Shown: positions 1 to 64,000 of the stretch, in pieces
Position numbering within the stretch: the first letter of the stretch is position 1
Layout of the letters: each line of letters starts with the position of its first letter
Source of the DNA: Myxococcota bacterium
GTDB taxonomy: Bacteria > Myxococcota > XYA12-FULL-58-9 > JABJBS01
Reading direction: 5' to 3'
NCBI GenBank assembly: GCA_036339465.1
Contig: JAYZAY010000067.1
Location: forward strand, 1-64,000
DNA: 64,000 nt
Program-made: the position numbers and the translations under genes
The notes under the pieces: model-generated
What the model was told of the DNA's origin: nothing
What the model saw: only the letters and a program-made list of their open reading frames with translations
Database searches by the model: none

Positions 1-170
1 GCATTGAACATTTCCACCGATGTCTTTTGAGCCTGGCCTGGCGAGTTTAAGGCTTCTAGCGGGGAATCGAGTTATTGGGGCTCGATTCCCCGCCAGAGAA
101 ATGCACCGCGCCACAGGCCGAAGCGGCACCCAATCCAAGTCTGATGTTTTTCGAGCATTGATTTAAATGA
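1..170 (-). ncRNA. ssrS: Probable 6S RNA, 3' end beyond the window edge; boundaries approximate
   Basis: Minus strand reads GGCCTGTGGCG-CGGTGCAT...AGAAGCCTTAAA-CTCGCCAGGCC...TGTTCAA. GTGCAT and GAAGCCTTAAA resemble the conserved 6S internal-stem motifs, the flanking arms pair, and they enclose a perfect 13-bp hairpin (59-93). The 5' arm matches typical 6S poorly. Confidence 0.5.
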
Positions 171-186
171 AAGAAGTACTTTTCTA

Positions 187-3100
187 TTAACGACGAACTT
201 TTAGAGTTCCCAGCTCATCTTTAACATCACCAGCGAACTCTCCAGCCGGACTCAACTCCAAATATCTTTCAAATTGACGAATCGCTCCTCGTAAATTCTC
301 CTTCGCTTTATAACAAATCCCAAGAAAATAATGGGCATCCGCTGTTTCTGGAGCACGGCTCAATACTCTATTGAAGGTCGCAATTGCTCCGCGAACGTCT
401 TGCAGATCGTAAAGCTGCATTTTCCCCATGCTCAGTAAGGTATCTGGCGCTGGCCGTCCGTACTGCATTAAAAGCTTATAGTGACGCAGCGCCTTTGCCG
501 GCTTCTCTTCCGTTCGATAAATATCAGCGAGTGTCCTCCTCGCCTCCTGAAACTCGGGTGCATTCTCCAAAACGGACTCAAGTTCGACCACCGCCTTGTC
601 TGTGTCACTCCTCGCTAAATAAAGAGCGGCCAGTCGGTATCGAATATTACTCCGGCCACCATTTAACTTAATTGCTGACTGATAAGCCGCCAGAGCCCCA
701 GCGCCGTTATTCCGATTCTGCTCCAATTCTCCCAAAAGCACATAAGCCTCAGCCGTTTCTTCACTTCGATTCGCTTCTTTAGCTAAGCCTCTAGCTTTCG
801 CGGGATCATCAAAACGCCAGGCTTGAGCTAAAACCAGCAAAATAGAAACGCTTCTAGCATCCGGTTTTTTATGAAAATATTTTTCAATGCAGTTCCTCGT
901 TTCTTCCATTTTTTCTACTGCTAAAAGGGAGCGCGCTTCAGCAAGCATATATTCTTCCTCAAAGGGAAACGCCTCATTAAGCAGATGCGCTAGGGCAAGA
1001 CGCGGCTCCTGATGGTTTTCTTTTTCCGCCCACTCAACAATCTGAAAAGCAAATTTTTTGTTCTTGTAACTTTCAAAAAGTTTCATTGCCATCTCATAGC
1101 CAACATCGAGGGTGCCTGCCCCAAGGAAAGCTACAACCATGTTTTCGAACAACGCCAGAGGAGCTACTCTCGTTGGCATCAACCAAACTTCTTCCGCAAA
1201 GATTCTCGCTGCACCCTTTTCATTGCCTTTGGCCAACATTAATTCACCAAGAGCCACTTTGGCCCATGTATTCTCCTCTTTCCTAGCCAAGGCCGAAAGC
1301 TTTTGAAGTTGGGTCGATTTTTTTTCTTTTCCAGAAGTAATCTGCAAAACCGACGCAATATATCTTGCATCAGTGCCCCTACGTTGACTGGCTGCCTGAA
1401 AACTTCGATTCGCATCCCGCTGTTTTCCTTCGACCAAGGCAGCCTGTCCTGCTGCCAGGTTCTGCCAAGGACTTGCTGCCTTATCTCGAAATGACTCTAA
1501 TTTTTTCAGCGTTCGTTGCCCCGCCTCAACTTCACCTTTCTCAAAATAATACCGCACTAATTCCCACAACACCCGAGCTCTGGCACCTACGTCACTTTCC
1601 TTTTCAAGCTTATTTTCGAGTAGACCGACAAAATCGTTGCCCACCATTGTTTGAAGTCGGGCTATTTCGAGCCATTGACCGATATGCTGCTCACGGGTTT
1701 TGGTTGCCCCCAATCGAATTTCCATCGGCTGAAGAACCTTCGAAATCTCACCATTAAGAAGTGACTTAAATCTCTTCGCTCGATCCGCAACCGGCTTAAG
1801 ATGCTCTGGCAATATTACCTCATCACCAACAGCGCCAAACAAAACCGAAAGCCCAATGGTGTTAACTAAATCCCCAGAGAATTCTAAGATGTTCAATACT
1901 CGGACCAAAAAATCAAAAGAGCATTTTGGGTCCTTTATCTTTTCGTAAATCCAACCGAGATCAACCTTAACCCGATTGTCTGAGCGCACCTTCTCCAATT
2001 CTAAGCGAGCATCAGTGTAGTTGGGATTTGTCTGGAGGATTTTTGCCAAAACCCCCATCGCTTTCTGATCTTGTGCCTCCTCAACATAAGTGTAAGCCAA
2101 AACTAAACCCACCTCTGGAGATTTTAGGGCTCCTGAATTCCAGGGTCCCTCCAGAAGTTCCTTGACCTTTTCATAGCGTCCTCCGAGCTGAAATCGACCG
2201 GCAAAATAAGCCAACTCAAGCAACGCATCCTTACCATTTGGTTGTTTCGTCCCTTTTGGGACTTCGACCAACGCCAAATCAGAAGCAACACGGAAATCTT
2301 GATAAGCGGTGGCCAATCGATATTTGGCCCAATGAATCAAAGCAGCCTCATGGGGCTCCTTAACGAAGCTCAGAAGCTGTCCATAGGACATTTCCAATAT
2401 GTCAGATAAAGCGATTTTCTTCGGCTCTTTTTGAGCTACTTTTTCTATCTTTTTAGGCGAAAGAGCACCAACCGGGGGCTGGACAGACCGAGGCACATTT
2501 GTGACCACCTGTTCGTCTACAGACGAACTTAAAAAGTCGCTAAAAAATATCGCAAGTCCTATACCCAGTAAGCCGAAAAGCCCAATCACGAGCCCAAGCG
2601 CCATCCCCCCACCGACCGCTACCGGTGGAGGTTCTTCATCAGCTTTCGTTGCAGCAGCATCCTGTACTTCCGTTGACGCTTGAGCTTCACCGATGTGATC
2701 AATAGAAAACGGCTCCGAAGCCGTAAGCCCCATCATCGCATCCATAGGTGACTCAAAGCCGTCACTGGCGACCGAACCCTCTAAAGATTGGGCAAGCTCA
2801 TCCAATTCATCCATCAAATCGGGGAACTCTAAAGAAGGCTCATTGGTTTCAACTGGATCAAGCCGAGACATGGAATCCATTTCCTCGGCCACACTTAATT
2901 CCGCACCAAACTCACCATACTCCCCAAGCACCGATCCAGAACCGCTCGCCGTTAAATGAGCCTCGCCAGGTTGAACTTCCTCGCTCCCAAAACCAGCGGA
3001 CGGAAAATCCAAAAGGTCGCCAGCTCCAAAACCCGATGCCAATGAATCCCCAAGAGAGCCGAACTCGTTTTCTGAATCTTGGTTTGTGGGTTCCTCAGAC

Positions 3101-3498
3101 GCCTCCCCTTCTATTCCATATGGCAGGGCTTGCAGGTTTTGCGTCACCTCGTCATCCAAAGCTTCGAAATCACTCAAATCAAAATTGAAGTCAGAAAGCC
3201 CCCCTTCATCAAGCTCAGAAGGCGCTCCCATGGATGGTTCATCTCCACCGCTAAGAACCCCTTCGTTTTTCGACTCTTTAAAAAGCCCCGCCAAACCTCC
3301 TGTTTCCGTCCCATGAGTCGAAGTGTTACCTTCGTCCTGGTCCAAAGGTTTCCCTGAATTTGAAGAACTTTGATTGTGGCTGGTCTCTGGAACTGTAACA
3401 ATAGCTTTGCAAGTAACACACTCAAACGCGTTCCCTGGGCTATAGATGGCATAATCAATATCGTAAATAGTTCCGCAAGAAGGGCAGGGTAAATGCAT
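187..3498 (-). CDS. Zinc-ribbon / acidic linker / single TM / TPR-repeat protein
   Basis: N-terminal CPSC...CVTC finger, long acidic linker, hydrophobic span ALGLVIGLFGLLGIGLAIFF, C-terminal TPRs (ADAHYFLGICY). Start trimmed to MHLPCP; ORF is open to 3567. Confidence 0.75.
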   Translation of the reverse strand: MHLPCPSCGTIYDIDYAIYSPGNAFECVTCKAIVTVPETSHNQSSSNSGKPLDQDEGNTSTHGTETGGLAGLFKESKNEGVLSGGDEPSMGAPSELDEGGLSDFNFDLSDFEALDDEVTQNLQALPYGIEGEASEEPTNQDSENEFGSLGDSLASGFGAGDLLDFPSAGFGSEEVQPGEAHLTASGSGSVLGEYGEFGAELSVAEEMDSMSRLDPVETNEPSLEFPDLMDELDELAQSLEGSVASDGFESPMDAMMGLTASEPFSIDHIGEAQASTEVQDAAATKADEEPPPVAVGGGMALGLVIGLFGLLGIGLAIFFSDFLSSSVDEQVVTNVPRSVQPPVGALSPKKIEKVAQKEPKKIALSDILEMSYGQLLSFVKEPHEAALIHWAKYRLATAYQDFRVASDLALVEVPKGTKQPNGKDALLELAYFAGRFQLGGRYEKVKELLEGPWNSGALKSPEVGLVLAYTYVEEAQDQKAMGVLAKILQTNPNYTDARLELEKVRSDNRVKVDLGWIYEKIKDPKCSFDFLVRVLNILEFSGDLVNTIGLSVLFGAVGDEVILPEHLKPVADRAKRFKSLLNGEISKVLQPMEIRLGATKTREQHIGQWLEIARLQTMVGNDFVGLLENKLEKESDVGARARVLWELVRYYFEKGEVEAGQRTLKKLESFRDKAASPWQNLAAGQAALVEGKQRDANRSFQAASQRRGTDARYIASVLQITSGKEKKSTQLQKLSALARKEENTWAKVALGELMLAKGNEKGAARIFAEEVWLMPTRVAPLALFENMVVAFLGAGTLDVGYEMAMKLFESYKNKKFAFQIVEWAEKENHQEPRLALAHLLNEAFPFEEEYMLAEARSLLAVEKMEETRNCIEKYFHKKPDARSVSILLVLAQAWRFDDPAKARGLAKEANRSEETAEAYVLLGELEQNRNNGAGALAAYQSAIKLNGGRSNIRYRLAALYLARSDTDKAVVELESVLENAPEFQEARRTLADIYRTEEKPAKALRHYKLLMQYGRPAPDTLLSMGKMQLYDLQDVRGAIATFNRVLSRAPETADAHYFLGICYKAKENLRGAIRQFERYLELSPAGEFAGDVKDELGTLKVRR

Positions 3499-3631
3499 GT
3501 GAACTTCCATCAATCCCAAATTATTCTGTGGCATAAAACGCCGACCGTAAAACAGGCCCGCATACACCTTATGGAATTCTCATAGCACTGAGTCAGAATA
3601 GTGAGCAAATTACCTTCAATTTAGACAGTCG

Positions 3632-4621
3632 TTATTGAAGTTCTCCGGACTCAACTGGAGACTCGAATGTTAGCGCACCTAGCTTGCCCGCCCGAAGCTC
3701 GCGCAAAAACAATTCACCTGCACGGTTCAGGTCCAAAACTCCCCCCGATTGTAGACAACCTCTTTTCTTTGCAAGTCCCTCAAGCAAAACTTGTGGAGAC
3801 ACTGCGCCCGTTAACGGTGCTTCCAAACCATATCCCTTCAAGTGTGCTGGGTACCTCGCGTGTAACCATGTCAGTCCCTCAAAACAAAGATCGAGTAGAG
3901 GCAAAGTTGTATCACGGATCGCTCCGGATAAAGCCAAACAACGTGCCACTTCCGGATCCTCAAATTTTGGCCATAAAAGCCCGGGCGTATCGAGAAGTTC
4001 AAATTCCTTATCAATTCGTACCCATTGCTCACCCCGGGTAACAGCAGGTTCATTGCCAGTTCGAGCCACCTTCCGCCCTACCAGCTTATTAATCAATGTG
4101 GACTTACCAACGTTTGGGATCCCCACCACCATGAGCCGAATGGAGCTTCGCCGACGTCCGCCTCGTTGCTTTAACACCTTCGCCAAAGCCTGACGCGCTG
4201 CGGCAATAACTTTTTTCTTCGGATTTTCTTTTTTCAGGTCCACTGCCAGAACGGGGTTATCATTTTTCTCGCTTAAACTTTTAATCCAACTCCTGGTTAA
4301 AGAAGGATCTGCCAAATCTTTACGGGTTAAGACGAAAACCCTCGGTCTATGTTCTGTCAGCTCCGCGATGAGTGGATTACGACTTGCACGTGGCAATCGA
4401 GCGTCCAAAACCTCAACCACAAGATCAACCTTGGGTAGTTGCTCTTTTAACTTTTTCCGCGCTCGATGCATATGTCCAGGAAACCATTGAATTTTTAGGG
4501 CTTTATCTTCTTCAATCACAGTGAATCCTTTGGGCAGAGATTCTAACCAAAAACAGAGGAACTTGTTAATAGATAAGAATGGGCCTAATGATTGCTCAAG
4601 GGCTAAGCGACTTAACACCAT
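3632..4621 (-). CDS. rbgA: Ribosome biogenesis GTPase RbgA/YlqF; true start probably near 4520
   Basis: IQWFPGHM signature, VLDARLP, GIPNVGKST, LLDTPG, circularly permuted GTPase motif order. Confidence 0.95.
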   Translation of the reverse strand: MVLSRLALEQSLGPFLSINKFLCFWLESLPKGFTVIEEDKALKIQWFPGHMHRARKKLKEQLPKVDLVVEVLDARLPRASRNPLIAELTEHRPRVFVLTRKDLADPSLTRSWIKSLSEKNDNPVLAVDLKKENPKKKVIAAARQALAKVLKQRGGRRRSSIRLMVVGIPNVGKSTLINKLVGRKVARTGNEPAVTRGEQWVRIDKEFELLDTPGLLWPKFEDPEVARCLALSGAIRDTTLPLLDLCFEGLTWLHARYPAHLKGYGLEAPLTGAVSPQVLLEGLAKKRGCLQSGGVLDLNRAGELFLRELRAGKLGALTFESPVESGELQ

Positions 4622-4693
4622 GAAAATCGCCCGATGTTAAGCTGAAAAGAAGTCGAAAATTTTTAATTTAAACTTTTGTGGGAGATTTTATCT

Positions 4694-5242
4694 ATGTCAG
4701 AGCCAGTTAGCGGAGTCGACGTAGTCGGCCAAACAAGTGAAGTCAGTGATACCCAGGTAAGACAACAGATTTTCGATGATCTGAAACCCGGAGAAATCAA
4801 CTATTCGGAAAAAGGTGGAGAAATCGAGGCGATTTGCAAGGGGGACGGCAAAACGAGTCCCACCCAATTCACCGCCAAAAGCATCGAATTTATGGCTAGC
4901 CAGGATGATGCCTTCAAGGAATTCATCAGCAACCCAACCGCGGCGCATTTTTCTGCTCAGCAAGCAATTCAAACCAACCCCAATAACAAAAAGCTCCAAC
5001 TTACAGGTCAGGACGCCAATCAACCCCTTCCTCCAGATCAAGAATTCTCCGTCAAAAGCGACGGTCTGAAAAAAGCCCTCAGTGCACTAAAAATGATGGC
5101 CCCAAAAAAGGCAGACGGGACCATTGATTGGCAAGCCGCCGGTAATTCACTCGGCGCAGGTGCAACGGGCTCCACAAATAAGTTTACCAAAGCGGGAAGT
5201 ACTGGAAGCCGAGGACAGGGCCTTCCAATTGGGATCGATTAA
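4694..5242 (+). CDS. Hypothetical protein
   Basis: 182-aa ORF with GGAG upstream of ATG 4694; fills the gap; no recognised motif. Confidence 0.6.
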   Translation: MSEPVSGVDVVGQTSEVSDTQVRQQIFDDLKPGEINYSEKGGEIEAICKGDGKTSPTQFTAKSIEFMASQDDAFKEFISNPTAAHFSAQQAIQTNPNNKKLQLTGQDANQPLPPDQEFSVKSDGLKKALSALKMMAPKKADGTIDWQAAGNSLGAGATGSTNKFTKAGSTGSRGQGLPIGID

Positions 5243-5338
5243 CCAAAAAAAGGGGAGGGTTCACACCATATACGGAGCGAGCCCTCAATCTTCCTTTAAC
5301 AACTGGAATTCTCCTCATAATCCCGGCAAAATCGACCA

Positions 5339-6358
5339 ATGAGAATGATCGATTGTCACGCCCATGCCTTCCCTACATGGGAAAATTTAGTATCCGACCA
5401 CCTGCCCATAGCCGGAGATGCTCTCGAACTCGCCCAAGGGGTATCCCAATCCGTTAAAGAGCAAGTATTTGAGCGAATACCTCTTTTAAACCTCGCGGGC
5501 CAAGTCGGCAAAAAGCTCAGCAGTTCCTTGCTTCAATTCGCCGCCCCTAACCCCATTGGCCCAGATAAACTTGACCAAGCACGAAGTAAACTGCCATCCC
5601 AAATGGCCAATGTTATGGAATTCTGCTTAAGCGCAGGCCTCGGCCCCAGAATAATGCTCCAAGGCACAATCGATAATCTTTTTGATTCCATGAAAGGTTG
5701 TAACCTAACCCATACCGTGGTCATTGGAGCCCCACCTTTTGCCAACGCAGATTGGCTCATCCAACAAGCCCGTCAGGACGACCGTATTATTCCTGTCTGT
5801 AATGTGCCCAATCTTCCCCCCGAGTCTGGAGAACATGCATGGCTCGAGGCATTTGAAAAACTCGCCGTGGATGGTGCAAAGGGATTTAAAATTCATCCCA
5901 ATATGGATGGATATCATCCACACCACCTCTCTTATCACGCCATGTTTCAAGTGGCACAGAAGCATCAACTGTTCATTATCCTCCATACGGGCTGTTTTCA
6001 TGTCCCCGGATACGTCAAAATTGAACCTGCAAGTCCAGAAAAATTTACCCACTTCCTAACTGCCTACCCAGATGTCCGTGTTTGTTTAGCACATATGAAT
6101 AGAGAAGAACCCGAAGATGCCTGGGAACTTATGGGAAGATTTCAGAATCTTTACGCCGACACCAGCTGGCAAACCGAACCAACAATCCGAAGAGCGATTA
6201 ATCGAGTAGGGGATAAAAAGATACTATTGGGATCTGATTGGCCACTACTTGACCGCCACCTTCAAGCAAGCTCCTTAAAAGAACTCCGAAACGCCTGCTA
6301 CGACCAAGCTTTTGAACAAATCATCTCCAAAAACCCGACTCGCTTCTTGGGACTATAA
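5339..6358 (+). CDS. Amidohydrolase-family (Amidohydro_2-like) metallo-hydrolase
   Basis: IDCHAH, GFKIHP, ILHTG, LAHM, YADTS and LLGSDWP motifs. Confidence 0.9.
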   Translation: MRMIDCHAHAFPTWENLVSDHLPIAGDALELAQGVSQSVKEQVFERIPLLNLAGQVGKKLSSSLLQFAAPNPIGPDKLDQARSKLPSQMANVMEFCLSAGLGPRIMLQGTIDNLFDSMKGCNLTHTVVIGAPPFANADWLIQQARQDDRIIPVCNVPNLPPESGEHAWLEAFEKLAVDGAKGFKIHPNMDGYHPHHLSYHAMFQVAQKHQLFIILHTGCFHVPGYVKIEPASPEKFTHFLTAYPDVRVCLAHMNREEPEDAWELMGRFQNLYADTSWQTEPTIRRAINRVGDKKILLGSDWPLLDRHLQASSLKELRNACYDQAFEQIISKNPTRFLGL

Positions 6359-6859
6359 ATCGGGTACCGCGTTATTCATTCTTTTTAACTTACGCCCCTC
6401 TCGTTGATGATGCCGCGCCTTATCTCGAAATCGTTTCTTGATTTTATCCAATACAATAACGAACTTCGCTTGTTGTATTGGATTTAGAAGGGGCAGAACT
6501 TCATCAAGTTGTCGTTCCCGTAAATCAAACATCTCTTTTCTCACCGCTCTCAAAGAGGTCACTGCTGCGCGAATTTCATCGTTACTCACGCCGCCCTTAT
6601 GAATCGTTGTTTTTAATGCGCGCTTGGTCATCCGCATCTTGTTTTTTAGCGCCCGAAACAACTTTTGATATCGGTCCAATATATTCTCAATTTGTGAGGC
6701 TCCATCCTCATCAAGTCCTAGTTTTTCCTTCAAGAGTCGGCCACGAATCTCCTTGGCTCTCTCTGGATGCGCCACGATCTCGCCCGGGCCTATTTCCGGC
6801 TCAGCATGAACGGGCAAAGAAAACAAAAAACAGGGTATCACCAAGGCCATCATCTTCAT
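6353..6859 (-). CDS. Periplasmic Spy/CpxP-like helical protein
   Basis: Signal peptide ending PVHA; LGLDE and LNPIQQAKF motifs (LTxxQ-like); third gene of an ECF cassette. Confidence 0.7.
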   Translation of the reverse strand: MKMMALVIPCFLFSLPVHAEPEIGPGEIVAHPERAKEIRGRLLKEKLGLDEDGASQIENILDRYQKLFRALKNKMRMTKRALKTTIHKGGVSNDEIRAAVTSLRAVRKEMFDLRERQLDEVLPLLNPIQQAKFVIVLDKIKKRFRDKARHHQREGRKLKRMNNAVPDL

Positions 6860-6899
6860 TCTAGTCTCCTTGTAGGTTTAATTCGAAATACGTCTTGTG

Positions 6900-6926
6900 A
6901 ATGCCACTTCCCAAAGAAACGTTAAA
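6900..6926 (-). promoter_or_regulatory. Candidate ECF promoter TTTAAC-N15-GGCATT upstream of the Spy-like gene
   Basis: Same bipartite motif and spacing as 7934-7960. Confidence 0.6.
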
Positions 6927-6928
6927 TT

Positions 6929-7336
6929 CTAATCTAAATCGGCCAAGATTGAATCCATAACCTCGACCTGAACCGCCACACGCTCGCGGTCCTTCCAATC
7001 CAAATCCAATGAATCCAGTCCCAAAACCTCGTTTGGCTCATCCAGCCAGGCCATTTCCGCAATTTCTTCCACATCTTCATGAGTCTCCACCTCTCCAGAC
7101 TTCCAAACAGGAAAGAGAAAAAACAAAAAGAGAAGAGCGGATAAAGTCACACCCACAATCAGATTCCGCCCTAGAAAAAGGCGATGCAACTTACGAACGC
7201 GGGCAGCTGGCCGAGCCCTGGCCACGGCCAACCACCGACTCTTTTGAACATCCGTGGGAGGATCTCGTGTTAACGCAAAGAGCGCTTCGATTTCCGTACC
7301 ACCTTCAGATGCCAACTTCGGCTTTTCGTGCTCCAT
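6929..7336 (-). CDS. Putative membrane anti-sigma factor
   Basis: Overlaps the end of the ECF sigma gene; one TM (LIVGVTLSALLFLFFLFPVW); acidic C-terminus. Confidence 0.65.
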   Translation of the reverse strand: MEHEKPKLASEGGTEIEALFALTRDPPTDVQKSRWLAVARARPAARVRKLHRLFLGRNLIVGVTLSALLFLFFLFPVWKSGEVETHEDVEEIAEMAWLDEPNEVLGLDSLDLDWKDRERVAVQVEVMDSILADLD

Positions 7337-7898
7337 AGCTGCCTCCTTCGTTGGTTTCCATATCCTTCAGAGCTCCACAAAGATCTTTCTGCGCCATATG
7401 CACCAACACCCGCGCTGAACCTAAGGACGTCCCGAGAACCGATGCAATCTCATTATATTCTAAGCCGCCATCCAATCGTAAGATGAGCGCATCCCTGCGT
7501 TTTTTAGGTAATTTCGCTAAAGCATGCTGCAGACGTGCCTTTAGCTCACCATGGTGCGCCCAATCTTCAGGGTTGGGTTCTGAATAAGCACGGGCAGCTT
7601 TTTCTTCTCTAGCACGCCGCCGTTTACGAGAGCGAATCTCCGTATGACACTTTCGAATGGCAATCCCCAAAAGAAAGCCCTTGAATGACTTCTCTGGCTG
7701 AAATCGTTCCAGCTTTTCATAGAGAGTCATCAGAGTTTCTTGGACAACATCCTCAAGTTCATCCCCGCTGCAATAGCGGGCCACCACGTAATTTAGAACA
7801 ACAAGGTGGGGCCGGATCAAATCAGCATACGCCTGTCCATCTCCCTCGCAGGCTCGCATCCACAATGTTCTTATCTCTAAAGACTGTGTGGTTCCCAT
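7305..7898 (-). CDS. ECF-type sigma-70 factor
   Basis: Region 2 EDVVQETL; region 4 LPKKRRDALILR...YNEIASVLG...SARV. Start trimmed to MGTTQ. Confidence 0.9.
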   Translation of the reverse strand: MGTTQSLEIRTLWMRACEGDGQAYADLIRPHLVVLNYVVARYCSGDELEDVVQETLMTLYEKLERFQPEKSFKGFLLGIAIRKCHTEIRSRKRRRAREEKAARAYSEPNPEDWAHHGELKARLQHALAKLPKKRRDALILRLDGGLEYNEIASVLGTSLGSARVLVHMAQKDLCGALKDMETNEGGSYGARKAEVGI

Positions 7899-7933
7899 AG
7901 GGTCTTTCTTTCCAGGTAAAGCCTCTCTAACCA

Positions 7934-7960
7934 AATACCGCACAGGCCAGCAATGTTAAA
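7934..7960 (-). promoter_or_regulatory. Candidate autoregulatory ECF promoter TTTAAC-N15-GGTATT
   Basis: Lies 36 nt upstream of ATG 7898; matches the motif at 6900-6926. Confidence 0.6.
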
Positions 7961-7966
7961 AACAAT

Positions 7967-8383
7967 TCACAGAAGCCCAAATCGCCGGGCCCGACTTCCC
8001 AAAGTTGGCCGAGCCATTCCCAATTCCCTGACTGCCTTCGATACGTTCCCATCACATCGCTGTAAAACATCAACAATTTTCTTGGCGTGTCCACAATTGA
8101 TGGCGTTTAAGACTCGTCCTCTAGCTCAATATGCAGCCAAAACCACCTTGGCCAGCTCCCGCCAACCTGCGTGAAGTTTTTCAAGGATCTCTACGCCAGA
8201 CATTCCAGGTACTTTTTCGTCGGTCAAAAGGACTTAAATGCCCTGCGCCTCAAGACATTCGAGTTCCGCCGTTCCCGAGCTCACCGTCAAAGGAGGACAT
8301 CTATCTTCAAATTGCTGCTTAACGAGCTCAAGATTGTCTCTTTCATCATCAACATAGAGAATTGTTGGCAATTCTACTAACAC
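7967..8383 (-). pseudogene. Response regulator pseudogene (receiver + Fis-type HTH) with two in-frame stops
   Basis: One frame reads PTILYVDDERDNL...GI*VLLTDEKVPGMSGVEILEK...LAAY*ARGR...DGNVSKAVRELGMARPTLGSRARRFGLL*; stops at 8234-8236 and 8126-8128. Confidence 0.85.
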
Positions 8384-8544
8384 TTCACATTTTTGTTCTG
8401 GTTTAGGCGTCTCAGAACGAAACTCCTTAATAATACCAATACCCCGAGGCCATCCTGCCGCGCGGGGCAAAAAAACCTTTATCCGCGTTATTGGTAAACA
8501 AAGATAGAAACGCTTTAAGATATCGAAGGAATTTTCAGAATCAC

Positions 8545-8632
8545 TGGCGGAGGATGAGGGATTCGAACCCCCGGAGGCTTTCACCTCAACGGTTTTCAAG
8601 ACCGCCGCCTTAAACCACTCGGCCAATCCTCC
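8545..8632 (-). tRNA. tRNA-Ser(TGA)
   Basis: GGAGGAT acceptor stem, anticodon loop TTGAAA, long variable arm, GTTCGAATC T-loop, encoded CCA. Confidence 0.97.
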
Positions 8633-8703
8633 CAAAAGTCGTGGGAATTTCCAGTGAAGGCTTGTTTAATACATTAGATTATATTAAGCAAGTCAAACTC
8701 AGC

Positions 8704-8795
8704 GGAGCGATGGCCGAGCGGCTGAAGGCGGCGGCTTGCTAAGCCGTTGTACCTGGAGACGGGTACCGCGGGTTCGAATCCCGCTCGCTCCGCCA
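8704..8795 (+). tRNA. tRNA-Ser(GCT)
   Basis: GGAGCGA...TCGCTCC-GCCA acceptor, anticodon arm GCGGC-TTGCTAA-GCCGT, long variable arm, GTTCGAATC. Confidence 0.97.
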
Positions 8796-8948
8796 CTTTA
8801 ATTCCTAATGATTCCAAAAAGCATTCTGTGTTAACCGCACCACAAAGAAAAGCAATCGCTCGGCTCAGGTTGGCCTGCGTAGCCCATCTGGGTCGATATT
8901 CGGAAACGAAGAGAGGGCTTGAGAAATGCCTTCACTGGTAAAATCAAC

Positions 8949-10259
8949 CTACGAACAAAACCTACGTTGTCGTCTCAAAAACAAAATAAGCCTCCCAAAG
9001 AAAAGAGACCAACACATCGACAGTGAAGACTGCCGACAGCCCCCCGTCGCTAAATCCCCAATCCCATGGGACCCAGCTTCCCCCGTGTTTTCATCGGGTT
9101 TCACAGCAGATACAGATTCATCAGTCGTCGCAGCCTCCGAATTCCCTAAATGCTCTTGGGGTAAACACCTAAACCGTCCCCCCGTTTTATCCCAACGGCA
9201 ATCCTCGAACTCTACGTCACACTCTTTATGTTGGAGGGTCCCTCCCTCACACCACTTCAAATGGTCTCCCACACACGTCCCTCTAAAATCAACCTGACCA
9301 CAACCTTTCGGTAAACAACCATTCCCCTGTTCAAGCCCAATCCAGCCGCAGCTCCGATTGGTTTCGTGACACCTTTCCACTGAAATCTGACCATTTTGAC
9401 AAGACCGATATTGAGAGCCAACGCAAACACCCTCGGGCGCCAAGTCGGAGGGACACGGTCGAATCGGACCGGTCTCTCGAGTTTCAAGAAGCACAGTAGA
9501 CAACCAGCCTGAAACGGAACTCAAAGGCACGAGAAAATCTCGGTCCACACATGATTCATCTCCCCATTCCTCGGTGCCGGCAATCACGATGGATTGAGAA
9601 GCAGGATCCCGAATCAGTAGAGGCCCTCCAGAATCACCGTAGCATAGCCCTTGTTCCCCAAAACCATTCACCTCAATTGTCTGCTCGGAAACCCCTGTAA
9701 TCTGTACAGAGGCAAAGAACAAACCACGCTCATCCGTTTGAGTCGCACCGAAACCGGCCACATCGACACTCTGTGCAATCCACTCATCGGGGTCTAAGGC
9801 ATCCCGCAAATAATCGAAAGCCTTGAAGCTATAGTTGTTTTGAACTTCGCCCCCCCTAAGAATCTCGCTTTCCGTAATCAAGACGACAAAGTCCCGGTCT
9901 GGATGAACTTTCCATTTATCTATATCAAACCTAAAATCCGGAGCGGCTGGATTCTCACCAAAACCAATAAAGAGGTCTTCAACCCCAACATTCGCAACAC
10001 AATGAGCCGCCGTCACCACATGTCGAGGCCCCACAATGGAGACCGTACAATATTCTTCGCCATCTCTCTTTTCAGCCAAAAAACCAATAGAGCGTTTTTC
10101 CTCGACCTCTAGCTCGAGATGAAGGGGCAACCGCTGCCCATTTACAATGCGAAATGTTTTTTGACCGGAACTCGGCTGCAACAGCCCTATATCGGCTTCT
10201 CCAACGCATCCCCCACACGCGAACAGGGCAATTGCAATATAGTTAAGTCGCACAGTCAA
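8949..10259 (-). CDS. Exported trypsin-like (S1) serine protease with two Cys-rich repeats and a MYXO-CTERM-like tail
   Basis: IVNG mature N-terminus, TAAHC, GDSGGP; N-terminal lipobox-like ACGGC; C-terminal GGC-hydrophobic-RRQRR. Confidence 0.9.
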   Translation of the reverse strand: MTVRLNYIAIALFACGGCVGEADIGLLQPSSGQKTFRIVNGQRLPLHLELEVEEKRSIGFLAEKRDGEEYCTVSIVGPRHVVTAAHCVANVGVEDLFIGFGENPAAPDFRFDIDKWKVHPDRDFVVLITESEILRGGEVQNNYSFKAFDYLRDALDPDEWIAQSVDVAGFGATQTDERGLFFASVQITGVSEQTIEVNGFGEQGLCYGDSGGPLLIRDPASQSIVIAGTEEWGDESCVDRDFLVPLSSVSGWLSTVLLETRETGPIRPCPSDLAPEGVCVGSQYRSCQNGQISVERCHETNRSCGWIGLEQGNGCLPKGCGQVDFRGTCVGDHLKWCEGGTLQHKECDVEFEDCRWDKTGGRFRCLPQEHLGNSEAATTDESVSAVKPDENTGEAGSHGIGDLATGGCRQSSLSMCWSLFFGRLILFLRRQRRFCS

Positions 10260-10289
10260 GACCCTATTGAATTCCCGAAGGTTCAGACC

Positions 10290-13200
10290 CTATTCCAATG
10301 CCCCCGTCAAGAGTAGATGTGTCCCCGAAGAATCCCTTTCAAGGTCACCGTCTGTCAACTCCCACACTGTGCCCGCAGGAACAACCCCTTCTGCGGCCAA
10401 GCTTCCGAGATCAAAAGAAGGCAAGGGAATACTACCAATCGTACTTGTTAAGAGGCGGGGCAAAATTAATTGCATCGCTTTCGCCAATAAATCACTCATT
10501 GGGCCTTGATAACCTTCATCATCGATTGCGACCACTTCCACCGCAATGGTTGGTGATTCGTCCATAAGGAGTTCCAATGTATTCGTCGTGGGATCAATAT
10601 CTAAGCCAGCCGAACTGAGAAGCGTGATATAAGCCCCAACCCTAATCTGGTCGTCATGCTCATCGTCCGAACCGAGCAGAGGTCGAAAATTAATATCGGC
10701 CTCAACATAAAGGTCCCCCATCCCCAACTCAAACTCTAGCCCATCAGCACCAGGCATCATCACAGGGGGTAACGCTGGTTCGAGCTTCAATGAAGCGATA
10801 GCCGATAGCTCACTATCACCCTCGCCCACCGACGCTAAATATCCCACAAGATCGTCAAAACTAAGCCCCCCCCCGTACCAAAGAGACCAAAGGACCTGGT
10901 TCAAAAGGTCGTCTTTCAAAGCAATACCGAACTCGTAGTCGCTGGGAGCATTTGAAAAAGTTGGAGTCGCGCCCCCACGAATAAGGGGGCCTTTCGCAGT
11001 TTCTGGGATTTCATTTCCGCGGGCGCTTGGATGTACTTGAACCGCCAGCCCAATTTGTCCGTAACTATCCCCAAAACCCTCAGCAAAATTCAGCTTATCA
11101 AAGCTACTATTCAAATTTAGGGTCATGTCGATGGGAGAAGGAATATCGAATTGGCTTTGAAGCGCAAAATTGGTCAGAAAATCCTGGAGAATCGGAGCAA
11201 TATTGTCCGCGATCACGTCCTCCATAGCATCCTCAACCAATCCTTTTACCAATGGCATCACCACAGATGTGACCGCATCGCACAAAAATTGTAATGGACC
11301 ACAATCCAATTCAACATCCGGGCTCGTAGTGCTTACCTGAGTAGACTCAATAGCCACTTGCGGCTGCCCTGCGACCAGAGCCAGTTTAACAGTCGCATCC
11401 ACAGTAATCGATTCCGCCACCACATCCCCAGCCAACGACGTTTTAACGGGCCCCGCACCGGGGTTGACCCCAATACACGTCAGCACCGCCCCTATGGCCT
11501 TGATGGGGAACCGAAACTCATTGGTGTGAATCTTTATCCTGATCCCACCCTCAACAACGTCAATGAAATCGATAAAAGGTCCATCGACCGTAACCCGGCG
11601 ATTCGAATCAGGATGCCTACCAATCCAATACCCACTGTCGGAAGCGAATTCCCAGCCACAAGGCTGTGTCCGCCATGGATCCTCGGCAAAAGTTGCACCG
11701 GCGGGCGCTAGGTCGTCAAAATCCAGCTTCAAGAGAATCGCCTCCCCCAAACTCGCCAAGTCGTCATAGGGCGATGGGCGGTGACCATCGTCCCAAATCG
11801 GTTGATTCAAGTGGGCCACAATCCCCGAGGTCATCTTTGCCTCTTCGAGCGGTGTCACCGCCGCCGGCCCATAAGCGGGGCCCCGAAGATATGAATGGGC
11901 GTGAACCCGTCGATTTCCACAACTATCCGCCGTCTCGCCCGTAATCAAATTGACGCCCCACTGGCTCGATTGTTCCTGGTAGAAATACTCAGTCAACGAT
12001 GTTCCACCCACACTTTCTCTCTGATCATTGATGACGAGCGACTCGACCGGACTCAAAGCATCTTGAATAAAACCATCGAGCGCCACAGGGGACACGTCGT
12101 AATCTCCCTGCCGCAGCATCTCCGCGCGTAGGGGGGATGAAAAATGAAACTGTGGCGGTGTAGAATCCACTCGAAAAGACGTCGCATAGGGCACCAAATC
12201 AGCGTCAGGATGAGTTTCCCCCATAACCTCGATAAAAATATCGTAATCGGCTTCTTTGGTGAGTCGATACCGGTTGTGGCCTAAAGTCTCCAGCCCATCC
12301 TCGGGAATCGCTGTAACCTGAACAATCGCATCCTCAATCACATTGTCCCACTTGTCATAAACCACCCAGTTCAGGGGCAAGTCACGGTCCTGCCAATAAC
12401 AATCCTGGGCCAATGCATCCACTTCCCAACCAAAAGCACGCCCGGGTAAAACCTCAACCCAAGCAGGCGATTCATCCCCCGCCATGATCCCCTGCCCTGC
12501 ACAAAAAACGTAATATTCTCCCGCGGCCGTCTCATGAAATTCCATTCCTGACAGTGCCTCAACCTCCGCAGAGCGATTCGCCCCCCGAACCATCACCCTA
12601 GGACTCACTCCGGTGACCGGATTGCCAAAAGCATCAAAGAATTCACAACTTACCGCAATATTTGAATCAGGAGTGGTTGTCGTTCGTTCAACCGTGGTCT
12701 CAGAGATTGTCGGCTCCCCTGTCAAAACCTCAAATGTTGCGGCAATCAATTCAGGGCTGAGATCATTCACCCCACAAACCACATCGTAGGTTCCAACTCG
12801 ACGCCCTTCCAGGGAAAAGTGGTTCACAGTACCAACACTGACCTCAACACCGCCGCTGGGAGAAACACTTAACGTCAGCCATCGTGAAGGGATTTCCACC
12901 GGATTATCGAAAACATCCGTAGCGATACAATCGGCCCCTGCTAAAACACCGGCTTGTTCTGAAGACTTTGTGACTGCCGCCTTTAAAAAAGCCACTCCCC
13001 CAGAAATTACTTCAATTTCCACGGGAAACGGATCGACGAACTCAGCTTCTTCAATGACACAAGCAAGTTCGTAATTCCCCACCTTGGTGGGAGCAATGCG
13101 AAAACTCCTGTTATCGATATTTTCGATCGCAAGTGCCGGACTCGAACGTAGGGCTAAAGTGGGCCAAGCCACGTCGCTCTCGTCGGGATCATTCAAATCA

Positions 13201-13388
13201 CATCGGACTTCCAAAGTTTCCCCTGCCATGAGTTTTTTGCCATCAACATACGTATCGATGACCCACGCCACATCGGCTGGCGTTAATTCGTTTTCCACCG
13301 ATAAAGGTTTTGAGCGACTACAAGCCGCCGACAAAACAACAGTACACACCAACAAAAGTAATAAACGAGCGGGAAAACGTACGATCAT
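10290..13388 (-). CDS. Large lipoprotein with Ig-like repeats and a probable BPI/LBP-like C-terminal module
   Basis: Lipobox LSAAC; repeated DxFxNPV and GxYxxxC Ig-like motifs; C-terminal GIVAHLNQ and LKDDLLNQVLWSLW segments. Confidence 0.7.
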   Translation of the reverse strand: MIVRFPARLLLLLVCTVVLSAACSRSKPLSVENELTPADVAWVIDTYVDGKKLMAGETLEVRCDLNDPDESDVAWPTLALRSSPALAIENIDNRSFRIAPTKVGNYELACVIEEAEFVDPFPVEIEVISGGVAFLKAAVTKSSEQAGVLAGADCIATDVFDNPVEIPSRWLTLSVSPSGGVEVSVGTVNHFSLEGRRVGTYDVVCGVNDLSPELIAATFEVLTGEPTISETTVERTTTTPDSNIAVSCEFFDAFGNPVTGVSPRVMVRGANRSAEVEALSGMEFHETAAGEYYVFCAGQGIMAGDESPAWVEVLPGRAFGWEVDALAQDCYWQDRDLPLNWVVYDKWDNVIEDAIVQVTAIPEDGLETLGHNRYRLTKEADYDIFIEVMGETHPDADLVPYATSFRVDSTPPQFHFSSPLRAEMLRQGDYDVSPVALDGFIQDALSPVESLVINDQRESVGGTSLTEYFYQEQSSQWGVNLITGETADSCGNRRVHAHSYLRGPAYGPAAVTPLEEAKMTSGIVAHLNQPIWDDGHRPSPYDDLASLGEAILLKLDFDDLAPAGATFAEDPWRTQPCGWEFASDSGYWIGRHPDSNRRVTVDGPFIDFIDVVEGGIRIKIHTNEFRFPIKAIGAVLTCIGVNPGAGPVKTSLAGDVVAESITVDATVKLALVAGQPQVAIESTQVSTTSPDVELDCGPLQFLCDAVTSVVMPLVKGLVEDAMEDVIADNIAPILQDFLTNFALQSQFDIPSPIDMTLNLNSSFDKLNFAEGFGDSYGQIGLAVQVHPSARGNEIPETAKGPLIRGGATPTFSNAPSDYEFGIALKDDLLNQVLWSLWYGGGLSFDDLVGYLASVGEGDSELSAIASLKLEPALPPVMMPGADGLEFELGMGDLYVEADINFRPLLGSDDEHDDQIRVGAYITLLSSAGLDIDPTTNTLELLMDESPTIAVEVVAIDDEGYQGPMSDLLAKAMQLILPRLLTSTIGSIPLPSFDLGSLAAEGVVPAGTVWELTDGDLERDSSGTHLLLTGALE

Positions 13389-13509
13389 GCCAGGAAGTCT
13401 AGAGTAAAAAACCAGGCATAGCATGGCGCAACGCATCATATTTTGCCAATTCCTTGACCTTCGTCACAAGACAGGGTGTATCTGTGATCGCGTTTCTTAC
13501 GAGTGAGTT

Positions 13510-14727
13510 ATGGAAGAATATTTTGGTGATTATCGATTGATTGAGCGTATCGGCATCGGCGGAATGGCCGAGGTATTTCTCGCTCGACGTTCCGGGGTGG
13601 CTGGCTTCGAGAAGGAAATCGTTATCAAGCGAATTCGGCCGCATTTGAATGAGCAAAAATCCTTCGTCAATATGTTTTTAGGCGAAGCAAAACTCGCCAC
13701 ACAACTAACTCATCCGAATATCGTCCAGATATACGATCTTGGTCGCATTGATAATTCATATTTCATTGCCATGGAGTATATCCCAGGACGAGATATGTCC
13801 GCGATTATTCCCAAAACTAAATCTAACAATGTTCCATTCCCCGTCGAATACGTACTCAAAATTGCAAGCTCGCTGTGTGAAGCGCTTCACTACGCACACA
13901 ACAAAAAAGATATTGTGGGAAATTCACTCGAAATTGTACACCGGGATGTTTCCCCCGAAAATATACGAATAGCGTGGACAGGGACGGTAAAAATTCTCGA
14001 TTTTGGGATCGCAAAAGCTGCAACTCAAGTACACGAAACAAAAGTCGGCGAGATTAAAGGTAAACTTTGTTACATGTCCCCAGAGCAAGTTCTGGGACAA
14101 GATGTCGATTCACGCTCCGATATCTTTGCTCTCGGTTGCGTCATGTACGAAGCAATTACCGGCTTCAAATTGTACTCCGGAAACAATGATCTGGAAATAA
14201 TGAATAAGATCATCGATGGCAAAGTGTACCCTCCCAGCTATTTTCGTAACGATGTGCCAGAAGAAGTAGAACGCATCATCATGAAAGCGTTGGCAAAAGA
14301 ACGAAGAAAACGTTTCCAAAGTGCTTTTGAGATGCAATTGACCATAGATAAGTTTTTGACCACAAACGAATTCACTCCATCGAGTATTCATCTCGCCAAT
14401 TTTCTCAAACAGCAATTCCAAGCTGAACTCGATGCCGAACATACCCGCCGGCGCAATCAGCCTTTGAGCCCCAGCCCTACGAGGACCCCACCGCCATTTC
14501 GCCCGAGAGACTACGCCATGTCTTCTGCCAACAATGATCAAGAAAACAGAGAATTTACTGATCTCATTGACACCAAACAAATTTCGGGACCACTAAAACA
14601 ACTCTCAATCAATCTCCCTGCACCACTTCTTCACAAACTGGACAAACTGGCCAAGCATCATGAACAACCACTGGAAGATTTGATAACAAACTTACTTCGA
14701 GATTGGGCAAAATATTTACCGGACTAA
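13510..14727 (+). CDS. Hanks-type Ser/Thr kinase with C-terminal ribbon-helix-helix-like domain
   Basis: GIGGMAEV, VIKRI, HRDVSPEN, DFG, YMSPEQ, SDIFALG; no TM; tail KQLSINLPAPLLHKLDKLAK. Confidence 0.93.
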   Translation: MEEYFGDYRLIERIGIGGMAEVFLARRSGVAGFEKEIVIKRIRPHLNEQKSFVNMFLGEAKLATQLTHPNIVQIYDLGRIDNSYFIAMEYIPGRDMSAIIPKTKSNNVPFPVEYVLKIASSLCEALHYAHNKKDIVGNSLEIVHRDVSPENIRIAWTGTVKILDFGIAKAATQVHETKVGEIKGKLCYMSPEQVLGQDVDSRSDIFALGCVMYEAITGFKLYSGNNDLEIMNKIIDGKVYPPSYFRNDVPEEVERIIMKALAKERRKRFQSAFEMQLTIDKFLTTNEFTPSSIHLANFLKQQFQAELDAEHTRRRNQPLSPSPTRTPPPFRPRDYAMSSANNDQENREFTDLIDTKQISGPLKQLSINLPAPLLHKLDKLAKHHEQPLEDLITNLLRDWAKYLPD

Positions 14728-15483
14728 GCCCGCCACCAAGGAGTGGATATCCCCAACTGAAACGATCCTATTCTCGAAACTGGCATCAAACGCTGCAGCC
14801 ACCAACGCAGATGCAAGTTGATCGCTCGTCAGGGAGCGATAGCTCCCTAAGCCCTGGAAACCAATCTTGGCCATACCAGAGAACAAACAATCTCCAAGTT
14901 TTCCCGCCATCCGTTCAGCTGGGCGCGATTCAATTCGGTCATCTCCAGTAATCACGGCCGGACGAAAAATTGAGTACGGGATGGGAGACTTCATCAAGTT
15001 TGCCTCCAAGTTCCAACGCGCCCCCAAATACTTCCCTCTCGCTCCCCCCCCAACACCATGCGAAGACAGATAGACAAAGCGCTTTAGCCCCTCGGAATTC
15101 AAAGCTAACTCCAACACCAATTGGGTTAACCCATAATCAACTGCATCATAAGAAAAATGCGCCGGATCAGCTCCGCAAGCTTTAGCCTCCCGTTGCCTAC
15201 TCTTGGTCGTCCCCAATAAGGTAAAAATGACCTGAGGCCGCACATCCCCTAGGAGTGCTTCAAGTTCCATACGACGCCAAGGCGTCACTGAAATGGCCGC
15301 TCCTTGCTTCGTGAATTGGTTTTCTAGGCGACCGCGCGACTTCGATTCAGGACGAATATGCGCCACAACACTCAAACCTCTGGCACAAAGATGCCGGACC
15401 ACCGCCTCACCGGTGTAACCTGTTGCTCCAAAAACGAGGGCATCCCAGTGTTGGTCTGAAACTTTTTGACTTTCCCCCGCCAT
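14716..15483 (-). CDS. Atypical SDR / NAD(P)H-binding protein
   Basis: GATGYTG Rossmann motif, LGTT, VDY, FVYLSS, FRPAVI. Confidence 0.85.
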   Translation of the reverse strand: MAGESQKVSDQHWDALVFGATGYTGEAVVRHLCARGLSVVAHIRPESKSRGRLENQFTKQGAAISVTPWRRMELEALLGDVRPQVIFTLLGTTKSRQREAKACGADPAHFSYDAVDYGLTQLVLELALNSEGLKRFVYLSSHGVGGGARGKYLGARWNLEANLMKSPIPYSIFRPAVITGDDRIESRPAERMAGKLGDCLFSGMAKIGFQGLGSYRSLTSDQLASALVAAAFDASFENRIVSVGDIHSLVAGLVR

Positions 15484-15492
15484 GGCTCACAC

Positions 15493-16539
15493 TCAACGAG
15501 GTATTTGGCGGCGGTCGCCACCTTGTCGTTTTAGAAGCTGTTCCAGACGAGTAATCGGATCGTAGGTATCCACGGCATCAAGCTTATGTTCTGCAAGCCA
15601 GGTAGAGTAATCTAACAATAGGGCTGCAACCTTCTGCCAAGCCGGCAGAGGCGTATAGTCAGAGGCGAACATGGGTGCCAACTCCATCAATTCGGGACCA
15701 CCAACCGCAAATCCCTCTAGAGCAGCTACGAGAATACGTTGCTTCCTCTGATTTCGACGGCCGAAAATATTTCGCGAACGCATTTGAACACCAAAAAATA
15801 GCGATAGCCACACTTTATAGGCCCCAGCAATTTTTAGCATGGGCGAAATCTCGTCGATTTGGGCAAGACATACCTCAAACCTCAACACATCACTTCGACG
15901 GGATATCAGAAAACCACCCGATGGCCGCTCCAAAGGGGCCCAGAAATTGTCGCCCAGAAACTCCTGTAAACAATGAAGAAGTTTTTGATAGACGACTTTA
16001 CGCTCGGCGCCTCGCCCTGAAGCACCATCAAAAGAATGGGCTGGCTCCGCTATCTCATCTAGGGAAGGCTCATCGAGACCTTCATCAGCATCGACCTCTA
16101 TTTCCTGCTCTACCAGGACTGAAAGTTCACCGGTTTGCTCATGCGCTCTGGGTGATTCCTGCTCACCCGTGACAAAACGGCTATCTAGCAGCCCAACCGC
16201 ACGCGAAAAATCACGATAAAGCCTGGAGACTCCCTCTTCTTCTGGGAGCCACCTATGAGCCCAGGCCTCGTGCAGGGCGCGCAAATAAAACGGAGCCTGC
16301 TCATACAACCTTTCGTCGAAACCCTGGACCCCAAATTTGGCGAGAGAAAATACGATCAGGGCTTCACTCCAACCACGGTGATGATCGTTTAACTCTCTCA
16401 AATGGTTCCAGTATTTTAAGAGCGTGCTCACATCCGGGGCGTCTTGTTGGAAGCATAAAATCATCAGCTCACGACTATCGAGGGTCGTGAGCTTTTCATC
16501 CAAATAACCCCCGTGGAATTCTTCATTGTCTCCCATCAT
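15493..16539 (-). CDS. Hypothetical protein translationally coupled to the Rrf2 gene
   Basis: 348-aa ORF with 4-nt overlap at 16536-16539; no recognised family. Confidence 0.7.
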   Translation of the reverse strand: MMGDNEEFHGGYLDEKLTTLDSRELMILCFQQDAPDVSTLLKYWNHLRELNDHHRGWSEALIVFSLAKFGVQGFDERLYEQAPFYLRALHEAWAHRWLPEEEGVSRLYRDFSRAVGLLDSRFVTGEQESPRAHEQTGELSVLVEQEIEVDADEGLDEPSLDEIAEPAHSFDGASGRGAERKVVYQKLLHCLQEFLGDNFWAPLERPSGGFLISRRSDVLRFEVCLAQIDEISPMLKIAGAYKVWLSLFFGVQMRSRNIFGRRNQRKQRILVAALEGFAVGGPELMELAPMFASDYTPLPAWQKVAALLLDYSTWLAEHKLDAVDTYDPITRLEQLLKRQGGDRRQIPR

Positions 16540-16979
16540 AGACTCGGCTCCGCCAAATCTCGGTGCTCTCGGGTCAATTCAGCTAAAGTCGTTTCCATCA
16601 AACTTCCCCTCATATCCTCAGAAGCCTTCGCCCAACGTTTGCGGATAACACAAGCAGCAAAAATCCGACAAGGCTGCTCCATCTCTCCCCTAGAAAATTT
16701 GCAATCCATCTTCTCAGGAGGCCCTTCAAGGGCCTCGATCACCTCACACATCGAGATAGTGGCTGCATCACGCTCAAGAAGATAGCCACCATGAGGTCCC
16801 CTCACACTTTTTACAAGCCCGGCTGTCCGAAGCGTCACCAGCAGCTGTCTCAGATAGTCTTCAGGAATCTGCTGTTGTTGCGCGATAGCATGAATTTGAA
16901 CAGGCTTAGCCCCTTCAGACATCGAAGCCAGATAAACCAACGCCCGTAAGCCATAATCACCTCTAGAGCCAACCTTCAT
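16536..16979 (-). CDS. Rrf2-family transcriptional regulator (IscR/NsrR-like, three Cys)
   Basis: DYGLRAL, YLRQLL, LVKSVRGPHGGY; C-terminal C-x10-C-x5-C. Confidence 0.93.
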   Translation of the reverse strand: MKVGSRGDYGLRALVYLASMSEGAKPVQIHAIAQQQQIPEDYLRQLLVTLRTAGLVKSVRGPHGGYLLERDAATISMCEVIEALEGPPEKMDCKFSRGEMEQPCRIFAACVIRKRWAKASEDMRGSLMETTLAELTREHRDLAEPSL

Positions 16980-17611
16980 ATCCGTAGAATTTTACGGTCC
17001 ATAGCGCTGATAGTCAAACCCTCTCTTCCATGAGCACAGGGCTATCGCGTTCGAACGGGCGCCCATGGCTTAGACAATCAGAGTGCCAAGGTTAATCGAA
17101 ACTCCACCAAGCTATTTTTCGGGTGTTTTTCAGCCCGAGCCTCCCAGGTCCACGTGAACCAACCTCCTGACGAGGAATACCGCGAGGCATATCCAAAGAC
17201 TCAGCCAGCCAATCCCCATGGAGTTCGCGGAACCACTGCATGGATGGTGCCTCACCCGCACCTTAGTAAGCGGCGCGAAAAGGGCTGCAAATAACCACGA
17301 GAAAAAGCGGGGCACCAAACCGCTAGACTAAATGTCGACCTTCTAAAACACTGAATTGCTAGGAGAAAACTTCACGTGTCATTGACAAGTTCTCAGGATA
17401 GCCATCTTACCCTTGGAGCTCTTTTTCTGCCCATTCCCTGTTTCGAACAACGCCCCCAAACCAAGTCCGCTGCTAGGACTCGAGCGTCCTTTCCACGGGC
17501 CTCTGCCGCTTTCTTGCCTCCATCATAAAACCCTTTAAAATTGGCGATAACCTTTTCAACAATCATATAAGACTCTTGAAAAGATTATCGCCGACGAAAG
17601 GGAATAGAGTC

Positions 17612-18673
17612 ATGGCACGGGAACAGCGTTGTCTCGGGGTGGATATCCGCTCATCAGGAATTCGGGCCTGTCACCTGCAGTCTCGTCGAGGTTTGCTTTA
17701 TCTCGATAAGTTTGGCTCGATAACGCTACCGGACTCTGCCGTCACCGACGGCGCCATCCAAGATATCGATACAGTGGCCGATGCCCTAAAAGAGGTCCTC
17801 GCAGCAAACAATATCCAGCAGAAACGAACCGCTTTCTCCGTGTCCGGGACTCGTGTAATCATCAAAAAGATAAGCATCCCCACAATGTCGCAATCTGAAC
17901 TGGAAAACTCCATCCGCTGGGAAGCCGAGCAGTTCATTCCTTTCGACTTAAATGAGATCTACTTGACCGCCTCTTTTCTCGACAAAAACCGAACTCCCGG
18001 CAGCCAGACCAACGTAGCCTTGGTCGCTGCAAAAAAGGAAGTGGTAGATTCTTATCAAGAAGTCCTCAGAAAATGCGGCCTAGAACCGATGATATGCGAC
18101 GTCGATGCATTCTCATTAGAAACCATGTTCCTAGAGAACTATGACCTTCGGCCGGGTCAAAAAGTGGCCCTTGTGCAGATAAATCGCGACCGTACGACCT
18201 TGAATATCCTCAATGACGGAATCAGCGACTTTACCCGCGACATCACCATTGGCTTTTCCGCGTTCATCAATAATTTAAAAACGCAACTGGGCATAACCTC
18301 CGAACAAGCCCTTCAGACTTTTCAAGCCGCCTGTTCAAATGAAGCACAAACATCGGCGCAATTGCCCCCCAACGTAAAAAAGGTTCTGCAGAGTAGCGTA
18401 GACTCGATTGCGACAGAGCTCCAGCGCTCCATAGATTTCTACACCAATACCAACTCGGAAAACCAACCCGGTCAAATTTTCCTTATGGGTTACCCATCAA
18501 AACTTGACATCTTACAAAAGAAAATTCATACCCAACTTGGATCTGAAGTTGCCATCGTCAATCCATTCAGACGTATTATTACGGATGACCACGATGAGAC
18601 TCTGTTAACTCAAGAAGCTCCCGGTGCCGCTATCTCTGTAGGGCTTGCATTACGTTATCCTGGAGACTGCTGA
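17612..18673 (+). CDS. pilM: Type IV pilus assembly protein PilM
   Basis: LGVDI, IRWEAEQFIPF, LVAAKKE, DVDAF, VGLALR; first gene of the MNOPQ cluster. Confidence 0.93.
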   Translation: MAREQRCLGVDIRSSGIRACHLQSRRGLLYLDKFGSITLPDSAVTDGAIQDIDTVADALKEVLAANNIQQKRTAFSVSGTRVIIKKISIPTMSQSELENSIRWEAEQFIPFDLNEIYLTASFLDKNRTPGSQTNVALVAAKKEVVDSYQEVLRKCGLEPMICDVDAFSLETMFLENYDLRPGQKVALVQINRDRTTLNILNDGISDFTRDITIGFSAFINNLKTQLGITSEQALQTFQAACSNEAQTSAQLPPNVKKVLQSSVDSIATELQRSIDFYTNTNSENQPGQIFLMGYPSKLDILQKKIHTQLGSEVAIVNPFRRIITDDHDETLLTQEAPGAAISVGLALRYPGDC

Positions 18674-19233
18674 TGCCAAGAATTAATCTGTTGCCAACAA
18701 AAGCAACCTGGCAAGGGAAACGAGTCAAAAAAGAACTCGCGATCGGCATTGGCCTCGCCGCAATTGTTCTGATTGGACTGTCTCTATTTCACGGCAATCT
18801 AATCGCCCAAGAAGAAGCATTGCTCGATGATATCAATGTTCTCAAACAGAGTCTCCTCAGTCTTCAAGCCGATAGCAGAAGAGTCGAGGACTTTGAAGAC
18901 AAAGCCAAACTCCTCGAACAAAAGCTAAAAGTCATCGATGAACTGCAAGTAACCAAGCACGGACCTTCCCATCTACTCTATGAGCTAACCAAAACATTAG
19001 ACAGGTTAAAGAGGGTTTGGTTAACTGAGGTCGATATCGGCGCTGCGGGTATCCTTAAACTACGGGGTGGAGCTATGGAAACTGAAGACGTATCAGACTT
19101 TCAAAGAGACATTAAAGCCAAGAGCGACCTTTTCTACGACCTAAAACTACACTCCGTCGACGCTCAGAAAACCAAAGATGTTTCATTTCTGAAATGGGAA
19201 ATTTCCACGCGCGTTCGATATGGAGACAACTAG
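18673..19233 (+). CDS. pilN: Type IV pilus assembly protein PilN
   Basis: N-terminal RINLLP motif, TM, coiled coil, VWLT. Confidence 0.92.
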   Translation: MPRINLLPTKATWQGKRVKKELAIGIGLAAIVLIGLSLFHGNLIAQEEALLDDINVLKQSLLSLQADSRRVEDFEDKAKLLEQKLKVIDELQVTKHGPSHLLYELTKTLDRLKRVWLTEVDIGAAGILKLRGGAMETEDVSDFQRDIKAKSDLFYDLKLHSVDAQKTKDVSFLKWEISTRVRYGDN

Positions 19234-19236
19234 GTC

Positions 19237-19812
19237 ATGGAAGGCCTACTCAAACAATATGGAGCACTGCCCCAAACCCAGCGTATCGGAATGCTCTTTC
19301 TCCCCATCATCTGTATCGTGGGGTTGTATTATACGATGTGGTATCAGGATCAACATGCGCGCATTGCCCAAAAAAAAGTGCAGCTCAAACAAACGTCGCA
19401 AGAAATAGCCAACAAAAGAGCCTACGCTCGGAATCTGACAAAGTACGAAGCCCGGATTGAGAAACAAAAACAACGTTTAGAGCATGCTCGTTCCCTCCTG
19501 CCTGACAACACCAACGTGGCTGAGCTTCTCGCCCAATTCGGTGCTAAAGCCGAACAAACAGGCCTGGAAATTAAATCTTTCAAACCCGGCGGAGTCACCA
19601 AACGAAAACTCTTTAGTGAAATTCAATTTGAAGTGCAGGTGGTGGGTAGCTTCCATGAAATTGCGACATTCATAGAGTCATTATCGCAGATCGATCAGAT
19701 TACGACAGTCGGCGCGTTTAGCATGCAACCTAAATCGTCCAATACTGAAGAGCATCTGAATCTAAACGCGCAACTCCAAGTGACAACCTTTCGTTTCAAC
19801 CGAGCGGGCTAA
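19237..19812 (+). CDS. pilO: Type IV pilus assembly protein PilO
   Basis: TM, coiled coil, LLP, GSFHEIATF; gene position. Confidence 0.92.
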   Translation: MEGLLKQYGALPQTQRIGMLFLPIICIVGLYYTMWYQDQHARIAQKKVQLKQTSQEIANKRAYARNLTKYEARIEKQKQRLEHARSLLPDNTNVAELLAQFGAKAEQTGLEIKSFKPGGVTKRKLFSEIQFEVQVVGSFHEIATFIESLSQIDQITTVGAFSMQPKSSNTEEHLNLNAQLQVTTFRFNRAG

Positions 19813-19815
19813 ACA

Positions 19816-20445
19816 ATGAGCACACCAATGAAACATCACTATTTCAAAGTGCCGCAGCCGCCCCCTATGCAACGATGCAGGTTCCTTTGTGTCTTTATCG
19901 CCTGCGTAGTTGGCTCCAGCTGTGATTTTGGTGACGATATGTCGCGTGACTCTGCGCTTAAAGCCGCGAAGTCACAACTTAAAAAGCAAAATGAAAAGAA
20001 AAAGAAAAAGAAAAAGGACAGCATAAAAGTGGGACAAACAGTGCAAACACCAACATCCTATTCAACCATAGGAATGCGCGACCCGTTTGAGTCCTATCTG
20101 GACACTTATTTGAATCTTCGACGAGGAGGGTTTGCGGGACCCGCTTCAGCCACCGAACGCTTCGAACTATCAGAGTACGTCTTAACAGGTATCGTTTCTG
20201 GCACAACAAAACCTAGAGCCATCGTTAAAGACCCAAGCGGCGAAGGACATATTATCAAGCTCGGCTCCCGCTTAGGCTTAAGCCGGGGCCGAGTTACCCG
20301 TATATCCAATAGAGAAGTTGTCGTTCGGGAAGAGCACCCAACACCTACTGGCGATAGAACCACGCTAACCCGTAGGCTTAAACTTCCCAGTGCAGAGAAG
20401 AGCTCCCTAGCTAACCCCACATCAAACAGAGACAGGAGGAACTAA
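19816..20445 (+). CDS. pilP: Type IV pilus lipoprotein PilP; start may be 19867
   Basis: Lipobox VGSSC, RDPF, ERFELSEYVLTGIV, DPSGEG. Confidence 0.9.
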   Translation: MSTPMKHHYFKVPQPPPMQRCRFLCVFIACVVGSSCDFGDDMSRDSALKAAKSQLKKQNEKKKKKKKDSIKVGQTVQTPTSYSTIGMRDPFESYLDTYLNLRRGGFAGPASATERFELSEYVLTGIVSGTTKPRAIVKDPSGEGHIIKLGSRLGLSRGRVTRISNREVVVREEHPTPTGDRTTLTRRLKLPSAEKSSLANPTSNRDRRN

Positions 20446-20448
20446 GGA

Positions 20449-23400
20449 GTGAAAACCAAGATTATTAATAAATCACAAAACCAAAAAAATCACTTTTTAG
20501 CGTTCAGCCCCACTCCCTGGGCTACTGCCTTTATTACACTCATTGTATTTGCAGGAACTCTCCACGCCGATACATCACTCAACAAGGTACGTGACCTACT
20601 GGTGAGTCAAATAGGAAACTCACGTCTTATCCAAATCAAAACTGATTCGAAACCCACTTTTACGGTTTTCAAACTCAATAATCCCCTAAGGGTGGTTGTG
20701 GATATTTCGGGCGGCGATGTGTCTGACCTGTCGCAGCCACAACTCCTGGAAGATCCTGTTTTGGGCCAAATTGCGACAAGACAGTTTTCCAGTAGCAATC
20801 AGAACGTAGGTCGAATTATCTTAGGCTTTGCTCAACCCGTGAACTATGAAGTTGCTAGCAAAGCAGATGGACTTGAAATTCAAGTAACCCCCACAGCCCC
20901 AGAGGAAAATCCTCTATCGGCGATTGCTCCACCCAGCCCCCCCTTAGACCCCAAAGAAAAACAGAGACTCGCAGAGAAGAAACGAAAGCTTAAAGAGAAA
21001 GAAAACAGTCTCAACGCAGGAAAAAACAGTCTCCAAAAGAAAGAAAAAGAGATTCGTGAAAAAAATATCAAACTCATAAAATCTCAAGCAATCTTGGAGA
21101 AGAAACAGAATCTGATTGCAGAGAAACAAGCTGTATTAAAAAAAGAGTATTCCGATATCACGCGGCAAAAGAACAAACTTCAAGAGAAGGAAAACAGTTT
21201 AAATACGGGAGAAAACAGTCTTCAAAAGAAAGAAAAAGAGATTCGTGAAAAAAATGACAAAATCATAGAAGCTCAAGCAATCTTGGAGAAGAAGCAGAAT
21301 CTGATTGCAGAAAAACAAGCTGTATTAAAGAAAGAATATTCCAATATCACGCGGCAAAAGAAGAAACTTCAAGAGAAGGAAAACAGTTTAAATATCGGGG
21401 AAAACAGCCTTCAAAAGAAAAAAAGAGAGATTCGTGAAAAAAATATCAAACTCATAAAATCTCAATTAATATTAAGGGAGCACCAGAATCTGATTGTAGC
21501 GAAACAAGCTACCTTGAACAAAAAAGAGTCCAATATCAGGCAGCAGAAGCGGAGACTTCATGAAAAAGAGAACAGTTTAAAGGCAGGAAAAAACAGCCTT
21601 CAAGAAAAAGAAAAAGAAATTCGAGGAAAAACTCTCCAACTGATAAAATCTCAAGCAATTATAGAGAAGCAACAAAACATGATTGCAGCGAAACAAGCTG
21701 CCTTGATCAAAAAAGAGTCCAACCTCAGGCTGCAAAAGAAGAAACTTCAAGAAAAAGAGAACAGTTTAAAGACAGGAGAAAGCAGCCTTCAACAAAAAGA
21801 AAGAGAGATTCGTGAAAAAAATATCAAACTCATAAAATCCAAAGCAATATTAGAAAAGCAGCAAAACCAGATTGCAGCGAAACAAGCTGCCTTGATTAAA
21901 AAAGACTCCAATATCAAACGGAAAAACCATAATCTTCAGGAGAAAGAAAACAGTTTGAATACGGGAGAAAACAGCCTTCAAGAGAAAGAAAGAAAGATTC
22001 GCGAAAGAGATCTCGAGCTAAAGCAATATCAAGAAATTTTAGAGAAGCAGCAAAACCAGATTGCTGAAAAACAAGCTGCCTTGATTGAAAAAGATTCTAA
22101 TATCAGACAGCAAAAGCGGAATCTTCAAGATAAAGAAAACAGTATAAAAACAGGAGAAAAGAGCCTCCAAGAGAAAGAAAAAGAGATTCGTGAAAAAAAT
22201 CTCAGACTGAAAAACTCCCAAGCAATGTTAGAGAAGCAGCAGAATCAGGTGACAGAGAAGCAAGCTGCCTTGAGCAAAAGATATTCCGCTCTCATGGTAA
22301 AAGAAACAGAAATTAACTCAAAAGATGGCAACCTAATTCAAGAAAGAGAGCAATTGAACGCAAAATTGGAGAACCTCGCTTCTCAAGAAAAAGAGATCTC
22401 CCTGCGAAGGAAGGCCAATCAAAAACTTGAAGTAACATTAAAACAAGAGCGAAGTGAACTTTCAGAGGAAAGAAAAACATTCATCACACACAGACTGAAA
22501 ACCCTAAAGGAGCTTAAAGAGCAAAAGGAAAATATCCAAGAGAAAAAGAAAAACCTCAAAAGAGAGCAGGATGCTCGCATAGAACTGTATAAAAATATGC
22601 GGTTGCCCAATCAATCCACTTCCAGTGGCGTCCTTACAAAGATCCACCATCAAAGCAGCACCAGTGGCCTCGTTCTGAAACTAAACCTCAAGGGAAACCC
22701 CCAGATTAACATACTGCGACTAGACACACCACCTCGTATCGTGATCGACATGCAAAACACGAAGCTAAGCTCGCCACAAAAAACGTTGCCGTTAGAAACA
22801 AAAGAAGCGATCAAAGTGCGGTTCGGTGAACATAAAAATATTCTCAGAGCGGTAATCGATCTCAAATCGAATCAACTGGAGCACCATATTTCCCGGCAAG
22901 ACGCCGGTCTCGTGGTAAATCTAAATGTCCGACAAAAATCCTTGGGCACCGACAAAAGAAAACAGGAGCTTACGGATCGACATAGGAAGCTACAGGAGAA
23001 AGAACACGACTTAAAAACAGCAGAAAACCGGCTTCAAGAGAAAGAAAGCGTAATTCGGACAAAAAATATCAAACTGGAAAAAGCTCAAGCAAGCTTGCAG
23101 CATCAACAGAGTCTCGTTGTCGCGAAACAAGCTTCCTGGAACAGAAAATATTCCAACCTCAAGGAAAAAGAAGTCCAAATTGACGCCAAAAGTGAAAACC
23201 TGAAACAAGAAAAAGGCCAATTAAACCTGAAATGGGAAAAACTCGCCACGCAAGAGAAAGAGATCTCCCTGCGAAAAAAGAGCAATCAAAAACACGAAAT
23301 GGCATTGAAACAAGAGCGAATTGAACTTTCGCAGGAAAGAAAAGCATTCATAACACAAAAGATGGAAGCTCTAGATGAGCTCAAGCAACAACAACAAGAG

Positions 23401-25611
23401 TTCCAAGAGAAAAAGAAAAACCTCAAAAGAGAAAACGACTATCGCAGAGAACGAGAAAAAAACGTGAGGTTACCCAAGCAATCCACATCCAGCGGCACCC
23501 TCACCAAGGTTCACCACAAAAGTGACATCAATGGCCTCGTTCTGAAACTAAACCTTAAAGGCAGCCCCCAGATTAACGTACAGCGATTAGACACACCACC
23601 TCGTCTCGTGATCGACATGCAAAACACGAAGCTAAGTTCCCCTCAGAAAACCTATCATTTGGAAACAGATGAAGCGGTCAAGGTGCGATTCGGTGAACAT
23701 AAAGACATGCTCAGAGCGGTAATCGATCTCAAATCAAGTCATCTGGCACACCATATTTCCCGAAAAGAAGAAGGCCTCATGGTAAGTTTGAACGCCGGAC
23801 AAAACTCCTTAGGTGTCAAAGGTGAAGGGGGCCCTGAATCAGTTGAACCGTTGACAATCAAAAATATTCGCTTCGAACGCAATGGCAATATAGCCCGGAT
23901 CATCGTTGAGGTACCGAGTGCTCCTCTGCCCAACATCGATACACGGTCAAAAAAGGCATTGATCCTCAACCTCGCCAACTGTGTCCTACCAAAATCGCTT
24001 GAGGAAAGTTTGGATACGAAAGCTTATGGCACCTTGGTTAAAATGATATCGAGCTATCAATCCAGCTCGGGAGCACCGAATGTAAAGATCGTTGCGCATG
24101 TTGCTGGCCCCGCAAAGCACCGCCTATTCCGAAAAGGAGAGGAAATCATTTGGGACATCGCCCCCAATCAGGAAATGGCTCGGAACGAAAGTAGCTCTAA
24201 AACCTCTACCCCAAAGACTGCGGGCTTTTCCGTTGCCGCCCGAGGCGTGAGCGATGCGTTCATTACCAGTAGGGACCGAGGCCAGAAAAACAAAGAACTT
24301 AAACAGCGTATTACCCTCGACCTTAAAGAAGCCGAAATCCTCACTGTTCTACGAATGCTTTCGGATATATCGGGAGAGAACATGATCGCGAGTGATGCTA
24401 TCAGCGGCACCGTTACCATTCGACTGCGAAACGTACCTTGGGACCAAGCATTAGACACCATCCTGAGAACCAAAGGCTACGCTCGTGTACGACAAAACAA
24501 TATCATGCGTATTGCTCCCGCCGCCGTCATTAGGAAGGAGCGAGAGCAAGAGTTGGCGCAACAAAAAGCCCAAATCGCCATCGAGAACATGGCGATCAAA
24601 TTGATTACCATTAACTATGCACTCGCCAGTGATATCGTTGGCCAGATAAAACCACTACTTACAGAGAGGGGAAGTATTCAAGTTGATGACCGCACCAACA
24701 CGATTATCGTCGATGATATTATATCGAATATCGATCGGGTCGTTGAGCTCAGTCGCAGGCTGGACAAACAAATCCCACAAGTTCTAATCGAGTCTCGGAT
24801 TGTAGAGGCATCCAGCAGTGAAAGCCAAGGACTGGGTATCCAATGGGGAGGCTTGGGCCAACGAACTGCGGCTGAAGGAAATCCTACCGGTTTACAATTC
24901 CCAAGCAACATCGTCATAAGTGGTGCTGCTTCCGATGGGCAAACCAATACGGCCGCCAATTACTCTCCCTCCCAATATGCCGTCAACTTGCCGGCTCCCA
25001 TTGGAGCAGGGGTAGGCGGTGGTATCGGCATGATCTTTGGTAGCGCCGGTGGTAGCCAACTCTTGGCACTCCGGCTATCGGCCATGGAAGAGAGGGGCTC
25101 TGGTCGGATCATCAGCTCTCCAAGAATAACCACACTGGACAACCGAACCGCGAAGATTTCATCGGGGATTTCAATCCCGGTGAGCACAACTTCAGCCAAT
25201 GGTACCAACACAAAGTTTGTTGCCGCAAACCTCGCGTTAGAAGTGACACCCCATGTAACCAATGATGGTAGCGTCCTGATGAAAATTAAGACAACGAAGA
25301 ATGAAGCGGATTTTTCTCGAACCGGAGGCAACGGAGATCCCAGTATCCTAAACAAACAGGCTGAAACAGAGGTCCTCGTCGCCGATGGAGATACGACCGT
25401 GATCGGGGGTATTTACACGCGGTCGAATTCAGAAACCTACGCTGGTGTGCCCTTCTTCTCGGATATTCCAATCATTGGCTGGCTCTTCAAGAAGAGGAGT
25501 CAACAGGACAAGCGTTCCGAACTCCTGATCTTCATAACCCCGAGGATTGTAAACCGAGAAGAATCGCTCATGCAGAGCAATCAAAGCGTATTAAATGAAG
25601 ACAAACGCTAG
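20449..25611 (+). CDS. pilQ: Type IV pilus secretin PilQ, unusually long (four AMIN-like domains, coiled-coil inserts)
   Basis: AMIN motifs (LNNPLRVVVD, LDTPPRIVID, LDTPPRLVID), VPWDQALD, DDRTNTIIV, QVLIESRIVE, LEVTPHV, ELLIFITPRI. Confidence 0.96.
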   Translation: MKTKIINKSQNQKNHFLAFSPTPWATAFITLIVFAGTLHADTSLNKVRDLLVSQIGNSRLIQIKTDSKPTFTVFKLNNPLRVVVDISGGDVSDLSQPQLLEDPVLGQIATRQFSSSNQNVGRIILGFAQPVNYEVASKADGLEIQVTPTAPEENPLSAIAPPSPPLDPKEKQRLAEKKRKLKEKENSLNAGKNSLQKKEKEIREKNIKLIKSQAILEKKQNLIAEKQAVLKKEYSDITRQKNKLQEKENSLNTGENSLQKKEKEIREKNDKIIEAQAILEKKQNLIAEKQAVLKKEYSNITRQKKKLQEKENSLNIGENSLQKKKREIREKNIKLIKSQLILREHQNLIVAKQATLNKKESNIRQQKRRLHEKENSLKAGKNSLQEKEKEIRGKTLQLIKSQAIIEKQQNMIAAKQAALIKKESNLRLQKKKLQEKENSLKTGESSLQQKEREIREKNIKLIKSKAILEKQQNQIAAKQAALIKKDSNIKRKNHNLQEKENSLNTGENSLQEKERKIRERDLELKQYQEILEKQQNQIAEKQAALIEKDSNIRQQKRNLQDKENSIKTGEKSLQEKEKEIREKNLRLKNSQAMLEKQQNQVTEKQAALSKRYSALMVKETEINSKDGNLIQEREQLNAKLENLASQEKEISLRRKANQKLEVTLKQERSELSEERKTFITHRLKTLKELKEQKENIQEKKKNLKREQDARIELYKNMRLPNQSTSSGVLTKIHHQSSTSGLVLKLNLKGNPQINILRLDTPPRIVIDMQNTKLSSPQKTLPLETKEAIKVRFGEHKNILRAVIDLKSNQLEHHISRQDAGLVVNLNVRQKSLGTDKRKQELTDRHRKLQEKEHDLKTAENRLQEKESVIRTKNIKLEKAQASLQHQQSLVVAKQASWNRKYSNLKEKEVQIDAKSENLKQEKGQLNLKWEKLATQEKEISLRKKSNQKHEMALKQERIELSQERKAFITQKMEALDELKQQQQEFQEKKKNLKRENDYRREREKNVRLPKQSTSSGTLTKVHHKSDINGLVLKLNLKGSPQINVQRLDTPPRLVIDMQNTKLSSPQKTYHLETDEAVKVRFGEHKDMLRAVIDLKSSHLAHHISRKEEGLMVSLNAGQNSLGVKGEGGPESVEPLTIKNIRFERNGNIARIIVEVPSAPLPNIDTRSKKALILNLANCVLPKSLEESLDTKAYGTLVKMISSYQSSSGAPNVKIVAHVAGPAKHRLFRKGEEIIWDIAPNQEMARNESSSKTSTPKTAGFSVAARGVSDAFITSRDRGQKNKELKQRITLDLKEAEILTVLRMLSDISGENMIASDAISGTVTIRLRNVPWDQALDTILRTKGYARVRQNNIMRIAPAAVIRKEREQELAQQKAQIAIENMAIKLITINYALASDIVGQIKPLLTERGSIQVDDRTNTIIVDDIISNIDRVVELSRRLDKQIPQVLIESRIVEASSSESQGLGIQWGGLGQRTAAEGNPTGLQFPSNIVISGAASDGQTNTAANYSPSQYAVNLPAPIGAGVGGGIGMIFGSAGGSQLLALRLSAMEERGSGRIISSPRITTLDNRTAKISSGISIPVSTTSANGTNTKFVAANLALEVTPHVTNDGSVLMKIKTTKNEADFSRTGGNGDPSILNKQAETEVLVADGDTTVIGGIYTRSNSETYAGVPFFSDIPIIGWLFKKRSQQDKRSELLIFITPRIVNREESLMQSNQSVLNEDKR
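20990..22300 (+). repeat. Seven tandem 189-bp (63-aa) repeats inside pilQ
   Basis: GAAAACAGT (ENS) recurs at 21001, 21190 ... 22135, a 189-bp period. Confidence 0.93.
22120..23795 (+). repeat. 867-bp (289-aa) internal duplication in pilQ (coiled coil + AMIN); ends approximate
   Basis: GTGATCGACATGCAAAACACGAAGCTAAG occurs at 22741 and 23608; the proteins align on both sides. Confidence 0.9.
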
Positions 25612-25644
25612 GCCGAGATTGGTCAAGCTGGGTATGGATGTCGC

Positions 25645-27411
25645 ATGTTAGAATTGAGTTCCAAACTGCCCGCACGGACTGGCCGGAGTTCGAACAAGAG
25701 TCACCGACAAACGAAGGCGACAACTTCAAAACTGACGCGTCCCATTGCCCTCGTTGGGTTCATGGCCAGCGGAAAAAGTTCCATAGGAAAACTCTTAGCA
25801 AAGCGACTAAAACTTGAATTCATTGATCTCGATCAAGAAATTGAAGCCCTCGCAAACATGTCAATTTCACAGATTTTTAAGAGCGAAGGTGAAGTGGCTT
25901 TTCGCGCCTTTGAGCGAGGTACACTCCGGGAAATACTTGGCCGAGCGAACCAAGATTTTGTCCTAGCGACAGGAGGTGGCACCTTCGTGGATCAAACGAT
26001 GCGTGAAAATCTCCTCAAAGGTTCGACGACCGTATTTCTTGAGGCGAGTCTCGAAACCATCTTGGCAAGACTCAATGAAGATGAATTGGAAGACCGACCT
26101 TTGGCCCAAGGGCCCGACCGCAGCCGACAATTGGCCAAGCTACTTGAATCAAGGCTTCCCTCCTATGAACGTTGTCACAGAACCATTCGCACCGACTTCA
26201 AAGATAAGGATGAGATCGTTGACGGTATCATAGTGAAGCTTGGTTTAGAGACAAAAAAAGGCGGCAATCTTACCGCGCAAACAGAGTTGCATCGCCCCAA
26301 AAATGCAGACAACAGCCCAGCGAAAAGTCCAGAGCTGAAGTTGATTCAAGTCCATGCAGAAGCACACGATTACGAGGTAGTCATCTCCGAGAAACTAGGA
26401 CAACATTGCTTAGAATCCATCCAAAATCGCACTAAAGGAAGGCAATTGGTCGTTCTCACCGACAGTACCGTCGCCAACCTGCACGCAGCCGACACCCTGA
26501 ATCTTCTTCGGTCCAGTAACTTCGAAGAAGTCCATATTTTACAAGTTGACCCAGGGGAAGCTTCGAAAAGTATGGGAACGGCATCACGACTCTACGACCA
26601 ATTACTAACCCTAAACTTAAACCGAAACGATGCTCTCATTGCCCTCGGGGGAGGCGTCGTAGGTGACCTCGGCGGTTTCGTGGCCTCGACTTTCTTAAGA
26701 GGCTTGGACTTTTACCAAATTCCCACCACCACCCTAGCTGCCGTCGATTCCAGTGTAGGTGGAAAAACGGCCGTAAATTTGCCCCGAGGAAAAAACCTCG
26801 TCGGCACATTCTATCCTCCCAAGGGAGTATTCATCGCCCTAAGCCATCTGCAAACCCAAACCCCTAGGGGACACGCTGCAGGATTGATGGAAAGCCTCAA
26901 AATGGCCGCAACCCACGATAAGAATCTTTTTCACGAAATGACCAACCATACCGACAACCTCATCAACTTTAATAGCGAACTTATCCAAGCCACGATTGCT
27001 AGGAGCGTGGAAATCAAAGCCAAAGTAGTCTCACAGGATGAACGAGAAAGTGGGGGCCGGGCGGTTTTGAATTTTGGCCATACAGTAGGGCATGCCATTG
27101 AAGCCGGCTCAAACTTTGAAATGCTCCATGGGGAAGCCGTGGCTTTGGGCATGCTCGCGGAAGCACAATGGGCCGAAATGGAAGGTTTTTCCTCAGGGGT
27201 AAGCACCCAGATCCGAGAAGCCATTGCTAAATTAGGCTTCAAAACCGAGTGGAGACGTTACCCCATTGATCTTGAAGCCATGCTGGTTGACAAAAAACGG
27301 GTTGGGAGTGGCGTTACCGTCCCCGTGGTCGATACATTAGGGCATTTTGAATTTAAGACCGTACCCATTTCATCAATCGCAGAATTTGTAAACCGAAGGA
27401 GAGCATCATGA
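25645..27411 (+). CDS. aroB: Shikimate kinase / 3-dehydroquinate synthase fusion (AroK-AroB)
   Basis: GFMASGKS, DLD and GGG (AroK), then GGGVVGD, PTT, DSSVGGKT and LNFGHTVGHAIE (AroB). Confidence 0.95.
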   Translation: MLELSSKLPARTGRSSNKSHRQTKATTSKLTRPIALVGFMASGKSSIGKLLAKRLKLEFIDLDQEIEALANMSISQIFKSEGEVAFRAFERGTLREILGRANQDFVLATGGGTFVDQTMRENLLKGSTTVFLEASLETILARLNEDELEDRPLAQGPDRSRQLAKLLESRLPSYERCHRTIRTDFKDKDEIVDGIIVKLGLETKKGGNLTAQTELHRPKNADNSPAKSPELKLIQVHAEAHDYEVVISEKLGQHCLESIQNRTKGRQLVVLTDSTVANLHAADTLNLLRSSNFEEVHILQVDPGEASKSMGTASRLYDQLLTLNLNRNDALIALGGGVVGDLGGFVASTFLRGLDFYQIPTTTLAAVDSSVGGKTAVNLPRGKNLVGTFYPPKGVFIALSHLQTQTPRGHAAGLMESLKMAATHDKNLFHEMTNHTDNLINFNSELIQATIARSVEIKAKVVSQDERESGGRAVLNFGHTVGHAIEAGSNFEMLHGEAVALGMLAEAQWAEMEGFSSGVSTQIREAIAKLGFKTEWRRYPIDLEAMLVDKKRVGSGVTVPVVDTLGHFEFKTVPISSIAEFVNRRRAS

Positions 27412-28427
27412 AAACCTGGAAAACGTTGGTCAGCTTACTTGCCATCGCCCAATTATCTTGTGCAGCCGAACCGGGAAATGTTTTTGAGGTCGTCCGGCTC
27501 CTAGACGCGAGCGCAACCTGCCAATACGATCTAGGAGACAACACCTTCCCATCCCGGGTGACTTTCGATGCGGCAAGTGTGGGTGCAAGCTTCGTCGGTT
27601 TTGGTCTACGAAACCATATGAGCACTGCCGATACACAAACAGTGGAAACAGCCGAGGGCATCAGTTTGCGCTCACAGGTAAACACACTCACCCTCAAGGG
27701 CTTCGAAATTTGTATTACCTTGGCCGTACCCAACGAAATTGATCCCGTGGATTGTGCCTCCATAGACGGCAGCGCCGCCCTTCAGGCAAAGCAATTTTAC
27801 CGCACCACCTCGGTGATTCCACCCGCCCCTGACCTCAGTGGCGGCGAAATCAACGCTGCGGCGATGATCAAGTTATTTGACAGCGACACCCTTGCCTCTC
27901 TCTTTGGGAATGAATTCAATGCGGGCAGTCTGAGGGATTTGGTCGTTCGCAAATACCAGAGTACTGCTGCAGCAAACAACACAGCCGCCAATTGCGCCGG
28001 TAATTCAACATCCGATGCAGGCGTGAAGGCCATTCGCTACGGTCTGGGCAACGGATGCGATTTTGGCACGGCGGGTTCGGCTCCCATTGGCCTATTCAAC
28101 AGCGACGTCCCACAAAATACAAGCTCTCGAGAATTCATGATTCAAGTCACGGCCATCGCCAACAATGCCGCCGGTAGCGAAATTAGGTCCAGTACTTTTA
28201 GATTTCCCGCCACCATTTGTATCGGCTGTAATCAGAGCGATGCTCAAAGCAGTGAAGGGCTGAGCTGCCCTGGCATCAGCGCTTGCGATGAAAACGACCC
28301 AGACAAAGGGTTCGAGGGATTTCAACCCGCCATCGAGAAAAGCTATTGCTATCCTGCCACACGGCAAGGCGCCCTAGAAAAGGACCACACGAAGGTTTTC
28401 ACCTGTGAAAAACTAGAATGCGAATAA
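27408..28427 (+). CDS. Cys-rich hypothetical lipoprotein
   Basis: Lipobox QLSC; ATGA overlap with aroB; FPATICIGC. Confidence 0.75.
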   Translation: MKTWKTLVSLLAIAQLSCAAEPGNVFEVVRLLDASATCQYDLGDNTFPSRVTFDAASVGASFVGFGLRNHMSTADTQTVETAEGISLRSQVNTLTLKGFEICITLAVPNEIDPVDCASIDGSAALQAKQFYRTTSVIPPAPDLSGGEINAAAMIKLFDSDTLASLFGNEFNAGSLRDLVVRKYQSTAAANNTAANCAGNSTSDAGVKAIRYGLGNGCDFGTAGSAPIGLFNSDVPQNTSSREFMIQVTAIANNAAGSEIRSSTFRFPATICIGCNQSDAQSSEGLSCPGISACDENDPDKGFEGFQPAIEKSYCYPATRQGALEKDHTKVFTCEKLECE

Positions 28428-28503
28428 ACAGATAAGATGGATTGCCCTCAAATATCGACAGCAAATATTGACAGAAAATCAAGTCCGGCATAGCTCAATA
28501 CCC

Positions 28504-29052
28504 ATGGAACCGATTCTTTGGAACAACCCCACCATGGCAGAACTCTATGCAGGTCAGGGACACCTCGCACATGCCATCTGTATCTATAAAATATGTGTTG
28601 GAAACGACCCCGCCAATGATGCCTTAAAGGAGCGATTGATTCAGCTCACCCAACAATTGGCAACCAAAGGAAACGACATGGGATTCTCAGAGCTCTTAGA
28701 AGAATACTGTCAGGAAACCCCTGGCGTTCTTGGCATCTGCATCTCTGGGATGGATGGCCTATCCATCGCCTCCCACCAATTGGATGGTTTAACTGTGGAT
28801 ATTGCAGATCTCAGTACTGAATTTTCGATACTTTTTAAACAAACCAGCGAGCTCCCCTCCCTACCCGGAGGAAATTCCATTAAGAATGTGACTGAATATT
28901 CTGTCCGCTATGAAGAGCTGACGGTTGTACTCATAACCATTGACGAAAACTTCTTCGTGCTTTTGGCCCTAAGTCCGCAAGCCATTGTGGGCCGCTCCAT
29001 TCACGGAGTGAAAATGCTTTTGCCGCAACTCAAGAAACTCCTGAGCGCCTAG
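28504..29052 (+). CDS. Roadblock/LC7 protein (MglC-like) with N-terminal TPR-like extension
   Basis: Roadblock motif GMDGLSI and alpha/beta pattern from Met 28678; position between pilQ and efp; upstream in-frame TMAELYAGQGH. Confidence 0.7.
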   Translation: MEPILWNNPTMAELYAGQGHLAHAICIYKICVGNDPANDALKERLIQLTQQLATKGNDMGFSELLEEYCQETPGVLGICISGMDGLSIASHQLDGLTVDIADLSTEFSILFKQTSELPSLPGGNSIKNVTEYSVRYEELTVVLITIDENFFVLLALSPQAIVGRSIHGVKMLLPQLKKLLSA

Positions 29053-29090
29053 ACACTTTCGAACGACTCTAGCAATAGGGAGAAAAAGGC

Positions 29091-29519
29091 ATGAAAATCG
29101 GCATCATCAACGGCCCAAATCTGAACCTACTGGGATCCCGAGAGCCACAGATTTATGGAACAACCCCCCTTGAAGAACTAAACGAGGGACTCAAAACCTT
29201 CGGTCAATCGCTCAACATGTCACTCTCATTTTTCCAGAGTAATCACGAAGGCGAGCTCATTGACCATATCCACAGCCTAAGGGGTGCCGTGGATGGGCTT
29301 GTTGTCAACGCTGGGGCCTTCACCCACACCTCCCTAGCGCTCAAAGATGCCCTCGCTGCCACCGAAATCCCGTTTATTGAAGTGCATTTATCAAATATTT
29401 ATGCGCGGGAAGCCTATCGCCATCATTCCTACTTGAGCTCTATGGCTCGTGGTTGTATTTGCGGCTTCGGAATCGATACCTACAAACTCGCACTGCAGGC
29501 CTGGACATTCTTGCCGTAA
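29091..29519 (+). CDS. aroQ: Type II 3-dehydroquinate dehydratase
   Basis: NGPNLNLLGSREPQIYG, QSNHEG, NAGAFTHTS, EVHLSN. Confidence 0.97.
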   Translation: MKIGIINGPNLNLLGSREPQIYGTTPLEELNEGLKTFGQSLNMSLSFFQSNHEGELIDHIHSLRGAVDGLVVNAGAFTHTSLALKDALAATEIPFIEVHLSNIYAREAYRHHSYLSSMARGCICGFGIDTYKLALQAWTFLP

Positions 29520-29563
29520 GCGAGTCAATGCCGCCTTCGCGCAGCATAGAGGAGAACAAGAAA

Positions 29564-30127
29564 ATGCTTAATACCAGTGACTTCCGCAATGGCCTCAAGA
29601 TTGAGTACCAGGGTGAACCTTACATTATTGTTGAGTTTCAGCACGTAAAGCCCGGAAAGGGCAATGCTTTTACACGAACCAAAATTAAGAATCTCCTCAG
29701 CGGGCGGGTCCTAGACCCCACCTTCAAATCCGGGGAAAAAGTTGGAAAACCCGACATCGAAGAAAAAGATATGCAGTATCTGTATCGAGAGGGCGAACAC
29801 TACGTCTGCATGGACAACACCACCTATGAGCAGGTCGTCGTCGATCAGGAAGCAGTTGGTGATCAAGCAACCTGGCTGAAAGAAAACGACCCGGTTTCCG
29901 TGCTTTTCTGGAACGGAAGTCCCATCACGGTTGAAGTGGAAAAACATGTGGTTCTTCAAATCACACACTGCGAACCCGGAGTTCGGGGCGATACAGCAAC
30001 TGGTGCTAGCAAACCTGCCACCCTAGAGACCGGGGCTGTAGTTCAAGTTCCTATTTTCATTAATGAAGGTGAAAATATTAAGGTCGATACCCGAACCGGT
30101 TCCTACCTAGAACGCGTCAACGATTGA
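29564..30127 (+). CDS. efp: Elongation factor P
   Basis: HVKPGKGNAF, PGVRGDT, KPATLETG; GAGGAG upstream. Confidence 0.98.
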   Translation: MLNTSDFRNGLKIEYQGEPYIIVEFQHVKPGKGNAFTRTKIKNLLSGRVLDPTFKSGEKVGKPDIEEKDMQYLYREGEHYVCMDNTTYEQVVVDQEAVGDQATWLKENDPVSVLFWNGSPITVEVEKHVVLQITHCEPGVRGDTATGASKPATLETGAVVQVPIFINEGENIKVDTRTGSYLERVND

Positions 30128-30258
30128 TGCTCCTACCATAAAAACGGCAATTTTCCCGCCCTGGTACGAACCTACTACGCGTAAAACCAAAAAAGATTCC
30201 CGTAAAATCTTCGAGATCAGTGGTTTGCTTTATCCATACTTTTCAGTACTCTGGATCC

Positions 30259-31197
30259 ATGGGCAAGAGTCCGCTTGAGCAAAAGCCGGGGCACATTACT
30301 TTACCGAATACCGCCGCCCCCCCAGCCGTTTCCACCGCCGAAGCGATGGTTTGCGACACAGGCAATGTTGGAGCCATAGACAGTGGGGACGGTATCAAAT
30401 TGGATTTGCTCGGCCTCGAAGGCCTCGACGTTCAGCTAGACGACACCGATGAAACAGAGGAACCCGCAGATATCGCAGCCTATGATCTAGGAGAAGTGGA
30501 TTTCTTATCGAAACAAGAACTCTACCAAGAAGCACTCAATTTGGCACTCCACTCGGAAGACAAACATCCCGAAAATCCTGAGCTCACCCGACGTATTACT
30601 CAGACCAACCAGTCCATCGAACCAAACCCTGCTCCAAATCTCAGCCCTGAGATCACGCCGATTCAAGCATCTCAGGTGAACTTTGAAGAAGTCCTTTCAG
30701 CTCAGGCAGCCAAGTTGTTTTCTCCGTTGGCAACAGGAGAACTTCCCCCCTTGCTGGTTGCCAGTGAATTTGAAGACCTTAGACAATATTCTCCCGCCGA
30801 CATTCCCGCAGGAGATTACCGAAGCCACTACGATCTTGGCATTGCTTACCAAGAAATGGGCATGTTTAATGAAGCCATTGACGAATTTGAGCTCGCCTCT
30901 ACTTCCACCAGCTTGAGAATCGCAACCCTAATAACCATGGGACAGTGCCTCATACAATTAGATCGAACTGGGGAAGCAGTAGCGCGATTTCATCAAGCGT
31001 TGCAAACCCCGGGATTACTTCCAGAGCAACAATCGCCCATCCACTACGAATTAGGGGAGGCTTATGCCAGATTAGAAGCCTGGGAAGATGCCTACAAATA
31101 TTTCAAACGGGTAGAGGAAGTGCTGGGCAACTTTCGAAAGACCCATCATTGGCTTGCCAAAATTCAGCCGAAAGAAACTGAGTTGGCCACGGAATGA
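30259..31197 (+). CDS. TPR protein resembling the C-terminal TPR block of myxobacterial SgmX
   Basis: Acidic disordered N-half, then HYDLGIAYQEMG...AIDEF and further TPRs (HYELGEAY). Confidence 0.7.
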   Translation: MGKSPLEQKPGHITLPNTAAPPAVSTAEAMVCDTGNVGAIDSGDGIKLDLLGLEGLDVQLDDTDETEEPADIAAYDLGEVDFLSKQELYQEALNLALHSEDKHPENPELTRRITQTNQSIEPNPAPNLSPEITPIQASQVNFEEVLSAQAAKLFSPLATGELPPLLVASEFEDLRQYSPADIPAGDYRSHYDLGIAYQEMGMFNEAIDEFELASTSTSLRIATLITMGQCLIQLDRTGEAVARFHQALQTPGLLPEQQSPIHYELGEAYARLEAWEDAYKYFKRVEEVLGNFRKTHHWLAKIQPKETELATE

Positions 31198-31208
31198 AGG
31201 TGGTTACC

Positions 31209-31955
31209 TCATAGATTGGAAACACGCGCCAACCAATCGATCATCCAATCCTTTTCCCGCCACACCAACAATACCTCCACCGAATCTCCCGCCAACAAAT
31301 AGTTTGCCACCAAATTTTGCCGAGTTTTTGGGGAATTATTTAGGCCCGGCCCTGGAAAGCTCACCCGAAAAGTGCCCACTTTTTTACCTTTAAACTTAGG
31401 CGCAAGTGACAAACTTAAAACATTCAATTCCAGCTCAAGCGCCACATAGGGAAAAGCCCCTCGTCGTACGGAGCGAACCGTCGCCCGCGATAAATCCTGC
31501 TCCCGCGGTCGAGCTAATTTGGCAAAAGAGACCGTCTTTCCCACCCGAATTGACCCACCAGATTCTGACCCAGTATTGGCCGCTGCCCCAAACCCCAACC
31601 TCGAAAGCATTGTCAGGGGATCCTCCCCCGCTCGAATCATCTCTAAGTTCACGAGACGCTTCAATAAATCGCTAATCCTCACCCCTCCGATGGTCCATGT
31701 ATTTCCCTTTTGCCGTAAATAAAATTCCGATTTATCGTATTGGTCTTGAAGAACCTGAAACGTGCTTTTGGCATCGAATTCATCACTGATCACAAAGACC
31801 AATTCCTTACCCTTAATGGAAAACGATTGCACTGCCCCCGCTTGATACCCACCATCACTCAGGCGAATCAAAACGGTATCTTCCCCATAGGCTTGGGGGA
31901 GACCCAACATGAAGACTAAGAGCATAAAAAGAGAACGCACAAAAATACGAAACAC
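31209..31955 (-). CDS. Hypothetical exported protein
   Basis: Signal peptide ending QAYG; start trimmed from 32054 to avoid overlap with the divergent gene. Confidence 0.65.
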   Translation of the reverse strand: MFRIFVRSLFMLLVFMLGLPQAYGEDTVLIRLSDGGYQAGAVQSFSIKGKELVFVISDEFDAKSTFQVLQDQYDKSEFYLRQKGNTWTIGGVRISDLLKRLVNLEMIRAGEDPLTMLSRLGFGAAANTGSESGGSIRVGKTVSFAKLARPREQDLSRATVRSVRRGAFPYVALELELNVLSLSLAPKFKGKKVGTFRVSFPGPGLNNSPKTRQNLVANYLLAGDSVEVLLVWREKDWMIDWLARVSNL

Positions 31956-32190
31956 TGGACCCCCAATTTTCCGACCAACCTCCAATATACAGATACTGGT
32001 GGCCAAAACCGCTCCTAGCATTAAAGACGGGATAATTAGTACATGCGTTCCCAAAACTAAACAAGTTCATCGCACCCTGGGCCAAGCCTTTCACCGCCCA
32101 ATTAAACACGGCAAAGAAGATCTGATTGTTGCGATTCCCGCGATTTCGATGTCTATACACATAGGCTTCCGACAGAGAAACAACCAAAAC

Positions 32191-35100
32191 ATGTCCATCA
32201 CAATTGAGAACGCTAAACCAAAAAAACGATATCGACGCATTTTCTATGCCGCCCTACTGCTCGAACTCCTCTTACAAAGCCTGCTCCATGGTGGTGTCGC
32301 AATCGATGGACTTTATGACCAATTTCGCCTCCGATTAGCGGCAGAAGGAATTAGAGTCGGCGATGTCCAGTGGGATCTCACAAACTATTTGACCATTTCA
32401 GATCTTGAATTCAAAAAAGACAACTCCAACCAGAACCTCCACACCATTATACCCAAAATGGAAATCCGCTGGACCCTCTCGAGTCTCTTAGCCGAGAATC
32501 CCACCATAGAGAGTATCTCCCTGGATTCTCCCACCCTTCGCTTTATCCAAACAAACACCACTACTAACTTCAACCCCCCGACCACCGACGCACTTCATCC
32601 CCAATCAGTGCTAGAAACATTGGCCCTTCCCCTTCAACAGTTACGTCAACTCAAAAAACTCCCAGTAACCTTTGCAATTAAGCAGCTCTCTCTTCGCAAT
32701 CTGACCGTCGAAGCCAAAGCCAAAGCGGCTACTTTCACATTAAACTCCGTGGGGGTCGAATCATCTATTCGCATAACCGACCAAGAGAAATTGTTGGACC
32801 TCCGAATCTTGCCCACAGGGGACGCCACTGAATCCAAAACCCCCACCATGAGTCTCAAAACCCGCGATGGTTTATTGACCATCAAAGCCCTGCCGCATCT
32901 AATGTACCGACATAATATCGCCACCGAATTCGTCCAGATATCCCAAAAACTGGAGGGACAAGTAGCTTACCAAAATGGCGCCAATGTCATTTTCAAAACA
33001 AGCATTGATTCTACAATAAATTACAAAGACAAACTGTCTTTGAAAATCTACCCCAACTTTCAGCTTGGAAACGACTGGATAAATTTTGACGCAAAAGTCG
33101 AAACAGACATAACACCACTACAAATCAAAATTCGAAACCTAGAAATGAGTGCAAAGGCAAACTTAAATCCAGTCATCGAGACTTATCTTCCGAACGCTGG
33201 GCACAAAATGACCGGTCGCGCTCACCTCTCCGTTCAAGGCTCGGGGCACCTCTCACCACTTCTGAAGCCTAGGGCCATAAACCTTGATTTAGCGCTGAAG
33301 TCACCCCAAATCCAGATTGAAGATCCGGAGAAGACTGTACAAGTCAGCAACATTGATTTTGGGATCCACTTTAAAGAAAACCATCTTCAATCGAAACTCA
33401 TGGGCAACCTTGATCGCATCAAAACGCCCGATTTCGAAATCGGCGAAACACAATTTACGACCACCCTAAACCAACATTTTTCTGTTCTTCCCTCGAATAT
33501 CAAAGATTTCCACCCCAACGTAGAAACATCCCTAAGAATAAAACACATACGAACTCAAGACCTTCTCATTCAGAAACTCAATATCGCTCAAAGAGGTTTG
33601 CTTTGGCCCCAAGACACCACCGCCCCCTGGGTACTCACACATCCCCTCAACCATCACATCCAAGTATCCGCTGAAAAAATAGAGAATCCAAAAGCCACAA
33701 TCGGCCCCCTTTTCACCGAAACAAAAATAGAAGGCAAAAAAGGTGGCCAAAAAATCGACATTACTCTAAGCCATCCCCTCACTCATATCCGTACGAAATT
33801 CCTACAAGAGGACCCTCTCAATTTAACATCCGAGATGCGCGCGAGCATTCTCCCTGAGAAGATCTCGGTTACACTACAACTTCACGAACAAACCCTCGTG
33901 GTCAATTCTCGCCTGAATCTCGATATCGCCCACCGAAACTTCAAGCCACACACCATTGGCTCTATGAAGTTTGAATCAACCATGGATAACCTGAGCCTAG
34001 CCGCCTCACATTTTGTTCCCCCCGAAAATGGAATCATTCAAAGCGGCTCTTTAGCTATCCATATGCAACAAAAACATCCCCTAAAACTACAAGCCATCGA
34101 AGCATGGGTCGACAAATCCCCCCCCAATCAAACCACAGAAAAGATCCTTCACGGCACCTCCCTATTACGCGAACTCAGCCGATACTTTACCCTCAACCTT
34201 ACAAGCGACAACCTTGATATAGACCATCCACAAGGTAAAATCGAAGCTCTCACCTTTCGCACCTCCTTCGAAAACGCCACCCTCAAAACGGCGCTCAGCT
34301 TAACCGACATCGAAGTAAAAAAGGTAACCACGACCACCCACAAGCTCAACGCTCTAAGCCTACACTGTGACCTACGCCTCTCACCTTCCAACATTAAACC
34401 AAGTATCACTATCCAAATTGGGAATATAAAAGACCAAGCAAAAAAAGACGACCTCGGTTCTCTCGTGCTCCATTCCGGCTTCACATGGTTCGTCGGGCAA
34501 TTCCTAAACATAGACAGATTTCAACTCGAGCTTCCTGAAATCGAAGCGATGATATCCAGCAAAGGAAAAATTCTGAAGCCCCTGAAAAAGATAGAATCTC
34601 TCCAACATGGAAGGCAAATGGCTGTGCTCCCCATAGCCGATCTGGAATATTTCCTCAGTTACCGCCCTAGAGCATCCCTAAGCTATCTATCAGAACTCGA
34701 ACAATTCCGCGGAGCTCTTGAGCTTCAAGGTTCTCTATTCACCCAAGACCAAGACTTCTTCACAGAAGCCACACTCACCTTCTCTCACCTACATGCTTCG
34801 AGAACCGACATGGACCTAAAAAACCTCCATGGCACCCTTCCGGTTAAGCTCGCTTTTACCCTCGATGCAGCCCAGGGGGCTGTGCCCATCTTTGAATCTG
34901 AAAAAATGACATTATTCATCCCCAACCACACCAACAAGCAAACGAAAAGTCATATTTCCCCCAATAGTCTTTTCACTTCCAACCACCTAAACTCCCTCTC
35001 CGTTGACCACCTCAAGCTCGGCAAACTTGAAGCGAAAAATGGTTCTCTCGTGGCATTGCTCACTTCAAATGGCCTTCAGGTTCCCCAGGCCCGAGTCAGT

Positions 35101-35640
35101 CTACTCGGAGGCGATATCTGGGGGCATTTCAGTACAATCATTCAGTCCCCAGACCTCCTTGAAATCAATCTTGGGGTCCAACTCTCTGGCATTGACGCCA
35201 GTTATTTCAAAACCTTAAATCTCATTCCGGGACCAGAGTCTGCATTGAACGGCAATATGCAAATGAAACTAAGCTTGGGAAGCCACTCTAGAAATCTTGA
35301 GGCAGACTTCAACGTAACCCATATTGGCAGAAAAACCTTAGACCGCTTCTTACAAACCCTTGACCCCGAAAACAAAGACGAGAAAATCCAAAAGACCCGA
35401 AATTACCTGAGCTATCTCAGACTCAACTCCTTAAGCGCATGGATCCGCCACGAACAACTCAATATGGATTTGGATTATGATTCACTCATAGGCATCCCCA
35501 AAACGGCATTAAGCTTTAAACCAGTCCCAAACAAACTCTTGAGGCGCTACGATATTTCGGAGAATATACTCGACCAAGTTCTCCAACCAAAAGTCAATGC
35601 GTATATTGCACCACTATTCGGATGGAAAAATGAATCCTAA
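32191..35640 (+). CDS. Large AsmA-like / YdbH-like beta-strand protein
   Basis: Basic N-terminus plus single TM, then ~1100 aa of amphipathic beta strands; late LLGGDIWG motif; followed by a YdbL-like gene. Confidence 0.65.
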   Translation: MSITIENAKPKKRYRRIFYAALLLELLLQSLLHGGVAIDGLYDQFRLRLAAEGIRVGDVQWDLTNYLTISDLEFKKDNSNQNLHTIIPKMEIRWTLSSLLAENPTIESISLDSPTLRFIQTNTTTNFNPPTTDALHPQSVLETLALPLQQLRQLKKLPVTFAIKQLSLRNLTVEAKAKAATFTLNSVGVESSIRITDQEKLLDLRILPTGDATESKTPTMSLKTRDGLLTIKALPHLMYRHNIATEFVQISQKLEGQVAYQNGANVIFKTSIDSTINYKDKLSLKIYPNFQLGNDWINFDAKVETDITPLQIKIRNLEMSAKANLNPVIETYLPNAGHKMTGRAHLSVQGSGHLSPLLKPRAINLDLALKSPQIQIEDPEKTVQVSNIDFGIHFKENHLQSKLMGNLDRIKTPDFEIGETQFTTTLNQHFSVLPSNIKDFHPNVETSLRIKHIRTQDLLIQKLNIAQRGLLWPQDTTAPWVLTHPLNHHIQVSAEKIENPKATIGPLFTETKIEGKKGGQKIDITLSHPLTHIRTKFLQEDPLNLTSEMRASILPEKISVTLQLHEQTLVVNSRLNLDIAHRNFKPHTIGSMKFESTMDNLSLAASHFVPPENGIIQSGSLAIHMQQKHPLKLQAIEAWVDKSPPNQTTEKILHGTSLLRELSRYFTLNLTSDNLDIDHPQGKIEALTFRTSFENATLKTALSLTDIEVKKVTTTTHKLNALSLHCDLRLSPSNIKPSITIQIGNIKDQAKKDDLGSLVLHSGFTWFVGQFLNIDRFQLELPEIEAMISSKGKILKPLKKIESLQHGRQMAVLPIADLEYFLSYRPRASLSYLSELEQFRGALELQGSLFTQDQDFFTEATLTFSHLHASRTDMDLKNLHGTLPVKLAFTLDAAQGAVPIFESEKMTLFIPNHTNKQTKSHISPNSLFTSNHLNSLSVDHLKLGKLEAKNGSLVALLTSNGLQVPQARVSLLGGDIWGHFSTIIQSPDLLEINLGVQLSGIDASYFKTLNLIPGPESALNGNMQMKLSLGSHSRNLEADFNVTHIGRKTLDRFLQTLDPENKDEKIQKTRNYLSYLRLNSLSAWIRHEQLNMDLDYDSLIGIPKTALSFKPVPNKLLRRYDISENILDQVLQPKVNAYIAPLFGWKNES

Positions 35641-36217
35641 ATACACAATCCTAAGTCTTTTTCTACTCTCTTGCAGCTGTGTCACCATCCAAACAGTCAA
35701 CATTGGACAAAAAACATCTCTCGAGCGCCAACTTATGGGCGACTTTCAAAAACTCAATGAAGAAGAATATTCTGCCATCAGTGTTCGAAGCAAGATAGCC
35801 AAAAAAATGCGAAAGCAATTCGACACGAAATTCCGATTACTACGGGCCCGCCAGAGGCATCTATTTAACCTCGACGACCTAAATCGTTTCCTCCTTGAAG
35901 ACTGTTTAAGAGAGAAGCATGGCTGGCAGTTGGTCACCCATCACTGCGACCTCGCTGAAAAAGAGGCCGGTGCAAAAGAACTCATAGATAAACTCATTCG
36001 AGAAGAAAACACCGATCGAAACGAAATTTTTCTCTTTTTCACCCAGCGCTACAATCTAAACAGTCGCGTCGAGCTCGCCTCTCTAAAAGATGCACTCCAG
36101 AAACTCTACCTCCAGTCCTCTCCTGAGACAACGTGGTTCCAGCCCAAAGAAAACGGGGCCTGGAGACAAAGACAACAATCTCAAAAACACCCCAAACCGT
36201 TGGAAAACAAAACATGA
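35630..36217 (+). CDS. YnbE/YdbL (DUF1318)-like lipoprotein
   Basis: Lipobox LLSC; EENTDR and WFQxxxNGAW motifs resembling YdbL. Confidence 0.7.
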   Translation: MNPKYTILSLFLLSCSCVTIQTVNIGQKTSLERQLMGDFQKLNEEEYSAISVRSKIAKKMRKQFDTKFRLLRARQRHLFNLDDLNRFLLEDCLREKHGWQLVTHHCDLAEKEAGAKELIDKLIREENTDRNEIFLFFTQRYNLNSRVELASLKDALQKLYLQSSPETTWFQPKENGAWRQRQQSQKHPKPLENKT

Positions 36218-39200
36218 AGTGCAACGGTTCTGCTCACTCTCTCTTGAGCATCATACTGGCCCTCTGCGCATTCACTGGATGCAAAGACCGATTGCGCCAC
36301 CCCATTCATTTAGCACCGCCACAAAAGGATGAAAGCATCCTAAAGCACCCCCAACCTCTCCTAGAAGAATTTGGGAATCAATTTCACCCAAACGCCCATC
36401 CCACCACCCAAGATATCGTCTTTGTTTCAGACCAAAGAGGTAACCAAGACATCTATTTCTATGAGGCCCAAAAACAAACCATATCACGCCTCACCCAATC
36501 GACCGCCGATGACTTCATGCCAAGTATAAGTCCCGACGGAAACCGAATCGCTTGGGTCAGTCGCTCTGAAGATGCCAAAGGCGACATTTGGGTCATGGAT
36601 ACCAATGGCAACAACCCCACTAAAATCACAAGTGCTTCCACCAGAGACGCCTCACCTAGTTGGCTGACCAACAACCTCCTAGTCTTCGAAACTCAAAAAG
36701 GCCTAAAATCAACCGATGACACCACCGTCATGCTTTATGACTTAGCAACCCTTAAAGCATCCATCCTAAGCAATAACAGTTTCCACCCCCAGGCACAGGC
36801 ACAATCCAAGCAGGCATTATTCCTCCAAAAAAAACCGGATACAAATCACCTAGAGCTGTGCCTCTATTCCCATACAAACAAGAGAAGACGCATTTTGGGA
36901 GAAGTCCCACAACACTCCACTTCCCCCTTTTTTTTCGAAACCTCTCCTGGATCTCCAATCGCCTATGTCGGCGCCACTGTCTTTAGTTCAGACACCAACA
37001 ACGATCACAAAGTGAACACCGATGATCTGCCATCCATTTATCGTTTCACACTAAAAGAAAACAAGCTCGGAATTCCCACATTAGGACACCCCGAACCCCT
37101 AACACTTCCAACCCAAGGACTCCGAAAAGTAACAATAAGAGACACACATCTCCTCTTTTCCGTTTTTAACGGCCAAAATCTCGACATCTACCAACTACCC
37201 ATCACGGGGATTAAGTCCCCTACTGCAACCTCAACCACCCTTCTAGAGCTTTATCATCAATCGTCCGATGTTCACATACGCACCTTTATTCTGAGAAATC
37301 TCATCATAGAGCGAACCACTCAACAAACAGATGCATACCGAGAACTCGCGTGGAGCCTAGCCCAACAAGGACTCTACCTTGCAGCCAAAGAGGAAATCCA
37401 GGCCGCAATTAAACAAGTCCCGGCAACTGACCAAGACTTATTAGAACTCGCAAAAATAGACCTTAGTCTAGAGCAAGAGAAGTCGATTTCTTCTAAGACC
37501 GATGAATCCAGTCAGCGCCAAAAAGAGCATAAGCGAATGACCTTGAGCAGAGCGATCCTCGCACGTAATCAAGATTCCCCAAGAGTCACTTGCGCTGCAA
37601 AACTGGTCATAGCGAGACTTTATCATCACCAAAAAATGTTTGGAGAAACATGGGACGAGCTTCACACCCTTAGAAAAGAGAGCAAATGCTCAGACTTGCA
37701 AAGGGCGCGGGCTACAGTCCATGCCCTCGATGTCTTATTCGAAATGGGCCAAGAGATCGCCAGGTCGACACTTCTAACTGAATTAGAAAAAACCACAGGA
37801 ACTGGAGTTGATAAAGCAATCCAAGGGGAATTCAAAAAATGGGTCGACCGTTTTCTAGACAGTCATTCTGTCTTAGAGCAACTTGATTTTCTAGCTGACA
37901 GTCTGAATCACTATTTTAAGAAAGGTGATTTGCGCGCTACCCTGCTCTATCGTCGGTCGCTTATTCTCGAGGACATCAACGACCACCCACGTGCACTAAA
38001 AGACCTGGATGAAATCATAAAAATAACCAACGACAGAGAGCTCTTTTCTCGGGCTGCTATGAGACGCTTGAAACTTCACGATACAGCCAATCAAGACAAG
38101 GACCAAACCAAGGAACTCCTACGAATAATTCGAGATCCACGTCTTCTATTGGAACAACGCGGAAAGATGCTTCAGGCCATCGACAAGATCATAGGCTCGA
38201 AAGCACTAAAACTCGAACGTATTGGAAAACCCCTTGAGGCAGTTCGAGTTTATCGCTCGCTTCTCAAGGCCAACCCCCAAGATTCGAAGACCCTTCGAAG
38301 AATTCTCACATTAAGCCATACACTTGGAAAAGGGCTTCAATACACCTGGAAATCCTTGTCGCCATCGACTCTGTCCCAAGGAGTCTACCACTATGGCCAA
38401 GCCCTCATGGACTCCTTTGGGAAATTACCAAAACTCGATGGCATCGAAAAGAATATTCGAATTGCACTCGAACTCAATCCTCGAAATTTTTCCGCGCGGC
38501 TACTGCTTGGCTGGGTCTACGAGAAACGGGAAACACAAAGCCCCAATAAAGGCTGGCTCGAAAAAGCAATCGATATATACGAAACACTTCTCGAGAATGT
38601 ATCTGAAGCCAAGGCGCCCTTTATCTACGCCGCCGTCCACCAAAATCTCGGCATGGCATTTCACAGACTTGGAAAACTAGATAGGGCCTTCAAGTTTTGG
38701 CTAAAGCGTTATCAAACAGAGATTCCCTTCGACGGCCCCGAACAAAATTTGGGTTTCCTATTTACGCTAGCTCAGACCTCTCTTTCCACCGGCGAGCTTG
38801 ACGTTGGCTTGGAAATATCAAGAACGATCTTTAGAAAATCATGGTCAATCAATTCAGCCTCCTACATTCATCGAGCCGCCCTACTACAAGCCTCTCTCTA
38901 TTATGTGCAAACAGACTATGAAGCCGCTCGTTATTGGTATCGCTTTCTAGGAAATATGCTGTCGGTAAATCCTCCAATCATTGTCCTACGGGGACTTGCA
39001 CTCACAGAACAAATGCTCGGAAATTACATGGAGTCAATGCAATATTGGCGTCAACTCTATGACCGAATCGCCGAACGAAAATCCGACAAGAAAGACCCCT
39101 TGGATTCTTTTTTCGTGGTCCTCCAACCAGCGAACCCTGCAAATATCACCGCCGCTCCCTTCGGGTTTCGATCCACACACGAAAAAGCGAATGCACTTGA

Positions 39201-42200
39201 GGGCTTGTTCAGGGTGAGCAATGCCACCGATAAACAGTTAAATATTCTCAAGGAACGTCAGGCCATACTCGAGAAGATGCTTAGGGATTCACCACTGCCC
39301 GCAACGTTTATTCCCGAATTGAGCCAGACACTCGAAGCCATCTACAAAACCCTAAAAACATCAAAACAGCATCTTTCCCTTAGAACGTCCGTCGAAAAAA
39401 CACTAAAAATGGCCATCAACCTACGGGTATTTGGAAGCATCATCCAATTAACACAACTTTATCTCGATGGTTTTGCTCTCGCCGCTCCGCCCATCATTCC
39501 TCCCTGGATCAGAGCCGGGCTCGATTTATTACCCAACGAGATTCCGACCATATACCAAGATGAGTTAAAGAGACTCAAAATAGAAATAGCAAGTTTAAAT
39601 TCTGCCACCACACTCGTTCTCGCTCATGCTGAAGCGAAGTCCCCCCTTGCAATCAAATCAGGTCTATTGAAAGCCGATCTCTCTGCGATCGATAAAACCC
39701 TCACTCTCGCCGGTACCGCGGATCTCTCGGAATTATGCTGGCAAACTCCAGAAACCGAAGAAACGTTAGAAACTTGGGGTAAAGCACTCGCTCAATACGA
39801 AGCAACCTATTTATGCTCAGAGCTAGAAGATAAGGGTTACCTAAATCAAGCCTGGTCTCGGTTTAGGATGAAGAGACATTCTACACTTGGTCCGAAGGCT
39901 ATGCTTTTGATGGAGGAGGTACTAGACCACGCCTTTGCCCATCAAGACGCCAACAGGATCTGGGAGGTCATTGAAAAGAGAACACTGATTGAACTTTACC
40001 CCCTCAAATTGGGAAAATCCTTTCCCATAAACCACCATGCCCTCGACAGCACCTTCCTAAAAGGTCTCGCCCAAGATGCGCCAAAACAAGAGCTACTCGA
40101 CCGACAAAAGCTCGCTGCCTACATTCCCAAGGGAAGCGCGCTGTTGCAATCTATCCAGATAAAAGGACTGCATTACTTTGTCATCTCCACTTCAAACGCC
40201 ATTGAGCAAATGAAATTATCAAATCCATCTTCCGTGGCTGAAAAAAGGATCTTCATCCAGAAACTTTCCAGATGGATTTCAGAGCAAAAAGTCAAACATC
40301 TCTTCTTTGGTGCCACACTCCACCAGCAACTTGGGCAGGAATTCATCCACAAAGCGCTTCGCAGTGCGACGCCCAAATTACGACAATTCAACCAGCTTTC
40401 CTTAACCCATCTGGCCTGGGCAGAGGCACTCTCTCCTTCTGGGATCCGCCGCCAAAAGAAAAATCCACCAAATCAGGAAAGCGCTAAAATCAATGCCGCG
40501 CTTGTTCAAGGCCTCTTGATGCGTAAGCATGGGTTCACTCCTCCCCACCTCGGGAAAACCCTGACGGACCCCAACCTTTATCAGCGTGGCTCTCCACTCA
40601 TTCTACTGGCCTCCCAACTCAGCGCCAGCTCCAGCAATGACCTCAACGCTAAAGCTCAGATGTTTTTGCATTGCATTCATCGGGGAATCCCCACCCTAGC
40701 GTTCCTCCCAACGCCCCCACAGACAATTGAGGGCATGGAACTAAACAGTGAACTCCTCAGAGAACTCGACAGGGTTGCCCTCGGTTCCCACAATACTGCA
40801 GACGGTATTTATTTCGGGCGCCCCTTAGCAGACAGCGCTACCCTATTCCGAGAAAGCCTAACCCGCTTTCTCGCTTCCTTTCGCCAGGCGGCGGTAGCGG
40901 CTCTTCCGCTCAAGAAAACCCGTGCAAAATTGGATGAGAGTACACTTGAACATGCGGAAATCCTTCTTCGCAAGGTTTTAATTACATTGGATTTTCTTTC
41001 CTACCACCCAATCTTTGCGGGACTTCGGAAAGATTTTGCCACAACCCAAGCATCACTCCCAAAAACAATCAGAAAGTGGGGCGCCATGCTCTTAAGCGGT
41101 GGAGAAGCTATCAGGCAGATGCTCATGGTCCCACTGAGCAAAGCCTTATCCCTAAATGGGAGACAGCGAGAAGCCATCGAGATTTTCGAGCGGATAGCGC
41201 AAAGTAGTCCGAAGAAATCATTGAGACTGCAGGCCCTGTTGAATCAGGCCAAGCGCCACATGGAGAGCCATTCCTACCCCCAAGCCGCCGAAACATTGAA
41301 GCGATGTATTAAAATAGGTAAGGGGCACGAATTGGATGCAGCTTACCCTTGCTACGTCACCCTGCCCAATGCGCTAAAGAAATCCGGCCGTATCAGTGAA
41401 GCGGGCCGGGTTTACAGTGATTTACTCAAGCTCTTAGGGACAAATGACCCTAGGCGTATTCGAATTGTCAGAGAATTTGCGCTTTTGGTAGAACAACCCC
41501 TAAACGCCTACGACAAGGCACTCAAACTCATTCGTGAGGCGATTTCAATGTCTGGAGAAATTGAAATCGATGGCGCTCTCAAAACGAACTTGCTCATAGA
41601 CGAGGCACGGCTTCTTCGAAAGATGGGCATGTTTCAATTGGCGCTCAAGCGGATCGAGCGCGCCAAAGTCCAGGCTCTGCATATGCCTATCGCACTCGCG
41701 AATGTCTGGTTGGAGCATGCCAGGATCCATTGGTACCAAGGTCGCTACGCCGACGCTTTGAAATCACAAAAGCAAGCCCTTCTTATCGCTGACCAATTGG
41801 GAAGTTCTTTTCTACAAATCCAGTGTTTTAGTTTAGAGGGACTCATTTTACTCAACCAAGGAGAGCTCGAAGCCGCGAAACAGCGGATCGAAGCTGCACT
41901 TCTATTGGCCAGAAAAACCAATCGCAAACAAGAAGAGGCCATTCAACTCAACAATCTTGGTACCGTATACCGAGCTCTCGGTGAACTTGAGGACTCAGTT
42001 GTCGCGTTTCGAAAAGCTGAAACCATTGATAGAAAATATCGAGACCATTATGGCCTCGCCTACGATCTCCGCAATTTGGCCACAACCAAAATAAAGCAGA
42101 ACAAACCTAGAGAGGCTAAAAAACTATTCCTTCAAGCCATCGAAATAAGCGAGAAGCTTAAGGACCCGTACAACCTGGCTCAATCGCTTTTGAGTCTGGC

Positions 42201-43656
42201 TTCACTTCCCAATCTAAAAAAAGGAAAAATACTCGCCTGCCTCAACAAAGCCACTCAATTATCAAGTAAATACGGGCTGCGTAGTATCCTATGGAAATCT
42301 CTCTATGGGTTAGCCCAACTCTACGAACAAAAGGAAGCCATTCCAAAAGCACGGCACTTGTACAACCTATCATCCAAGGTCGCTTCACAAACCCAGGAAC
42401 AATCCACAGCCGGGCAAATAGAATTAACACCTGAAGCCCTTCGAAAGTCCGCCATTGATTTTATGCTTAAACATGGTCACGTCGCGGATGCCCTCGACCT
42501 GGAGGACGGATTTCGCCAAACCAAAATAGACCTCACCCTAAAGGCGCTCGGCAAAGAAGTTCAACAGCAATCCCAAGGTGCTTGGGCGGCCCTCCATAAA
42601 CAGATTCAGCAAGCGATTTCCAAGGAAACCGAAAAGCCCTCTGAATCGACAAACCCTGGCCACTGGCTGACTCACCTACAAACGAACTTGGCTCCCACCT
42701 CAGCAATCTTCTATTTGATTGGTACGGAGCACTATTTACACCGCATCTTGGTGACCCGGGAAGACCTGACTGCGACGTCGCTCCCAATGGCACCAAACCA
42801 GAAACATATCCTTCGCGCTCTCGCCACCAACGTGCACTGGAATTTGCCTCCGAAAAAGTACCACAAGATTGCTTCGGATATGATTTTCAAAGATCTCCTA
42901 ACTCAGGTTGGAGACAAAACTCATTTGCACCTCGTTGTTGAGGGGTGGTGGCTCAACATTCCTTTTGCTGCGCTACACATAGCCCCGGAAAAACCGCTCA
43001 TCGAAGGCTTCGAGCTCTCTTTTTCCAGACGACTCTCAAAAAACCCACAGGCCATGTCCTCCAAAAGACATAGCCAAGAGAAGCAACCCAGAATTCTCGC
43101 CGCTGCCCCGTCCAAAGATCTACCTTACGCCAAACTGGAGGTTGAAAGCCTAGATAAGGCAGTTCGCCTCTATGACTCCACCACCCTAGCGCAGGAAATT
43201 CGGGCGGGCACCTACGACATCGTTCATCTAACTGGGCACAGTGATCTCAACACCAAAATTTCCCCAGAAACCGGTTTGTGGTTCACGACAGACAGCGAGC
43301 GAATTGATTATTTAAACCTAGGAGACTGGACCCAGGCTACCAGTCTTCCAAGTCTCGTTATATTAAACTCGTGTCATAGCGGTGAATTCTCGAAAAAAAG
43401 TCAAAATGCGTCACTTGCACAAGCCCTCCGAGCCATTGGGGTGCAATCTGTCATCGCGAATACCAACGGAGTGTCGGATTTTGATGCAGCCATTCTAATG
43501 AAACATTTTCACAGATACCTACCAACAGATGGCGCCCGCAAGGCGTTGCAAAAAGCAATGCTCCGACTAAGGCAGTTAGAGCCATCTGAATTGGCATGGG
43601 CGCAAACAAAGATTTTTCAGGGCCTTATCCCTAGCAAAATCATGCGCGACGAGTAA
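36214..43656 (+). CDS. Giant lipoprotein: TolB/PD40 beta-propeller, TPR arrays, C-terminal CHAT protease
   Basis: Lipobox FTGC; FVSDQRGNQDIY and PSISPDGNRIAW; NNLGTVY TPRs; CHAT motifs IPFAAL, LPYAKLEV, VHLTGHS, VILNSCHSG. Confidence 0.88.
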   Translation: MKCNGSAHSLLSIILALCAFTGCKDRLRHPIHLAPPQKDESILKHPQPLLEEFGNQFHPNAHPTTQDIVFVSDQRGNQDIYFYEAQKQTISRLTQSTADDFMPSISPDGNRIAWVSRSEDAKGDIWVMDTNGNNPTKITSASTRDASPSWLTNNLLVFETQKGLKSTDDTTVMLYDLATLKASILSNNSFHPQAQAQSKQALFLQKKPDTNHLELCLYSHTNKRRRILGEVPQHSTSPFFFETSPGSPIAYVGATVFSSDTNNDHKVNTDDLPSIYRFTLKENKLGIPTLGHPEPLTLPTQGLRKVTIRDTHLLFSVFNGQNLDIYQLPITGIKSPTATSTTLLELYHQSSDVHIRTFILRNLIIERTTQQTDAYRELAWSLAQQGLYLAAKEEIQAAIKQVPATDQDLLELAKIDLSLEQEKSISSKTDESSQRQKEHKRMTLSRAILARNQDSPRVTCAAKLVIARLYHHQKMFGETWDELHTLRKESKCSDLQRARATVHALDVLFEMGQEIARSTLLTELEKTTGTGVDKAIQGEFKKWVDRFLDSHSVLEQLDFLADSLNHYFKKGDLRATLLYRRSLILEDINDHPRALKDLDEIIKITNDRELFSRAAMRRLKLHDTANQDKDQTKELLRIIRDPRLLLEQRGKMLQAIDKIIGSKALKLERIGKPLEAVRVYRSLLKANPQDSKTLRRILTLSHTLGKGLQYTWKSLSPSTLSQGVYHYGQALMDSFGKLPKLDGIEKNIRIALELNPRNFSARLLLGWVYEKRETQSPNKGWLEKAIDIYETLLENVSEAKAPFIYAAVHQNLGMAFHRLGKLDRAFKFWLKRYQTEIPFDGPEQNLGFLFTLAQTSLSTGELDVGLEISRTIFRKSWSINSASYIHRAALLQASLYYVQTDYEAARYWYRFLGNMLSVNPPIIVLRGLALTEQMLGNYMESMQYWRQLYDRIAERKSDKKDPLDSFFVVLQPANPANITAAPFGFRSTHEKANALEGLFRVSNATDKQLNILKERQAILEKMLRDSPLPATFIPELSQTLEAIYKTLKTSKQHLSLRTSVEKTLKMAINLRVFGSIIQLTQLYLDGFALAAPPIIPPWIRAGLDLLPNEIPTIYQDELKRLKIEIASLNSATTLVLAHAEAKSPLAIKSGLLKADLSAIDKTLTLAGTADLSELCWQTPETEETLETWGKALAQYEATYLCSELEDKGYLNQAWSRFRMKRHSTLGPKAMLLMEEVLDHAFAHQDANRIWEVIEKRTLIELYPLKLGKSFPINHHALDSTFLKGLAQDAPKQELLDRQKLAAYIPKGSALLQSIQIKGLHYFVISTSNAIEQMKLSNPSSVAEKRIFIQKLSRWISEQKVKHLFFGATLHQQLGQEFIHKALRSATPKLRQFNQLSLTHLAWAEALSPSGIRRQKKNPPNQESAKINAALVQGLLMRKHGFTPPHLGKTLTDPNLYQRGSPLILLASQLSASSSNDLNAKAQMFLHCIHRGIPTLAFLPTPPQTIEGMELNSELLRELDRVALGSHNTADGIYFGRPLADSATLFRESLTRFLASFRQAAVAALPLKKTRAKLDESTLEHAEILLRKVLITLDFLSYHPIFAGLRKDFATTQASLPKTIRKWGAMLLSGGEAIRQMLMVPLSKALSLNGRQREAIEIFERIAQSSPKKSLRLQALLNQAKRHMESHSYPQAAETLKRCIKIGKGHELDAAYPCYVTLPNALKKSGRISEAGRVYSDLLKLLGTNDPRRIRIVREFALLVEQPLNAYDKALKLIREAISMSGEIEIDGALKTNLLIDEARLLRKMGMFQLALKRIERAKVQALHMPIALANVWLEHARIHWYQGRYADALKSQKQALLIADQLGSSFLQIQCFSLEGLILLNQGELEAAKQRIEAALLLARKTNRKQEEAIQLNNLGTVYRALGELEDSVVAFRKAETIDRKYRDHYGLAYDLRNLATTKIKQNKPREAKKLFLQAIEISEKLKDPYNLAQSLLSLASLPNLKKGKILACLNKATQLSSKYGLRSILWKSLYGLAQLYEQKEAIPKARHLYNLSSKVASQTQEQSTAGQIELTPEALRKSAIDFMLKHGHVADALDLEDGFRQTKIDLTLKALGKEVQQQSQGAWAALHKQIQQAISKETEKPSESTNPGHWLTHLQTNLAPTSAIFYLIGTEHYLHRILVTREDLTATSLPMAPNQKHILRALATNVHWNLPPKKYHKIASDMIFKDLLTQVGDKTHLHLVVEGWWLNIPFAALHIAPEKPLIEGFELSFSRRLSKNPQAMSSKRHSQEKQPRILAAAPSKDLPYAKLEVESLDKAVRLYDSTTLAQEIRAGTYDIVHLTGHSDLNTKISPETGLWFTTDSERIDYLNLGDWTQATSLPSLVILNSCHSGEFSKKSQNASLAQALRAIGVQSVIANTNGVSDFDAAILMKHFHRYLPTDGARKALQKAMLRLRQLEPSELAWAQTKIFQGLIPSKIMRDE

Positions 43657-44100
43657 AAAGCACTAAAATAGAGTAGAGCTCTAAACGCCCTACGAGTCTT
43701 AAAAAGCTCATAGGCCATTTATCCCAAGCAAGAAGACGGGACCAATTGGCAATTGGCCCAAGGGCACCAAAACCTCACCTCATCTTACTTAAACCGAAAA
43801 TCTCTGCACTTAGGGATGTTTCTATGTCATCACCGCACGCAGCCATCACCAAAGTGCCCCAGGGCCACGCCCAACGCATAGAGGAATCCGAAAGTAAGAA
43901 TATTGTTCATCACAACTTGACTAATACTACGATGACGAATTCGAATAAGTTTTACACCATGGGAACAAACAAGTCGCTAAGCTCACGCCCAAGGGACTCC
44001 CCAAGAAAACCAACCTCATCACTTTGATTCCCCTCCTGTGGAACCCATACCTCCCCCCACCAAATACGGGCTTCAGTTTGCTCATATCATCGCCGCAAAG
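43640..44100 (-). pseudogene. trkH: trkH (Trk K+ uptake membrane subunit) pseudogene; weaker remnants may extend to ~44330
   Basis: Across frameshifts and stops: GMGSTGG/IKVMRL, RLVCSHGVKLIRI...NNILTFGFLY, GFGALGPIANW...KWPMSFLRLVGRLELYSILVLF. Confidence 0.85.
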
Positions 44101-44357
44101 AAAGTTTTTCGAACGCTTTAATTGCGCTCGGTTTCACATAGGCAAAGACGCGTTCATCCGAGAAAATCAGGCTTGAACCATTGGGCATGATAACGTCGCC
44201 ATTTCTCGTGAAAATACGGCCATGACCCTCATAACAACTCAATGGTTAGGGGGGGGGAGTACGGTGTCCTAATCCCGAAGGATCTCTCGGATAGGCCCAG
44301 AACAAAGTTTCTCAAAAATTCTCAAACAATGACCGATGCAGAGGGAAAGGTTGGCGT

Positions 44358-45536
44358 CTAGAAAAAGGCATTCAACCCCGTTAGAGCGCGTCCAATTGCT
44401 AAAGTATGAACTTCGTGGGTGCCTTCATAAGTATAGACACTTTCGATGTTCATCAGGTGCCGAATAACCGGATAAGCGTCGGTAATCCCTATTCCTCCCA
44501 GCATACCACGGGCCATGCTAGCAATCTTTCGGGTACACTCAACATTGTGCCGCTTGTGCATGCTCACTTGAACAGGGGAGAGCTTGCCCTCATCTTTTAG
44601 CCGGCCGAAGTGCAGTGACATCAGCTGAGAATTCACGATCATCGTCGCCATTTCGGCCAGCTTTGCCTGATAGAGCTGGAATTGAGCAATGGGTTTACCA
44701 AACGCGATTCGCTCTTTCCCATAATTCAAAACTGTCTCATAACAGTCCAATGCCGGGCCGGTTACCCCCCATGCAATCCCTTCCCGAGCCTGGGTCAAAC
44801 ACATAAGTGGACTCTTCAAACCGTTAGAATCCGGGAGAATATTCGCCGCAGGGATCCGACAGTCGGTTAAATGAATCTCCCCCGTCGGGGATGCCCTCAA
44901 GGAAAATTTTCCTTCAATATAAGGTGTGTCATAACCTTTCGCTCCGCGTTCAATAACAAAACCTCGAATGCGATTGTCATCATCTAGATCCTTAGCCCAA
45001 ACAACAGCCACATGAGAAATCGGGGAATTCGTAATCCAGCTCTTGATACCATTCAAAACATAGGTATCTCCATCCCGCTTCGCAGTGGTCGTCATAGCGG
45101 CTGGATCCGAACCGGCACCTGGTTCAGTAAGGCCGAAACAACCAATCATTTCTCCACTGGCAAGTTTCGGCAACCATTTATTACGCTGACCATCGTTGCC
45201 AAACGCCAGAATCGGATACATCACCAGAGACCCTTGAACACTGGTCAGCGACCTCAAACCAGAATCGCCACGCTCAAGCTCTTGTAAGACCAAGCCGTAG
45301 GCCACGTTGTTTAAGCCTGCACATCCGTAACCATCAATACTCGCCCCAAAAGCACCTAATTCAGCAATCTCGGGAATCAATTCCATTGGAAAAGTTCCTT
45401 CGCGGTGAGCCGGGGTCAAAGCAGGCAGAAATCGCTCTTTGATCCAGCTGCGAACGGAGTCGCGAATGGCTTTTTCTTCATCGGTAAATAGATGCTCAAT
45501 GGCTAGGAGATCTTCTAGGCTCTGGGGTTTGGACAT
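44358..45536 (-). CDS. gcdH: Glutaryl-CoA dehydrogenase-like acyl-CoA dehydrogenase
   Basis: ELERGDSGLRS, GCFGLTEP, WITNS, YTYEGTHEVH. Confidence 0.88.
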   Translation of the reverse strand: MSKPQSLEDLLAIEHLFTDEEKAIRDSVRSWIKERFLPALTPAHREGTFPMELIPEIAELGAFGASIDGYGCAGLNNVAYGLVLQELERGDSGLRSLTSVQGSLVMYPILAFGNDGQRNKWLPKLASGEMIGCFGLTEPGAGSDPAAMTTTAKRDGDTYVLNGIKSWITNSPISHVAVVWAKDLDDDNRIRGFVIERGAKGYDTPYIEGKFSLRASPTGEIHLTDCRIPAANILPDSNGLKSPLMCLTQAREGIAWGVTGPALDCYETVLNYGKERIAFGKPIAQFQLYQAKLAEMATMIVNSQLMSLHFGRLKDEGKLSPVQVSMHKRHNVECTRKIASMARGMLGGIGITDAYPVIRHLMNIESVYTYEGTHEVHTLAIGRALTGLNAFF

Positions 45537-45569
45537 GTTGAGTATCCTCTTATCTGCTGCAATTTAATG

Positions 45570-46171
45570 AGATTCACTGATTATTTTTGGAGCTCTACAT
45601 TCGAAAATCACCCCGATCAAGAGGCCAACGACGATGAGAACATGTATCCATATATTGGAGCGCCACTGCCGCTGTGTCAAAGAGCTCGACAACCTCGTAA
45701 GTCACCGGAAACGACAAGATCCATACCCGTAGAATATCAGATCTTTGAGTGACCAGGAGGGGCAAAAGTACAAGCAGATACAGGGGAAGCAGATAGGCAC
45801 TTCCAAACCCCGCAGAGCCTCAAACCAGCCACTAAATCCGCTTCCCCTCGGAACATGGGCTCCAGTAAACGCAGAAGCAGCAATAGCTCATCGCTCCCAT
45901 CTGTATCCGCAAAAACAAGCGTCTCAGGCTCTGGCGATAGAGCCTCAATGCCCCCCTGACGCGCAGCTCCATAGGCCGCCCTGCTTTTCTGCCACGACCA
46001 TTGCCCCGGCAGTCTTGGTCACTTCGGCAGTCAGCTCCGTAATCCCATTGTCCACCACGATAACCCGAGAAACTCCTAAAGCGGCAAGCATTCCAAAACC
46101 ACCAGCCCCACAACATTCTCTCCATTGCGTGCTGGAATAATGGCCTCAACCATTTCCATCGCCATATTCAT
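45570..46171 (-). pseudogene. Family 2 glycosyltransferase pseudogene; 3' end approximate
   Basis: IIPARNGE, frameshift, VIVVDNGITELTAEV...AGAMVV...LVFADTDGSD...GEADLVAG, then decay. Confidence 0.8.
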
Positions 46172-46278
46172 GGTATTTGCCCCATAGGAAAACAATTAAA
46201 AGAAGACCGGTTTCTACTAAGATTGCGGTTTTATCTTGATCTGATAGAGAAAAATCGAGGAGCTAAGAAAAATTTCTA

Positions 46279-47376
46279 GTGAATACTTTTGAACGATATT
46301 TCGCAAAACAAATCACAAGTCCTCTGCTAAGTGGGCTCGTTTTTTTCTTCATCATCATCCTATTTGGACAAATGGTTCAATTGAGTGATGCGGTAACTGG
46401 ACTCGGCCTGGATCCACAAAGTCTTTTGAATGCAATTCTATTTTCGGCTGCCCCATTGTTGGGAATTCTTCTGCCAATCTCAGCCCTCTTTGCCACCATG
46501 CTCGGGGTATCTAAGCTGGCTGCAGACGGTGAATTACTCGCTTATCAAGCCACAGGAGGCCAACCGAGAAAGCTCCTCAAAATCCCAATCATCTTCAGCC
46601 TCTTGTTGTGTTCAACCTCCTCACTCTTTCTCGTCTATGGGGAGCCCTGGGGGCTTAAAAGCCTGCAGACTTTAATGACCGAAAATGCAACAACCACCAT
46701 TGTCGAGGGCATTCACAGCAAAAAGATGATCGATTGGATTAAAGGCATCACATTTTATGCCGCCGACGAAGATGCAACGGGTTTGACGAGGGTCTTATTG
46801 GTTGAAAATCGCTCCGAAAAAGCCTCATATGTGGTCGCCGCCGAACATGCAGAAATCTCCCCCAGCCCCTTGGATAGCAGTGTGCTTTTCTCCCTTTCAA
46901 ATGGGCAAATTCTTCTCTCAGACCAGGACGACAATCCAAGAAACGTGATCCACTTCGAAAAACTCGATTACCGGCTAGGTGTAAAACAATTGGTGGGAAA
47001 TAGGCTCCATACAGTCACCCATGCCCAAATGATGACCCTGAATGAACTCTGGGAAAACATCCAAAATCCAGAAACAAATGTAAACACAAACGCACTCTAC
47101 ATTGTAACCTTGAATCGAAAATTCGCACTGCCAGTAGCGGCGGTTGTTTTTAGCTTACTTGCATTCGCCATCGGTTTCCGAACATCCAAAGCCCCTCAAG
47201 CTCAAGCGTATATTAACTGTATCTTGATTATCGCTGGCTATTATTACTTAGGTCGCGCTTTGGAACTCTCGGCAAGACGAGGCGATTTCCCCCCCTGGTT
47301 GGCCGCCTGGGTCCCCAACATCCTCGGACTCTTGTGGGGGTGGATACTTCTCTGGCGGCGAGGCTTACTTAGATGA
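46279..47376 (+). CDS. lptF: LPS export permease LptF
   Basis: 3 TM + periplasmic domain + 3 TM; LAADGEL; AAWVPN; paired with the next gene. Confidence 0.85.
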   Translation: MNTFERYFAKQITSPLLSGLVFFFIIILFGQMVQLSDAVTGLGLDPQSLLNAILFSAAPLLGILLPISALFATMLGVSKLAADGELLAYQATGGQPRKLLKIPIIFSLLLCSTSSLFLVYGEPWGLKSLQTLMTENATTTIVEGIHSKKMIDWIKGITFYAADEDATGLTRVLLVENRSEKASYVVAAEHAEISPSPLDSSVLFSLSNGQILLSDQDDNPRNVIHFEKLDYRLGVKQLVGNRLHTVTHAQMMTLNELWENIQNPETNVNTNALYIVTLNRKFALPVAAVVFSLLAFAIGFRTSKAPQAQAYINCILIIAGYYYLGRALELSARRGDFPPWLAAWVPNILGLLWGWILLWRRGLLR

Positions 47377-48464
47377 GCATCATTCAACGTTACGTCAGTC
47401 AAAAATTTCTATTCCACTGGGTCATGCTCACCACAGGCCTGGGGCTCTTTGTGGGCGTCATAAGCCTGGTTGAAAACGCGGACCGACTCTCAGTTGAAAA
47501 CACAGCCGACCTCTCTAGCTCTCTAGCCTATTTTCTCAATGTCAGTGCCCAATTTGCATATTCTCTGATACCACTCTCAAGCTTTGTGGCTGCGGCATTG
47601 ACGGGGGCATTATTTGCTCGAAGTGGCGAAAACCTGGCGATTTTGGTCGGAGGGTATCGCCCCCAAACACTATTCAACTCTTATCTGAAAACTGCCATGT
47701 GCATCGCGGTCTTAACTGCCCTGCTCGGGGAATTTATCATGCCGACTGTACTACAAGACATTGACCGCAGTCCCTTCAAGCAGCTTGACAGAACCGTCCA
47801 GCAATACCGCAATTTACTGGAAGCCCGAAGCCACTGGTATCATTTTGAGAATAACATATTCCACCTCCCAAGCTATAATGAAGAGACAAAAGTATTCAAT
47901 AACCCTGTTATTTATCGACTCAAAGCGAAGGGGGGCTTAAAGGAAATTATTAAAGCGGAGAAACTCCTCCACCAAAACTCTTTCTGGCTCTTAACGGAAG
48001 TCAGTAGACTTCAAGTCTTTCCTGAAATGAAATGGAAGCTCAAAGAATTACCCCTAAAGCTCCACCTAGCCCCCCATGAGCTGCTAGACGTTGCGGGAAA
48101 CCCCCGACACCTCCGGAGTATGCCCCTCTCTCAAATCATCTCTCGACGTAAAAATGCTGGCTTCGACACGGGCTGGCATGAACAAACTCTCTACACGCGC
48201 TGGTTTCAACCCATCCTCGTCATCTTAATGCTCATTGTTGCCTATCCCTGGATCACGCGCCCCAATCGATTGCATTCCGTACTCTCGAGCTTGGCAGGAA
48301 TATGCGTCGTCACAGCTATTTGGTTTGGAGGCTCCTACGCCATACAAAGTATTCTCACAATCCTTAGGGTACCTGTCATCTGGCAAACAAGCGCATCCTC
48401 GTGGGCGGCCCTACTTCTGATAACAATGGGAAATCGGTGGCTGTATCGCCTCTCCAGAGCTTGA
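47373..48464 (+). CDS. lptG: LPS export permease LptG
   Basis: Same LptF/G topology; ARSGENLA; ATGA overlap. Confidence 0.8.
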   Translation: MSIIQRYVSQKFLFHWVMLTTGLGLFVGVISLVENADRLSVENTADLSSSLAYFLNVSAQFAYSLIPLSSFVAAALTGALFARSGENLAILVGGYRPQTLFNSYLKTAMCIAVLTALLGEFIMPTVLQDIDRSPFKQLDRTVQQYRNLLEARSHWYHFENNIFHLPSYNEETKVFNNPVIYRLKAKGGLKEIIKAEKLLHQNSFWLLTEVSRLQVFPEMKWKLKELPLKLHLAPHELLDVAGNPRHLRSMPLSQIISRRKNAGFDTGWHEQTLYTRWFQPILVILMLIVAYPWITRPNRLHSVLSSLAGICVVTAIWFGGSYAIQSILTILRVPVIWQTSASSWAALLLITMGNRWLYRLSRA

Positions 48465-48479
48465 AGGGGCCTTGCCCCT
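48465..48479. terminator. Short hairpin between convergent genes
   Basis: AGGGGC-CTT-GCCCCT; no clear U tract. Confidence 0.3.
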
Positions 48480-48492
48480 CACTCAGCGATCT

Positions 48493-49161
48493 CTAAAGTG
48501 AAAAAGTGCTGCGTTCCCGACGACATGCCCAACCCAAGGGGAAACCAAAAAAGACACCGAACATCATACCCGCCGCGACATCACTCGGATGATGCCATCG
48601 TAAACTTACCCGCGACCAACTCACCCCCAAAGCTCCAATGAAAAGAGGCACCCCCACGAAAGGGGCTGCCACCAATACTGGTATCGCCGTCCCCATAGAA
48701 GTTGCGGCATGGGCAGAAGGAAAACCATGAAAGCGATAATCCAAACTAGGCCCATAGAGGCCGTCTTCCACATTCGCCAATGGACGGGCTCTCCCCAGAG
48801 TTGGCCTCAAGGTGTTTGCAGCCAATCCCGCCAAAGATCCCGCCAACAAACAAGCCAATCCCAGCCGAACCCAACAGATTCGCTTAAGGCCGTAACCCAG
48901 TCCGATTAAAGCGGATGCCAACCCCAAGGTTGCAATGGGGTAGTCCCCATAGAGAGAAAATTGCCGGGCCAACAAGACCACATTTCCAGAAATTGCCTCG
49001 GAAAGTCGAGCCAGCAAAACTTTGTCGAAGATGCCAAAAACCGCCACCACAAAAACGGCCATCGCCGGAAAACCCATCTGATAGATGCGATTCCCCTTAA
49101 ACCACTGAAATGACTGCCTAAGGAGCTCCCAAGTGAGGGACCTCAATACCTTAACGTTCAT
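48493..49161 (-). CDS. PAP2-family membrane phosphatase
   Basis: GRARP, FPSAHA, SRVSLRWHHPSDV. Start trimmed to MNVKV. Confidence 0.9.
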   Translation of the reverse strand: MNVKVLRSLTWELLRQSFQWFKGNRIYQMGFPAMAVFVVAVFGIFDKVLLARLSEAISGNVVLLARQFSLYGDYPIATLGLASALIGLGYGLKRICWVRLGLACLLAGSLAGLAANTLRPTLGRARPLANVEDGLYGPSLDYRFHGFPSAHAATSMGTAIPVLVAAPFVGVPLFIGALGVSWSRVSLRWHHPSDVAAGMMFGVFFGFPLGWACRRERSTFSL

Positions 49162-49613
49162 GGGAGCCCACTCCCACCTTTCCCTGGAAACAGCAACTAT
49201 CGAAGCGGAAAAACCGTGATCCCCACCATTGGTGGTGGTCAAATATCCAACCAGTGGTTAAGGCTTCCAATAGAGTGGGAACTTCAATGGGGAAAACTTG
49301 AGTCCCCTCGAAACCCTCGAGACCAATGACAATCGAAGTCTGCCACATCCAGACAGTTCAAATTCTAAACTTACCTTGAATAACTCAGGATACGATAAGA
49401 TTTAGACTCGAAATACCCGGTGGAGAATCGAAGGGCTTCACGGCCCGTATCATCCCCATTGTTCAACCAAGTATCTACTCGGCATAATCCGCACGTTGCA
49501 ACTCAACCCACTCTCCTATCTGGAGCACTTTAAGCGTCCTAGAAGGAGGGCAAAAACCAAAACGCGGAAAATTGCTACATTCGTCAGAATCGGCGTATAA
49601 GTCGTGGGAAGCT

Positions 49614-50309
49614 ATGATTGAGTTTTTCCATGTCTACAAAGCCTATAAGGATGAACAGCCTGTTCTCGAAGACGTCACCTTGTCTATTAACAAGGGAGAC
49701 TTTGTTTTCATTTCCGGGCCATCGGGGGCCGGAAAGTCAACCCTCTTAAAGCTTATCTTTTATGCTGAAAAGGCATCTAGAGGTCAGCTTTACGTCAGCG
49801 GTTTTAATCTGAGTCAGCTCAAGCGCTCTTCAATTCCCTGCCTAAGAAGAAATATTGGGGTCGTCTTTCAGGACTTTCAATTACTTCCCCGACGAACTGT
49901 TCAAGACAACGTCGGGCTTACCCTGGAAATCTTGGGACTCGCTCGAAAAGAGAGACGCCGCCGAACATTCGAAATGCTTCAACAGGTAGGGCTTGGCCAC
50001 AGAATCAACCACTACCCACCGGAACTTTCTGGCGGAGAACAACAACGTGTCGCCCTAGCCAGGGCTATGATCAACGAACCACAAATCCTCATTGCCGACG
50101 AACCCACCGGAAACCTCGATTCCCAGAGAGCCAAAGAAACAATGGAGCTCCTCCGAAGCGCAAATATAAGAGGCACCACCGTACTTTGTGCCACCCACAA
50201 TGAAGCGCTGATGAAAACAATTCCAGCAAAACGAATCCAAATCGATAGAGGGCGTACCAAACTTTCCCACAATATGCCCTTGCGCTTCAACCGAATGAAG
50301 ACTGGCTAA
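49614..50309 (+). CDS. ftsE: Cell division ATP-binding protein FtsE
   Basis: GPSGAGKST, LRRNIGVVFQDF, LSGGEQQR, ADEPTGNLD. Confidence 0.95.
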   Translation: MIEFFHVYKAYKDEQPVLEDVTLSINKGDFVFISGPSGAGKSTLLKLIFYAEKASRGQLYVSGFNLSQLKRSSIPCLRRNIGVVFQDFQLLPRRTVQDNVGLTLEILGLARKERRRRTFEMLQQVGLGHRINHYPPELSGGEQQRVALARAMINEPQILIADEPTGNLDSQRAKETMELLRSANIRGTTVLCATHNEALMKTIPAKRIQIDRGRTKLSHNMPLRFNRMKTG

Positions 50310-50311
50310 TC

Positions 50312-51226
50312 ATGATGATTGCCTCCACCGTACACTCCTTCCTAAACGGCGTTAAGTCCTTGAGGGCCTCCTGGGGTTTGGCTCTCCTAACCAGCACCAG
50401 CTTGGGTATCGCCGCATGCATGCTCGTCTGTGCCTATCAAGCCACCAATCAAATCCAAGCAACGCTTTCTGGATGGGCACAAGACATCCCGCTCTTAGTA
50501 GAACTCGCTCCAGAAACGACCCTCGGCAACAGGGATCTGGTTAGAGAAAAGATAGCATCTCTGCCAACGGTCACTCGGATCACTTACCATTCCCCGCAAG
50601 ACCTACTCACTGAACTCCGAGCTCACAGTACTCGATTAGAAGGTTTGGTCGAAAATGTCGATGCAACATCCATCCCTCCCCTGGTGGAGGTTTACACAAA
50701 CCTTCAACCTTCCGACCAAACCAACCACCAAAAGCTTAAAGAGAAACTCCATGAGATATCGTCGGTAGAATCCGTTGAAGACAGCTCAGAAACATGGAGA
50801 GAGCTCGAACAATTGTCTGAAGTGGTTTCCGGGGGGGGCATCCTTCTCTGTATCGCCCTAACAATCGCCCTGGGTTTCATGGTGTCCAACACCATACGTC
50901 TATCAATGATGAGTCGCCAAGATGAGATACATATCCAAAGCTTGGTCGGCGGCACTCCCCTTTTCATTGCCGCCCCTTATCTCTGGGAGGCCTTTATATG
51001 GAGCCTATTGGGCAGTGCAATTGCCTGCATGTTTCTTTTTGGCATAGAGTCTTTGCACATCGAGAATACCGCACTCATAAAAAATTATTTCTCTCAAGAA
51101 AAACCGTTTCAACTCCTCACAGTTTTCCACATCACCTTAGTTTTTATCTTTTGTCTCTCCCTTAGCTCCTGTGGGGCAGTAGCCACGATTGTTCGGGTGT
51201 TAAACCAAGAAATGGCACAGTCATGA
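50312..51226 (+). CDS. ftsX: Cell division permease FtsX
   Basis: NTIRL...RQDEI...LVGGT motif; four TM; follows ftsE. Confidence 0.9.
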   Translation: MMIASTVHSFLNGVKSLRASWGLALLTSTSLGIAACMLVCAYQATNQIQATLSGWAQDIPLLVELAPETTLGNRDLVREKIASLPTVTRITYHSPQDLLTELRAHSTRLEGLVENVDATSIPPLVEVYTNLQPSDQTNHQKLKEKLHEISSVESVEDSSETWRELEQLSEVVSGGGILLCIALTIALGFMVSNTIRLSMMSRQDEIHIQSLVGGTPLFIAAPYLWEAFIWSLLGSAIACMFLFGIESLHIENTALIKNYFSQEKPFQLLTVFHITLVFIFCLSLSSCGAVATIVRVLNQEMAQS

Positions 51227-52221
51227 CACTGCTTACAGTCTTGCTCATCGCTTGGCCCATCGCCACACCTGCCGAAAATATTTCTGACCTGTCGGAGGTT
51301 GAACGACGATTGGCCGAGCAATTAACACAAATTGAGTTCCTTGATAATAAGCTCACTTCCATCAACGAAAAACTCGCTTGGAATCTCGCCAACGACAGTA
51401 GGCTTCAGCTCGAACACAAAAATTTGCAGAAAAACTTGGGTAAACGCGCCATGGGGCTCTTTAAGGCTCCGAAACCCTCAGCACTTCTAATACTGGGCCA
51501 GAGCAAGTCATTCCATAAATTCCTGAGAACTCGTTACGTTCTGCATCACGCCAAGCGTCATGATCTAGAACAAGTTCGAGTGTTAAATCATAAGGGCGCC
51601 CAACTAAAAGAAGCCCGAAACTCCCAGGCAAAGTATCTGAAAAGAGTAAGAAGGATTCACACAAAACGCACCAGCCAAAGAAACCGTTTGGCACACATTC
51701 GTGAAATGAAACTAGAGAAAATGCGACAACTAGCCCCCGAGCAACGTGAAAAAGACTGGCAGACAAACGCCTCTAATCTCGCCGAAACATTTTCCTTCTT
51801 CCCCATATCCTCCCCCAGTGAACCGGACTCATCCCCAAAATACATCTATCCCCAACCCGTGGCCGGAACTGTTTCGTACAAAGTTGGGACTCCCCTTCTA
51901 TCCTCTCAAAACAAAAAGATAAAAAGCGACGGCACCTATTTTGACGTCCTATTTGGAAGTCCCGTTTATGCTATCTGCGCGGGTCAAGTCGAATACGCAA
52001 AGTGGCTTGATGGATACGGTTACACGGTGGTCGTGAAGTGTGGAAAACGGTACATCCTGTACGCTCATCTACGCAAACTCGATGTTTCTAACACAATGGT
52101 CATCAGCACGGGAGACAAAATCGGGGTTGTTGGAGAATCGTCTTCGCTACCCAACGGAGCATTTTACCTCGCAATTTGGTCAGAGAATCAATGGCTGCAA
52201 CCACACTTTGAAGAAAATTAA
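51223..52221 (+). CDS. envC: EnvC-like murein hydrolase activator (coiled coil + degenerate M23)
   Basis: Coiled coil; GYGYTVVV, YAHL, IGVVG; lacks the HxxxD zinc ligands; follows ftsEX. Confidence 0.75.
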   Translation: MTLLTVLLIAWPIATPAENISDLSEVERRLAEQLTQIEFLDNKLTSINEKLAWNLANDSRLQLEHKNLQKNLGKRAMGLFKAPKPSALLILGQSKSFHKFLRTRYVLHHAKRHDLEQVRVLNHKGAQLKEARNSQAKYLKRVRRIHTKRTSQRNRLAHIREMKLEKMRQLAPEQREKDWQTNASNLAETFSFFPISSPSEPDSSPKYIYPQPVAGTVSYKVGTPLLSSQNKKIKSDGTYFDVLFGSPVYAICAGQVEYAKWLDGYGYTVVVKCGKRYILYAHLRKLDVSNTMVISTGDKIGVVGESSSLPNGAFYLAIWSENQWLQPHFEEN

Positions 52222-52226
52222 ACTTC

Positions 52227-53348
52227 ATGAATTCACCGCTCAACAAACCCGTAGCCATAACCGTTACCCTCATATTTTCAGCCCTATTCATCGGTGCCAA
52301 AAAAGCGACACCAGATTCTTTATTTGTTGGCTTGGAAGCTTTTACGGACTCAATCGCATTAATTGAAAATCATTATATTTCACCCATAGCCGGTGAAAAA
52401 CTCATCGAAGCTGCTCTGAAGGGTATCACCAAGAAACTGGACCCCTACTCAGAATACATTACGGCAGATGAGCTGAAATCCAGAAAAAAAGTGTCGTCTG
52501 GCTTTATTTATCAGGTGGGACTCGAAATAAAAAACGAAGGGAAATCCTTCTCAATCGAATCCGTTTGGCCGAATTCTTCAGCAAAAGAAGCTGGTCTAGA
52601 AATAGGTGACGAGGTGCGAGCCATCGGCGATTGCTCTCTTACTCCAGAAACATTCGAGCAATGCATTCTTGCACTAGAAGGCCCACCAAAGAGTAAGGTA
52701 ACGCTACATATACGCCCCAAGCACAGGGAACAAGCCTGGCCTTTTACCCTGAATAGACATCCGTTCTTGCGGCCCGCGGTAAAGCGGAGCCAATGCAGTA
52801 ATACCATTCCCATAATACGAATCAATGCATTTCGAGCCGGCATGGCCAATGAGCTAGCAGTAGAGCTCAATAAGCTTAGGCAATCGCCACTTCTGATCGT
52901 GGATCTTAGGGGCAATCCCGGCGGACTCCTCGACGAAGCCGTCAGGGCGGCAGACCTATTCATCGATGAAGGCACCCTCGTACGGGTTATAAGTAAACAA
53001 GGTCACCAAAAAGAAGAATATGTTGCCCATATAACCCCAACCCTTTTCAGGGGTAGGGTCGTCGTTGTGGCCGATCGAGAAACGGCATCTGCCGCTGAGG
53101 TCTTCGCGTCGGCCCTCCAGACCCACAGCTCTGGAACTCTCTTTGGCCAGCCAACCTTCGGTAAAGCGTTGGTCCAAACATTTTTTCCCCTGGTTAATGG
53201 TGGCGCACTTAAGTTATCGGTGGCTCGATATCTCACCTCTGACGACAAAGACCTATCCCAACAAGGACTCAACCCCGATGTGCTTATCGCAACCCATAAT
53301 GAAGACAGCTACTGTGATTTAATCGATGACTGGTGGAAAAATCTCTGA
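52227..53348 (+). CDS. ctpA: S41 C-terminal processing protease
   Basis: LDPYSEY, PDZ, DLRGNPGGLL, TASAAE, TFGK. Confidence 0.9.
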   Translation: MNSPLNKPVAITVTLIFSALFIGAKKATPDSLFVGLEAFTDSIALIENHYISPIAGEKLIEAALKGITKKLDPYSEYITADELKSRKKVSSGFIYQVGLEIKNEGKSFSIESVWPNSSAKEAGLEIGDEVRAIGDCSLTPETFEQCILALEGPPKSKVTLHIRPKHREQAWPFTLNRHPFLRPAVKRSQCSNTIPIIRINAFRAGMANELAVELNKLRQSPLLIVDLRGNPGGLLDEAVRAADLFIDEGTLVRVISKQGHQKEEYVAHITPTLFRGRVVVVADRETASAAEVFASALQTHSSGTLFGQPTFGKALVQTFFPLVNGGALKLSVARYLTSDDKDLSQQGLNPDVLIATHNEDSYCDLIDDWWKNL

Positions 53349-53388
53349 ACAGACAAAAAAGGAAATTTAGAAGCCCAAAACATTCAAT

Positions 53389-55035
53389 TCAGTTATTCGG
53401 AAGAAATCCATGGGTTAACTTGGGGCCTTGGGGCTGCGATAAACTACCATGGGGACCAAAAGCTTCTACGGAAGCTTTAAGGGAATCTAAGTCTTTATTT
53501 GTGGCCACGGTTCCCTCCTCTCTCGAGAGATGGAGAGTCTGAGTTGGAAAAGCGAATTCAACGCCCAATTCTGCCCCCAAGCGCTTGATTTCAATCAAGA
53601 CTTGATGCCTTGCCTTGAGCTCATCGGTCCAACTTGAGACTTCGAAAAAACAATAAACCATGATCTCGAGAGCAAAATCTCCAAATCCTTTAAAGTGGAC
53701 TTCATAGTAATCCTGACGAACCGCTGAATTCGCCTGAAAAATAGCCCGTACTCCCTCAACAAAAGCCTGAATTTGCTCTGCACTGGTATCATAAGTAAGC
53801 CCAAGAGTTGCAGAATAGCGCCGATACTGTCGCGCACCAAGATTGTCGATTGCTGAATCTGCAACCTTAGAATTTGGAATAGTGATAAGAGAGTTGTAGA
53901 AAGTCCTAATCTGAGTAGAGCGAAAACCGACACTTTCCACCACGCCCTCAACCCCAACAGCCTTGACCCAATCCCCAATCTGGAAAGGTCTCCCCGCAAA
54001 GATCGTCGCCGAACCAAAAAGGTTGGCAATGGTATTTTGAGCAGCCAGTGCAACGGCCAAACTCCCCACACCTAAAGTCGCAATTAAGGAATCTACATCA
54101 TAATTCAAATTCTGAAGGATAAAAACGCCCCCCACAGAGAGGATGAAAATTTTTAACGCTCGGTCAATCAGCGGCACGAACTGGTCATCGAGTTTTGTCT
54201 CAGTACTGCTGGCTCGTTCGGTAAGCCAACCAGTGACAAGATCCGTAAATCGATAAAGGGCAAGAATACCGTAAAAGGCCAATAGGAGTCTCGCCACAGA
54301 GAGAACGACCTGGTTAAACCGAACCGTAAACCCCAACCCTGGTAGCACATAAATAAAAAGGCTAAGCCCTAGAAACATTCCCAGGGGTCTTGCGCCTCTC
54401 TCAAGGATTTCTTCTGAGAAACTGAATTTCAATTTGGTCATGATGAATTTTGCTTGACCAAATATGAATCTCAAAGTGATGAACCGAACCATAAAGATTC
54501 CCAGGAGCAACAAAAGAAGGCCACTCCACTGCCATAGGGCAAACCCCATAAAGTGATTTTGCACCCATGGGGGCAACCAATGATTCCATTTGGTCATATC
54601 AAAGATCAGGATCTTCTGATGGAGGGCCGGAATATCATGAATCGTCCTACGCCCCCAAACCCATTGTTCTCCAACCATTTCCACAAAAACTTGTGGGAGG
54701 AGTGGAGAAAGGACATATTTCCCCTCGCCTTTCACGTTCTTGTACTCGAAATCCCCAGGCAAAGAGTCGACTTGGATGAAAAGTCCTTTGGCATCCAAAA
54801 CCTGAATAATTTGAGCCGCGCGTTGCGCTGCGATTTCCTCGGAAATACTTCCTTCCTTCAGAATGCAGGTCGCAGCCACCCTCGGCTCGTAATTTTCGGG
54901 CTGCAACCAATTCAGCAACGTCGTAATTGCCGCTTTAGGGGAATGGCAGGCCCCAGAGCCAGACGACGCAAAGCTTTCGGACGACGTACCAAGAGTCACA
55001 ATCATCGTGGTTAGGACAAGTACTAATCTCTTCAT
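53389..55035 (-). CDS. MscS-family mechanosensitive channel with periplasmic N-terminal domain
   Basis: LGVGSLAVALAAQ, PFQIGDWV, GFRSTQIR, IPNS, FAFPTQT. Confidence 0.93.
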   Translation of the reverse strand: MKRLVLVLTTMIVTLGTSSESFASSGSGACHSPKAAITTLLNWLQPENYEPRVAATCILKEGSISEEIAAQRAAQIIQVLDAKGLFIQVDSLPGDFEYKNVKGEGKYVLSPLLPQVFVEMVGEQWVWGRRTIHDIPALHQKILIFDMTKWNHWLPPWVQNHFMGFALWQWSGLLLLLLGIFMVRFITLRFIFGQAKFIMTKLKFSFSEEILERGARPLGMFLGLSLFIYVLPGLGFTVRFNQVVLSVARLLLAFYGILALYRFTDLVTGWLTERASSTETKLDDQFVPLIDRALKIFILSVGGVFILQNLNYDVDSLIATLGVGSLAVALAAQNTIANLFGSATIFAGRPFQIGDWVKAVGVEGVVESVGFRSTQIRTFYNSLITIPNSKVADSAIDNLGARQYRRYSATLGLTYDTSAEQIQAFVEGVRAIFQANSAVRQDYYEVHFKGFGDFALEIMVYCFFEVSSWTDELKARHQVLIEIKRLGAELGVEFAFPTQTLHLSREEGTVATNKDLDSLKASVEAFGPHGSLSQPQGPKLTHGFLPNN

Positions 55036-55132
55036 GGGTGAACGTGTACAACGCTCGTAAAGAGAGGGCAACGGCTACATTGAAATTGGATGAGAGGCGC
55101 TGGAGAATAGCCGTACGAGAATTGAGGGTCTC

Positions 55133-56413
55133 TTAAAACTGAACTGATTCAGTGGACTCTTCGAGGGCCAACGTTGAAGAATCGCCCGCCGAAATCACCG
55201 TGCTGACTGCATCAAAATATCCCGTTCCCACTTCGCGTTGATGCCGAGTGGCTGTATAGCCATCAACCTCAGCAGCAAATTCCTTTTCTTGTAATCTGGA
55301 ATATGCGGCCATCCCACTTTCCTTATAGCCTCTAGCAAGATCAAACATGCTCATGTTCAACGCATGAAAACCCGCGAGAGTTACAAACTGAAACTTATAG
55401 CCCATAGCCCCCAGTTCTCTCTGAAACTTCGCAATGGTCGCATCATCTAAATTCCGCTTCCAATTGAAGGATGGAGAGCAATTATAGGAAAGCATTTTAC
55501 CGGGAAATTGAGCGTGAATACCTTCAGCGAATTGTTTCGCTTCCTTCAAGCATGGTGTCGAAGTTTCACACCAGATCAAATCGCAATAGGGTGCGTAGGC
55601 CAATCCACGAGAAATCGCTTGCTCAATGCCACCCTTGATTCCAAAGAATCCCTCAGACGTGCGCTGCCCCGTTAAGAACTCGTGATCTCGCTCGTCGACG
55701 TCTGAAGTCAAGAGACGAGCGCTATCGGCATCGGTTCGCGCCATCAACAACGTTGGAACGTCGCAGACATCAGCAGCAAGTCTCGCAGCAATCAACGTAC
55801 GAACAAACTGCTTAACCGGCACCAAAACCTTGCCACCCAAGTGACCACACTTTTTCTCACTTGAAAGTTGATCTTCAAAATGCACACCCGAAGCCCCCGC
55901 TTCAATCATGCTCTTCATTAGTTCAAAAGCATTGAGGGAACCGCCAAATCCAGCCTCCGCATCTGCGACAATCGGGGCAAACCATTCTCTCGAAAGTTCA
56001 CCTTCGGCTTGTTCAATTTGGTCTGCTCGCTGAAGCGCCTGGTTAATTCGTTTAACCAGCATCGGCACACTATTGGCAGGATATAAGCTCTGGTCGGGAT
56101 ACATGTTGCCCGAAATATTTGCATCTGCCGCTACCTGCCATCCACTACAATAGATCGCTTTTAGACCCGCTCGCACTTGCTGCATTGCCTGATTGCCTGT
56201 CAAGGCTCCGAGTGCATTCACATACGCTTCGTTATGAAGAAGTTCCCACAATCGCCGAGCGCCAACATTTGCCAGGGTATATTCAATTTTCAAAGAGCCA
56301 CAAAGACTTTCCACATCCTCTTGCGAATATGGGCGTTGCACCCCAATCCAGCGCTCTACTTGGAAGGTTTGTTCATCCGTTGTGAAATCTGGGGTCGTTT
56401 TGGGCATCTGCAT
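55133..56413 (-). CDS. aceA: Isocitrate lyase
   Basis: KKCGHLGGK signature, [16 protein letters not shown]. Confidence 0.98.
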
Positions 56414-56427
56414 ATTCTATTAATCTC

Positions 56428-58062
56428 CTAGTGCAATTGCTCACCGGCTATATTGACCAGTTGCTCGTAAGCAGGAATCGTTAGGAATTCTACAAACTCG
56501 GGGGAGGTGGACAAATTTTCGAATAGTTCTGTGGCCTCTCGAAATTTTCCTGCTCTAAAATGCTCTTCACCTAGATAGCAGGATAACTTCGACAATTCCT
56601 CTTGGAGAATGGTCCGAAAAAAGTCGCGCGTAATCGGGCGCCCATCTGTCAATGAAACACCGTGGTTTAACCATTGCCAGAGTTGGGCCCTAGAAATCTC
56701 TGCAGTCGCAGCATCTTCCATAAGATTGTTCAGTGGCACACATCCGATTCCGCGGAGCCAAGACTCTAGGTACTGAAGCCCAATCGAAATATTCTCCCGA
56801 AAACCCGACTCCGTTAGAGTCCCTGTGGGTGGTTCCAAAAGGTCTTTTTCCGTAATCTCTAGATCATCTGGCCGGTACTCCAGCTGATTTGGACCCTTCA
56901 TATGTGCATCAAAAATCTCTTTTGCCACCGACACTAAACCCGGATGTGCAACCCAGGTGCCATCATGGCCTTTTTGAACCTCTCGAAGTTTATCACTGCG
57001 AACTTTGTCAAGGGCCGTCGTATTGGCACCTGGATCGTTCTTAATGGGAATTTGTGCTGCCATACCACCCATGGCATGGACCCCTCGGCGATGGCAGGTT
57101 TTAATCACCAGTTGCGTGTAGGAGTCCATGAAATGTTGGCTCATACCCACTTGAGACCGGTCGGGAATAACTCGCTCCTTGTCAGTCCGAATGGTCTTAA
57201 TATAGCTAAATATATAATCCCAACGCCCACAATTTAGACCAGAAGAGTGCCATCGTAACTCATAGAGGATTTCATCCATCTCGAAGGCAGCTGGTAAGGT
57301 CTCAATAAGAACGGTCGCGTTAATCGTGCCCTTTGGTATACTTACATACTTTTGGCTAAAGAGAAAAACATCGTTCCACAAGCGAGCCTCAAGATGACTC
57401 TCCAGCTTGGGTAAATAGAAGTAAGGACCCGTTCCATTTTGGAGAAGCCCAACAGCATTGTGAAAGAAATAGAGGCCAAAATCGAATAGGCACCCCGGGA
57501 TAGCTTGACCATCAACTCGAAAATGCTTTTCCCATAAATGTAATCCTCGCGGCCGAACCAAGAGTGTGGCTGTCTGCTCATTCAGCTTATAGTCTTTCGC
57601 CTTCACCGGATCATGGAAATCGATCTGACGAGCAACGGCGTCGAAGAGATTAATCTGACCATCCAGCATATTTTTCCAAGTGGGGGCAGAGGAATCCTCG
57701 AAGTCCGCCATAAAACAATTCGCACCTGAATTCAGCGCGTTGATAATCATCTTACGTTCAACTGGACCGGTGATCTCAACTCTGCGATCGAGTAGGTCTT
57801 CCGGTAATTTACCCACTTTCCAATCACGCTCCCGGACAGAACACGTCTGCTCCAAAAACATGGGCCGCTCCCCTGCATCAAACCTTTCCTGCCGTTTTTT
57901 ACGAGCCTCAAGCAACTCTTCGAGACGACTGGTGTAGGTACGCGCCAGTTCAGTTAAGAACTGGAGTGCTCCAGGAGTCAGGATCTCCTGGTAGCGTTCT
58001 TCCAACTCACCCAAAATTTCGACCCCTTCAGGAGCAGGTAAAGATTCCATTGTATAGCCCAT
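56428..58062 (-). CDS. aceB: Malate synthase A
   Basis: DRRVEITGP, LNCGRWDYIFS, GHDGTWVAHP, LMEDAATAEISR. Confidence 0.98.
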   Translation of the reverse strand: MGYTMESLPAPEGVEILGELEERYQEILTPGALQFLTELARTYTSRLEELLEARKKRQERFDAGERPMFLEQTCSVRERDWKVGKLPEDLLDRRVEITGPVERKMIINALNSGANCFMADFEDSSAPTWKNMLDGQINLFDAVARQIDFHDPVKAKDYKLNEQTATLLVRPRGLHLWEKHFRVDGQAIPGCLFDFGLYFFHNAVGLLQNGTGPYFYLPKLESHLEARLWNDVFLFSQKYVSIPKGTINATVLIETLPAAFEMDEILYELRWHSSGLNCGRWDYIFSYIKTIRTDKERVIPDRSQVGMSQHFMDSYTQLVIKTCHRRGVHAMGGMAAQIPIKNDPGANTTALDKVRSDKLREVQKGHDGTWVAHPGLVSVAKEIFDAHMKGPNQLEYRPDDLEITEKDLLEPPTGTLTESGFRENISIGLQYLESWLRGIGCVPLNNLMEDAATAEISRAQLWQWLNHGVSLTDGRPITRDFFRTILQEELSKLSCYLGEEHFRAGKFREATELFENLSTSPEFVEFLTIPAYEQLVNIAGEQLH

Positions 58063-58154
58063 TGCGTTTCCTCCAATTCAAATTGACGCGGAGCGAGGTA
58101 AAACTACTGCGAATACAAGATTAATCAAGAACTCTTTTAAATACAATGCGTTAT

Positions 58155-58204
58155 AGGTGTTGACACCTGTAAATGTAAAAGTGTAAAGCTGTAAATGGTT
58201 TACA
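58155..58204. promoter_or_regulatory. Candidate RamB operator array overlapping a promoter
   Basis: TGTAAA at 58168, 58174, 58182, 58190; inverted TTTACA at 58199; TTGACA at 58160 inside palindrome AGGTGT-TG-ACACCT. Confidence 0.7.
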
Positions 58205-58223
58205 AATCACACAGGAATTCAAT

Positions 58224-59657
58224 ATGGATGTCTCTCCTCTTGGTACGCGCCTCCGCTCTCTTCGCCGGCGACAGGGGTGGACTCAGACTAAGTTGGCAAA
58301 GACGCTCGGGATTTCTAACAGTTACCTGAATCTCATTGAGAACAATAAACGACCACTCAGTGCCCCGCTGTTGATTAAGGCGGCCCAAATCTTCCAAGTT
58401 GACCTTCAAAGCTTTGCCGCAGAAAGTGAAGGATCGCTGCTGGCAGACATCATGGAAGTCTTTGGTGACCCTGTTTTCGATGCCTATGAACTCGCTGGAG
58501 CCGAGGTACGTGAATTGGTTAATACCAACTCAAATCTCGCCCGTGCGGTGATGGGGCTTTATAGGGCCTACAGGGAAACGGTGGAATCGGCAGAGTCATT
58601 GGTATCCCAACTTACACATTCCTCCCCTGGAGTACCGGCGATACAAACCTCTCGTCTCCCCACTGAAGAAGTAAGTGATCTGATTCAACGAAATCAAAAC
58701 TTTTTTCCCGATCTTGAAGCGAGTGCCGAAGATCTACGGAAAAGAGCGCGCCTCGAAGACGAGGACCTCTTCCGAGGTTTGGTCTCATACCTACACGATG
58801 ACCATGGTATTGAAGTTCGGATTGAAAAAGTAAGCTTCATGCAAGAAGCCGTTCGACGTTTCGAGCCGAAAAAAAGAGTCCTTTATCTCTCAGAGGTTCT
58901 CCGCCGGGGTTCACGTAATTTTCAACTGGCACATCAAATAGGATTACTAACGCAAAATGAGATCTATAATAAAATATGCAAAGATGAATCCCTAACCACT
59001 GACGACTCGCGAGCCCTAGCCCGCGTCGCCTTAGCCAACTACACCGCCGGCGCAATATTGATGCCTTATCAGCCATTTATCGAGGCTGCACGGGTTGAAC
59101 GTTACGACCTTGAACTCCTTGGGCACCGCTTTCGAACCTCTTTTGAACAAGTTTGCCATCGGCTGACAAGTCTCCGTAAGAAGGGAAATGAGGGTATCCC
59201 CTTTCACCTCGTTCGCATCGATATTGCCGGTAATATATCTAAGCAATTCTCTGCATCAGGGCTGAGGTTCTCGCGCTTCAACGCCACCTGCCCTCGCTGG
59301 AATGTGCACAAGGCATTCATGACACCCGGCCTCATTCGCGTTCAAATCTCGGAGATGCCCAACAGCCAAAAGTTCTTTTGTGTGGCTCGATCACTCTCTA
59401 AAGGAGGCGGCGGGTATAAATCACAACACCACGTCCAGGCCATCGGTCTCGGATGTGAAATACGTTTCGCCCAAGAGATTGTGTATTCCGATGGCGTAGC
59501 GATCCAAAGCGAGGACGCCCAAGTTCCAGTTGGCGTCACTTGCCGGTTATGCGAACGAACCGATTGTGGGCAAAGAGCATTTCCTGCACTACTGCATCCG
59601 CTCATTATCAACGAAGATATACGAGGAGAGTCATTCTTCACCCCAGTACATTGTTAG
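58224..59657 (+). CDS. ramB: ScfR/RamB-family XRE regulator
   Basis: XRE HTH (SYLNLIENNKRP), FQLAH, SFEQVCHRL, CPRWNVH, GVTCRLCER; divergent from aceBA. Confidence 0.88.
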   Translation: MDVSPLGTRLRSLRRRQGWTQTKLAKTLGISNSYLNLIENNKRPLSAPLLIKAAQIFQVDLQSFAAESEGSLLADIMEVFGDPVFDAYELAGAEVRELVNTNSNLARAVMGLYRAYRETVESAESLVSQLTHSSPGVPAIQTSRLPTEEVSDLIQRNQNFFPDLEASAEDLRKRARLEDEDLFRGLVSYLHDDHGIEVRIEKVSFMQEAVRRFEPKKRVLYLSEVLRRGSRNFQLAHQIGLLTQNEIYNKICKDESLTTDDSRALARVALANYTAGAILMPYQPFIEAARVERYDLELLGHRFRTSFEQVCHRLTSLRKKGNEGIPFHLVRIDIAGNISKQFSASGLRFSRFNATCPRWNVHKAFMTPGLIRVQISEMPNSQKFFCVARSLSKGGGGYKSQHHVQAIGLGCEIRFAQEIVYSDGVAIQSEDAQVPVGVTCRLCERTDCGQRAFPALLHPLIINEDIRGESFFTPVHC

Positions 59658-59685
59658 ATGCCCTCGCCCCCAGCACGAAACCCAC

Positions 59686-59775
59686 CACAAAAAGTTTCTG
59701 CACAAAAAGTCTCTGTACAAAAAGTCTCTGTACAAAAAGTCTCTGCACAAAAAGTTTCTGCACAAAAAGTCTCTG
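59686..59775. repeat. Six tandem 15-bp repeats YACAAAAAGTYTCTG
   Basis: Read directly; contiguous units with no spacers. Confidence 0.97.
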
Positions 59776-59779
59776 GGAA

Positions 59780-62044
59780 CTATCCCCAGCCAGTGGCACT
59801 CACAACTGTGTATGCTGCCATATTATAAATTTCCTCGGCAGTAGAGCCCCTTGAGAGCACATTGACAGGACGATTCATCCCCAAAAGTATTGGCCCGACA
59901 GCCTCCGCTCCTCCAATCCTCGCCATCAACTTGTAAGCCGCATTCGCTGACTCAAGAGACGGGAAAATCAAAACATTCGCATCACCCTGAATCTCGGAAA
60001 ACGGAAATTCCGTGGCGGCAATGTCGGGATCTACCGCAACCTCAACTTGCATCTCGCCATCAATGGCCAAATCCGGTGCCTTTGATTTCACAATTTCTAC
60101 CGCTTTTCGTACCTTCGTAGCCAAAGGGTGAGGATTTGAACCAAAGTTCCCAAATGAAATCATCGCAACTCTAGGTTCAACATCGAAACGCCGCACTTCC
60201 CTGGCCGTCAAAATCGCGATTTCTGCCAAAGTCTCTGCATCTGGCTCAATATTAACCGTGGTATCCGCGAAAAAGAGGGTTCGCTCCTTCTGCAGAATCA
60301 TATACATACCTGCGGTGATATTATTTTCAGGTCTCAGCCCAATAATCTTTAGAGCCGGACGAATTGTTTCAGGATAATTCATGGAAGCACCGGAAACCAA
60401 GCCATCCACTTTACCAAGCTTCAGCATCATCATCCCATAGGATACCGGGTTAAGCATTTCCTGCTCCGCCTTCCGGTAGGTCACTCCCTTGCGCTGCCTT
60501 AGTTTATAGTACTCCTCGACAAATTCGTGATAATGTTTGGAGGATTCTGGCTCCAGAATATCAATTCCCGCGAGATTGATTCCTCCCAATTCTGCTTTTT
60601 CTTCAATGACTTTAGGGAGCCCCAGTACGATGGGTTTACAAATTCCCGTCTGCACCAAATCCTGACAAGCTCTAAGCACTCTAATCTTATCGCCTTCGGG
60701 AAATACGATTTTCCTCGGATTCAACCGAGCCTTCGTGCTAATTTGCGACATCACTTCGTAACGGCGACCCAAAAACGAAGATAGATACTGACGATATTCA
60801 TCCAGATTTTCGATGGGTCGTTCTGCTGAACCTGATTTGGCGGCTGCTTCAGCAACCGCCGGAGCGACCCATAATAAAACCCGGGGGTCCACGGGTTTTG
60901 GAATAATATAGTCGCGACCAAACTTGATTTCAGCTTCACCATAAGCACTCCGAACAGAGTCGGGCACATCTTCTCGCGCCAGCAGGGCAATGGCCTTCGC
61001 CGCAGCCATTTCCATTTCCTCGGTGACGGTTGTCGCACCACAATCCAAGGCTCCGCGAAAGATGTAGGGAAAGCCCAAAACATTGTTGACCTGATTCGGA
61101 AAATCAGAGCGGCCTGTCGCTACAATGATATCATCGCGACTCGCTTTAGCTTCTTCATAGCCTATTTCTGGGGTGGGATTGGCCAGGGCGAACACAATGG
61201 GGTTATTCGCCATCGCCTGAACCATCTCAACTTGGACCACATTTCCCACCGAAAGACCTACAAAAATGTCTGCACCAACCATGGCCTCAGCCAAAGTTCG
61301 GTGCTTTGTCTCATTCGCGACTTCCTGGCAGGACTCATTTAAATCGGGGCGACCTTTATAAACCACACCACCGCTGTCACAAAAGATGATATGTTTTTGT
61401 TTCGCTCCGAAAGATGTAAGTAGACGACCACAAGCAATGGCCGCTGCCCCTGCACCAGAAAAGACAATTCGACATTCCTCTAATTTCTTGCCTGCAAGTT
61501 CGGTGGCATTGAGCAGTCCTGCACTGGTGATAATTGCTGTTCCATGCTGATCATCATGGAAAACGGGAATCTTCATCTGTTCCCGCAAACGTCGCTCAAT
61601 TTCAAAACACTCAGGAGCCTTAATATCTTCTAGGTTGATTCCGCCAAAGGTGGGCTCTAGGGCTTTCACTATTCTGACAAATTCGTCCGGATCTTGAGCA
61701 TCGATTTCAATATCAAAAACATCGATACCTGCAAATCGCTTAAATAAAACGGCCTTCCCTTCCATGACAGGCTTTCCTGCCAGGGGACCAATATTCCCTA
61801 AACCAAGAACAGCCGTGCCATTGGTCACGACCGCGACCAAGTTCGCTCGAGAGGTATAGAGCGCCGCCTTCTTCGGGTCCTTTTGGATCTCTAGACACGG
61901 TACTGCGACCCCAGGAGTATAGGCTAAAGATAAATCCCGTTGAGACATGCACGGTTTGGTCGGGACAACCTCGATTTTCCCCGCTGGTTGACGCTCGTGA
62001 TATTCAAGCGCCAAAAGTCTCCGTTCTTCCTCTATATCTATCAT
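59780..62044 (-). CDS. maeB: NADP-dependent malic enzyme with PTA-like domain
   Basis: [36 protein letters not shown]-terminal phosphotransacetylase-like domain. Confidence 0.96.
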
Positions 62045-63495
62045 CCGCTTGCCCTCCTCAAAACCAATAGTTTCTCACGCGTTAGATCCTTCATTGCCTC
62101 TCCGACTCCCCCCAAAGAAAGGCCTGATTCCTCATGACCTCCAAAGGGCATCCAGTCGACCCGAAACGCGGAGTGGTCGTTCAAAAAGAGCGCCGAAACG
62201 TTGAGACCTTCTGTCAACATCAAACTCCTATCTAACGATTCAGAATAGAAACCTGCCTGAAAACAGCTCTTCGGGGCATTTACTGCCTCGATCAGTGCAT
62301 TGAAGTCTGAAAATCGATTGACGGCTAGAACCGGCCCAAAAATTTCCTCGCGCATCAACTTACAATCTTCAGGTACGTCCACAACCACAGTAGGGGCATA
62401 AGACTGGTGCTTTAAAGGTCGCCCCCCACATAAAATCCTCGCCCCTGCGGTATCTGCTTGTTCAACCCATGCTCGAACCCTCTCGACCGCCTCGGGACGA
62501 ATGAGCGGACCAACATCGGTAGCAATAGAAGTGGGATCACCAACAACCAGCTCGTTTACCCTGGCAACAAGTGCCTCGGTAAATTCTCTGAAAATATTCT
62601 CATGAACGTAAACCCGTTGCACACTCACGCAGACCTGCCCCGCATGATAAAAGGCGCCTTTCGTAATCCCCTCAATGGCCATAGAAAGGTAGGCCGAATC
62701 GTCGACAATGACAGGAGCAACACCACCGTGCTCTAAGACACAACGAACACCCGGTGCCAAGTGAGACCTTAATTTCCAACCAATTTTGCTGCTCCCAACA
62801 AAACTGAGCAGAGCAATTCGTGAATCTCGAGCCAAAAGCTCCGCGTCCTCATTGGAGCAAGGAATAGGAATCACAAAATTATCTGGCAAGCCCGACTCCG
62901 CCAACAGTGCCATCATCCGCATGCACGAGAGGGGAGTTGTTGGGGCAGGTTTCACCAAAACCGGGCAACCTGCTGCAATAGCGGGACAAACCTGGTGCGC
63001 AATCAAGTTGAGAGGGTGATTAAAAGCACTATAAGCCAAGACCACGCCAATCGGCTCACGAATAGTCATGGCCAATCGGTCTTCACTGCTCGCCGTAGCC
63101 CCCATGGGAACCGTACGTCCTCGAAGACGCTTCGCCTCCTCCGCAGCCAAAAGAGAGGTTTGAGCTGCTCTATCAACCTCGATCAAAGCATCCTTGTAGG
63201 GCTTACCCCCTTCGTCTGAAATACCATATGCCAATCCTTCCCGGTGCTCTTGAATCTTCGCCGCCAGGGTCGTCAAGACCCGTGCCCTCTCATGACAGGG
63301 CCAACGCTTCACCCGCTCAATATTCGCCTCAGCGAAATCAAGTGCCTGGTTAAGCTCGTCGCGGCCTAGGAATGCTACTTCTCCGATGGTTTGAGCACTG
63401 TAGGGAGATACAATCTCCCGCTTCGAACCCAGCTCTGGACCCTCCGGTCTGAAGCGAATACAAAACTTTGTTTTTACTTCAATCCCCATCTTCAA
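62041..63495 (-). CDS. Aldehyde dehydrogenase family protein
   Basis: FNHPLN, KPA, FVGS, LEHGG, GQVCVS, EEIFGP. Confidence 0.93.
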   Translation of the reverse strand: MKMGIEVKTKFCIRFRPEGPELGSKREIVSPYSAQTIGEVAFLGRDELNQALDFAEANIERVKRWPCHERARVLTTLAAKIQEHREGLAYGISDEGGKPYKDALIEVDRAAQTSLLAAEEAKRLRGRTVPMGATASSEDRLAMTIREPIGVVLAYSAFNHPLNLIAHQVCPAIAAGCPVLVKPAPTTPLSCMRMMALLAESGLPDNFVIPIPCSNEDAELLARDSRIALLSFVGSSKIGWKLRSHLAPGVRCVLEHGGVAPVIVDDSAYLSMAIEGITKGAFYHAGQVCVSVQRVYVHENIFREFTEALVARVNELVVGDPTSIATDVGPLIRPEAVERVRAWVEQADTAGARILCGGRPLKHQSYAPTVVVDVPEDCKLMREEIFGPVLAVNRFSDFNALIEAVNAPKSCFQAGFYSESLDRSLMLTEGLNVSALFLNDHSAFRVDWMPFGGHEESGLSLGGVGEAMKDLTREKLLVLRRASG

Positions 63496-63706
63496 AACCC
63501 TTCCAAGAAAAGCCTACAATGATGTTCGAGTGGAAGCGAGATTCTTGGCCATGCTCCCCTCCACATATTCAACAAAGTTCTTCGATGAGGGATGATTGCG
63601 AGCACCTTTTGACTTCTCTATGGGCCAACCGAGGCACTATCGGCGCTATTGGCCCAAAACAAAGCGCTCCTGAACCACACCGAAAACAATTCGAAATGTT
63701 CGGTAC

Positions 63707-63780
63707 TTGACTGATGGGTAAGGATCTCGTAAACGCTCGCCGTAAGCCGATTATCTCCACCGCGCCGGGGATAACCATTT
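63707..63780 (+). promoter_or_regulatory. Candidate rpsO promoter and leader hairpin
   Basis: TTGACT-N17-TAAACG (63707-63735); stem TTATCTCC/GGGGATAA (63751-63774). Confidence 0.45.
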
Positions 63781-63812
63781 CAGAAAGAACAAAGTTGATT
63801 CAGGAGTTAAAA

Positions 63813-64000
63813 ATGGCGTTGGCTAAGGAAAAAAAAGAAGAACTGGTTGGTAAGTTTAAGAGAGCCGAGCAAGATACCGGTTCACCGGAAGTACAAGTTG
63901 CGCTCCTAACAGAGCGAATCACCACACTTACCCAACATTTCAAGACCCACCACAAAGACCACCACAGTCGGCAAGGCTTATTCGTGCTGGTTAGTAAGCG
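63813..64000 (+). CDS. rpsO: 30S ribosomal protein S15, truncated by the window end
   Basis: MALAKEKK...[16 protein letters not shown]...KDHHSR; AGGAG upstream. Absent from the ORF track. Confidence 0.97.

What the first reader, a model, noticed from the sequence alone, without database searches (positions are those of the whole stretch)
20960..22620. PilQ secretin with a ~550-aa coiled-coil insert built from 63-aa (nine-heptad) repeats
Seen: seven 189-bp repeats, Lys/Glu/Gln-rich and proline-free, between the first and second AMIN domains; the protein is 1720 aa. Established: characterised PilQ proteins are about 700-900 aa, and AMIN domains bind peptidoglycan. Inference: at ~0.15 nm per residue a continuous helix would reach ~80 nm, more than a usual periplasm. 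That suggests a very wide envelope, long lateral tethers spacing pili, or a folded-back bundle.
Basis: partly seen in the sequence, partly recalled or inferred. Interest (0 to 1): 0.75.

Follow-up and report, generated by a model that had tools for sequence, protein, structure and literature searches.

The report
Giant PilQ secretin with helical rods
This is a real type IV pilus outer-membrane pore protein whose cell-wall-binding domains are held apart by two long, stiff helical rods, the longer one built from seven copies of a 63-residue unit; the design is common in uncultured marine myxobacteria but seems not to have been studied.

Summary
ORF 20449-25611 (+) encodes a 1720-aa PilQ in a pilMNOPQ-aroKB operon. 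It carries seven in-frame 189-bp (63-aa) repeats between AMIN1 and AMIN2.

- **Copies:** they are old (dS 0.26-1.7) and under purifying selection (dN/dS 0.12-0.69).
- **Heptad pattern:** Leu/Ile/Val sits at one fixed heptad position in 70 of 71 heptads. The other core position is polar, and the rod is strongly basic.
- **Structure:** AF2 gives near-continuous helix over aa 171-717.

- A second rod of 171 residues (aa 834-1004).
- A gap-free segmental duplication (unit + tail + AMIN), which gives four AMIN domains in all.
- Pro/Gly-poor charged helical linkers of 170-840 aa in many Myxococcota PilQs. This scan has reported that class twice before on other genomes.

My best reading is that the rods are rigid lateral tethers that spread peptidoglycan anchoring around the secretin. 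PilN, PilO and PilP have ordinary sizes, which argues against a wide periplasm. Whether the rods pair, stay single or fold back is unresolved.

I found no paper describing PilQ rods. The closest precedent is the Neisseria small-basic-repeat region at the same position. Verdict: new variant of a known kind, moderate interest.

The parts
17576..18673 (+). pilM
   Evidence: Pfam PilM_2, E 1.4e-60
18673..19233 (+). pilN (186 aa, ordinary size)
   Evidence: Pfam PilN, E 9.5e-08
19237..19812 (+). pilO (191 aa, ordinary size)
   Evidence: Pfam PilO, E 1.7e-26, profile positions 2-144 of 145
19816..20445 (+). pilP (209 aa)
   Evidence: Pfam PilP, E 1.7e-11
20449..25611 (+). pilQ, 1720 aa, GTG start 4 nt after the pilP stop
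   Evidence: NCBIfam TIGR02515 scores 425 bits against a cutoff of 284. Pfam finds Secretin, Secretin_N, STN/N0 and 4 AMIN stretches.
20449..20568 (+). Predicted Sec signal peptide (aa 1 to about 40). It has a hydrophobic core and an ...LHA/D site, with no lipobox Cys.
   Evidence: Read from the translation; no predictor was run.
20569..20883 (+). AMIN1 (aa ~41-145)
   Evidence: Own AMIN HMM, 5.6e-41. It is one of the 4 Pfam AMIN stretches.
20884..20958 (+). Pro-rich hinge (aa 146-170) ending in PPLDPKE. A similar PP..P[VIL]D..ER[LFI] motif starts the rods of relatives.
   Evidence: Sequences printed.
20959..22281 (+). Rod 1, repeat array: 7 x 189 bp = 7 x 63 aa (aa 171-611), nine heptads per unit
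   Evidence: AF2 predicts helix.
22282..22599 (+). Rod 1, non-repeat helical tail (aa 612-717). The heptad register continues to about aa 669.
22624..22926 (+). AMIN2 (aa ~726-826)
   Evidence: Pfam best AMIN stretch at 737-824; own HMM 2.6e-51
22948..23460 (+). Rod 2 (aa 834-1004): one diverged 63-aa unit plus a copy of the rod-1 tail
   Evidence: AF2 predicts a single helix with pLDDT 78-93. It aligns with aa 546-832 at 179 of 286 identical and no gaps. The heptad register is unbroken from 835 to about 961.
23491..23793 (+). AMIN3 (aa ~1015-1115), a duplicate of AMIN2
23833..24153 (+). AMIN4 (aa ~1129-1235), the divergent AMIN next to N0
   Evidence: Fourth Pfam AMIN stretch; partial match to own HMM at 1129-1175. 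The boundaries are approximate.
24316..24519 (+). N0 / STN domain (aa 1290-1357)
   Evidence: Pfam type_II_gspD_N0 and STN
24598..24780 (+). Secretin_N domain (aa 1384-1444)
   Evidence: Pfam, 1.5e-09
25081..25551 (+). Secretin pore domain (aa 1545-1701)
   Evidence: Pfam Secretin, 1e-48
25645..27411 (+). aroK-aroB fusion gene directly downstream (operon context)
   Evidence: Pfam SKI + DHQ_synthase + DHQS_C

Best explanation
The gene encodes a functional type IVa pilus secretin, PilQ. Its four peptidoglycan-binding AMIN domains are separated by two rigid alpha-helical rods.

**Shown.**
- Domain order: signal peptide, AMIN1, rod 1 (about 547 helical residues: seven 63-aa units plus a tail), AMIN2, rod 2 (171 helical residues), AMIN3, AMIN4, N0, N1, secretin.
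- The rods are Pro-free and strongly basic.
- They carry Leu, Ile or Val at one heptad position without a register break for about 70 heptads.

**Inferred mechanism.**
- The rods are far longer than a normal periplasm is deep, and the inner-membrane alignment proteins PilN, PilO and PilP are not lengthened. The rods therefore cannot stand across the envelope.
- They most likely run along the cell-wall plane and act as outriggers. AMIN3 and AMIN4 would hold the wall next to the pore, AMIN2 roughly 25 nm out, and AMIN1 up to about 80 nm further.
- With 12-15 protomers per secretin, this would give a wide multi-point anchor.
- That anchor could spread retraction load, capture septal or polar wall early in outside-in assembly, and keep machines apart.
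- The single Leu stripe, flanked by Lys on one side and Glu/Gln on the other, suggests that rods pair side by side, probably between neighbouring protomers. It does not suggest free single helices.

**Origin.** Rod 1 grew by tandem duplication of a unit that is an exact multiple of seven residues. A later segmental duplication of unit + tail + AMIN added rod 2 and one more AMIN.
For: **PilQ identity and operon.**

**Helicity.**
- AF2 helices at aa 171-500 and 510-717, mean pLDDT 71.6.
- A single helix at aa 834-1004, pLDDT 78-93.

**Heptad pattern.**
- A strong hydrophobic residue sits at one position in 63 of 63 heptads of the seven units, and L/I/V in 70 of 71 heptads from aa 171.
- The register is unbroken from aa ~174 to 669 and from 835 to 961.

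**Selection.**
- All 21 copy pairs have dN/dS 0.12-0.69 with dS 0.26-1.69.
- No indels have arisen in the array.

**Segmental duplication.** 179 of 286 residues are identical with no gaps. The duplication is shared by a 682-aa fragment from another population, P0122.

**The rod as a lineage trait, with conserved physical properties but not sequence.**
- 10 of 20 genome relatives examined have A/E/R/K/Q-rich, Pro/Gly-poor AMIN1-AMIN2 linkers of 188-653 aa.
- 41 of 119 database PilQs of at least 946 aa have linkers of at least 150 aa with at most 7% Pro+Gly. This is a lower bound, because my AMIN HMM missed the second AMIN in many long ones.
- Short linkers (68-289 aa) are instead 9-33% Pro+Gly.

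**Growth in helix-compatible steps elsewhere.** Other rods carry tandem periods of 21, 42, 126 or 14 residues, or of 11.

**Normal periplasm.**
- PilN, PilO and PilP are 186, 191 and 209 aa.
- The upstream ORFs, assigned as PilO and PilP by position only, are 179-209 aa in rod-bearing and rod-less relatives alike.

**AMIN function.** AMIN domains of M. xanthus PilQ are required for recruitment to septal and polar wall and for multimer formation (PMC10653833, passages read).
Against: - No experiment or structure bears on where the rods lie. The lateral-tether geometry is pure inference from lengths.
- A canonical coiled coil needs two hydrophobic core positions. Here the second is E/Q/K/N under one numbering, or K under the other, so stable pairing is not assured.
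- The rod has net charge +50 over 497 residues, which would oppose self-association unless the charge is screened or balanced by K-E contacts.
- AF2 breaks rod 1 once, at aa 501-509, so a hairpin of roughly half the length is possible.
- Rod length varies widely among relatives, from 170 to 840 aa, and some same-family and same-order genomes have only 82-146-aa non-helical linkers (G002, G016, G011, G009). No particular reach is therefore essential.
- Expression of this gene was not shown.
- One relative (L028, G023) has larger upstream ORFs of 236 and 245 aa.
Confidence: 0.45

Rival explanations
1. Compact fold-back. The rods fold into antiparallel hairpins or bundles, so the AMIN domains stay close to the secretin. 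The insert then acts as a bulky periplasmic collar or cushion and not as a long tether.
For: AF2 breaks rod 1 at the NTGEN motif of copy 6 (aa 501-509). Each 63-aa unit contains one conserved Gly, with G at the same heptad position in 7 units. A single Leu stripe could be satisfied by an antiparallel partner from the same chain.
Against: AF2 keeps the helix through the same motif in 6 of 7 units. It predicts rod 2 as one uninterrupted 171-residue helix at pLDDT 78-93. There are no Pro or loop-like segments within aa 171-717. Monomer AF2 tends to fold long helices back on themselves regardless (own knowledge).
Confidence: 0.2
2. Lattice or spacing element. Rods of neighbouring secretins pair with each other, and the near-identical repeats allow staggered registers. 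This would tie polar pilus machines into an array with set spacing.
For: Repeat units are 54-76% identical in protein and keep one register, so out-of-register pairing by whole units is sterically possible. Relatives also build rods from tandem units.
Against: No evidence of pairing was obtained. Most relatives' rods are not repetitive: their longest same-register runs are 2-16 heptads, against 69 here. The general function of the rods therefore cannot depend on repeats.
Confidence: 0.12
3. Polyanion-binding rod. The basic helices bind DNA taken up through the pilus pore, or anionic wall or lipid components. This would be analogous to the basic repeat region of Neisseria PilQ.
For: The net charge is +50 over 497 residues, or +0.092 per residue. 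That is near the top of the relatives' range (median 0.022, range -0.02 to 0.10). The Neisseria small basic repeats lie at the same place, between the first and second beta (AMIN) domains. The SBR-containing N-terminal region contributes to DNA binding (PMC3441751 and PMC2884949, passages read).
Against: Most relatives' rods are close to neutral, so charge is not the conserved property. No competence-specific genes were examined. The strict Leu stripe is not explained by polyanion binding.
Confidence: 0.1
4. Trans-envelope spacer in an unusually wide periplasm.
For: Only the raw length: about 82 nm and about 26 nm if the rods are straight.
Against: PilN, PilO and PilP are of ordinary size with full-length Pfam matches. 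The sizes of the upstream ORFs do not track rod length across 19 relatives' loci. Rod length varies five-fold among related genomes.
Confidence: 0.04
5. Assembly artefact: an expanded or chimeric repeat in a metagenome-assembled genome.
For: The genome is a 102-contig assembly. No contig from another run spans the array.
Against: The copies differ by 15-31% and the longest exact repeat is 40 nt. The frame is intact. Copy-specific sequence of all seven copies is found at 95-100% identity in runs of other studies, with no joints or indels. dN/dS is below 1 in all 21 pairs.
Confidence: 0.03

Closest known systems
Myxococcus xanthus PilQ (T4aP secretin with three AMIN domains)
   Same: It is from the same phylum. 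The C-terminal N0/N1/secretin core is the same, at 43-47% identity to named Myxococcaceae PilQs over aa 1130-1720. It also has multiple N-terminal AMIN domains, which in M. xanthus are needed for polar and septal recruitment (PMC10653833).
   Different: The M. xanthus AMIN domains are 'connected by flexible linkers' (PMC10653833). Myxococcaceae-type linkers in my census are 74-130 aa with 19-25% Pro+Gly. Here the linkers are 547- and 171-residue Pro-free helices, there are four AMIN domains, and the protein is about twice as long.
Neisseria meningitidis PilQ small basic repeats (SBR)
   Same: It is a basic tandem-repeat region placed between the first and second beta (AMIN) domains of a PilQ. 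It is reported to affect pilus formation and to contribute to DNA binding (PMC3441751, PMC2884949).
   Different: SBRs are octapeptide low-complexity repeats a few copies long. Here the units are 63 residues, helical, heptad-phased and total 441 residues. PMC3441751 calls such repeat elements 'unprecedented within the secretin family'.
Rod-bearing PilQs of uncultured Myxococcota (database proteins annotated only as PilQ; earlier scan notes e1-6606123 and e1-4519470)
   Same: They share the AMIN1 - long charged Pro/Gly-poor helix - AMIN2 - secretin plan. P0030 (1677 aa) also alternates several AMIN domains with rods.
   Different: Most are Ala/Glu/Arg-rich and non-repetitive, with interrupted heptads (longest same-register runs 2-16). 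This one is Lys/Glu/Gln/Asn-rich and built from seven 63-aa units with a 69-heptad unbroken register. Its closest relatives (65-66% identical in the core) have only 167-192-aa linkers.
AMIN domain fused to a TolA-like charged helical region (de Souza et al. 2008)
   Same: [quoted passage not shown]
   Different: That architecture is listed separately from PilQ in the paper. No TolA family matched the rod here. On the rod alone the only Pfam hits are below their cutoffs, the best being RNase_Y_N at 26.4 bits against a cutoff of 32.
ER/K single alpha-helix (SAH) domains
   Same: The rod is a long, highly charged, Pro-free helix. Opposite-charge i,i+4 pairs are mildly enriched, at 50 against 37.6 +/- 5.0 in shuffles.
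   Different: SAH domains lack a hydrophobic seam (own knowledge). Here Leu, Ile or Val occupies one heptad position in 70 of 71 heptads.

Membership tests
Type IVa pilus secretin PilQ | C-terminal secretin pore domain | tested here: met
   Pfam Secretin, 1e-48, aa 1545-1701. TIGR02515 scores 425 bits against a cutoff of 284.
Type IVa pilus secretin PilQ | Periplasmic N0/STN and N1-type (Secretin_N) domains before the pore domain | tested here: met
   Pfam STN, type_II_gspD_N0 and Secretin_N, all above their cutoffs.
Type IVa pilus secretin PilQ | N-terminal AMIN domain(s) | tested here: met
   Pfam AMIN, 7.4e-38, 4 stretches. Positions come from my own HMM.
Type IVa pilus secretin PilQ | Last gene of a pilMNOPQ operon | tested here: met
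   PilM_2, PilN, PilO and PilP lie directly upstream on the same strand.
Type IVa pilus secretin PilQ | Forms a 12-15-mer outer-membrane channel used by the pilus | not testable with these tools
   This needs biochemistry or cryo-EM.
Canonical left-handed coiled coil | Heptad periodicity of hydrophobic residues | tested here: met
   The period-7 power z-score is 57-64, and the same-register run is 69 heptads against at most 8 in shuffles.
Canonical left-handed coiled coil | Hydrophobic residues at both core positions (a and d) | tested here: not met
   Only one position is hydrophobic (L46, I23, V1 of 71). The position four residues after it is E23/Q20/K11/N6, and the position three residues after it is K38/Q10/G7.
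Canonical left-handed coiled coil | Self-association into a two- or more-stranded rope | not testable with these tools
   This needs AUC or SEC-MALS on purified fragments.
ER/K single alpha-helix | Dense i,i+4 opposite-charge pairs | tested here: inconclusive
   50 observed against 37.6 +/- 5.0 in shuffles, about 2.5 SD.
ER/K single alpha-helix | No hydrophobic seam | tested here: not met
   A Leu/Ile/Val stripe is present in 70 of 71 heptads.
Neisseria-type PilQ small basic repeats | Basic tandem repeats between the first and second AMIN/beta domains | tested here: met
   Position; net charge +50. The definition comes from PMC3441751 and PMC2884949.
Neisseria-type PilQ small basic repeats | Octapeptide low-complexity unit | tested here: not met
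   The unit here is 63 aa and predicted helical.
TolA domain II-like helix | Sequence match to a TolA family model | tested here: not met
   No TolA family appears among Pfam hits on the rods at E <= 1.

The most novel reading that the evidence does not exclude
The rods are a periplasmic architectural element new to secretins. The 12-15 arms per pore pair through their single Leu stripes, within one machine and, by staggered pairing of the near-identical 63-aa units, between neighbouring machines. Together they form a wall-anchored in-plane lattice about 100 nm in radius. That lattice would set pilus spacing at the pole and carry retraction load. Rod length would then be an evolvable ruler, adjusted by adding or losing heptad-multiple units.
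Probability: 0.12. Interest if true: 0.8.

Novelty: new variant of a known kind. Interest (0 to 1): 0.55.

Why it matters
AMIN domains decide where type IV pilus machines are built and tie them to the cell wall. In every studied PilQ they sit on short flexible linkers next to the pore.

A whole branch of uncultured, mostly marine Myxococcota instead separates them with stiff helices tens of nanometres long. This genome shows the extreme case: two rods, four AMIN domains, and a rod grown by exact nine-heptad steps under purifying selection.

If the rods lie in the wall plane, they would be a new way to brace or space an envelope-spanning machine. They would also be a natural system for asking how far from the pore wall-anchoring can act.

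The question is testable by swapping rods into M. xanthus PilQ.

Tried and rejected
- **Complex prediction.** Two copies of aa 423-720 returned 'no answer' (score 0.00, controls not run). This is neither support for pairing nor evidence against it. Four earlier hand-ins met a full queue.
- **Foldseek.** The rod-1 model against the PDB gave 0 matches at E <= 10.
- **AF2 on aa 726-1240 without an alignment.** It did not fold the AMIN domains (pLDDT < 50). Only the rod-2 helix is usable.
- **Pfam on the rods alone.** Only sub-threshold hits: RNase_Y_N, DUF4686 and DUF6611.
- **PF27881.** This family is listed among the precomputed Pfam families of the window's protein but is not in the local library, so I do not know what it covers.
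- **Repeat count in close relatives.**
  - The 'shorter' protein search found only two fragments, P0122 and P0210. Both start after the array.
  - The metagenome-contig scan found none.
  - The rod query against 1.84 billion representatives gave 88 hits at E <= 0.001. Only P0122 was related. I looked at P0123, which is an unrelated repeat protein. The remaining hits were not examined.
- **Other copies in this genome.** None, apart from rod 2 of the same gene.
- **Expression.** RNA-labelled runs hold only 0.07-0.16 of the sampled words.
- **Junction between copies 3 and 4 (about 21543).** It is not bridged by at least 31 nt on both sides in the listed rows. Ten rows were not shown.
- **Literature.** Searches found no paper describing helical or coiled-coil inserts in PilQ. 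Subscription-only journals are not covered.
Full report
**1. The observation**

The ORF at 20449-25611 (+) is 1720 aa. Tandem Repeats Finder reports a 189-bp period with 6.9 copies at 20984-22287, 80% matches and no indels. The repeat finder gives seven copies spaced exactly 189 nt. In protein these are seven 63-residue units starting at aa 171.

The region is rich in K, E, L and Q. Its only Pro lies after the helix. The coordinates, the copy number, the composition, the position between two AMIN domains and the protein length in the finding are all correct.

**2. Is the array real DNA?**

- The copies are 69-85% identical in nucleotides.
- The longest exact repeat in the array is 40 nt, so short-read assembly can tell the copies apart.
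- Contigs of four public runs from four studies were laid on 20300-23500. The pieces (156-692 nt) match copy-specific sequence at 95-100%, and no joints or indels were reported.
- Runs other than the best holder, which may be the source sample, touch all seven copies.
- The listed pieces bridge the array start, the junctions 1/2, 2/3, 4/5, 5/6 and 6/7, and the array end.
- Junction 3/4 is not bridged in the rows shown, and no piece spans the array. The count of seven therefore rests on this assembly plus consistent tiling.

**3. What the gene is**

Upstream on the same strand lie pilM, pilN, pilO and pilP. Downstream lies an aroK-aroB fusion.

The protein matches TIGR02515 (PilQ) at 425 bits against a cutoff of 284. 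It carries Pfam Secretin, Secretin_N, STN/N0 and four AMIN stretches. It is a PilQ.

The genome is a 4.17-Mb, 102-contig assembly. Named database relatives are Myxococcota or 'Deltaproteobacteria' MAGs. Twenty runs from ten marine or seawater studies hold at least part of the stretch.

**4. Anatomy beyond the finding**

- *Two rods.* AF2 without an alignment predicts helix for aa 171-500 and 510-717, with mean pLDDT 71.6. The single break falls at the NSLNTGENS motif of copy 6.
- *Second helix.* A second helical segment, aa 834-1004, lies between AMIN2 and AMIN3. AF2 predicts it as one helix at pLDDT 78-93.
- *Segmental duplication.* aa 546-832 (last unit + tail + AMIN2) align with aa 835-1121 at 179 of 286 identical residues and no gaps. 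The layout is AMIN1 - rod 1 - AMIN2 - rod 2 - AMIN3 - AMIN4 - N0 - N1 - secretin.
- *Shared with another population.* A 682-aa fragment, P0122, has the same tail-AMIN2-rod2-AMIN3-AMIN4 order.
- *Not found elsewhere in this genome.* The unit occurs nowhere else in it.

**5. The heptad pattern**

- A strong hydrophobic residue occupies one heptad position in 63 of 63 heptads of the seven units.
- Counted over 71 heptads from aa 171, that position is L46, I23, V1 and N1.
- The position four residues later is E23, Q20, K11 and N6. The position three residues later is K38, Q10 and G7.
- Net charge is +50 over 497 residues.
- The register is unbroken from about aa 174 to 669, and from 835 to 961 in rod 2.
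- The 69-heptad run compares with at most 8 in shuffles, and with 2-16 in the relatives' rods.

Part of this regularity follows trivially from duplicating a unit of 9 x 7 residues. Three facts point to selection for an unbroken helical face:
- The unit is an exact multiple of seven.
- No indel has arisen, although dS between copies is 0.26-1.69.
- dN/dS is 0.12-0.69 in all 21 pairs.

The pattern is not that of a textbook coiled coil, which needs two hydrophobic core positions. It is also not that of an ER/K single helix, which has no seam. On a helical wheel the Leu stripe is flanked by the Lys position and the Glu/Gln position. That would allow K-E contacts across a narrow interface (my inference).

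**6. Relatives**

*Genome relatives.* In the 40 closest genomes PilQ was found in all. I read the AMIN1-AMIN2 linker in 20 of them.
- Ten have A/E/R/K/Q-rich, Pro/Gly-poor linkers of 188-653 aa. They comprise two of the same family, seven of the same order, and one of another family.
- Nine have short Pro/Ala-rich linkers.
- One has a 146-aa K/T/S-rich linker.

*Database PilQs.* The search covered only proteins of 946-3010 aa. It gave 1385 hits at E <= 1e-20 among the 7995 candidates scored. Among the 119 best:
- 41 have a first linker of at least 150 aa with at most 7% Pro+Gly and 35-53% charged or Gln residues.
- The shorter linkers, 68-289 aa, have 9-33% Pro+Gly.
- The 41 is a lower bound. 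My HMM missed the second AMIN in many proteins above 1200 aa, for example P0098, whose roughly 900-residue rod I read directly.

P0030 (1677 aa) alternates four detected AMIN domains with three rods.

The closest relatives of this protein (65-66% identity in the core) are 1003-1033 aa, with 167-192-aa helical linkers. The expansion to 1720 aa is therefore specific to this lineage.

*Phylum sample.* A PilQ match was found in 364 of 401 genomes sampled across the phylum. One of the 401 is flagged unpublished and was not otherwise used. Among the 150 rows listed, this open frame is the longest. The next longest are 1430, 1422, 1386 and 1328; 217 rows were not listed.

*Earlier scan notes.* Two earlier notes of this scan describe the same class on other genomes, including a 1767-aa PilQ. 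This one is therefore not the longest known to the scan.

*Repeats in other rods.* Other rods also contain tandem repeats with periods of 21, 42, 126 or 14 residues, or of 11. This suggests rods repeatedly grow in helix-compatible steps.

**7. Mechanism**

*Shown:* identity, domain order, helicity, periodicity, selection and the distribution across the clade.

*From the literature:*
- AMIN domains of M. xanthus PilQ are needed for recruitment to septal and polar wall and for multimer formation.
- They sit on flexible linkers (PMC10653833, passages read).

*Inference:*
- At about 0.15 nm per residue (recalled value), rod 1 is about 82 nm and rod 2 about 26 nm if straight. Rod 1 is longer than a usual periplasm is deep (recalled as about 25-35 nm).
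- PilN, PilO and PilP link the inner membrane to the secretin. They are 186, 191 and 209 aa, with complete family matches.
- The two ORFs upstream of pilQ, assigned by position only, are 179-209 aa in rod-bearing and rod-less relatives alike. L028, at 236 and 245 aa, is the exception.
- The envelope is therefore probably of normal width, and the rods must lie roughly in the wall plane or fold back.

I favour in-plane outriggers that spread wall anchoring around the pore, for two reasons:
- What is conserved across the clade is a physical property (long, Pro-free, charged helix), not sequence or exact length.
- AF2 keeps the helix through 6 of the 7 Gly motifs and through all of rod 2.

The rivals are set out with their tests under rival explanations: fold-back bundles, an inter-machine lattice, polyanion binding like the Neisseria SBR region, a wide periplasm, and an assembly artefact.

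**8. Comparison with what is known**

The closest characterised relative is M. xanthus PilQ, with three AMIN domains on flexible linkers.

The closest precedent for a repeat at this position is the small-basic-repeat region of Neisseria PilQ. It lies between the first two beta (AMIN) domains, affects pilus formation and contributes to DNA binding (PMC3441751 and PMC2884949, passages read). Those repeats are octapeptides, not helical 63-mers.

De Souza et al. 2008 list AMIN domains fused to a TolA-like charged helix in delta-proteobacteria, as an architecture separate from PilQ (PMC2572700, passage read).

Five full-text searches found no paper on helical rods in PilQ.

**9. Verdict**

The finding is real and correctly located. 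Its interpretation is partly right.

It is a new variant of a known kind. It is a striking member of an apparently undescribed but widespread class of rod-bearing PilQs, which this scan has met before. Its own distinguishing features are a nine-heptad tandem array under purifying selection, a second rod and a fourth AMIN domain.

Interest is moderate (0.55). The architecture would surprise pilus specialists and is testable, but there are no functional data and the organism is uncultured.

Noticed in passing
window 25645-27411 (+): A single 588-aa ORF fuses shikimate kinase (aroK) and 3-dehydroquinate synthase (aroB). It lies directly after pilQ. aroQ (29091-29519) and efp (29453-30127) follow further downstream.
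   Followed up: no
window 36133-43656 (+): A 2507-aa protein carries PD40/WD40-like repeats, many TPR repeats and a C-terminal CHAT protease-like domain.
   Followed up: no
window 10290-13439 (-) and 31909-35640 (+): Two large ORFs of 1049 and 1243 aa have no Pfam match at E <= 1e-5.
   Followed up: no
window 27408-28427 (+) and 28468-29052 (+): Two ORFs of 339 and 194 aa, lying between aroKB and aroQ, have no Pfam match at E <= 0.01.
   Followed up: no
window 20884-20958; loci L013-L028: The rods of relatives start with a similar hinge after AMIN1: a Pro-rich stretch ending in P-[VIL]-D, followed by ..ER[LFI]. The motif is conserved although the rods themselves are not (sequences).
   Followed up: partly
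proteins P0111, P0091, P0101, P0106, P0109, P0064: Other long PilQs carry their own tandem repeats in the rod, with periods of 21, 42, 42, 126, 11 and 11 residues. These are multiples of 7 or 11, as expected for helix-phased growth.
   Followed up: partly
protein P0002 (the window's PilQ as held in the database): Its precomputed Pfam list includes PF27881.1, a family absent from the local Pfam copy. It may be a newer model covering part of this protein.
   Followed up: partly
locus L028 (G023): This PilQ has a roughly 650-aa rod, and its upstream ORFs are larger (236 and 245 aa) than in all the other loci examined.
   Followed up: no

Follow-up and report, generated by a model that had tools for sequence, protein, structure and literature searches.

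A conserved gene trio of Myxococcota and Desulfobacterota-labelled genomes encodes a putative AsmA-like protein, a lipid-anchored YdbL-fold protein and a giant exported protein with a predicted CHAT protease domain

On the forward strand of the window, a stretch of 64,000 nucleotides from a Myxococcota contig (JAYZAY010000067.1), three overlapping genes at 32191..43656 encode a putative bridge protein (P1), its presumed lipid-anchored helper (P2) and a predicted exported CHAT protease (P3), a combination that is conserved in two phyla and has not yet been described. We put at roughly 55% the probability that these proteins make up a three-part AsmA-like intermembrane-bridge module whose exported CHAT protease processes or turns over a component of the bridge; lipid transport, the contacts among P1, P2 and P3 and the substrate of the protease are what we infer in this reading. 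The locus appears to represent a second, widespread architecture of the YdbH-type system, present in both Myxococcota and Desulfobacterota, with a lipid-anchored YdbL domain and no YnbE. It adds a conserved third subunit that is absent from E. coli; in one branch this subunit includes a dedicated CHAT protease that is exported and whose predicted active site is intact.

Table 1 Genes and predicted domains of the trio (positions are those of the window).
Feature	Residues	Coordinates	Strand	Details
P1		32191..35640	+	1149 aa, ATG 32191, TAA 35638-35640; predicted inner-membrane-anchored AsmA-like repeating-beta-groove protein
P1 N-terminal helix	12-51	32224..32343	+	DSSP on AF2 model; presumed membrane anchor
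P1 C-terminal domain	~930-1149	34978..35637	+	most conserved part of the family; pLDDT mostly >90
P2		35630..36217	+	195-aa lipoprotein, ATG 35630, TGA 36215-36217; conserved N-terminal segment and YdbL-fold (DUF1318) domain
P2 lipobox L-L-S-C	12-15 (Cys15)	35663..35674	+	by inspection
P2 N-terminal conserved segment	17-53	35678..35788	+	ends in invariant S-V-R, 35780-35788
P2 YdbL-like domain	84-181	35879..36172	+	hhalign and Foldseek
P3		36214..43656	+	2480 aa, exported giant lipoprotein, ATG 36214-36216; translation, Pfam/NCBIfam scans, orthologue alignments
P3 signal peptide, lipobox F-T-G-C	(Cys23)	36214..36282	+	by inspection; +2 residue is Lys
P3 PD40 beta-propeller region	~65-365	36406..37308	+	PD40 match at 92-127
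P3 helical/TPR-like repeats	~370-1315	37321..40158	+	TPR_14 at 373-415, TPR_17 at 751-786; boundaries approximate
P3 degenerate second CHAT-like domain	~1316-1525	40159..40788	+	hhalign; lacks the His/Cys pair
P3 TPR array	~1640-2070	41131..42423	+	TPR_12, TPR_2, TPR_8, TPR_16, TPR_10, TPR_MalT
P3 CHAT domain	2222-2457	42877..43584	+	Pfam PF12770; His2342 43237-43239, Cys2387 43372-43374

The first-pass annotation of this DNA had described three genes with overlapping stops and starts, and this is borne out by the open reading frames, their translations and the raw sequence (Table 1). The start codon of P2 lies inside the end of P1, giving an overlap of 11 bases, and the stop codon of P2 overlaps the start codon of P3 in the tetranucleotide ATGA. 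Contigs from RNA libraries span the P2/P3 junction, a weak hint of transcription, and a promoter and terminator scan of 30100-44500 returned counts that did not exceed the shuffled expectation. The genes lptF/lptG and a PAP2 phosphatase gene were found 3-5 kb downstream of the trio.

P1 itself matched no Pfam family at E ≤ 0.1 in hmmscan. Its relation to AsmA-like proteins was examined with the family models AsmA (PF05170), DUF748 (PF05359) and YhdP (PF13116): positions 3-174 of DUF748 matched the N-terminus of P1 (32197-32739) with 24.7 bits (E 9.8e-6), which is below the cut-off of 50, and N-terminal AsmA, DUF748 or YhdP matches were obtained with 28 of 41 P1 homologues, 17 of which exceeded the curated AsmA cut-off, as did the P1 orthologues in related loci. 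At the other end of the protein, nearly all of the 122 matches in a search with P1 among representative sequences run through the stretch ~930-1149. P1 is probably an AsmA/DUF748-type protein, with a conserved C-terminal domain of its own. A word-based homologue search with P1 returned only P1 itself and one weak match. A YdbH-like identity (PF11739) was rejected, since the model matched neither P1 nor any other protein of its genome nor any of the 41 homologues, and a profile of P1 showed no relation to E. coli YdbH in hhalign (probability 1.9%); in the phylum, PF11739 exceeded its cut-off in one of 151 genomes.

The AF2 model of P1 (mean pLDDT 79.3) is almost all beta outside the N-terminal helix, and its top Foldseek matches were ApoB100 (2.6e-7), the LPD-3/BLTP1 complex (3.3e-7, probability 0.99), LptD and N-terminal fragments of Atg2 and Vps13 (probability 1.00 for the Atg2 N-terminal domain). 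P1 is thus predicted to have an elongated repeating beta-groove (taco) fold as in bridge-like lipid-transfer proteins; this assignment rests on the model, and the TM-scores are low, as is to be expected of long and flexible rods. The first-pass proposal would have been refuted by the lack of an AsmA-like beta-taco fold in P1, and the resemblance of the model to beta-groove proteins does not refute it.

P2 alone gave no Pfam match to DUF1318 (PF07027), the family of YdbL. However, the YdbL-like motifs noticed earlier are real, if beyond the reach of Pfam for this single sequence: DUF1318 was matched by 11 of 14 P2 orthologues (best 9.5e-9), an alignment of P2 orthologues matched E. coli YdbL in hhalign with a probability of 88.7% (E 2.6e-6; P2 84-181 against YdbL 24-107), and the top Foldseek match of the P2 model (pLDDT 85.5) was the crystal structure of E. 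coli YdbL, 28oj (probability 1.00, TM 0.72 on the target, rmsd 3.6). The C-terminal half of P2 is a YdbL (DUF1318) fold domain. According to a preprint (10.64898/2026.03.16.712125), residues E60 and R61 of E. coli YdbL contact the C-terminal helix of YnbE. They align with D129 and R130 of P2, and among 71 aligned sequences R130 is invariant and N127 nearly so. P2 departs from the small soluble periplasmic YdbL type (a precursor of 108 aa in E. coli) in being a lipoprotein of 195 aa, and this larger format is common in the phylum. DUF1318 was found in 31 of 151 genomes with 32 matches, 29 of which belong to open frames 188-282 aa long, roughly double the length of E. coli YdbL; the remaining three frames (492-630 aa) extend beyond the gene on its upstream side.

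The additional N-terminal half of P2 belongs to no known family. In the same alignment of 71 sequences the Cys of the lipobox region is nearly invariant, the one aligned in the orthologues being Cys17, and L31, E32, Q34, G37 and R53 are invariant; in Geobacter-type P2 no other part of the protein is as conserved as the N-terminal segment. The model of the monomer shows this segment as coil plus helix at pLDDT 57-74. YnbE (Lipoprotein_19, PF13617) was found in none of the 151 genomes of the phylum and in none of 14 P2 orthologues at E ≤ 10, and P2 as a homologue of YnbE was rejected, hhalign aligning the signal peptide only (probability 2%). What P2 shares with YnbE is confined to position and layout, in that a lipidated Cys is followed by a short strand-prone stretch and then by an acidic helix. 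The earlier label of a YdbH/YnbE/YdbL-like system therefore holds for the YdbL fold of P2, but P1 stands outside the YdbH family and YnbE is missing. Since P2 joins a YdbL-type domain that has the YnbE-gripping residues to an N-terminal half in the place of YnbE, it likely performs the roles of both YnbE and YdbL as a single chain.

The PD40 repeats, TPRs and CHAT domain read from the P3 sequence in the first pass were confirmed by Pfam (CHAT 3.5e-27, 96 bits against a cut-off of 24; PD40 1.1e-10; several TPR families), and the His and Cys codons lie exactly where they had been placed. A search of the whole genome returned the CHAT domain with 101 bits at the same coordinates of P3, which is the single CHAT gene of the genome. 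In alignments with solved CHAT proteins the two residues fall on the H-G and C-E positions, which we take to be catalytic. All 26 orthologues examined, from at least five families and two phyla and at ~20-30% identity, retain the pair, a count that includes one orthologue whose His motif lies two alignment columns off. By sequence, the C-terminal CHAT domain of P3 thus keeps an intact predicted catalytic pair. The middle region of P3 matched the C-terminal CHAT domain in hhalign with a probability of 96.3% (E 1.9e-9), and there conservation is lacking in the columns that correspond to His and Cys.

The propeller region of P3 aligns with 20 orthologues, short forms included, and has an Asp-rich motif of its own that is common only to P3 orthologues; a word-based search with residues 24-400 returned mostly generic PD40 proteins. 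A classification of the propeller as TolB was rejected, TIGR02800 reaching 64.5 bits against a cut-off of 343 and covering residues 51-173 only. As for export, a lipobox or signal peptide was found at the N-terminus of 19 of 22 P3 frames, the other three (L028, L067, L071) starting too far upstream; the lipobox Cys is kept in 15 orthologues, and short P3 as well as Geobacter-type P3 have a plain signal peptide in place of the lipobox. The signal peptide claimed in the first pass is therefore real in the sense that an export signal is conserved across orthologues, and the lipoprotein calls for P2 and P3 were made by inspection of the sequence. In Myxococcus xanthus, as stated in PMC3222651, Lys at position +2 marks lipoproteins for retention in the inner membrane; the Lys at this position in P3 of the window weighs against the favoured reading as regards the membrane that holds P3.

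The trio, or the pair P2-P3, recurs in Myxococcota and in Desulfobacterota-labelled genomes. P1, P2 and P3 are collinear in 16 of 18 related loci, so that the CHAT gene is indeed linked to the other two, as it is in Desulfobacterota-labelled genomes. In 39 Desulfuromonadales-type loci P3 was present in 39, P2 in 39 (two of them partial or in two pieces) and P1 in 36; the CHAT domain stood at the end of the P3 frame in all five Desulfuromonadales-type genomes inspected for it and was found in five of five further Desulfobacterota genomes. P2 and P3 are also adjacent in four loci of another family. Against a bridge module count a family in which no AsmA-like gene adjoins P2-P3, and G012, a complete genome from the window's own order, which gave neither a P1 match nor a full match to the P3 propeller.

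Besides, there is a paralogous trio in which P3 is ~1150-1390 aa long and has no CHAT domain; three genomes (G098, G090, G070) hold both types of trio side by side. In one Myxococcota family a CHAT-bearing P3 directly follows a gene for a HAMP/MCP chemoreceptor, away from P1 and P2 (three of three loci). The short P3 of the paralogous trio and the chemoreceptor-linked CHAT gene together indicate that the protease is an accessory to a third component that is itself conserved, and not an obligatory part of the module.

One motif of P2 follows the type of P3. Arg53 is found in 31 of 31 P2 of the CHAT-associated type from Myxococcota loci and all 73 P2 that were aligned from records labelled as Desulfobacterota carry the complete S-V-R, whereas none of the 11 P2 that adjoin a short, CHAT-less P3 has S-V-R, and only two of the nine among them that align have Arg at that column. 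S-V-R of CHAT-type P2 may therefore be regarded as a candidate cleavage site. The association divides two old paralogue families and for this reason may reflect one evolutionary event; no lineage with S-V-R or CHAT alone was found, all ten Desulfobacterota-labelled genomes checked carrying both, so that there is no independent contrast.

The closest known system is YdbH-YnbE-YdbL of E. coli, which according to its descriptions (PMC11126948; 10.64898/2026.03.16.712125; PMC13748024) is likewise an operon of an inner-membrane-anchored AsmA-like protein, a lipoprotein and a DUF1318 domain. P2 keeps the fold of YdbL, and the Glu/Arg pair that binds YnbE appears as Asp/Arg. In contrast, P1 is not a member of PF11739 and is 270 residues longer than YdbH with its 879 residues, there is no gene for YnbE, and the YdbL domain is itself lipid-anchored through the extra N-terminal half; moreover, the E. 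coli system is without the giant exported caspase-like third component that P3 supplies here. TamB, YhdP and AsmA have an N-terminal anchor and an AsmA/DUF748/YhdP-type N-terminal region, both of which are present in relatives of P1, and the model of P1 is a long beta groove. However, unlike TamB, P1 has a distinct, conserved C-terminal domain that does not match DUF490, and its partner is a DUF1318 lipoprotein and not a TamA barrel.

P3 resembles Csx29 of type III-E CRISPR systems (7x8a, 8d9f-h) and, in its presumed domain logic, separase: helical or TPR repeats are followed by a CHAT domain with a His/Cys pair, and a CHAT-like domain predicted to be catalytically dead lies upstream of the putatively live one. 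Csx29 and separase are cytoplasmic enzymes; P3, by contrast, carries a lipobox and an export signal conserved among orthologues, exceeds them in size three- to fourfold, begins with a PD40 propeller and is encoded together with envelope-bridge genes and not with CRISPR or cell-cycle partners. With TolB it has in common PD40 beta-propeller repeats in a periplasmic protein, but its match to TolB models is partial. To our knowledge, work on CHAT proteases has so far dealt with cytoplasmic enzymes. In a literature search that covered subscription journals thinly, no description was found of an operon that combines a DUF1318 or AsmA-like gene with one for a CHAT or PD40 protein, or of a periplasmic CHAT protease.

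How might the three proteins work together? In the module that we favour, P1 would be anchored by its single inner-membrane helix and span the periplasm with the long beta groove, while the lipoprotein P2 probably caps the outer-membrane end of P1, its conserved lipid-anchored N-terminal half occupying the place where YnbE would be. P3 would be the exported third component, with propeller and long helical solenoid common to all of its forms, to which the CHAT type adds a separase-like pair of a dead CHAT-like and a live CHAT domain. The protease most likely processes or turns over a bridge component, the best candidate being P2, which may be cut after the invariant Ser-Val-Arg, between anchor segment and YdbL domain; such a cleavage would time the release of the cap for assembly on P1. 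There is a precedent in E. coli, where free YdbL is degraded by DegP, as reported in a preprint (10.64898/2026.03.16.712125). The first-pass annotation had the protease attached to the bridge, assembling it or gated by it, a coupling suggested by the gene linkage and the co-varying motif.

A more specific version of the favoured reading, which we regard as rather improbable, makes P2 a self-inhibited YnbE-YdbL fusion whose chaperone domain would restrain the lipid-anchored capping segment until P3, docked through its propeller and gated by its TPRs, cuts after Ser-Val-Arg, whereupon the released cap would stack on the end of P1. If true, the flow of lipids through the envelope would be switched by caspase-type cleavage, a control principle that would be new for bridge-like lipid-transfer proteins.

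TPR-CHAT proteins are typically ligand-gated proteases, and P3 might thus be an independent periplasmic sensor-protease in signalling, quality control or conflict, which lies next to P1 and P2 because of a shared envelope location or co-regulation and has substrates outside the bridge. This is possible if doubtful. The chemoreceptor-linked CHAT genes speak for it, as do the layout of TPRs, pseudo-CHAT and CHAT, which is like that of the solved TPR-CHAT proteins matched by profile, and the paralogous P1-P2 module that needs no protease. On the other hand, P2 and P3 have remained adjacent in two phyla at a protein identity of 20-30%, in most cases with an overlap of stop and start, the propeller is common to the short P3, which was always found to adjoin a P1-P2 pair, and S-V-R of P2 tracks the CHAT type; the single CHAT gene of this genome is also unlike the pattern of a variable defence island.

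The dead middle CHAT-like domain and the short P3 forms without any CHAT would also suit a non-catalytic scaffold, in which the CHAT domain is the remnant of a protease and propeller and solenoid assemble or brace the bridge. Such a scaffold would hardly have kept the C-terminal His and Cys in all of the 26 orthologues despite the drift in sequence, and at the positions that His-Gly and Cys occupy in solved CHAT proteins; we consider it the least probable of the readings. Alternatively, P1 and P2 may not form a phospholipid bridge at all and serve other cargo, adhesion, secretion or motility, the likeness to AsmA being one of fold only. P1 lies outside the YdbH family, the lipid function of P1-P2 is a prediction, and in E. 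coli lipid transport is itself deduced from genetics, according to PMC8593681 and PMC11126948. Against this, DUF1318 is known only as a partner of AsmA-like bridges, the fold matches of P1 are lipid-transfer or lipid-binding proteins, lptF/lptG and the PAP2 phosphatase gene are close by, and the sole other AsmA-like protein found in the genome (92.8% complete) is TamB, encoded by a separate gene on another contig; we regard a role of P1-P2 other than as a phospholipid bridge as very unlikely. A complex prediction for P1 835-1149 and P2 15-185, with P3 24-400 as partner, scored 0.06 against a mark of 0.32 and was weighed neither for nor against the module.

The route by which phospholipids reach the outer membrane has long been sought, and AsmA-like bridges, bacterial relatives of the eukaryotic bridge-like lipid-transfer proteins, are the foremost candidates for it. 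The only handle on their assembly and regulation that we know of is, in E. coli, the balance of YdbL and YnbE together with DegP. If P3 is indeed a periplasmic CHAT protease whose candidate substrate is the product of the neighbouring gene, the family would be found in a new setting, and envelope lipid transport would have a regulator open to direct test. This type of P2 is present in cultured bacteria, namely Geobacter sp. OR-1, several Geomonas species and Citrifermentans bremense R1, and for Geobacter sp. OR-1 the full trio with a CHAT-bearing P3 was verified.

The three genes P1, P2 and P3, which encode a bridge-type protein, a YdbL-fold lipoprotein and a giant CHAT protein, follow each other with overlapping stops and starts, as the first-pass annotation had stated and as the open reading frames, the translations and the raw sequence bear out; in the window they are translationally coupled. 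Their surroundings are envelope and housekeeping genes. In the window annotation, pilMNOPQ, aroK-aroB, aroQ, efp and the gene of a TPR protein lie 5′ of the trio, and genes for an acyl-CoA dehydrogenase (other strand), LptF/LptG, a PAP2 phosphatase, FtsE/FtsX, an M23 peptidase and an S41 peptidase lie 3′. The genes from lptF to the S41 (Ctp-type) peptidase form an envelope-biogenesis cluster 3-10 kb 3′ of the trio and on its strand, with the PAP2 phosphatase gene on the minus strand.

Coordinates of the trio, the parts of P3 and other features (window positions unless residues or a fetched related locus, L076 to L080, are named)
Feature	Position	Strand	Details or basis
P1	32191-35640	+	ATG 32191, TAA 35638-35640; 1149 aa
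P2	35630-36217	+	ATG 35630 within P1 3′ end; TGA 36215-36217; 195 aa; lipobox L-L-S-C
P3	36214-43656	+	ATG 36214-36216 overlapping P2 stop; 2480 aa; lipobox F-T-G-C
P3 signal peptide with lipobox F-T-G-C	N-terminus	+	sequence
P3 PD40 propeller	residues ~65-365	+	Pfam, orthologue alignment
P3 helical repeats	~950 residues after propeller	+	alignment, profile comparison
P3 second CHAT-like domain	residues ~1316-1525	+	profile vs C-terminal CHAT
P3 TPR array	residues ~1640-2070	+	Pfam
P3 C-terminal CHAT	residues 2222-2457	+	Pfam, 96 bits
Chemoreceptor gene before P3, L076	13614-16175	-	~860 aa, HAMP + MCP signalling domain
Chemoreceptor gene before P3, L077	3999-6596	+	~860 aa, HAMP + MCP signalling domain
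Chemoreceptor gene before P3, L080	2403-4991	+	~860 aa, HAMP + MCP signalling domain
PlsB-type acyltransferase gene, L076	2773-5520		
RNA-library contig X14	36039-36797		spans P2/P3 junction
RNA-library contigs X18 and X19	36128-36274		span P2/P3 junction
Envelope-biogenesis cluster	46279-53348	+	PAP2 phosphatase on minus strand
TPR protein gene	30220-31197		
Open frame (putative gene)	31209-32054	-	281 aa, no Pfam family
pilQ	20449-25611		1720 aa
aroK-aroB fusion	25645-27411		588 aa
Two tRNA-Ser genes	8545-8632 and 8704-8795	- and +	anticodons TGA and GCT

For the trio, the analysis shows the parts, their folds or families, the intact catalytic pair and the export signals. P3 had been described as a lipoprotein of ~2480 aa with PD40 repeats, TPRs and a CHAT domain, and every element was recovered: besides the lipobox, Pfam matched CHAT (cut-off 24 bits), PD40 and many TPR families, and His2342 and Cys2387 are encoded at 43237 and 43372. 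The layout was derived from an alignment with 12 full-length orthologues and from profile comparison. A second CHAT-like domain matched the C-terminal CHAT profile with 96.3% probability (E 1.9e-9), and no conserved His or Cys was found in it by this comparison. The C-terminal His and Cys fall on the His-Gly and the Cys of CHAT proteins with solved structures; they are kept in 21/21 Myxococcota proteins, in one of which the His motif is unchanged but shifted by two alignment columns, and in 5/5 Desulfuromonadales-type proteins, at an overall identity of 20-30%. This conservation argues for an active enzyme. The export signal is conserved as well: 15 Myxococcota orthologues keep a lipobox, and Geobacter-type P3 and a short, CHAT-less class of P3 have a plain signal peptide. 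In M. xanthus, Lys at +2 goes with inner-membrane lipoproteins (8/12; PMC3222651). This position is Lys in the window's P3 and Ala, Ser, Gly or Arg in its orthologues, so that P3 may be attached to either membrane.

The window's own P2 matched no Pfam family; 11 of 14 orthologues from related genomes, which align well, matched DUF1318. Profile alignment placed P2 84-181 on YdbL 24-107, which is almost the entire mature E. coli protein (probability 88.7%, E 2.6e-6), and the one confident PDB match of a model from 71 sequences (pLDDT 85.5; >90 at residues 60-180) was the YdbL crystal structure 28oj (probability 1.00, target-normalised TM 0.72). The YdbL-like motifs noted at first sight are thus confirmed. 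According to a 2026 preprint, E. coli YdbL holds the C-terminal helix of the lipoprotein YnbE via residues including E60 and R61, and DegP degrades free YdbL (10.64898/2026.03.16.712125). E60/R61 align to D129/R130 of P2, and R130 is invariant in the 71 sequences. Unlike E. coli YdbL, P2 is a lipoprotein with an added N-terminal half of ~65 residues, the most conserved part in Geobacter-type orthologues. A family scan of orthologues and profile alignment revealed no sequence relation of this half to YnbE, which was found in 0/151 genomes of the phylum Myxococcota. DUF1318 occurred in 31 of these genomes with 32 matches, 29 in open frames that, at 188-282 aa, are roughly double the length of E. 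coli YdbL, and three in frames of 492-630 aa that extend upstream beyond the gene. Judged by layout and not by homology, the N-terminal half may do the job of YnbE as a lipid-anchored cap at the groove end, and P2 would be YnbE plus YdbL in one chain.

P1 matched no Pfam family. A word-based homologue search gave almost nothing; an exhaustive HMMER search gave 122 relatives, mostly of 1100-1350 aa and matching mainly via their last ~200 residues. A domain scan of 41 of the 122, all full-length (1029-1361 aa) and from the whole E-value range, yielded N-terminal AsmA, DUF748 or YhdP matches in 28, with 17 passing the curated AsmA cut-off, and YdbH-like PF11739 in none. In a search of the source genome (92.8% complete), DUF748 matched the first 180 residues of P1 weakly (24.7 bits, below cut-off). 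The AlphaFold2 model (68-row alignment, mean pLDDT 79.3) has a single helix (12-51) followed by long β-strands throughout, in agreement with the TM-anchored, β-rich protein of ~1150 aa described initially. Its best Foldseek matches in the PDB were lipid-transfer or lipid-binding β-sheet proteins (ApoB100, the LPD-3/BLTP1 complex, LptD, and N-terminal fragments of Atg2 and Vps13), with low TM-scores as would be expected for long rods. Profile comparison with E. coli YdbH showed no relation, and PF11739 was absent from the source genome and passed its cut-off in 1/151 genomes of the phylum. Therefore, P1 is an AsmA-like bridge-type protein outside the YdbH family, and the label "YdbH/YnbE/YdbL-like" holds for the AsmA-like architecture and the YdbL fold but not for YdbH or YnbE. 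The only other AsmA-like gene found in the source genome encodes TamB, on a different contig. The public gene call of P1 (record P0004) starts 89 residues later (1060 aa) and misses the membrane helix; the longer start agrees with homologue N-termini and the DUF748 model in the alignment. Most of the space between the TPR protein gene and P1 is taken up by a minus-strand frame, a putative gene, which overlaps the upstream extension of the P1 frame.

P1 was present in 23 of 41 related genomes, the source genome counted: in 19/21 other genomes of its order and in 3/19 from the rest of the phylum. No match was found in the related genomes G012 (100% complete) and G010 (65% complete). A gene-neighbourhood survey revealed collinear P1-P2-P3 in 16 of 18 fetched loci, five of which are cut off within P3 by the end of the contig; in the remaining two, P1 and P2 point towards each other and P3 is absent from their vicinity. 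Those relatives that have names are MAGs assigned to Myxococcota, "Bdellovibrionales" or Deltaproteobacteria. Beyond the phylum, 39 loci were detected by a pattern scan in records labelled Geobacter, Desulfuromonadaceae, Pelobacteraceae or similar, all with P2 (partial or in two pieces in 2) followed by a P3-like gene, and 36 with the P1 C-terminus. P3 frames of 2454-2853 aa with CHAT at the end were present in 5/5 Desulfuromonadales-type genomes checked, and CHAT-bearing P3 in 5/5 further genomes that carry labels such as Desulfatiglandales, Desulfobacteraceae and Desulfobulbaceae, adjoining P2 in four. Searches gave 74 loci that encode window-type P2, some of them in isolates (Geobacter sp. 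OR-1, seven Geomonas species and Citrifermentans bremense R1). The linkage is thus conserved in two phyla, Myxococcota and Desulfobacterota-labelled genomes.

The P3 propeller profile had full-length matches at 64 places in 60/151 genomes of the phylum, in two size classes: long P3 (~2500-3160 aa) with CHAT, and short P3 (~1150-1390 aa) with propeller and TPRs. Short P3 is collinear with genes for an AsmA-family protein and a DUF1318 lipoprotein, which makes a trio of its own; therefore, two paralogous trios exist, and both occur in three genomes of one family (G098, G090, G070). The CHAT-less trio (AsmA-family protein of 1190-1580 aa, DUF1318 lipoprotein lacking Ser-Val-Arg, PD40-TPR protein of 1150-1390 aa) was seen at L066, L067, L071, L074, L082, L086-L089, L091 and L092, in large Myxococcaceae-like genomes and others, and is probably present in Myxococcus model strains. 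Long P3 follows P1-P2 in the window's order and one further family; in four loci of another family it follows P2 alone, with a metallophosphoesterase gene upstream; and in three loci of one Myxococcota family it lies away from P1/P2, directly after a chemoreceptor gene. In one of these three, a gene for a PlsB-type glycerol-3-phosphate acyltransferase is convergent with P3, a possible link of P3 to membrane signalling or phospholipid synthesis.

Ser-Val-Arg (P2 residues 51-53) lies between the N-terminal segment and the YdbL domain, with Arg53 invariant in 71 sequences. The Arg is kept in 31/31 window-type P2 of Myxococcota loci, mostly as A-S-V-R, and the motif in 73/73 aligned P2 from Desulfobacterota-labelled records. 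Beside short P3 it occurs in 0/11; two of these are unalignable there, and the others have Arg (2), Lys (2), Gln (3) or Pro (2) in the Arg53 column. Caspase-clan enzymes, e.g. separase and metacaspases, often cut after Arg, which makes the motif a candidate P3 cleavage site. A serious caveat is that each of the two motif states belongs to one of two old paralogue families, so that one change in an ancestor would be enough to produce the pattern; among the Myxococcota and Desulfobacterota-labelled P2/P3 examined, no lineage separating the motif from CHAT was found.

We propose that the three proteins function together as a module and that the exported protease is active, with a probability of roughly 0.55. 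P1 would span the periplasm as a lipid groove and P2 would cap it at the outer membrane, its YdbL domain controlling its own anchor segment. P3 may dock near P1/P2 via the propeller, the part shared with the protease-less type, and its CHAT domain may process or remove a bridge component, P2 at Ser-Val-Arg being the first candidate. Such control would build into the module what DegP is proposed to do to YdbL in E. coli. That P3 cleaves P2 at precisely this site is a quite doubtful proposition at present. The main rival, that P3 is an independent periplasmic sensor-protease, is favoured by the chemoreceptor-linked loci and by the existence of a paralogous trio that does without the protease; next to the linkage in two phyla we regard it as unlikely, yet somewhat less so than cleavage at Ser-Val-Arg. 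We class the trio among the YdbH-type bridge systems, distinguished by the presumed fusion of cap and chaperone, by a third subunit and by a caspase-like protease of its own. The literature searched, which leaves most subscription journals outside, contained the E. coli YdbH-YnbE-YdbL work. Neither an operon that combines a DUF1318 or AsmA-like gene with one for a PD40-TPR-CHAT protein, nor a lipid-anchored YdbL, nor a periplasmic CHAT protease was described in it.

RNA-library contigs of three studies map on P2 and P3, three of them across the junction; this is a weak hint of expression, as the contigs may stem from carried-over DNA and one contig need not equal one transcript. Among public runs, marine or seawater metagenomes of several studies match 34800-37800 best (shares 0.90, 0.90 and 0.53), one possibly the source sample.

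Elsewhere in the window, the secretin gene pilQ is unusually long, with at least four AMIN domains before the secretin core. In its first half G+C falls to 0.41-0.42 with a strong A-over-T skew (0.37-0.41), which points to an N-terminal region that is repetitive or of low complexity. In aroK-aroB, a single frame encodes shikimate kinase fused to 3-dehydroquinate synthase, and the two tRNA-Ser genes stand back to back with 71 bases between them.
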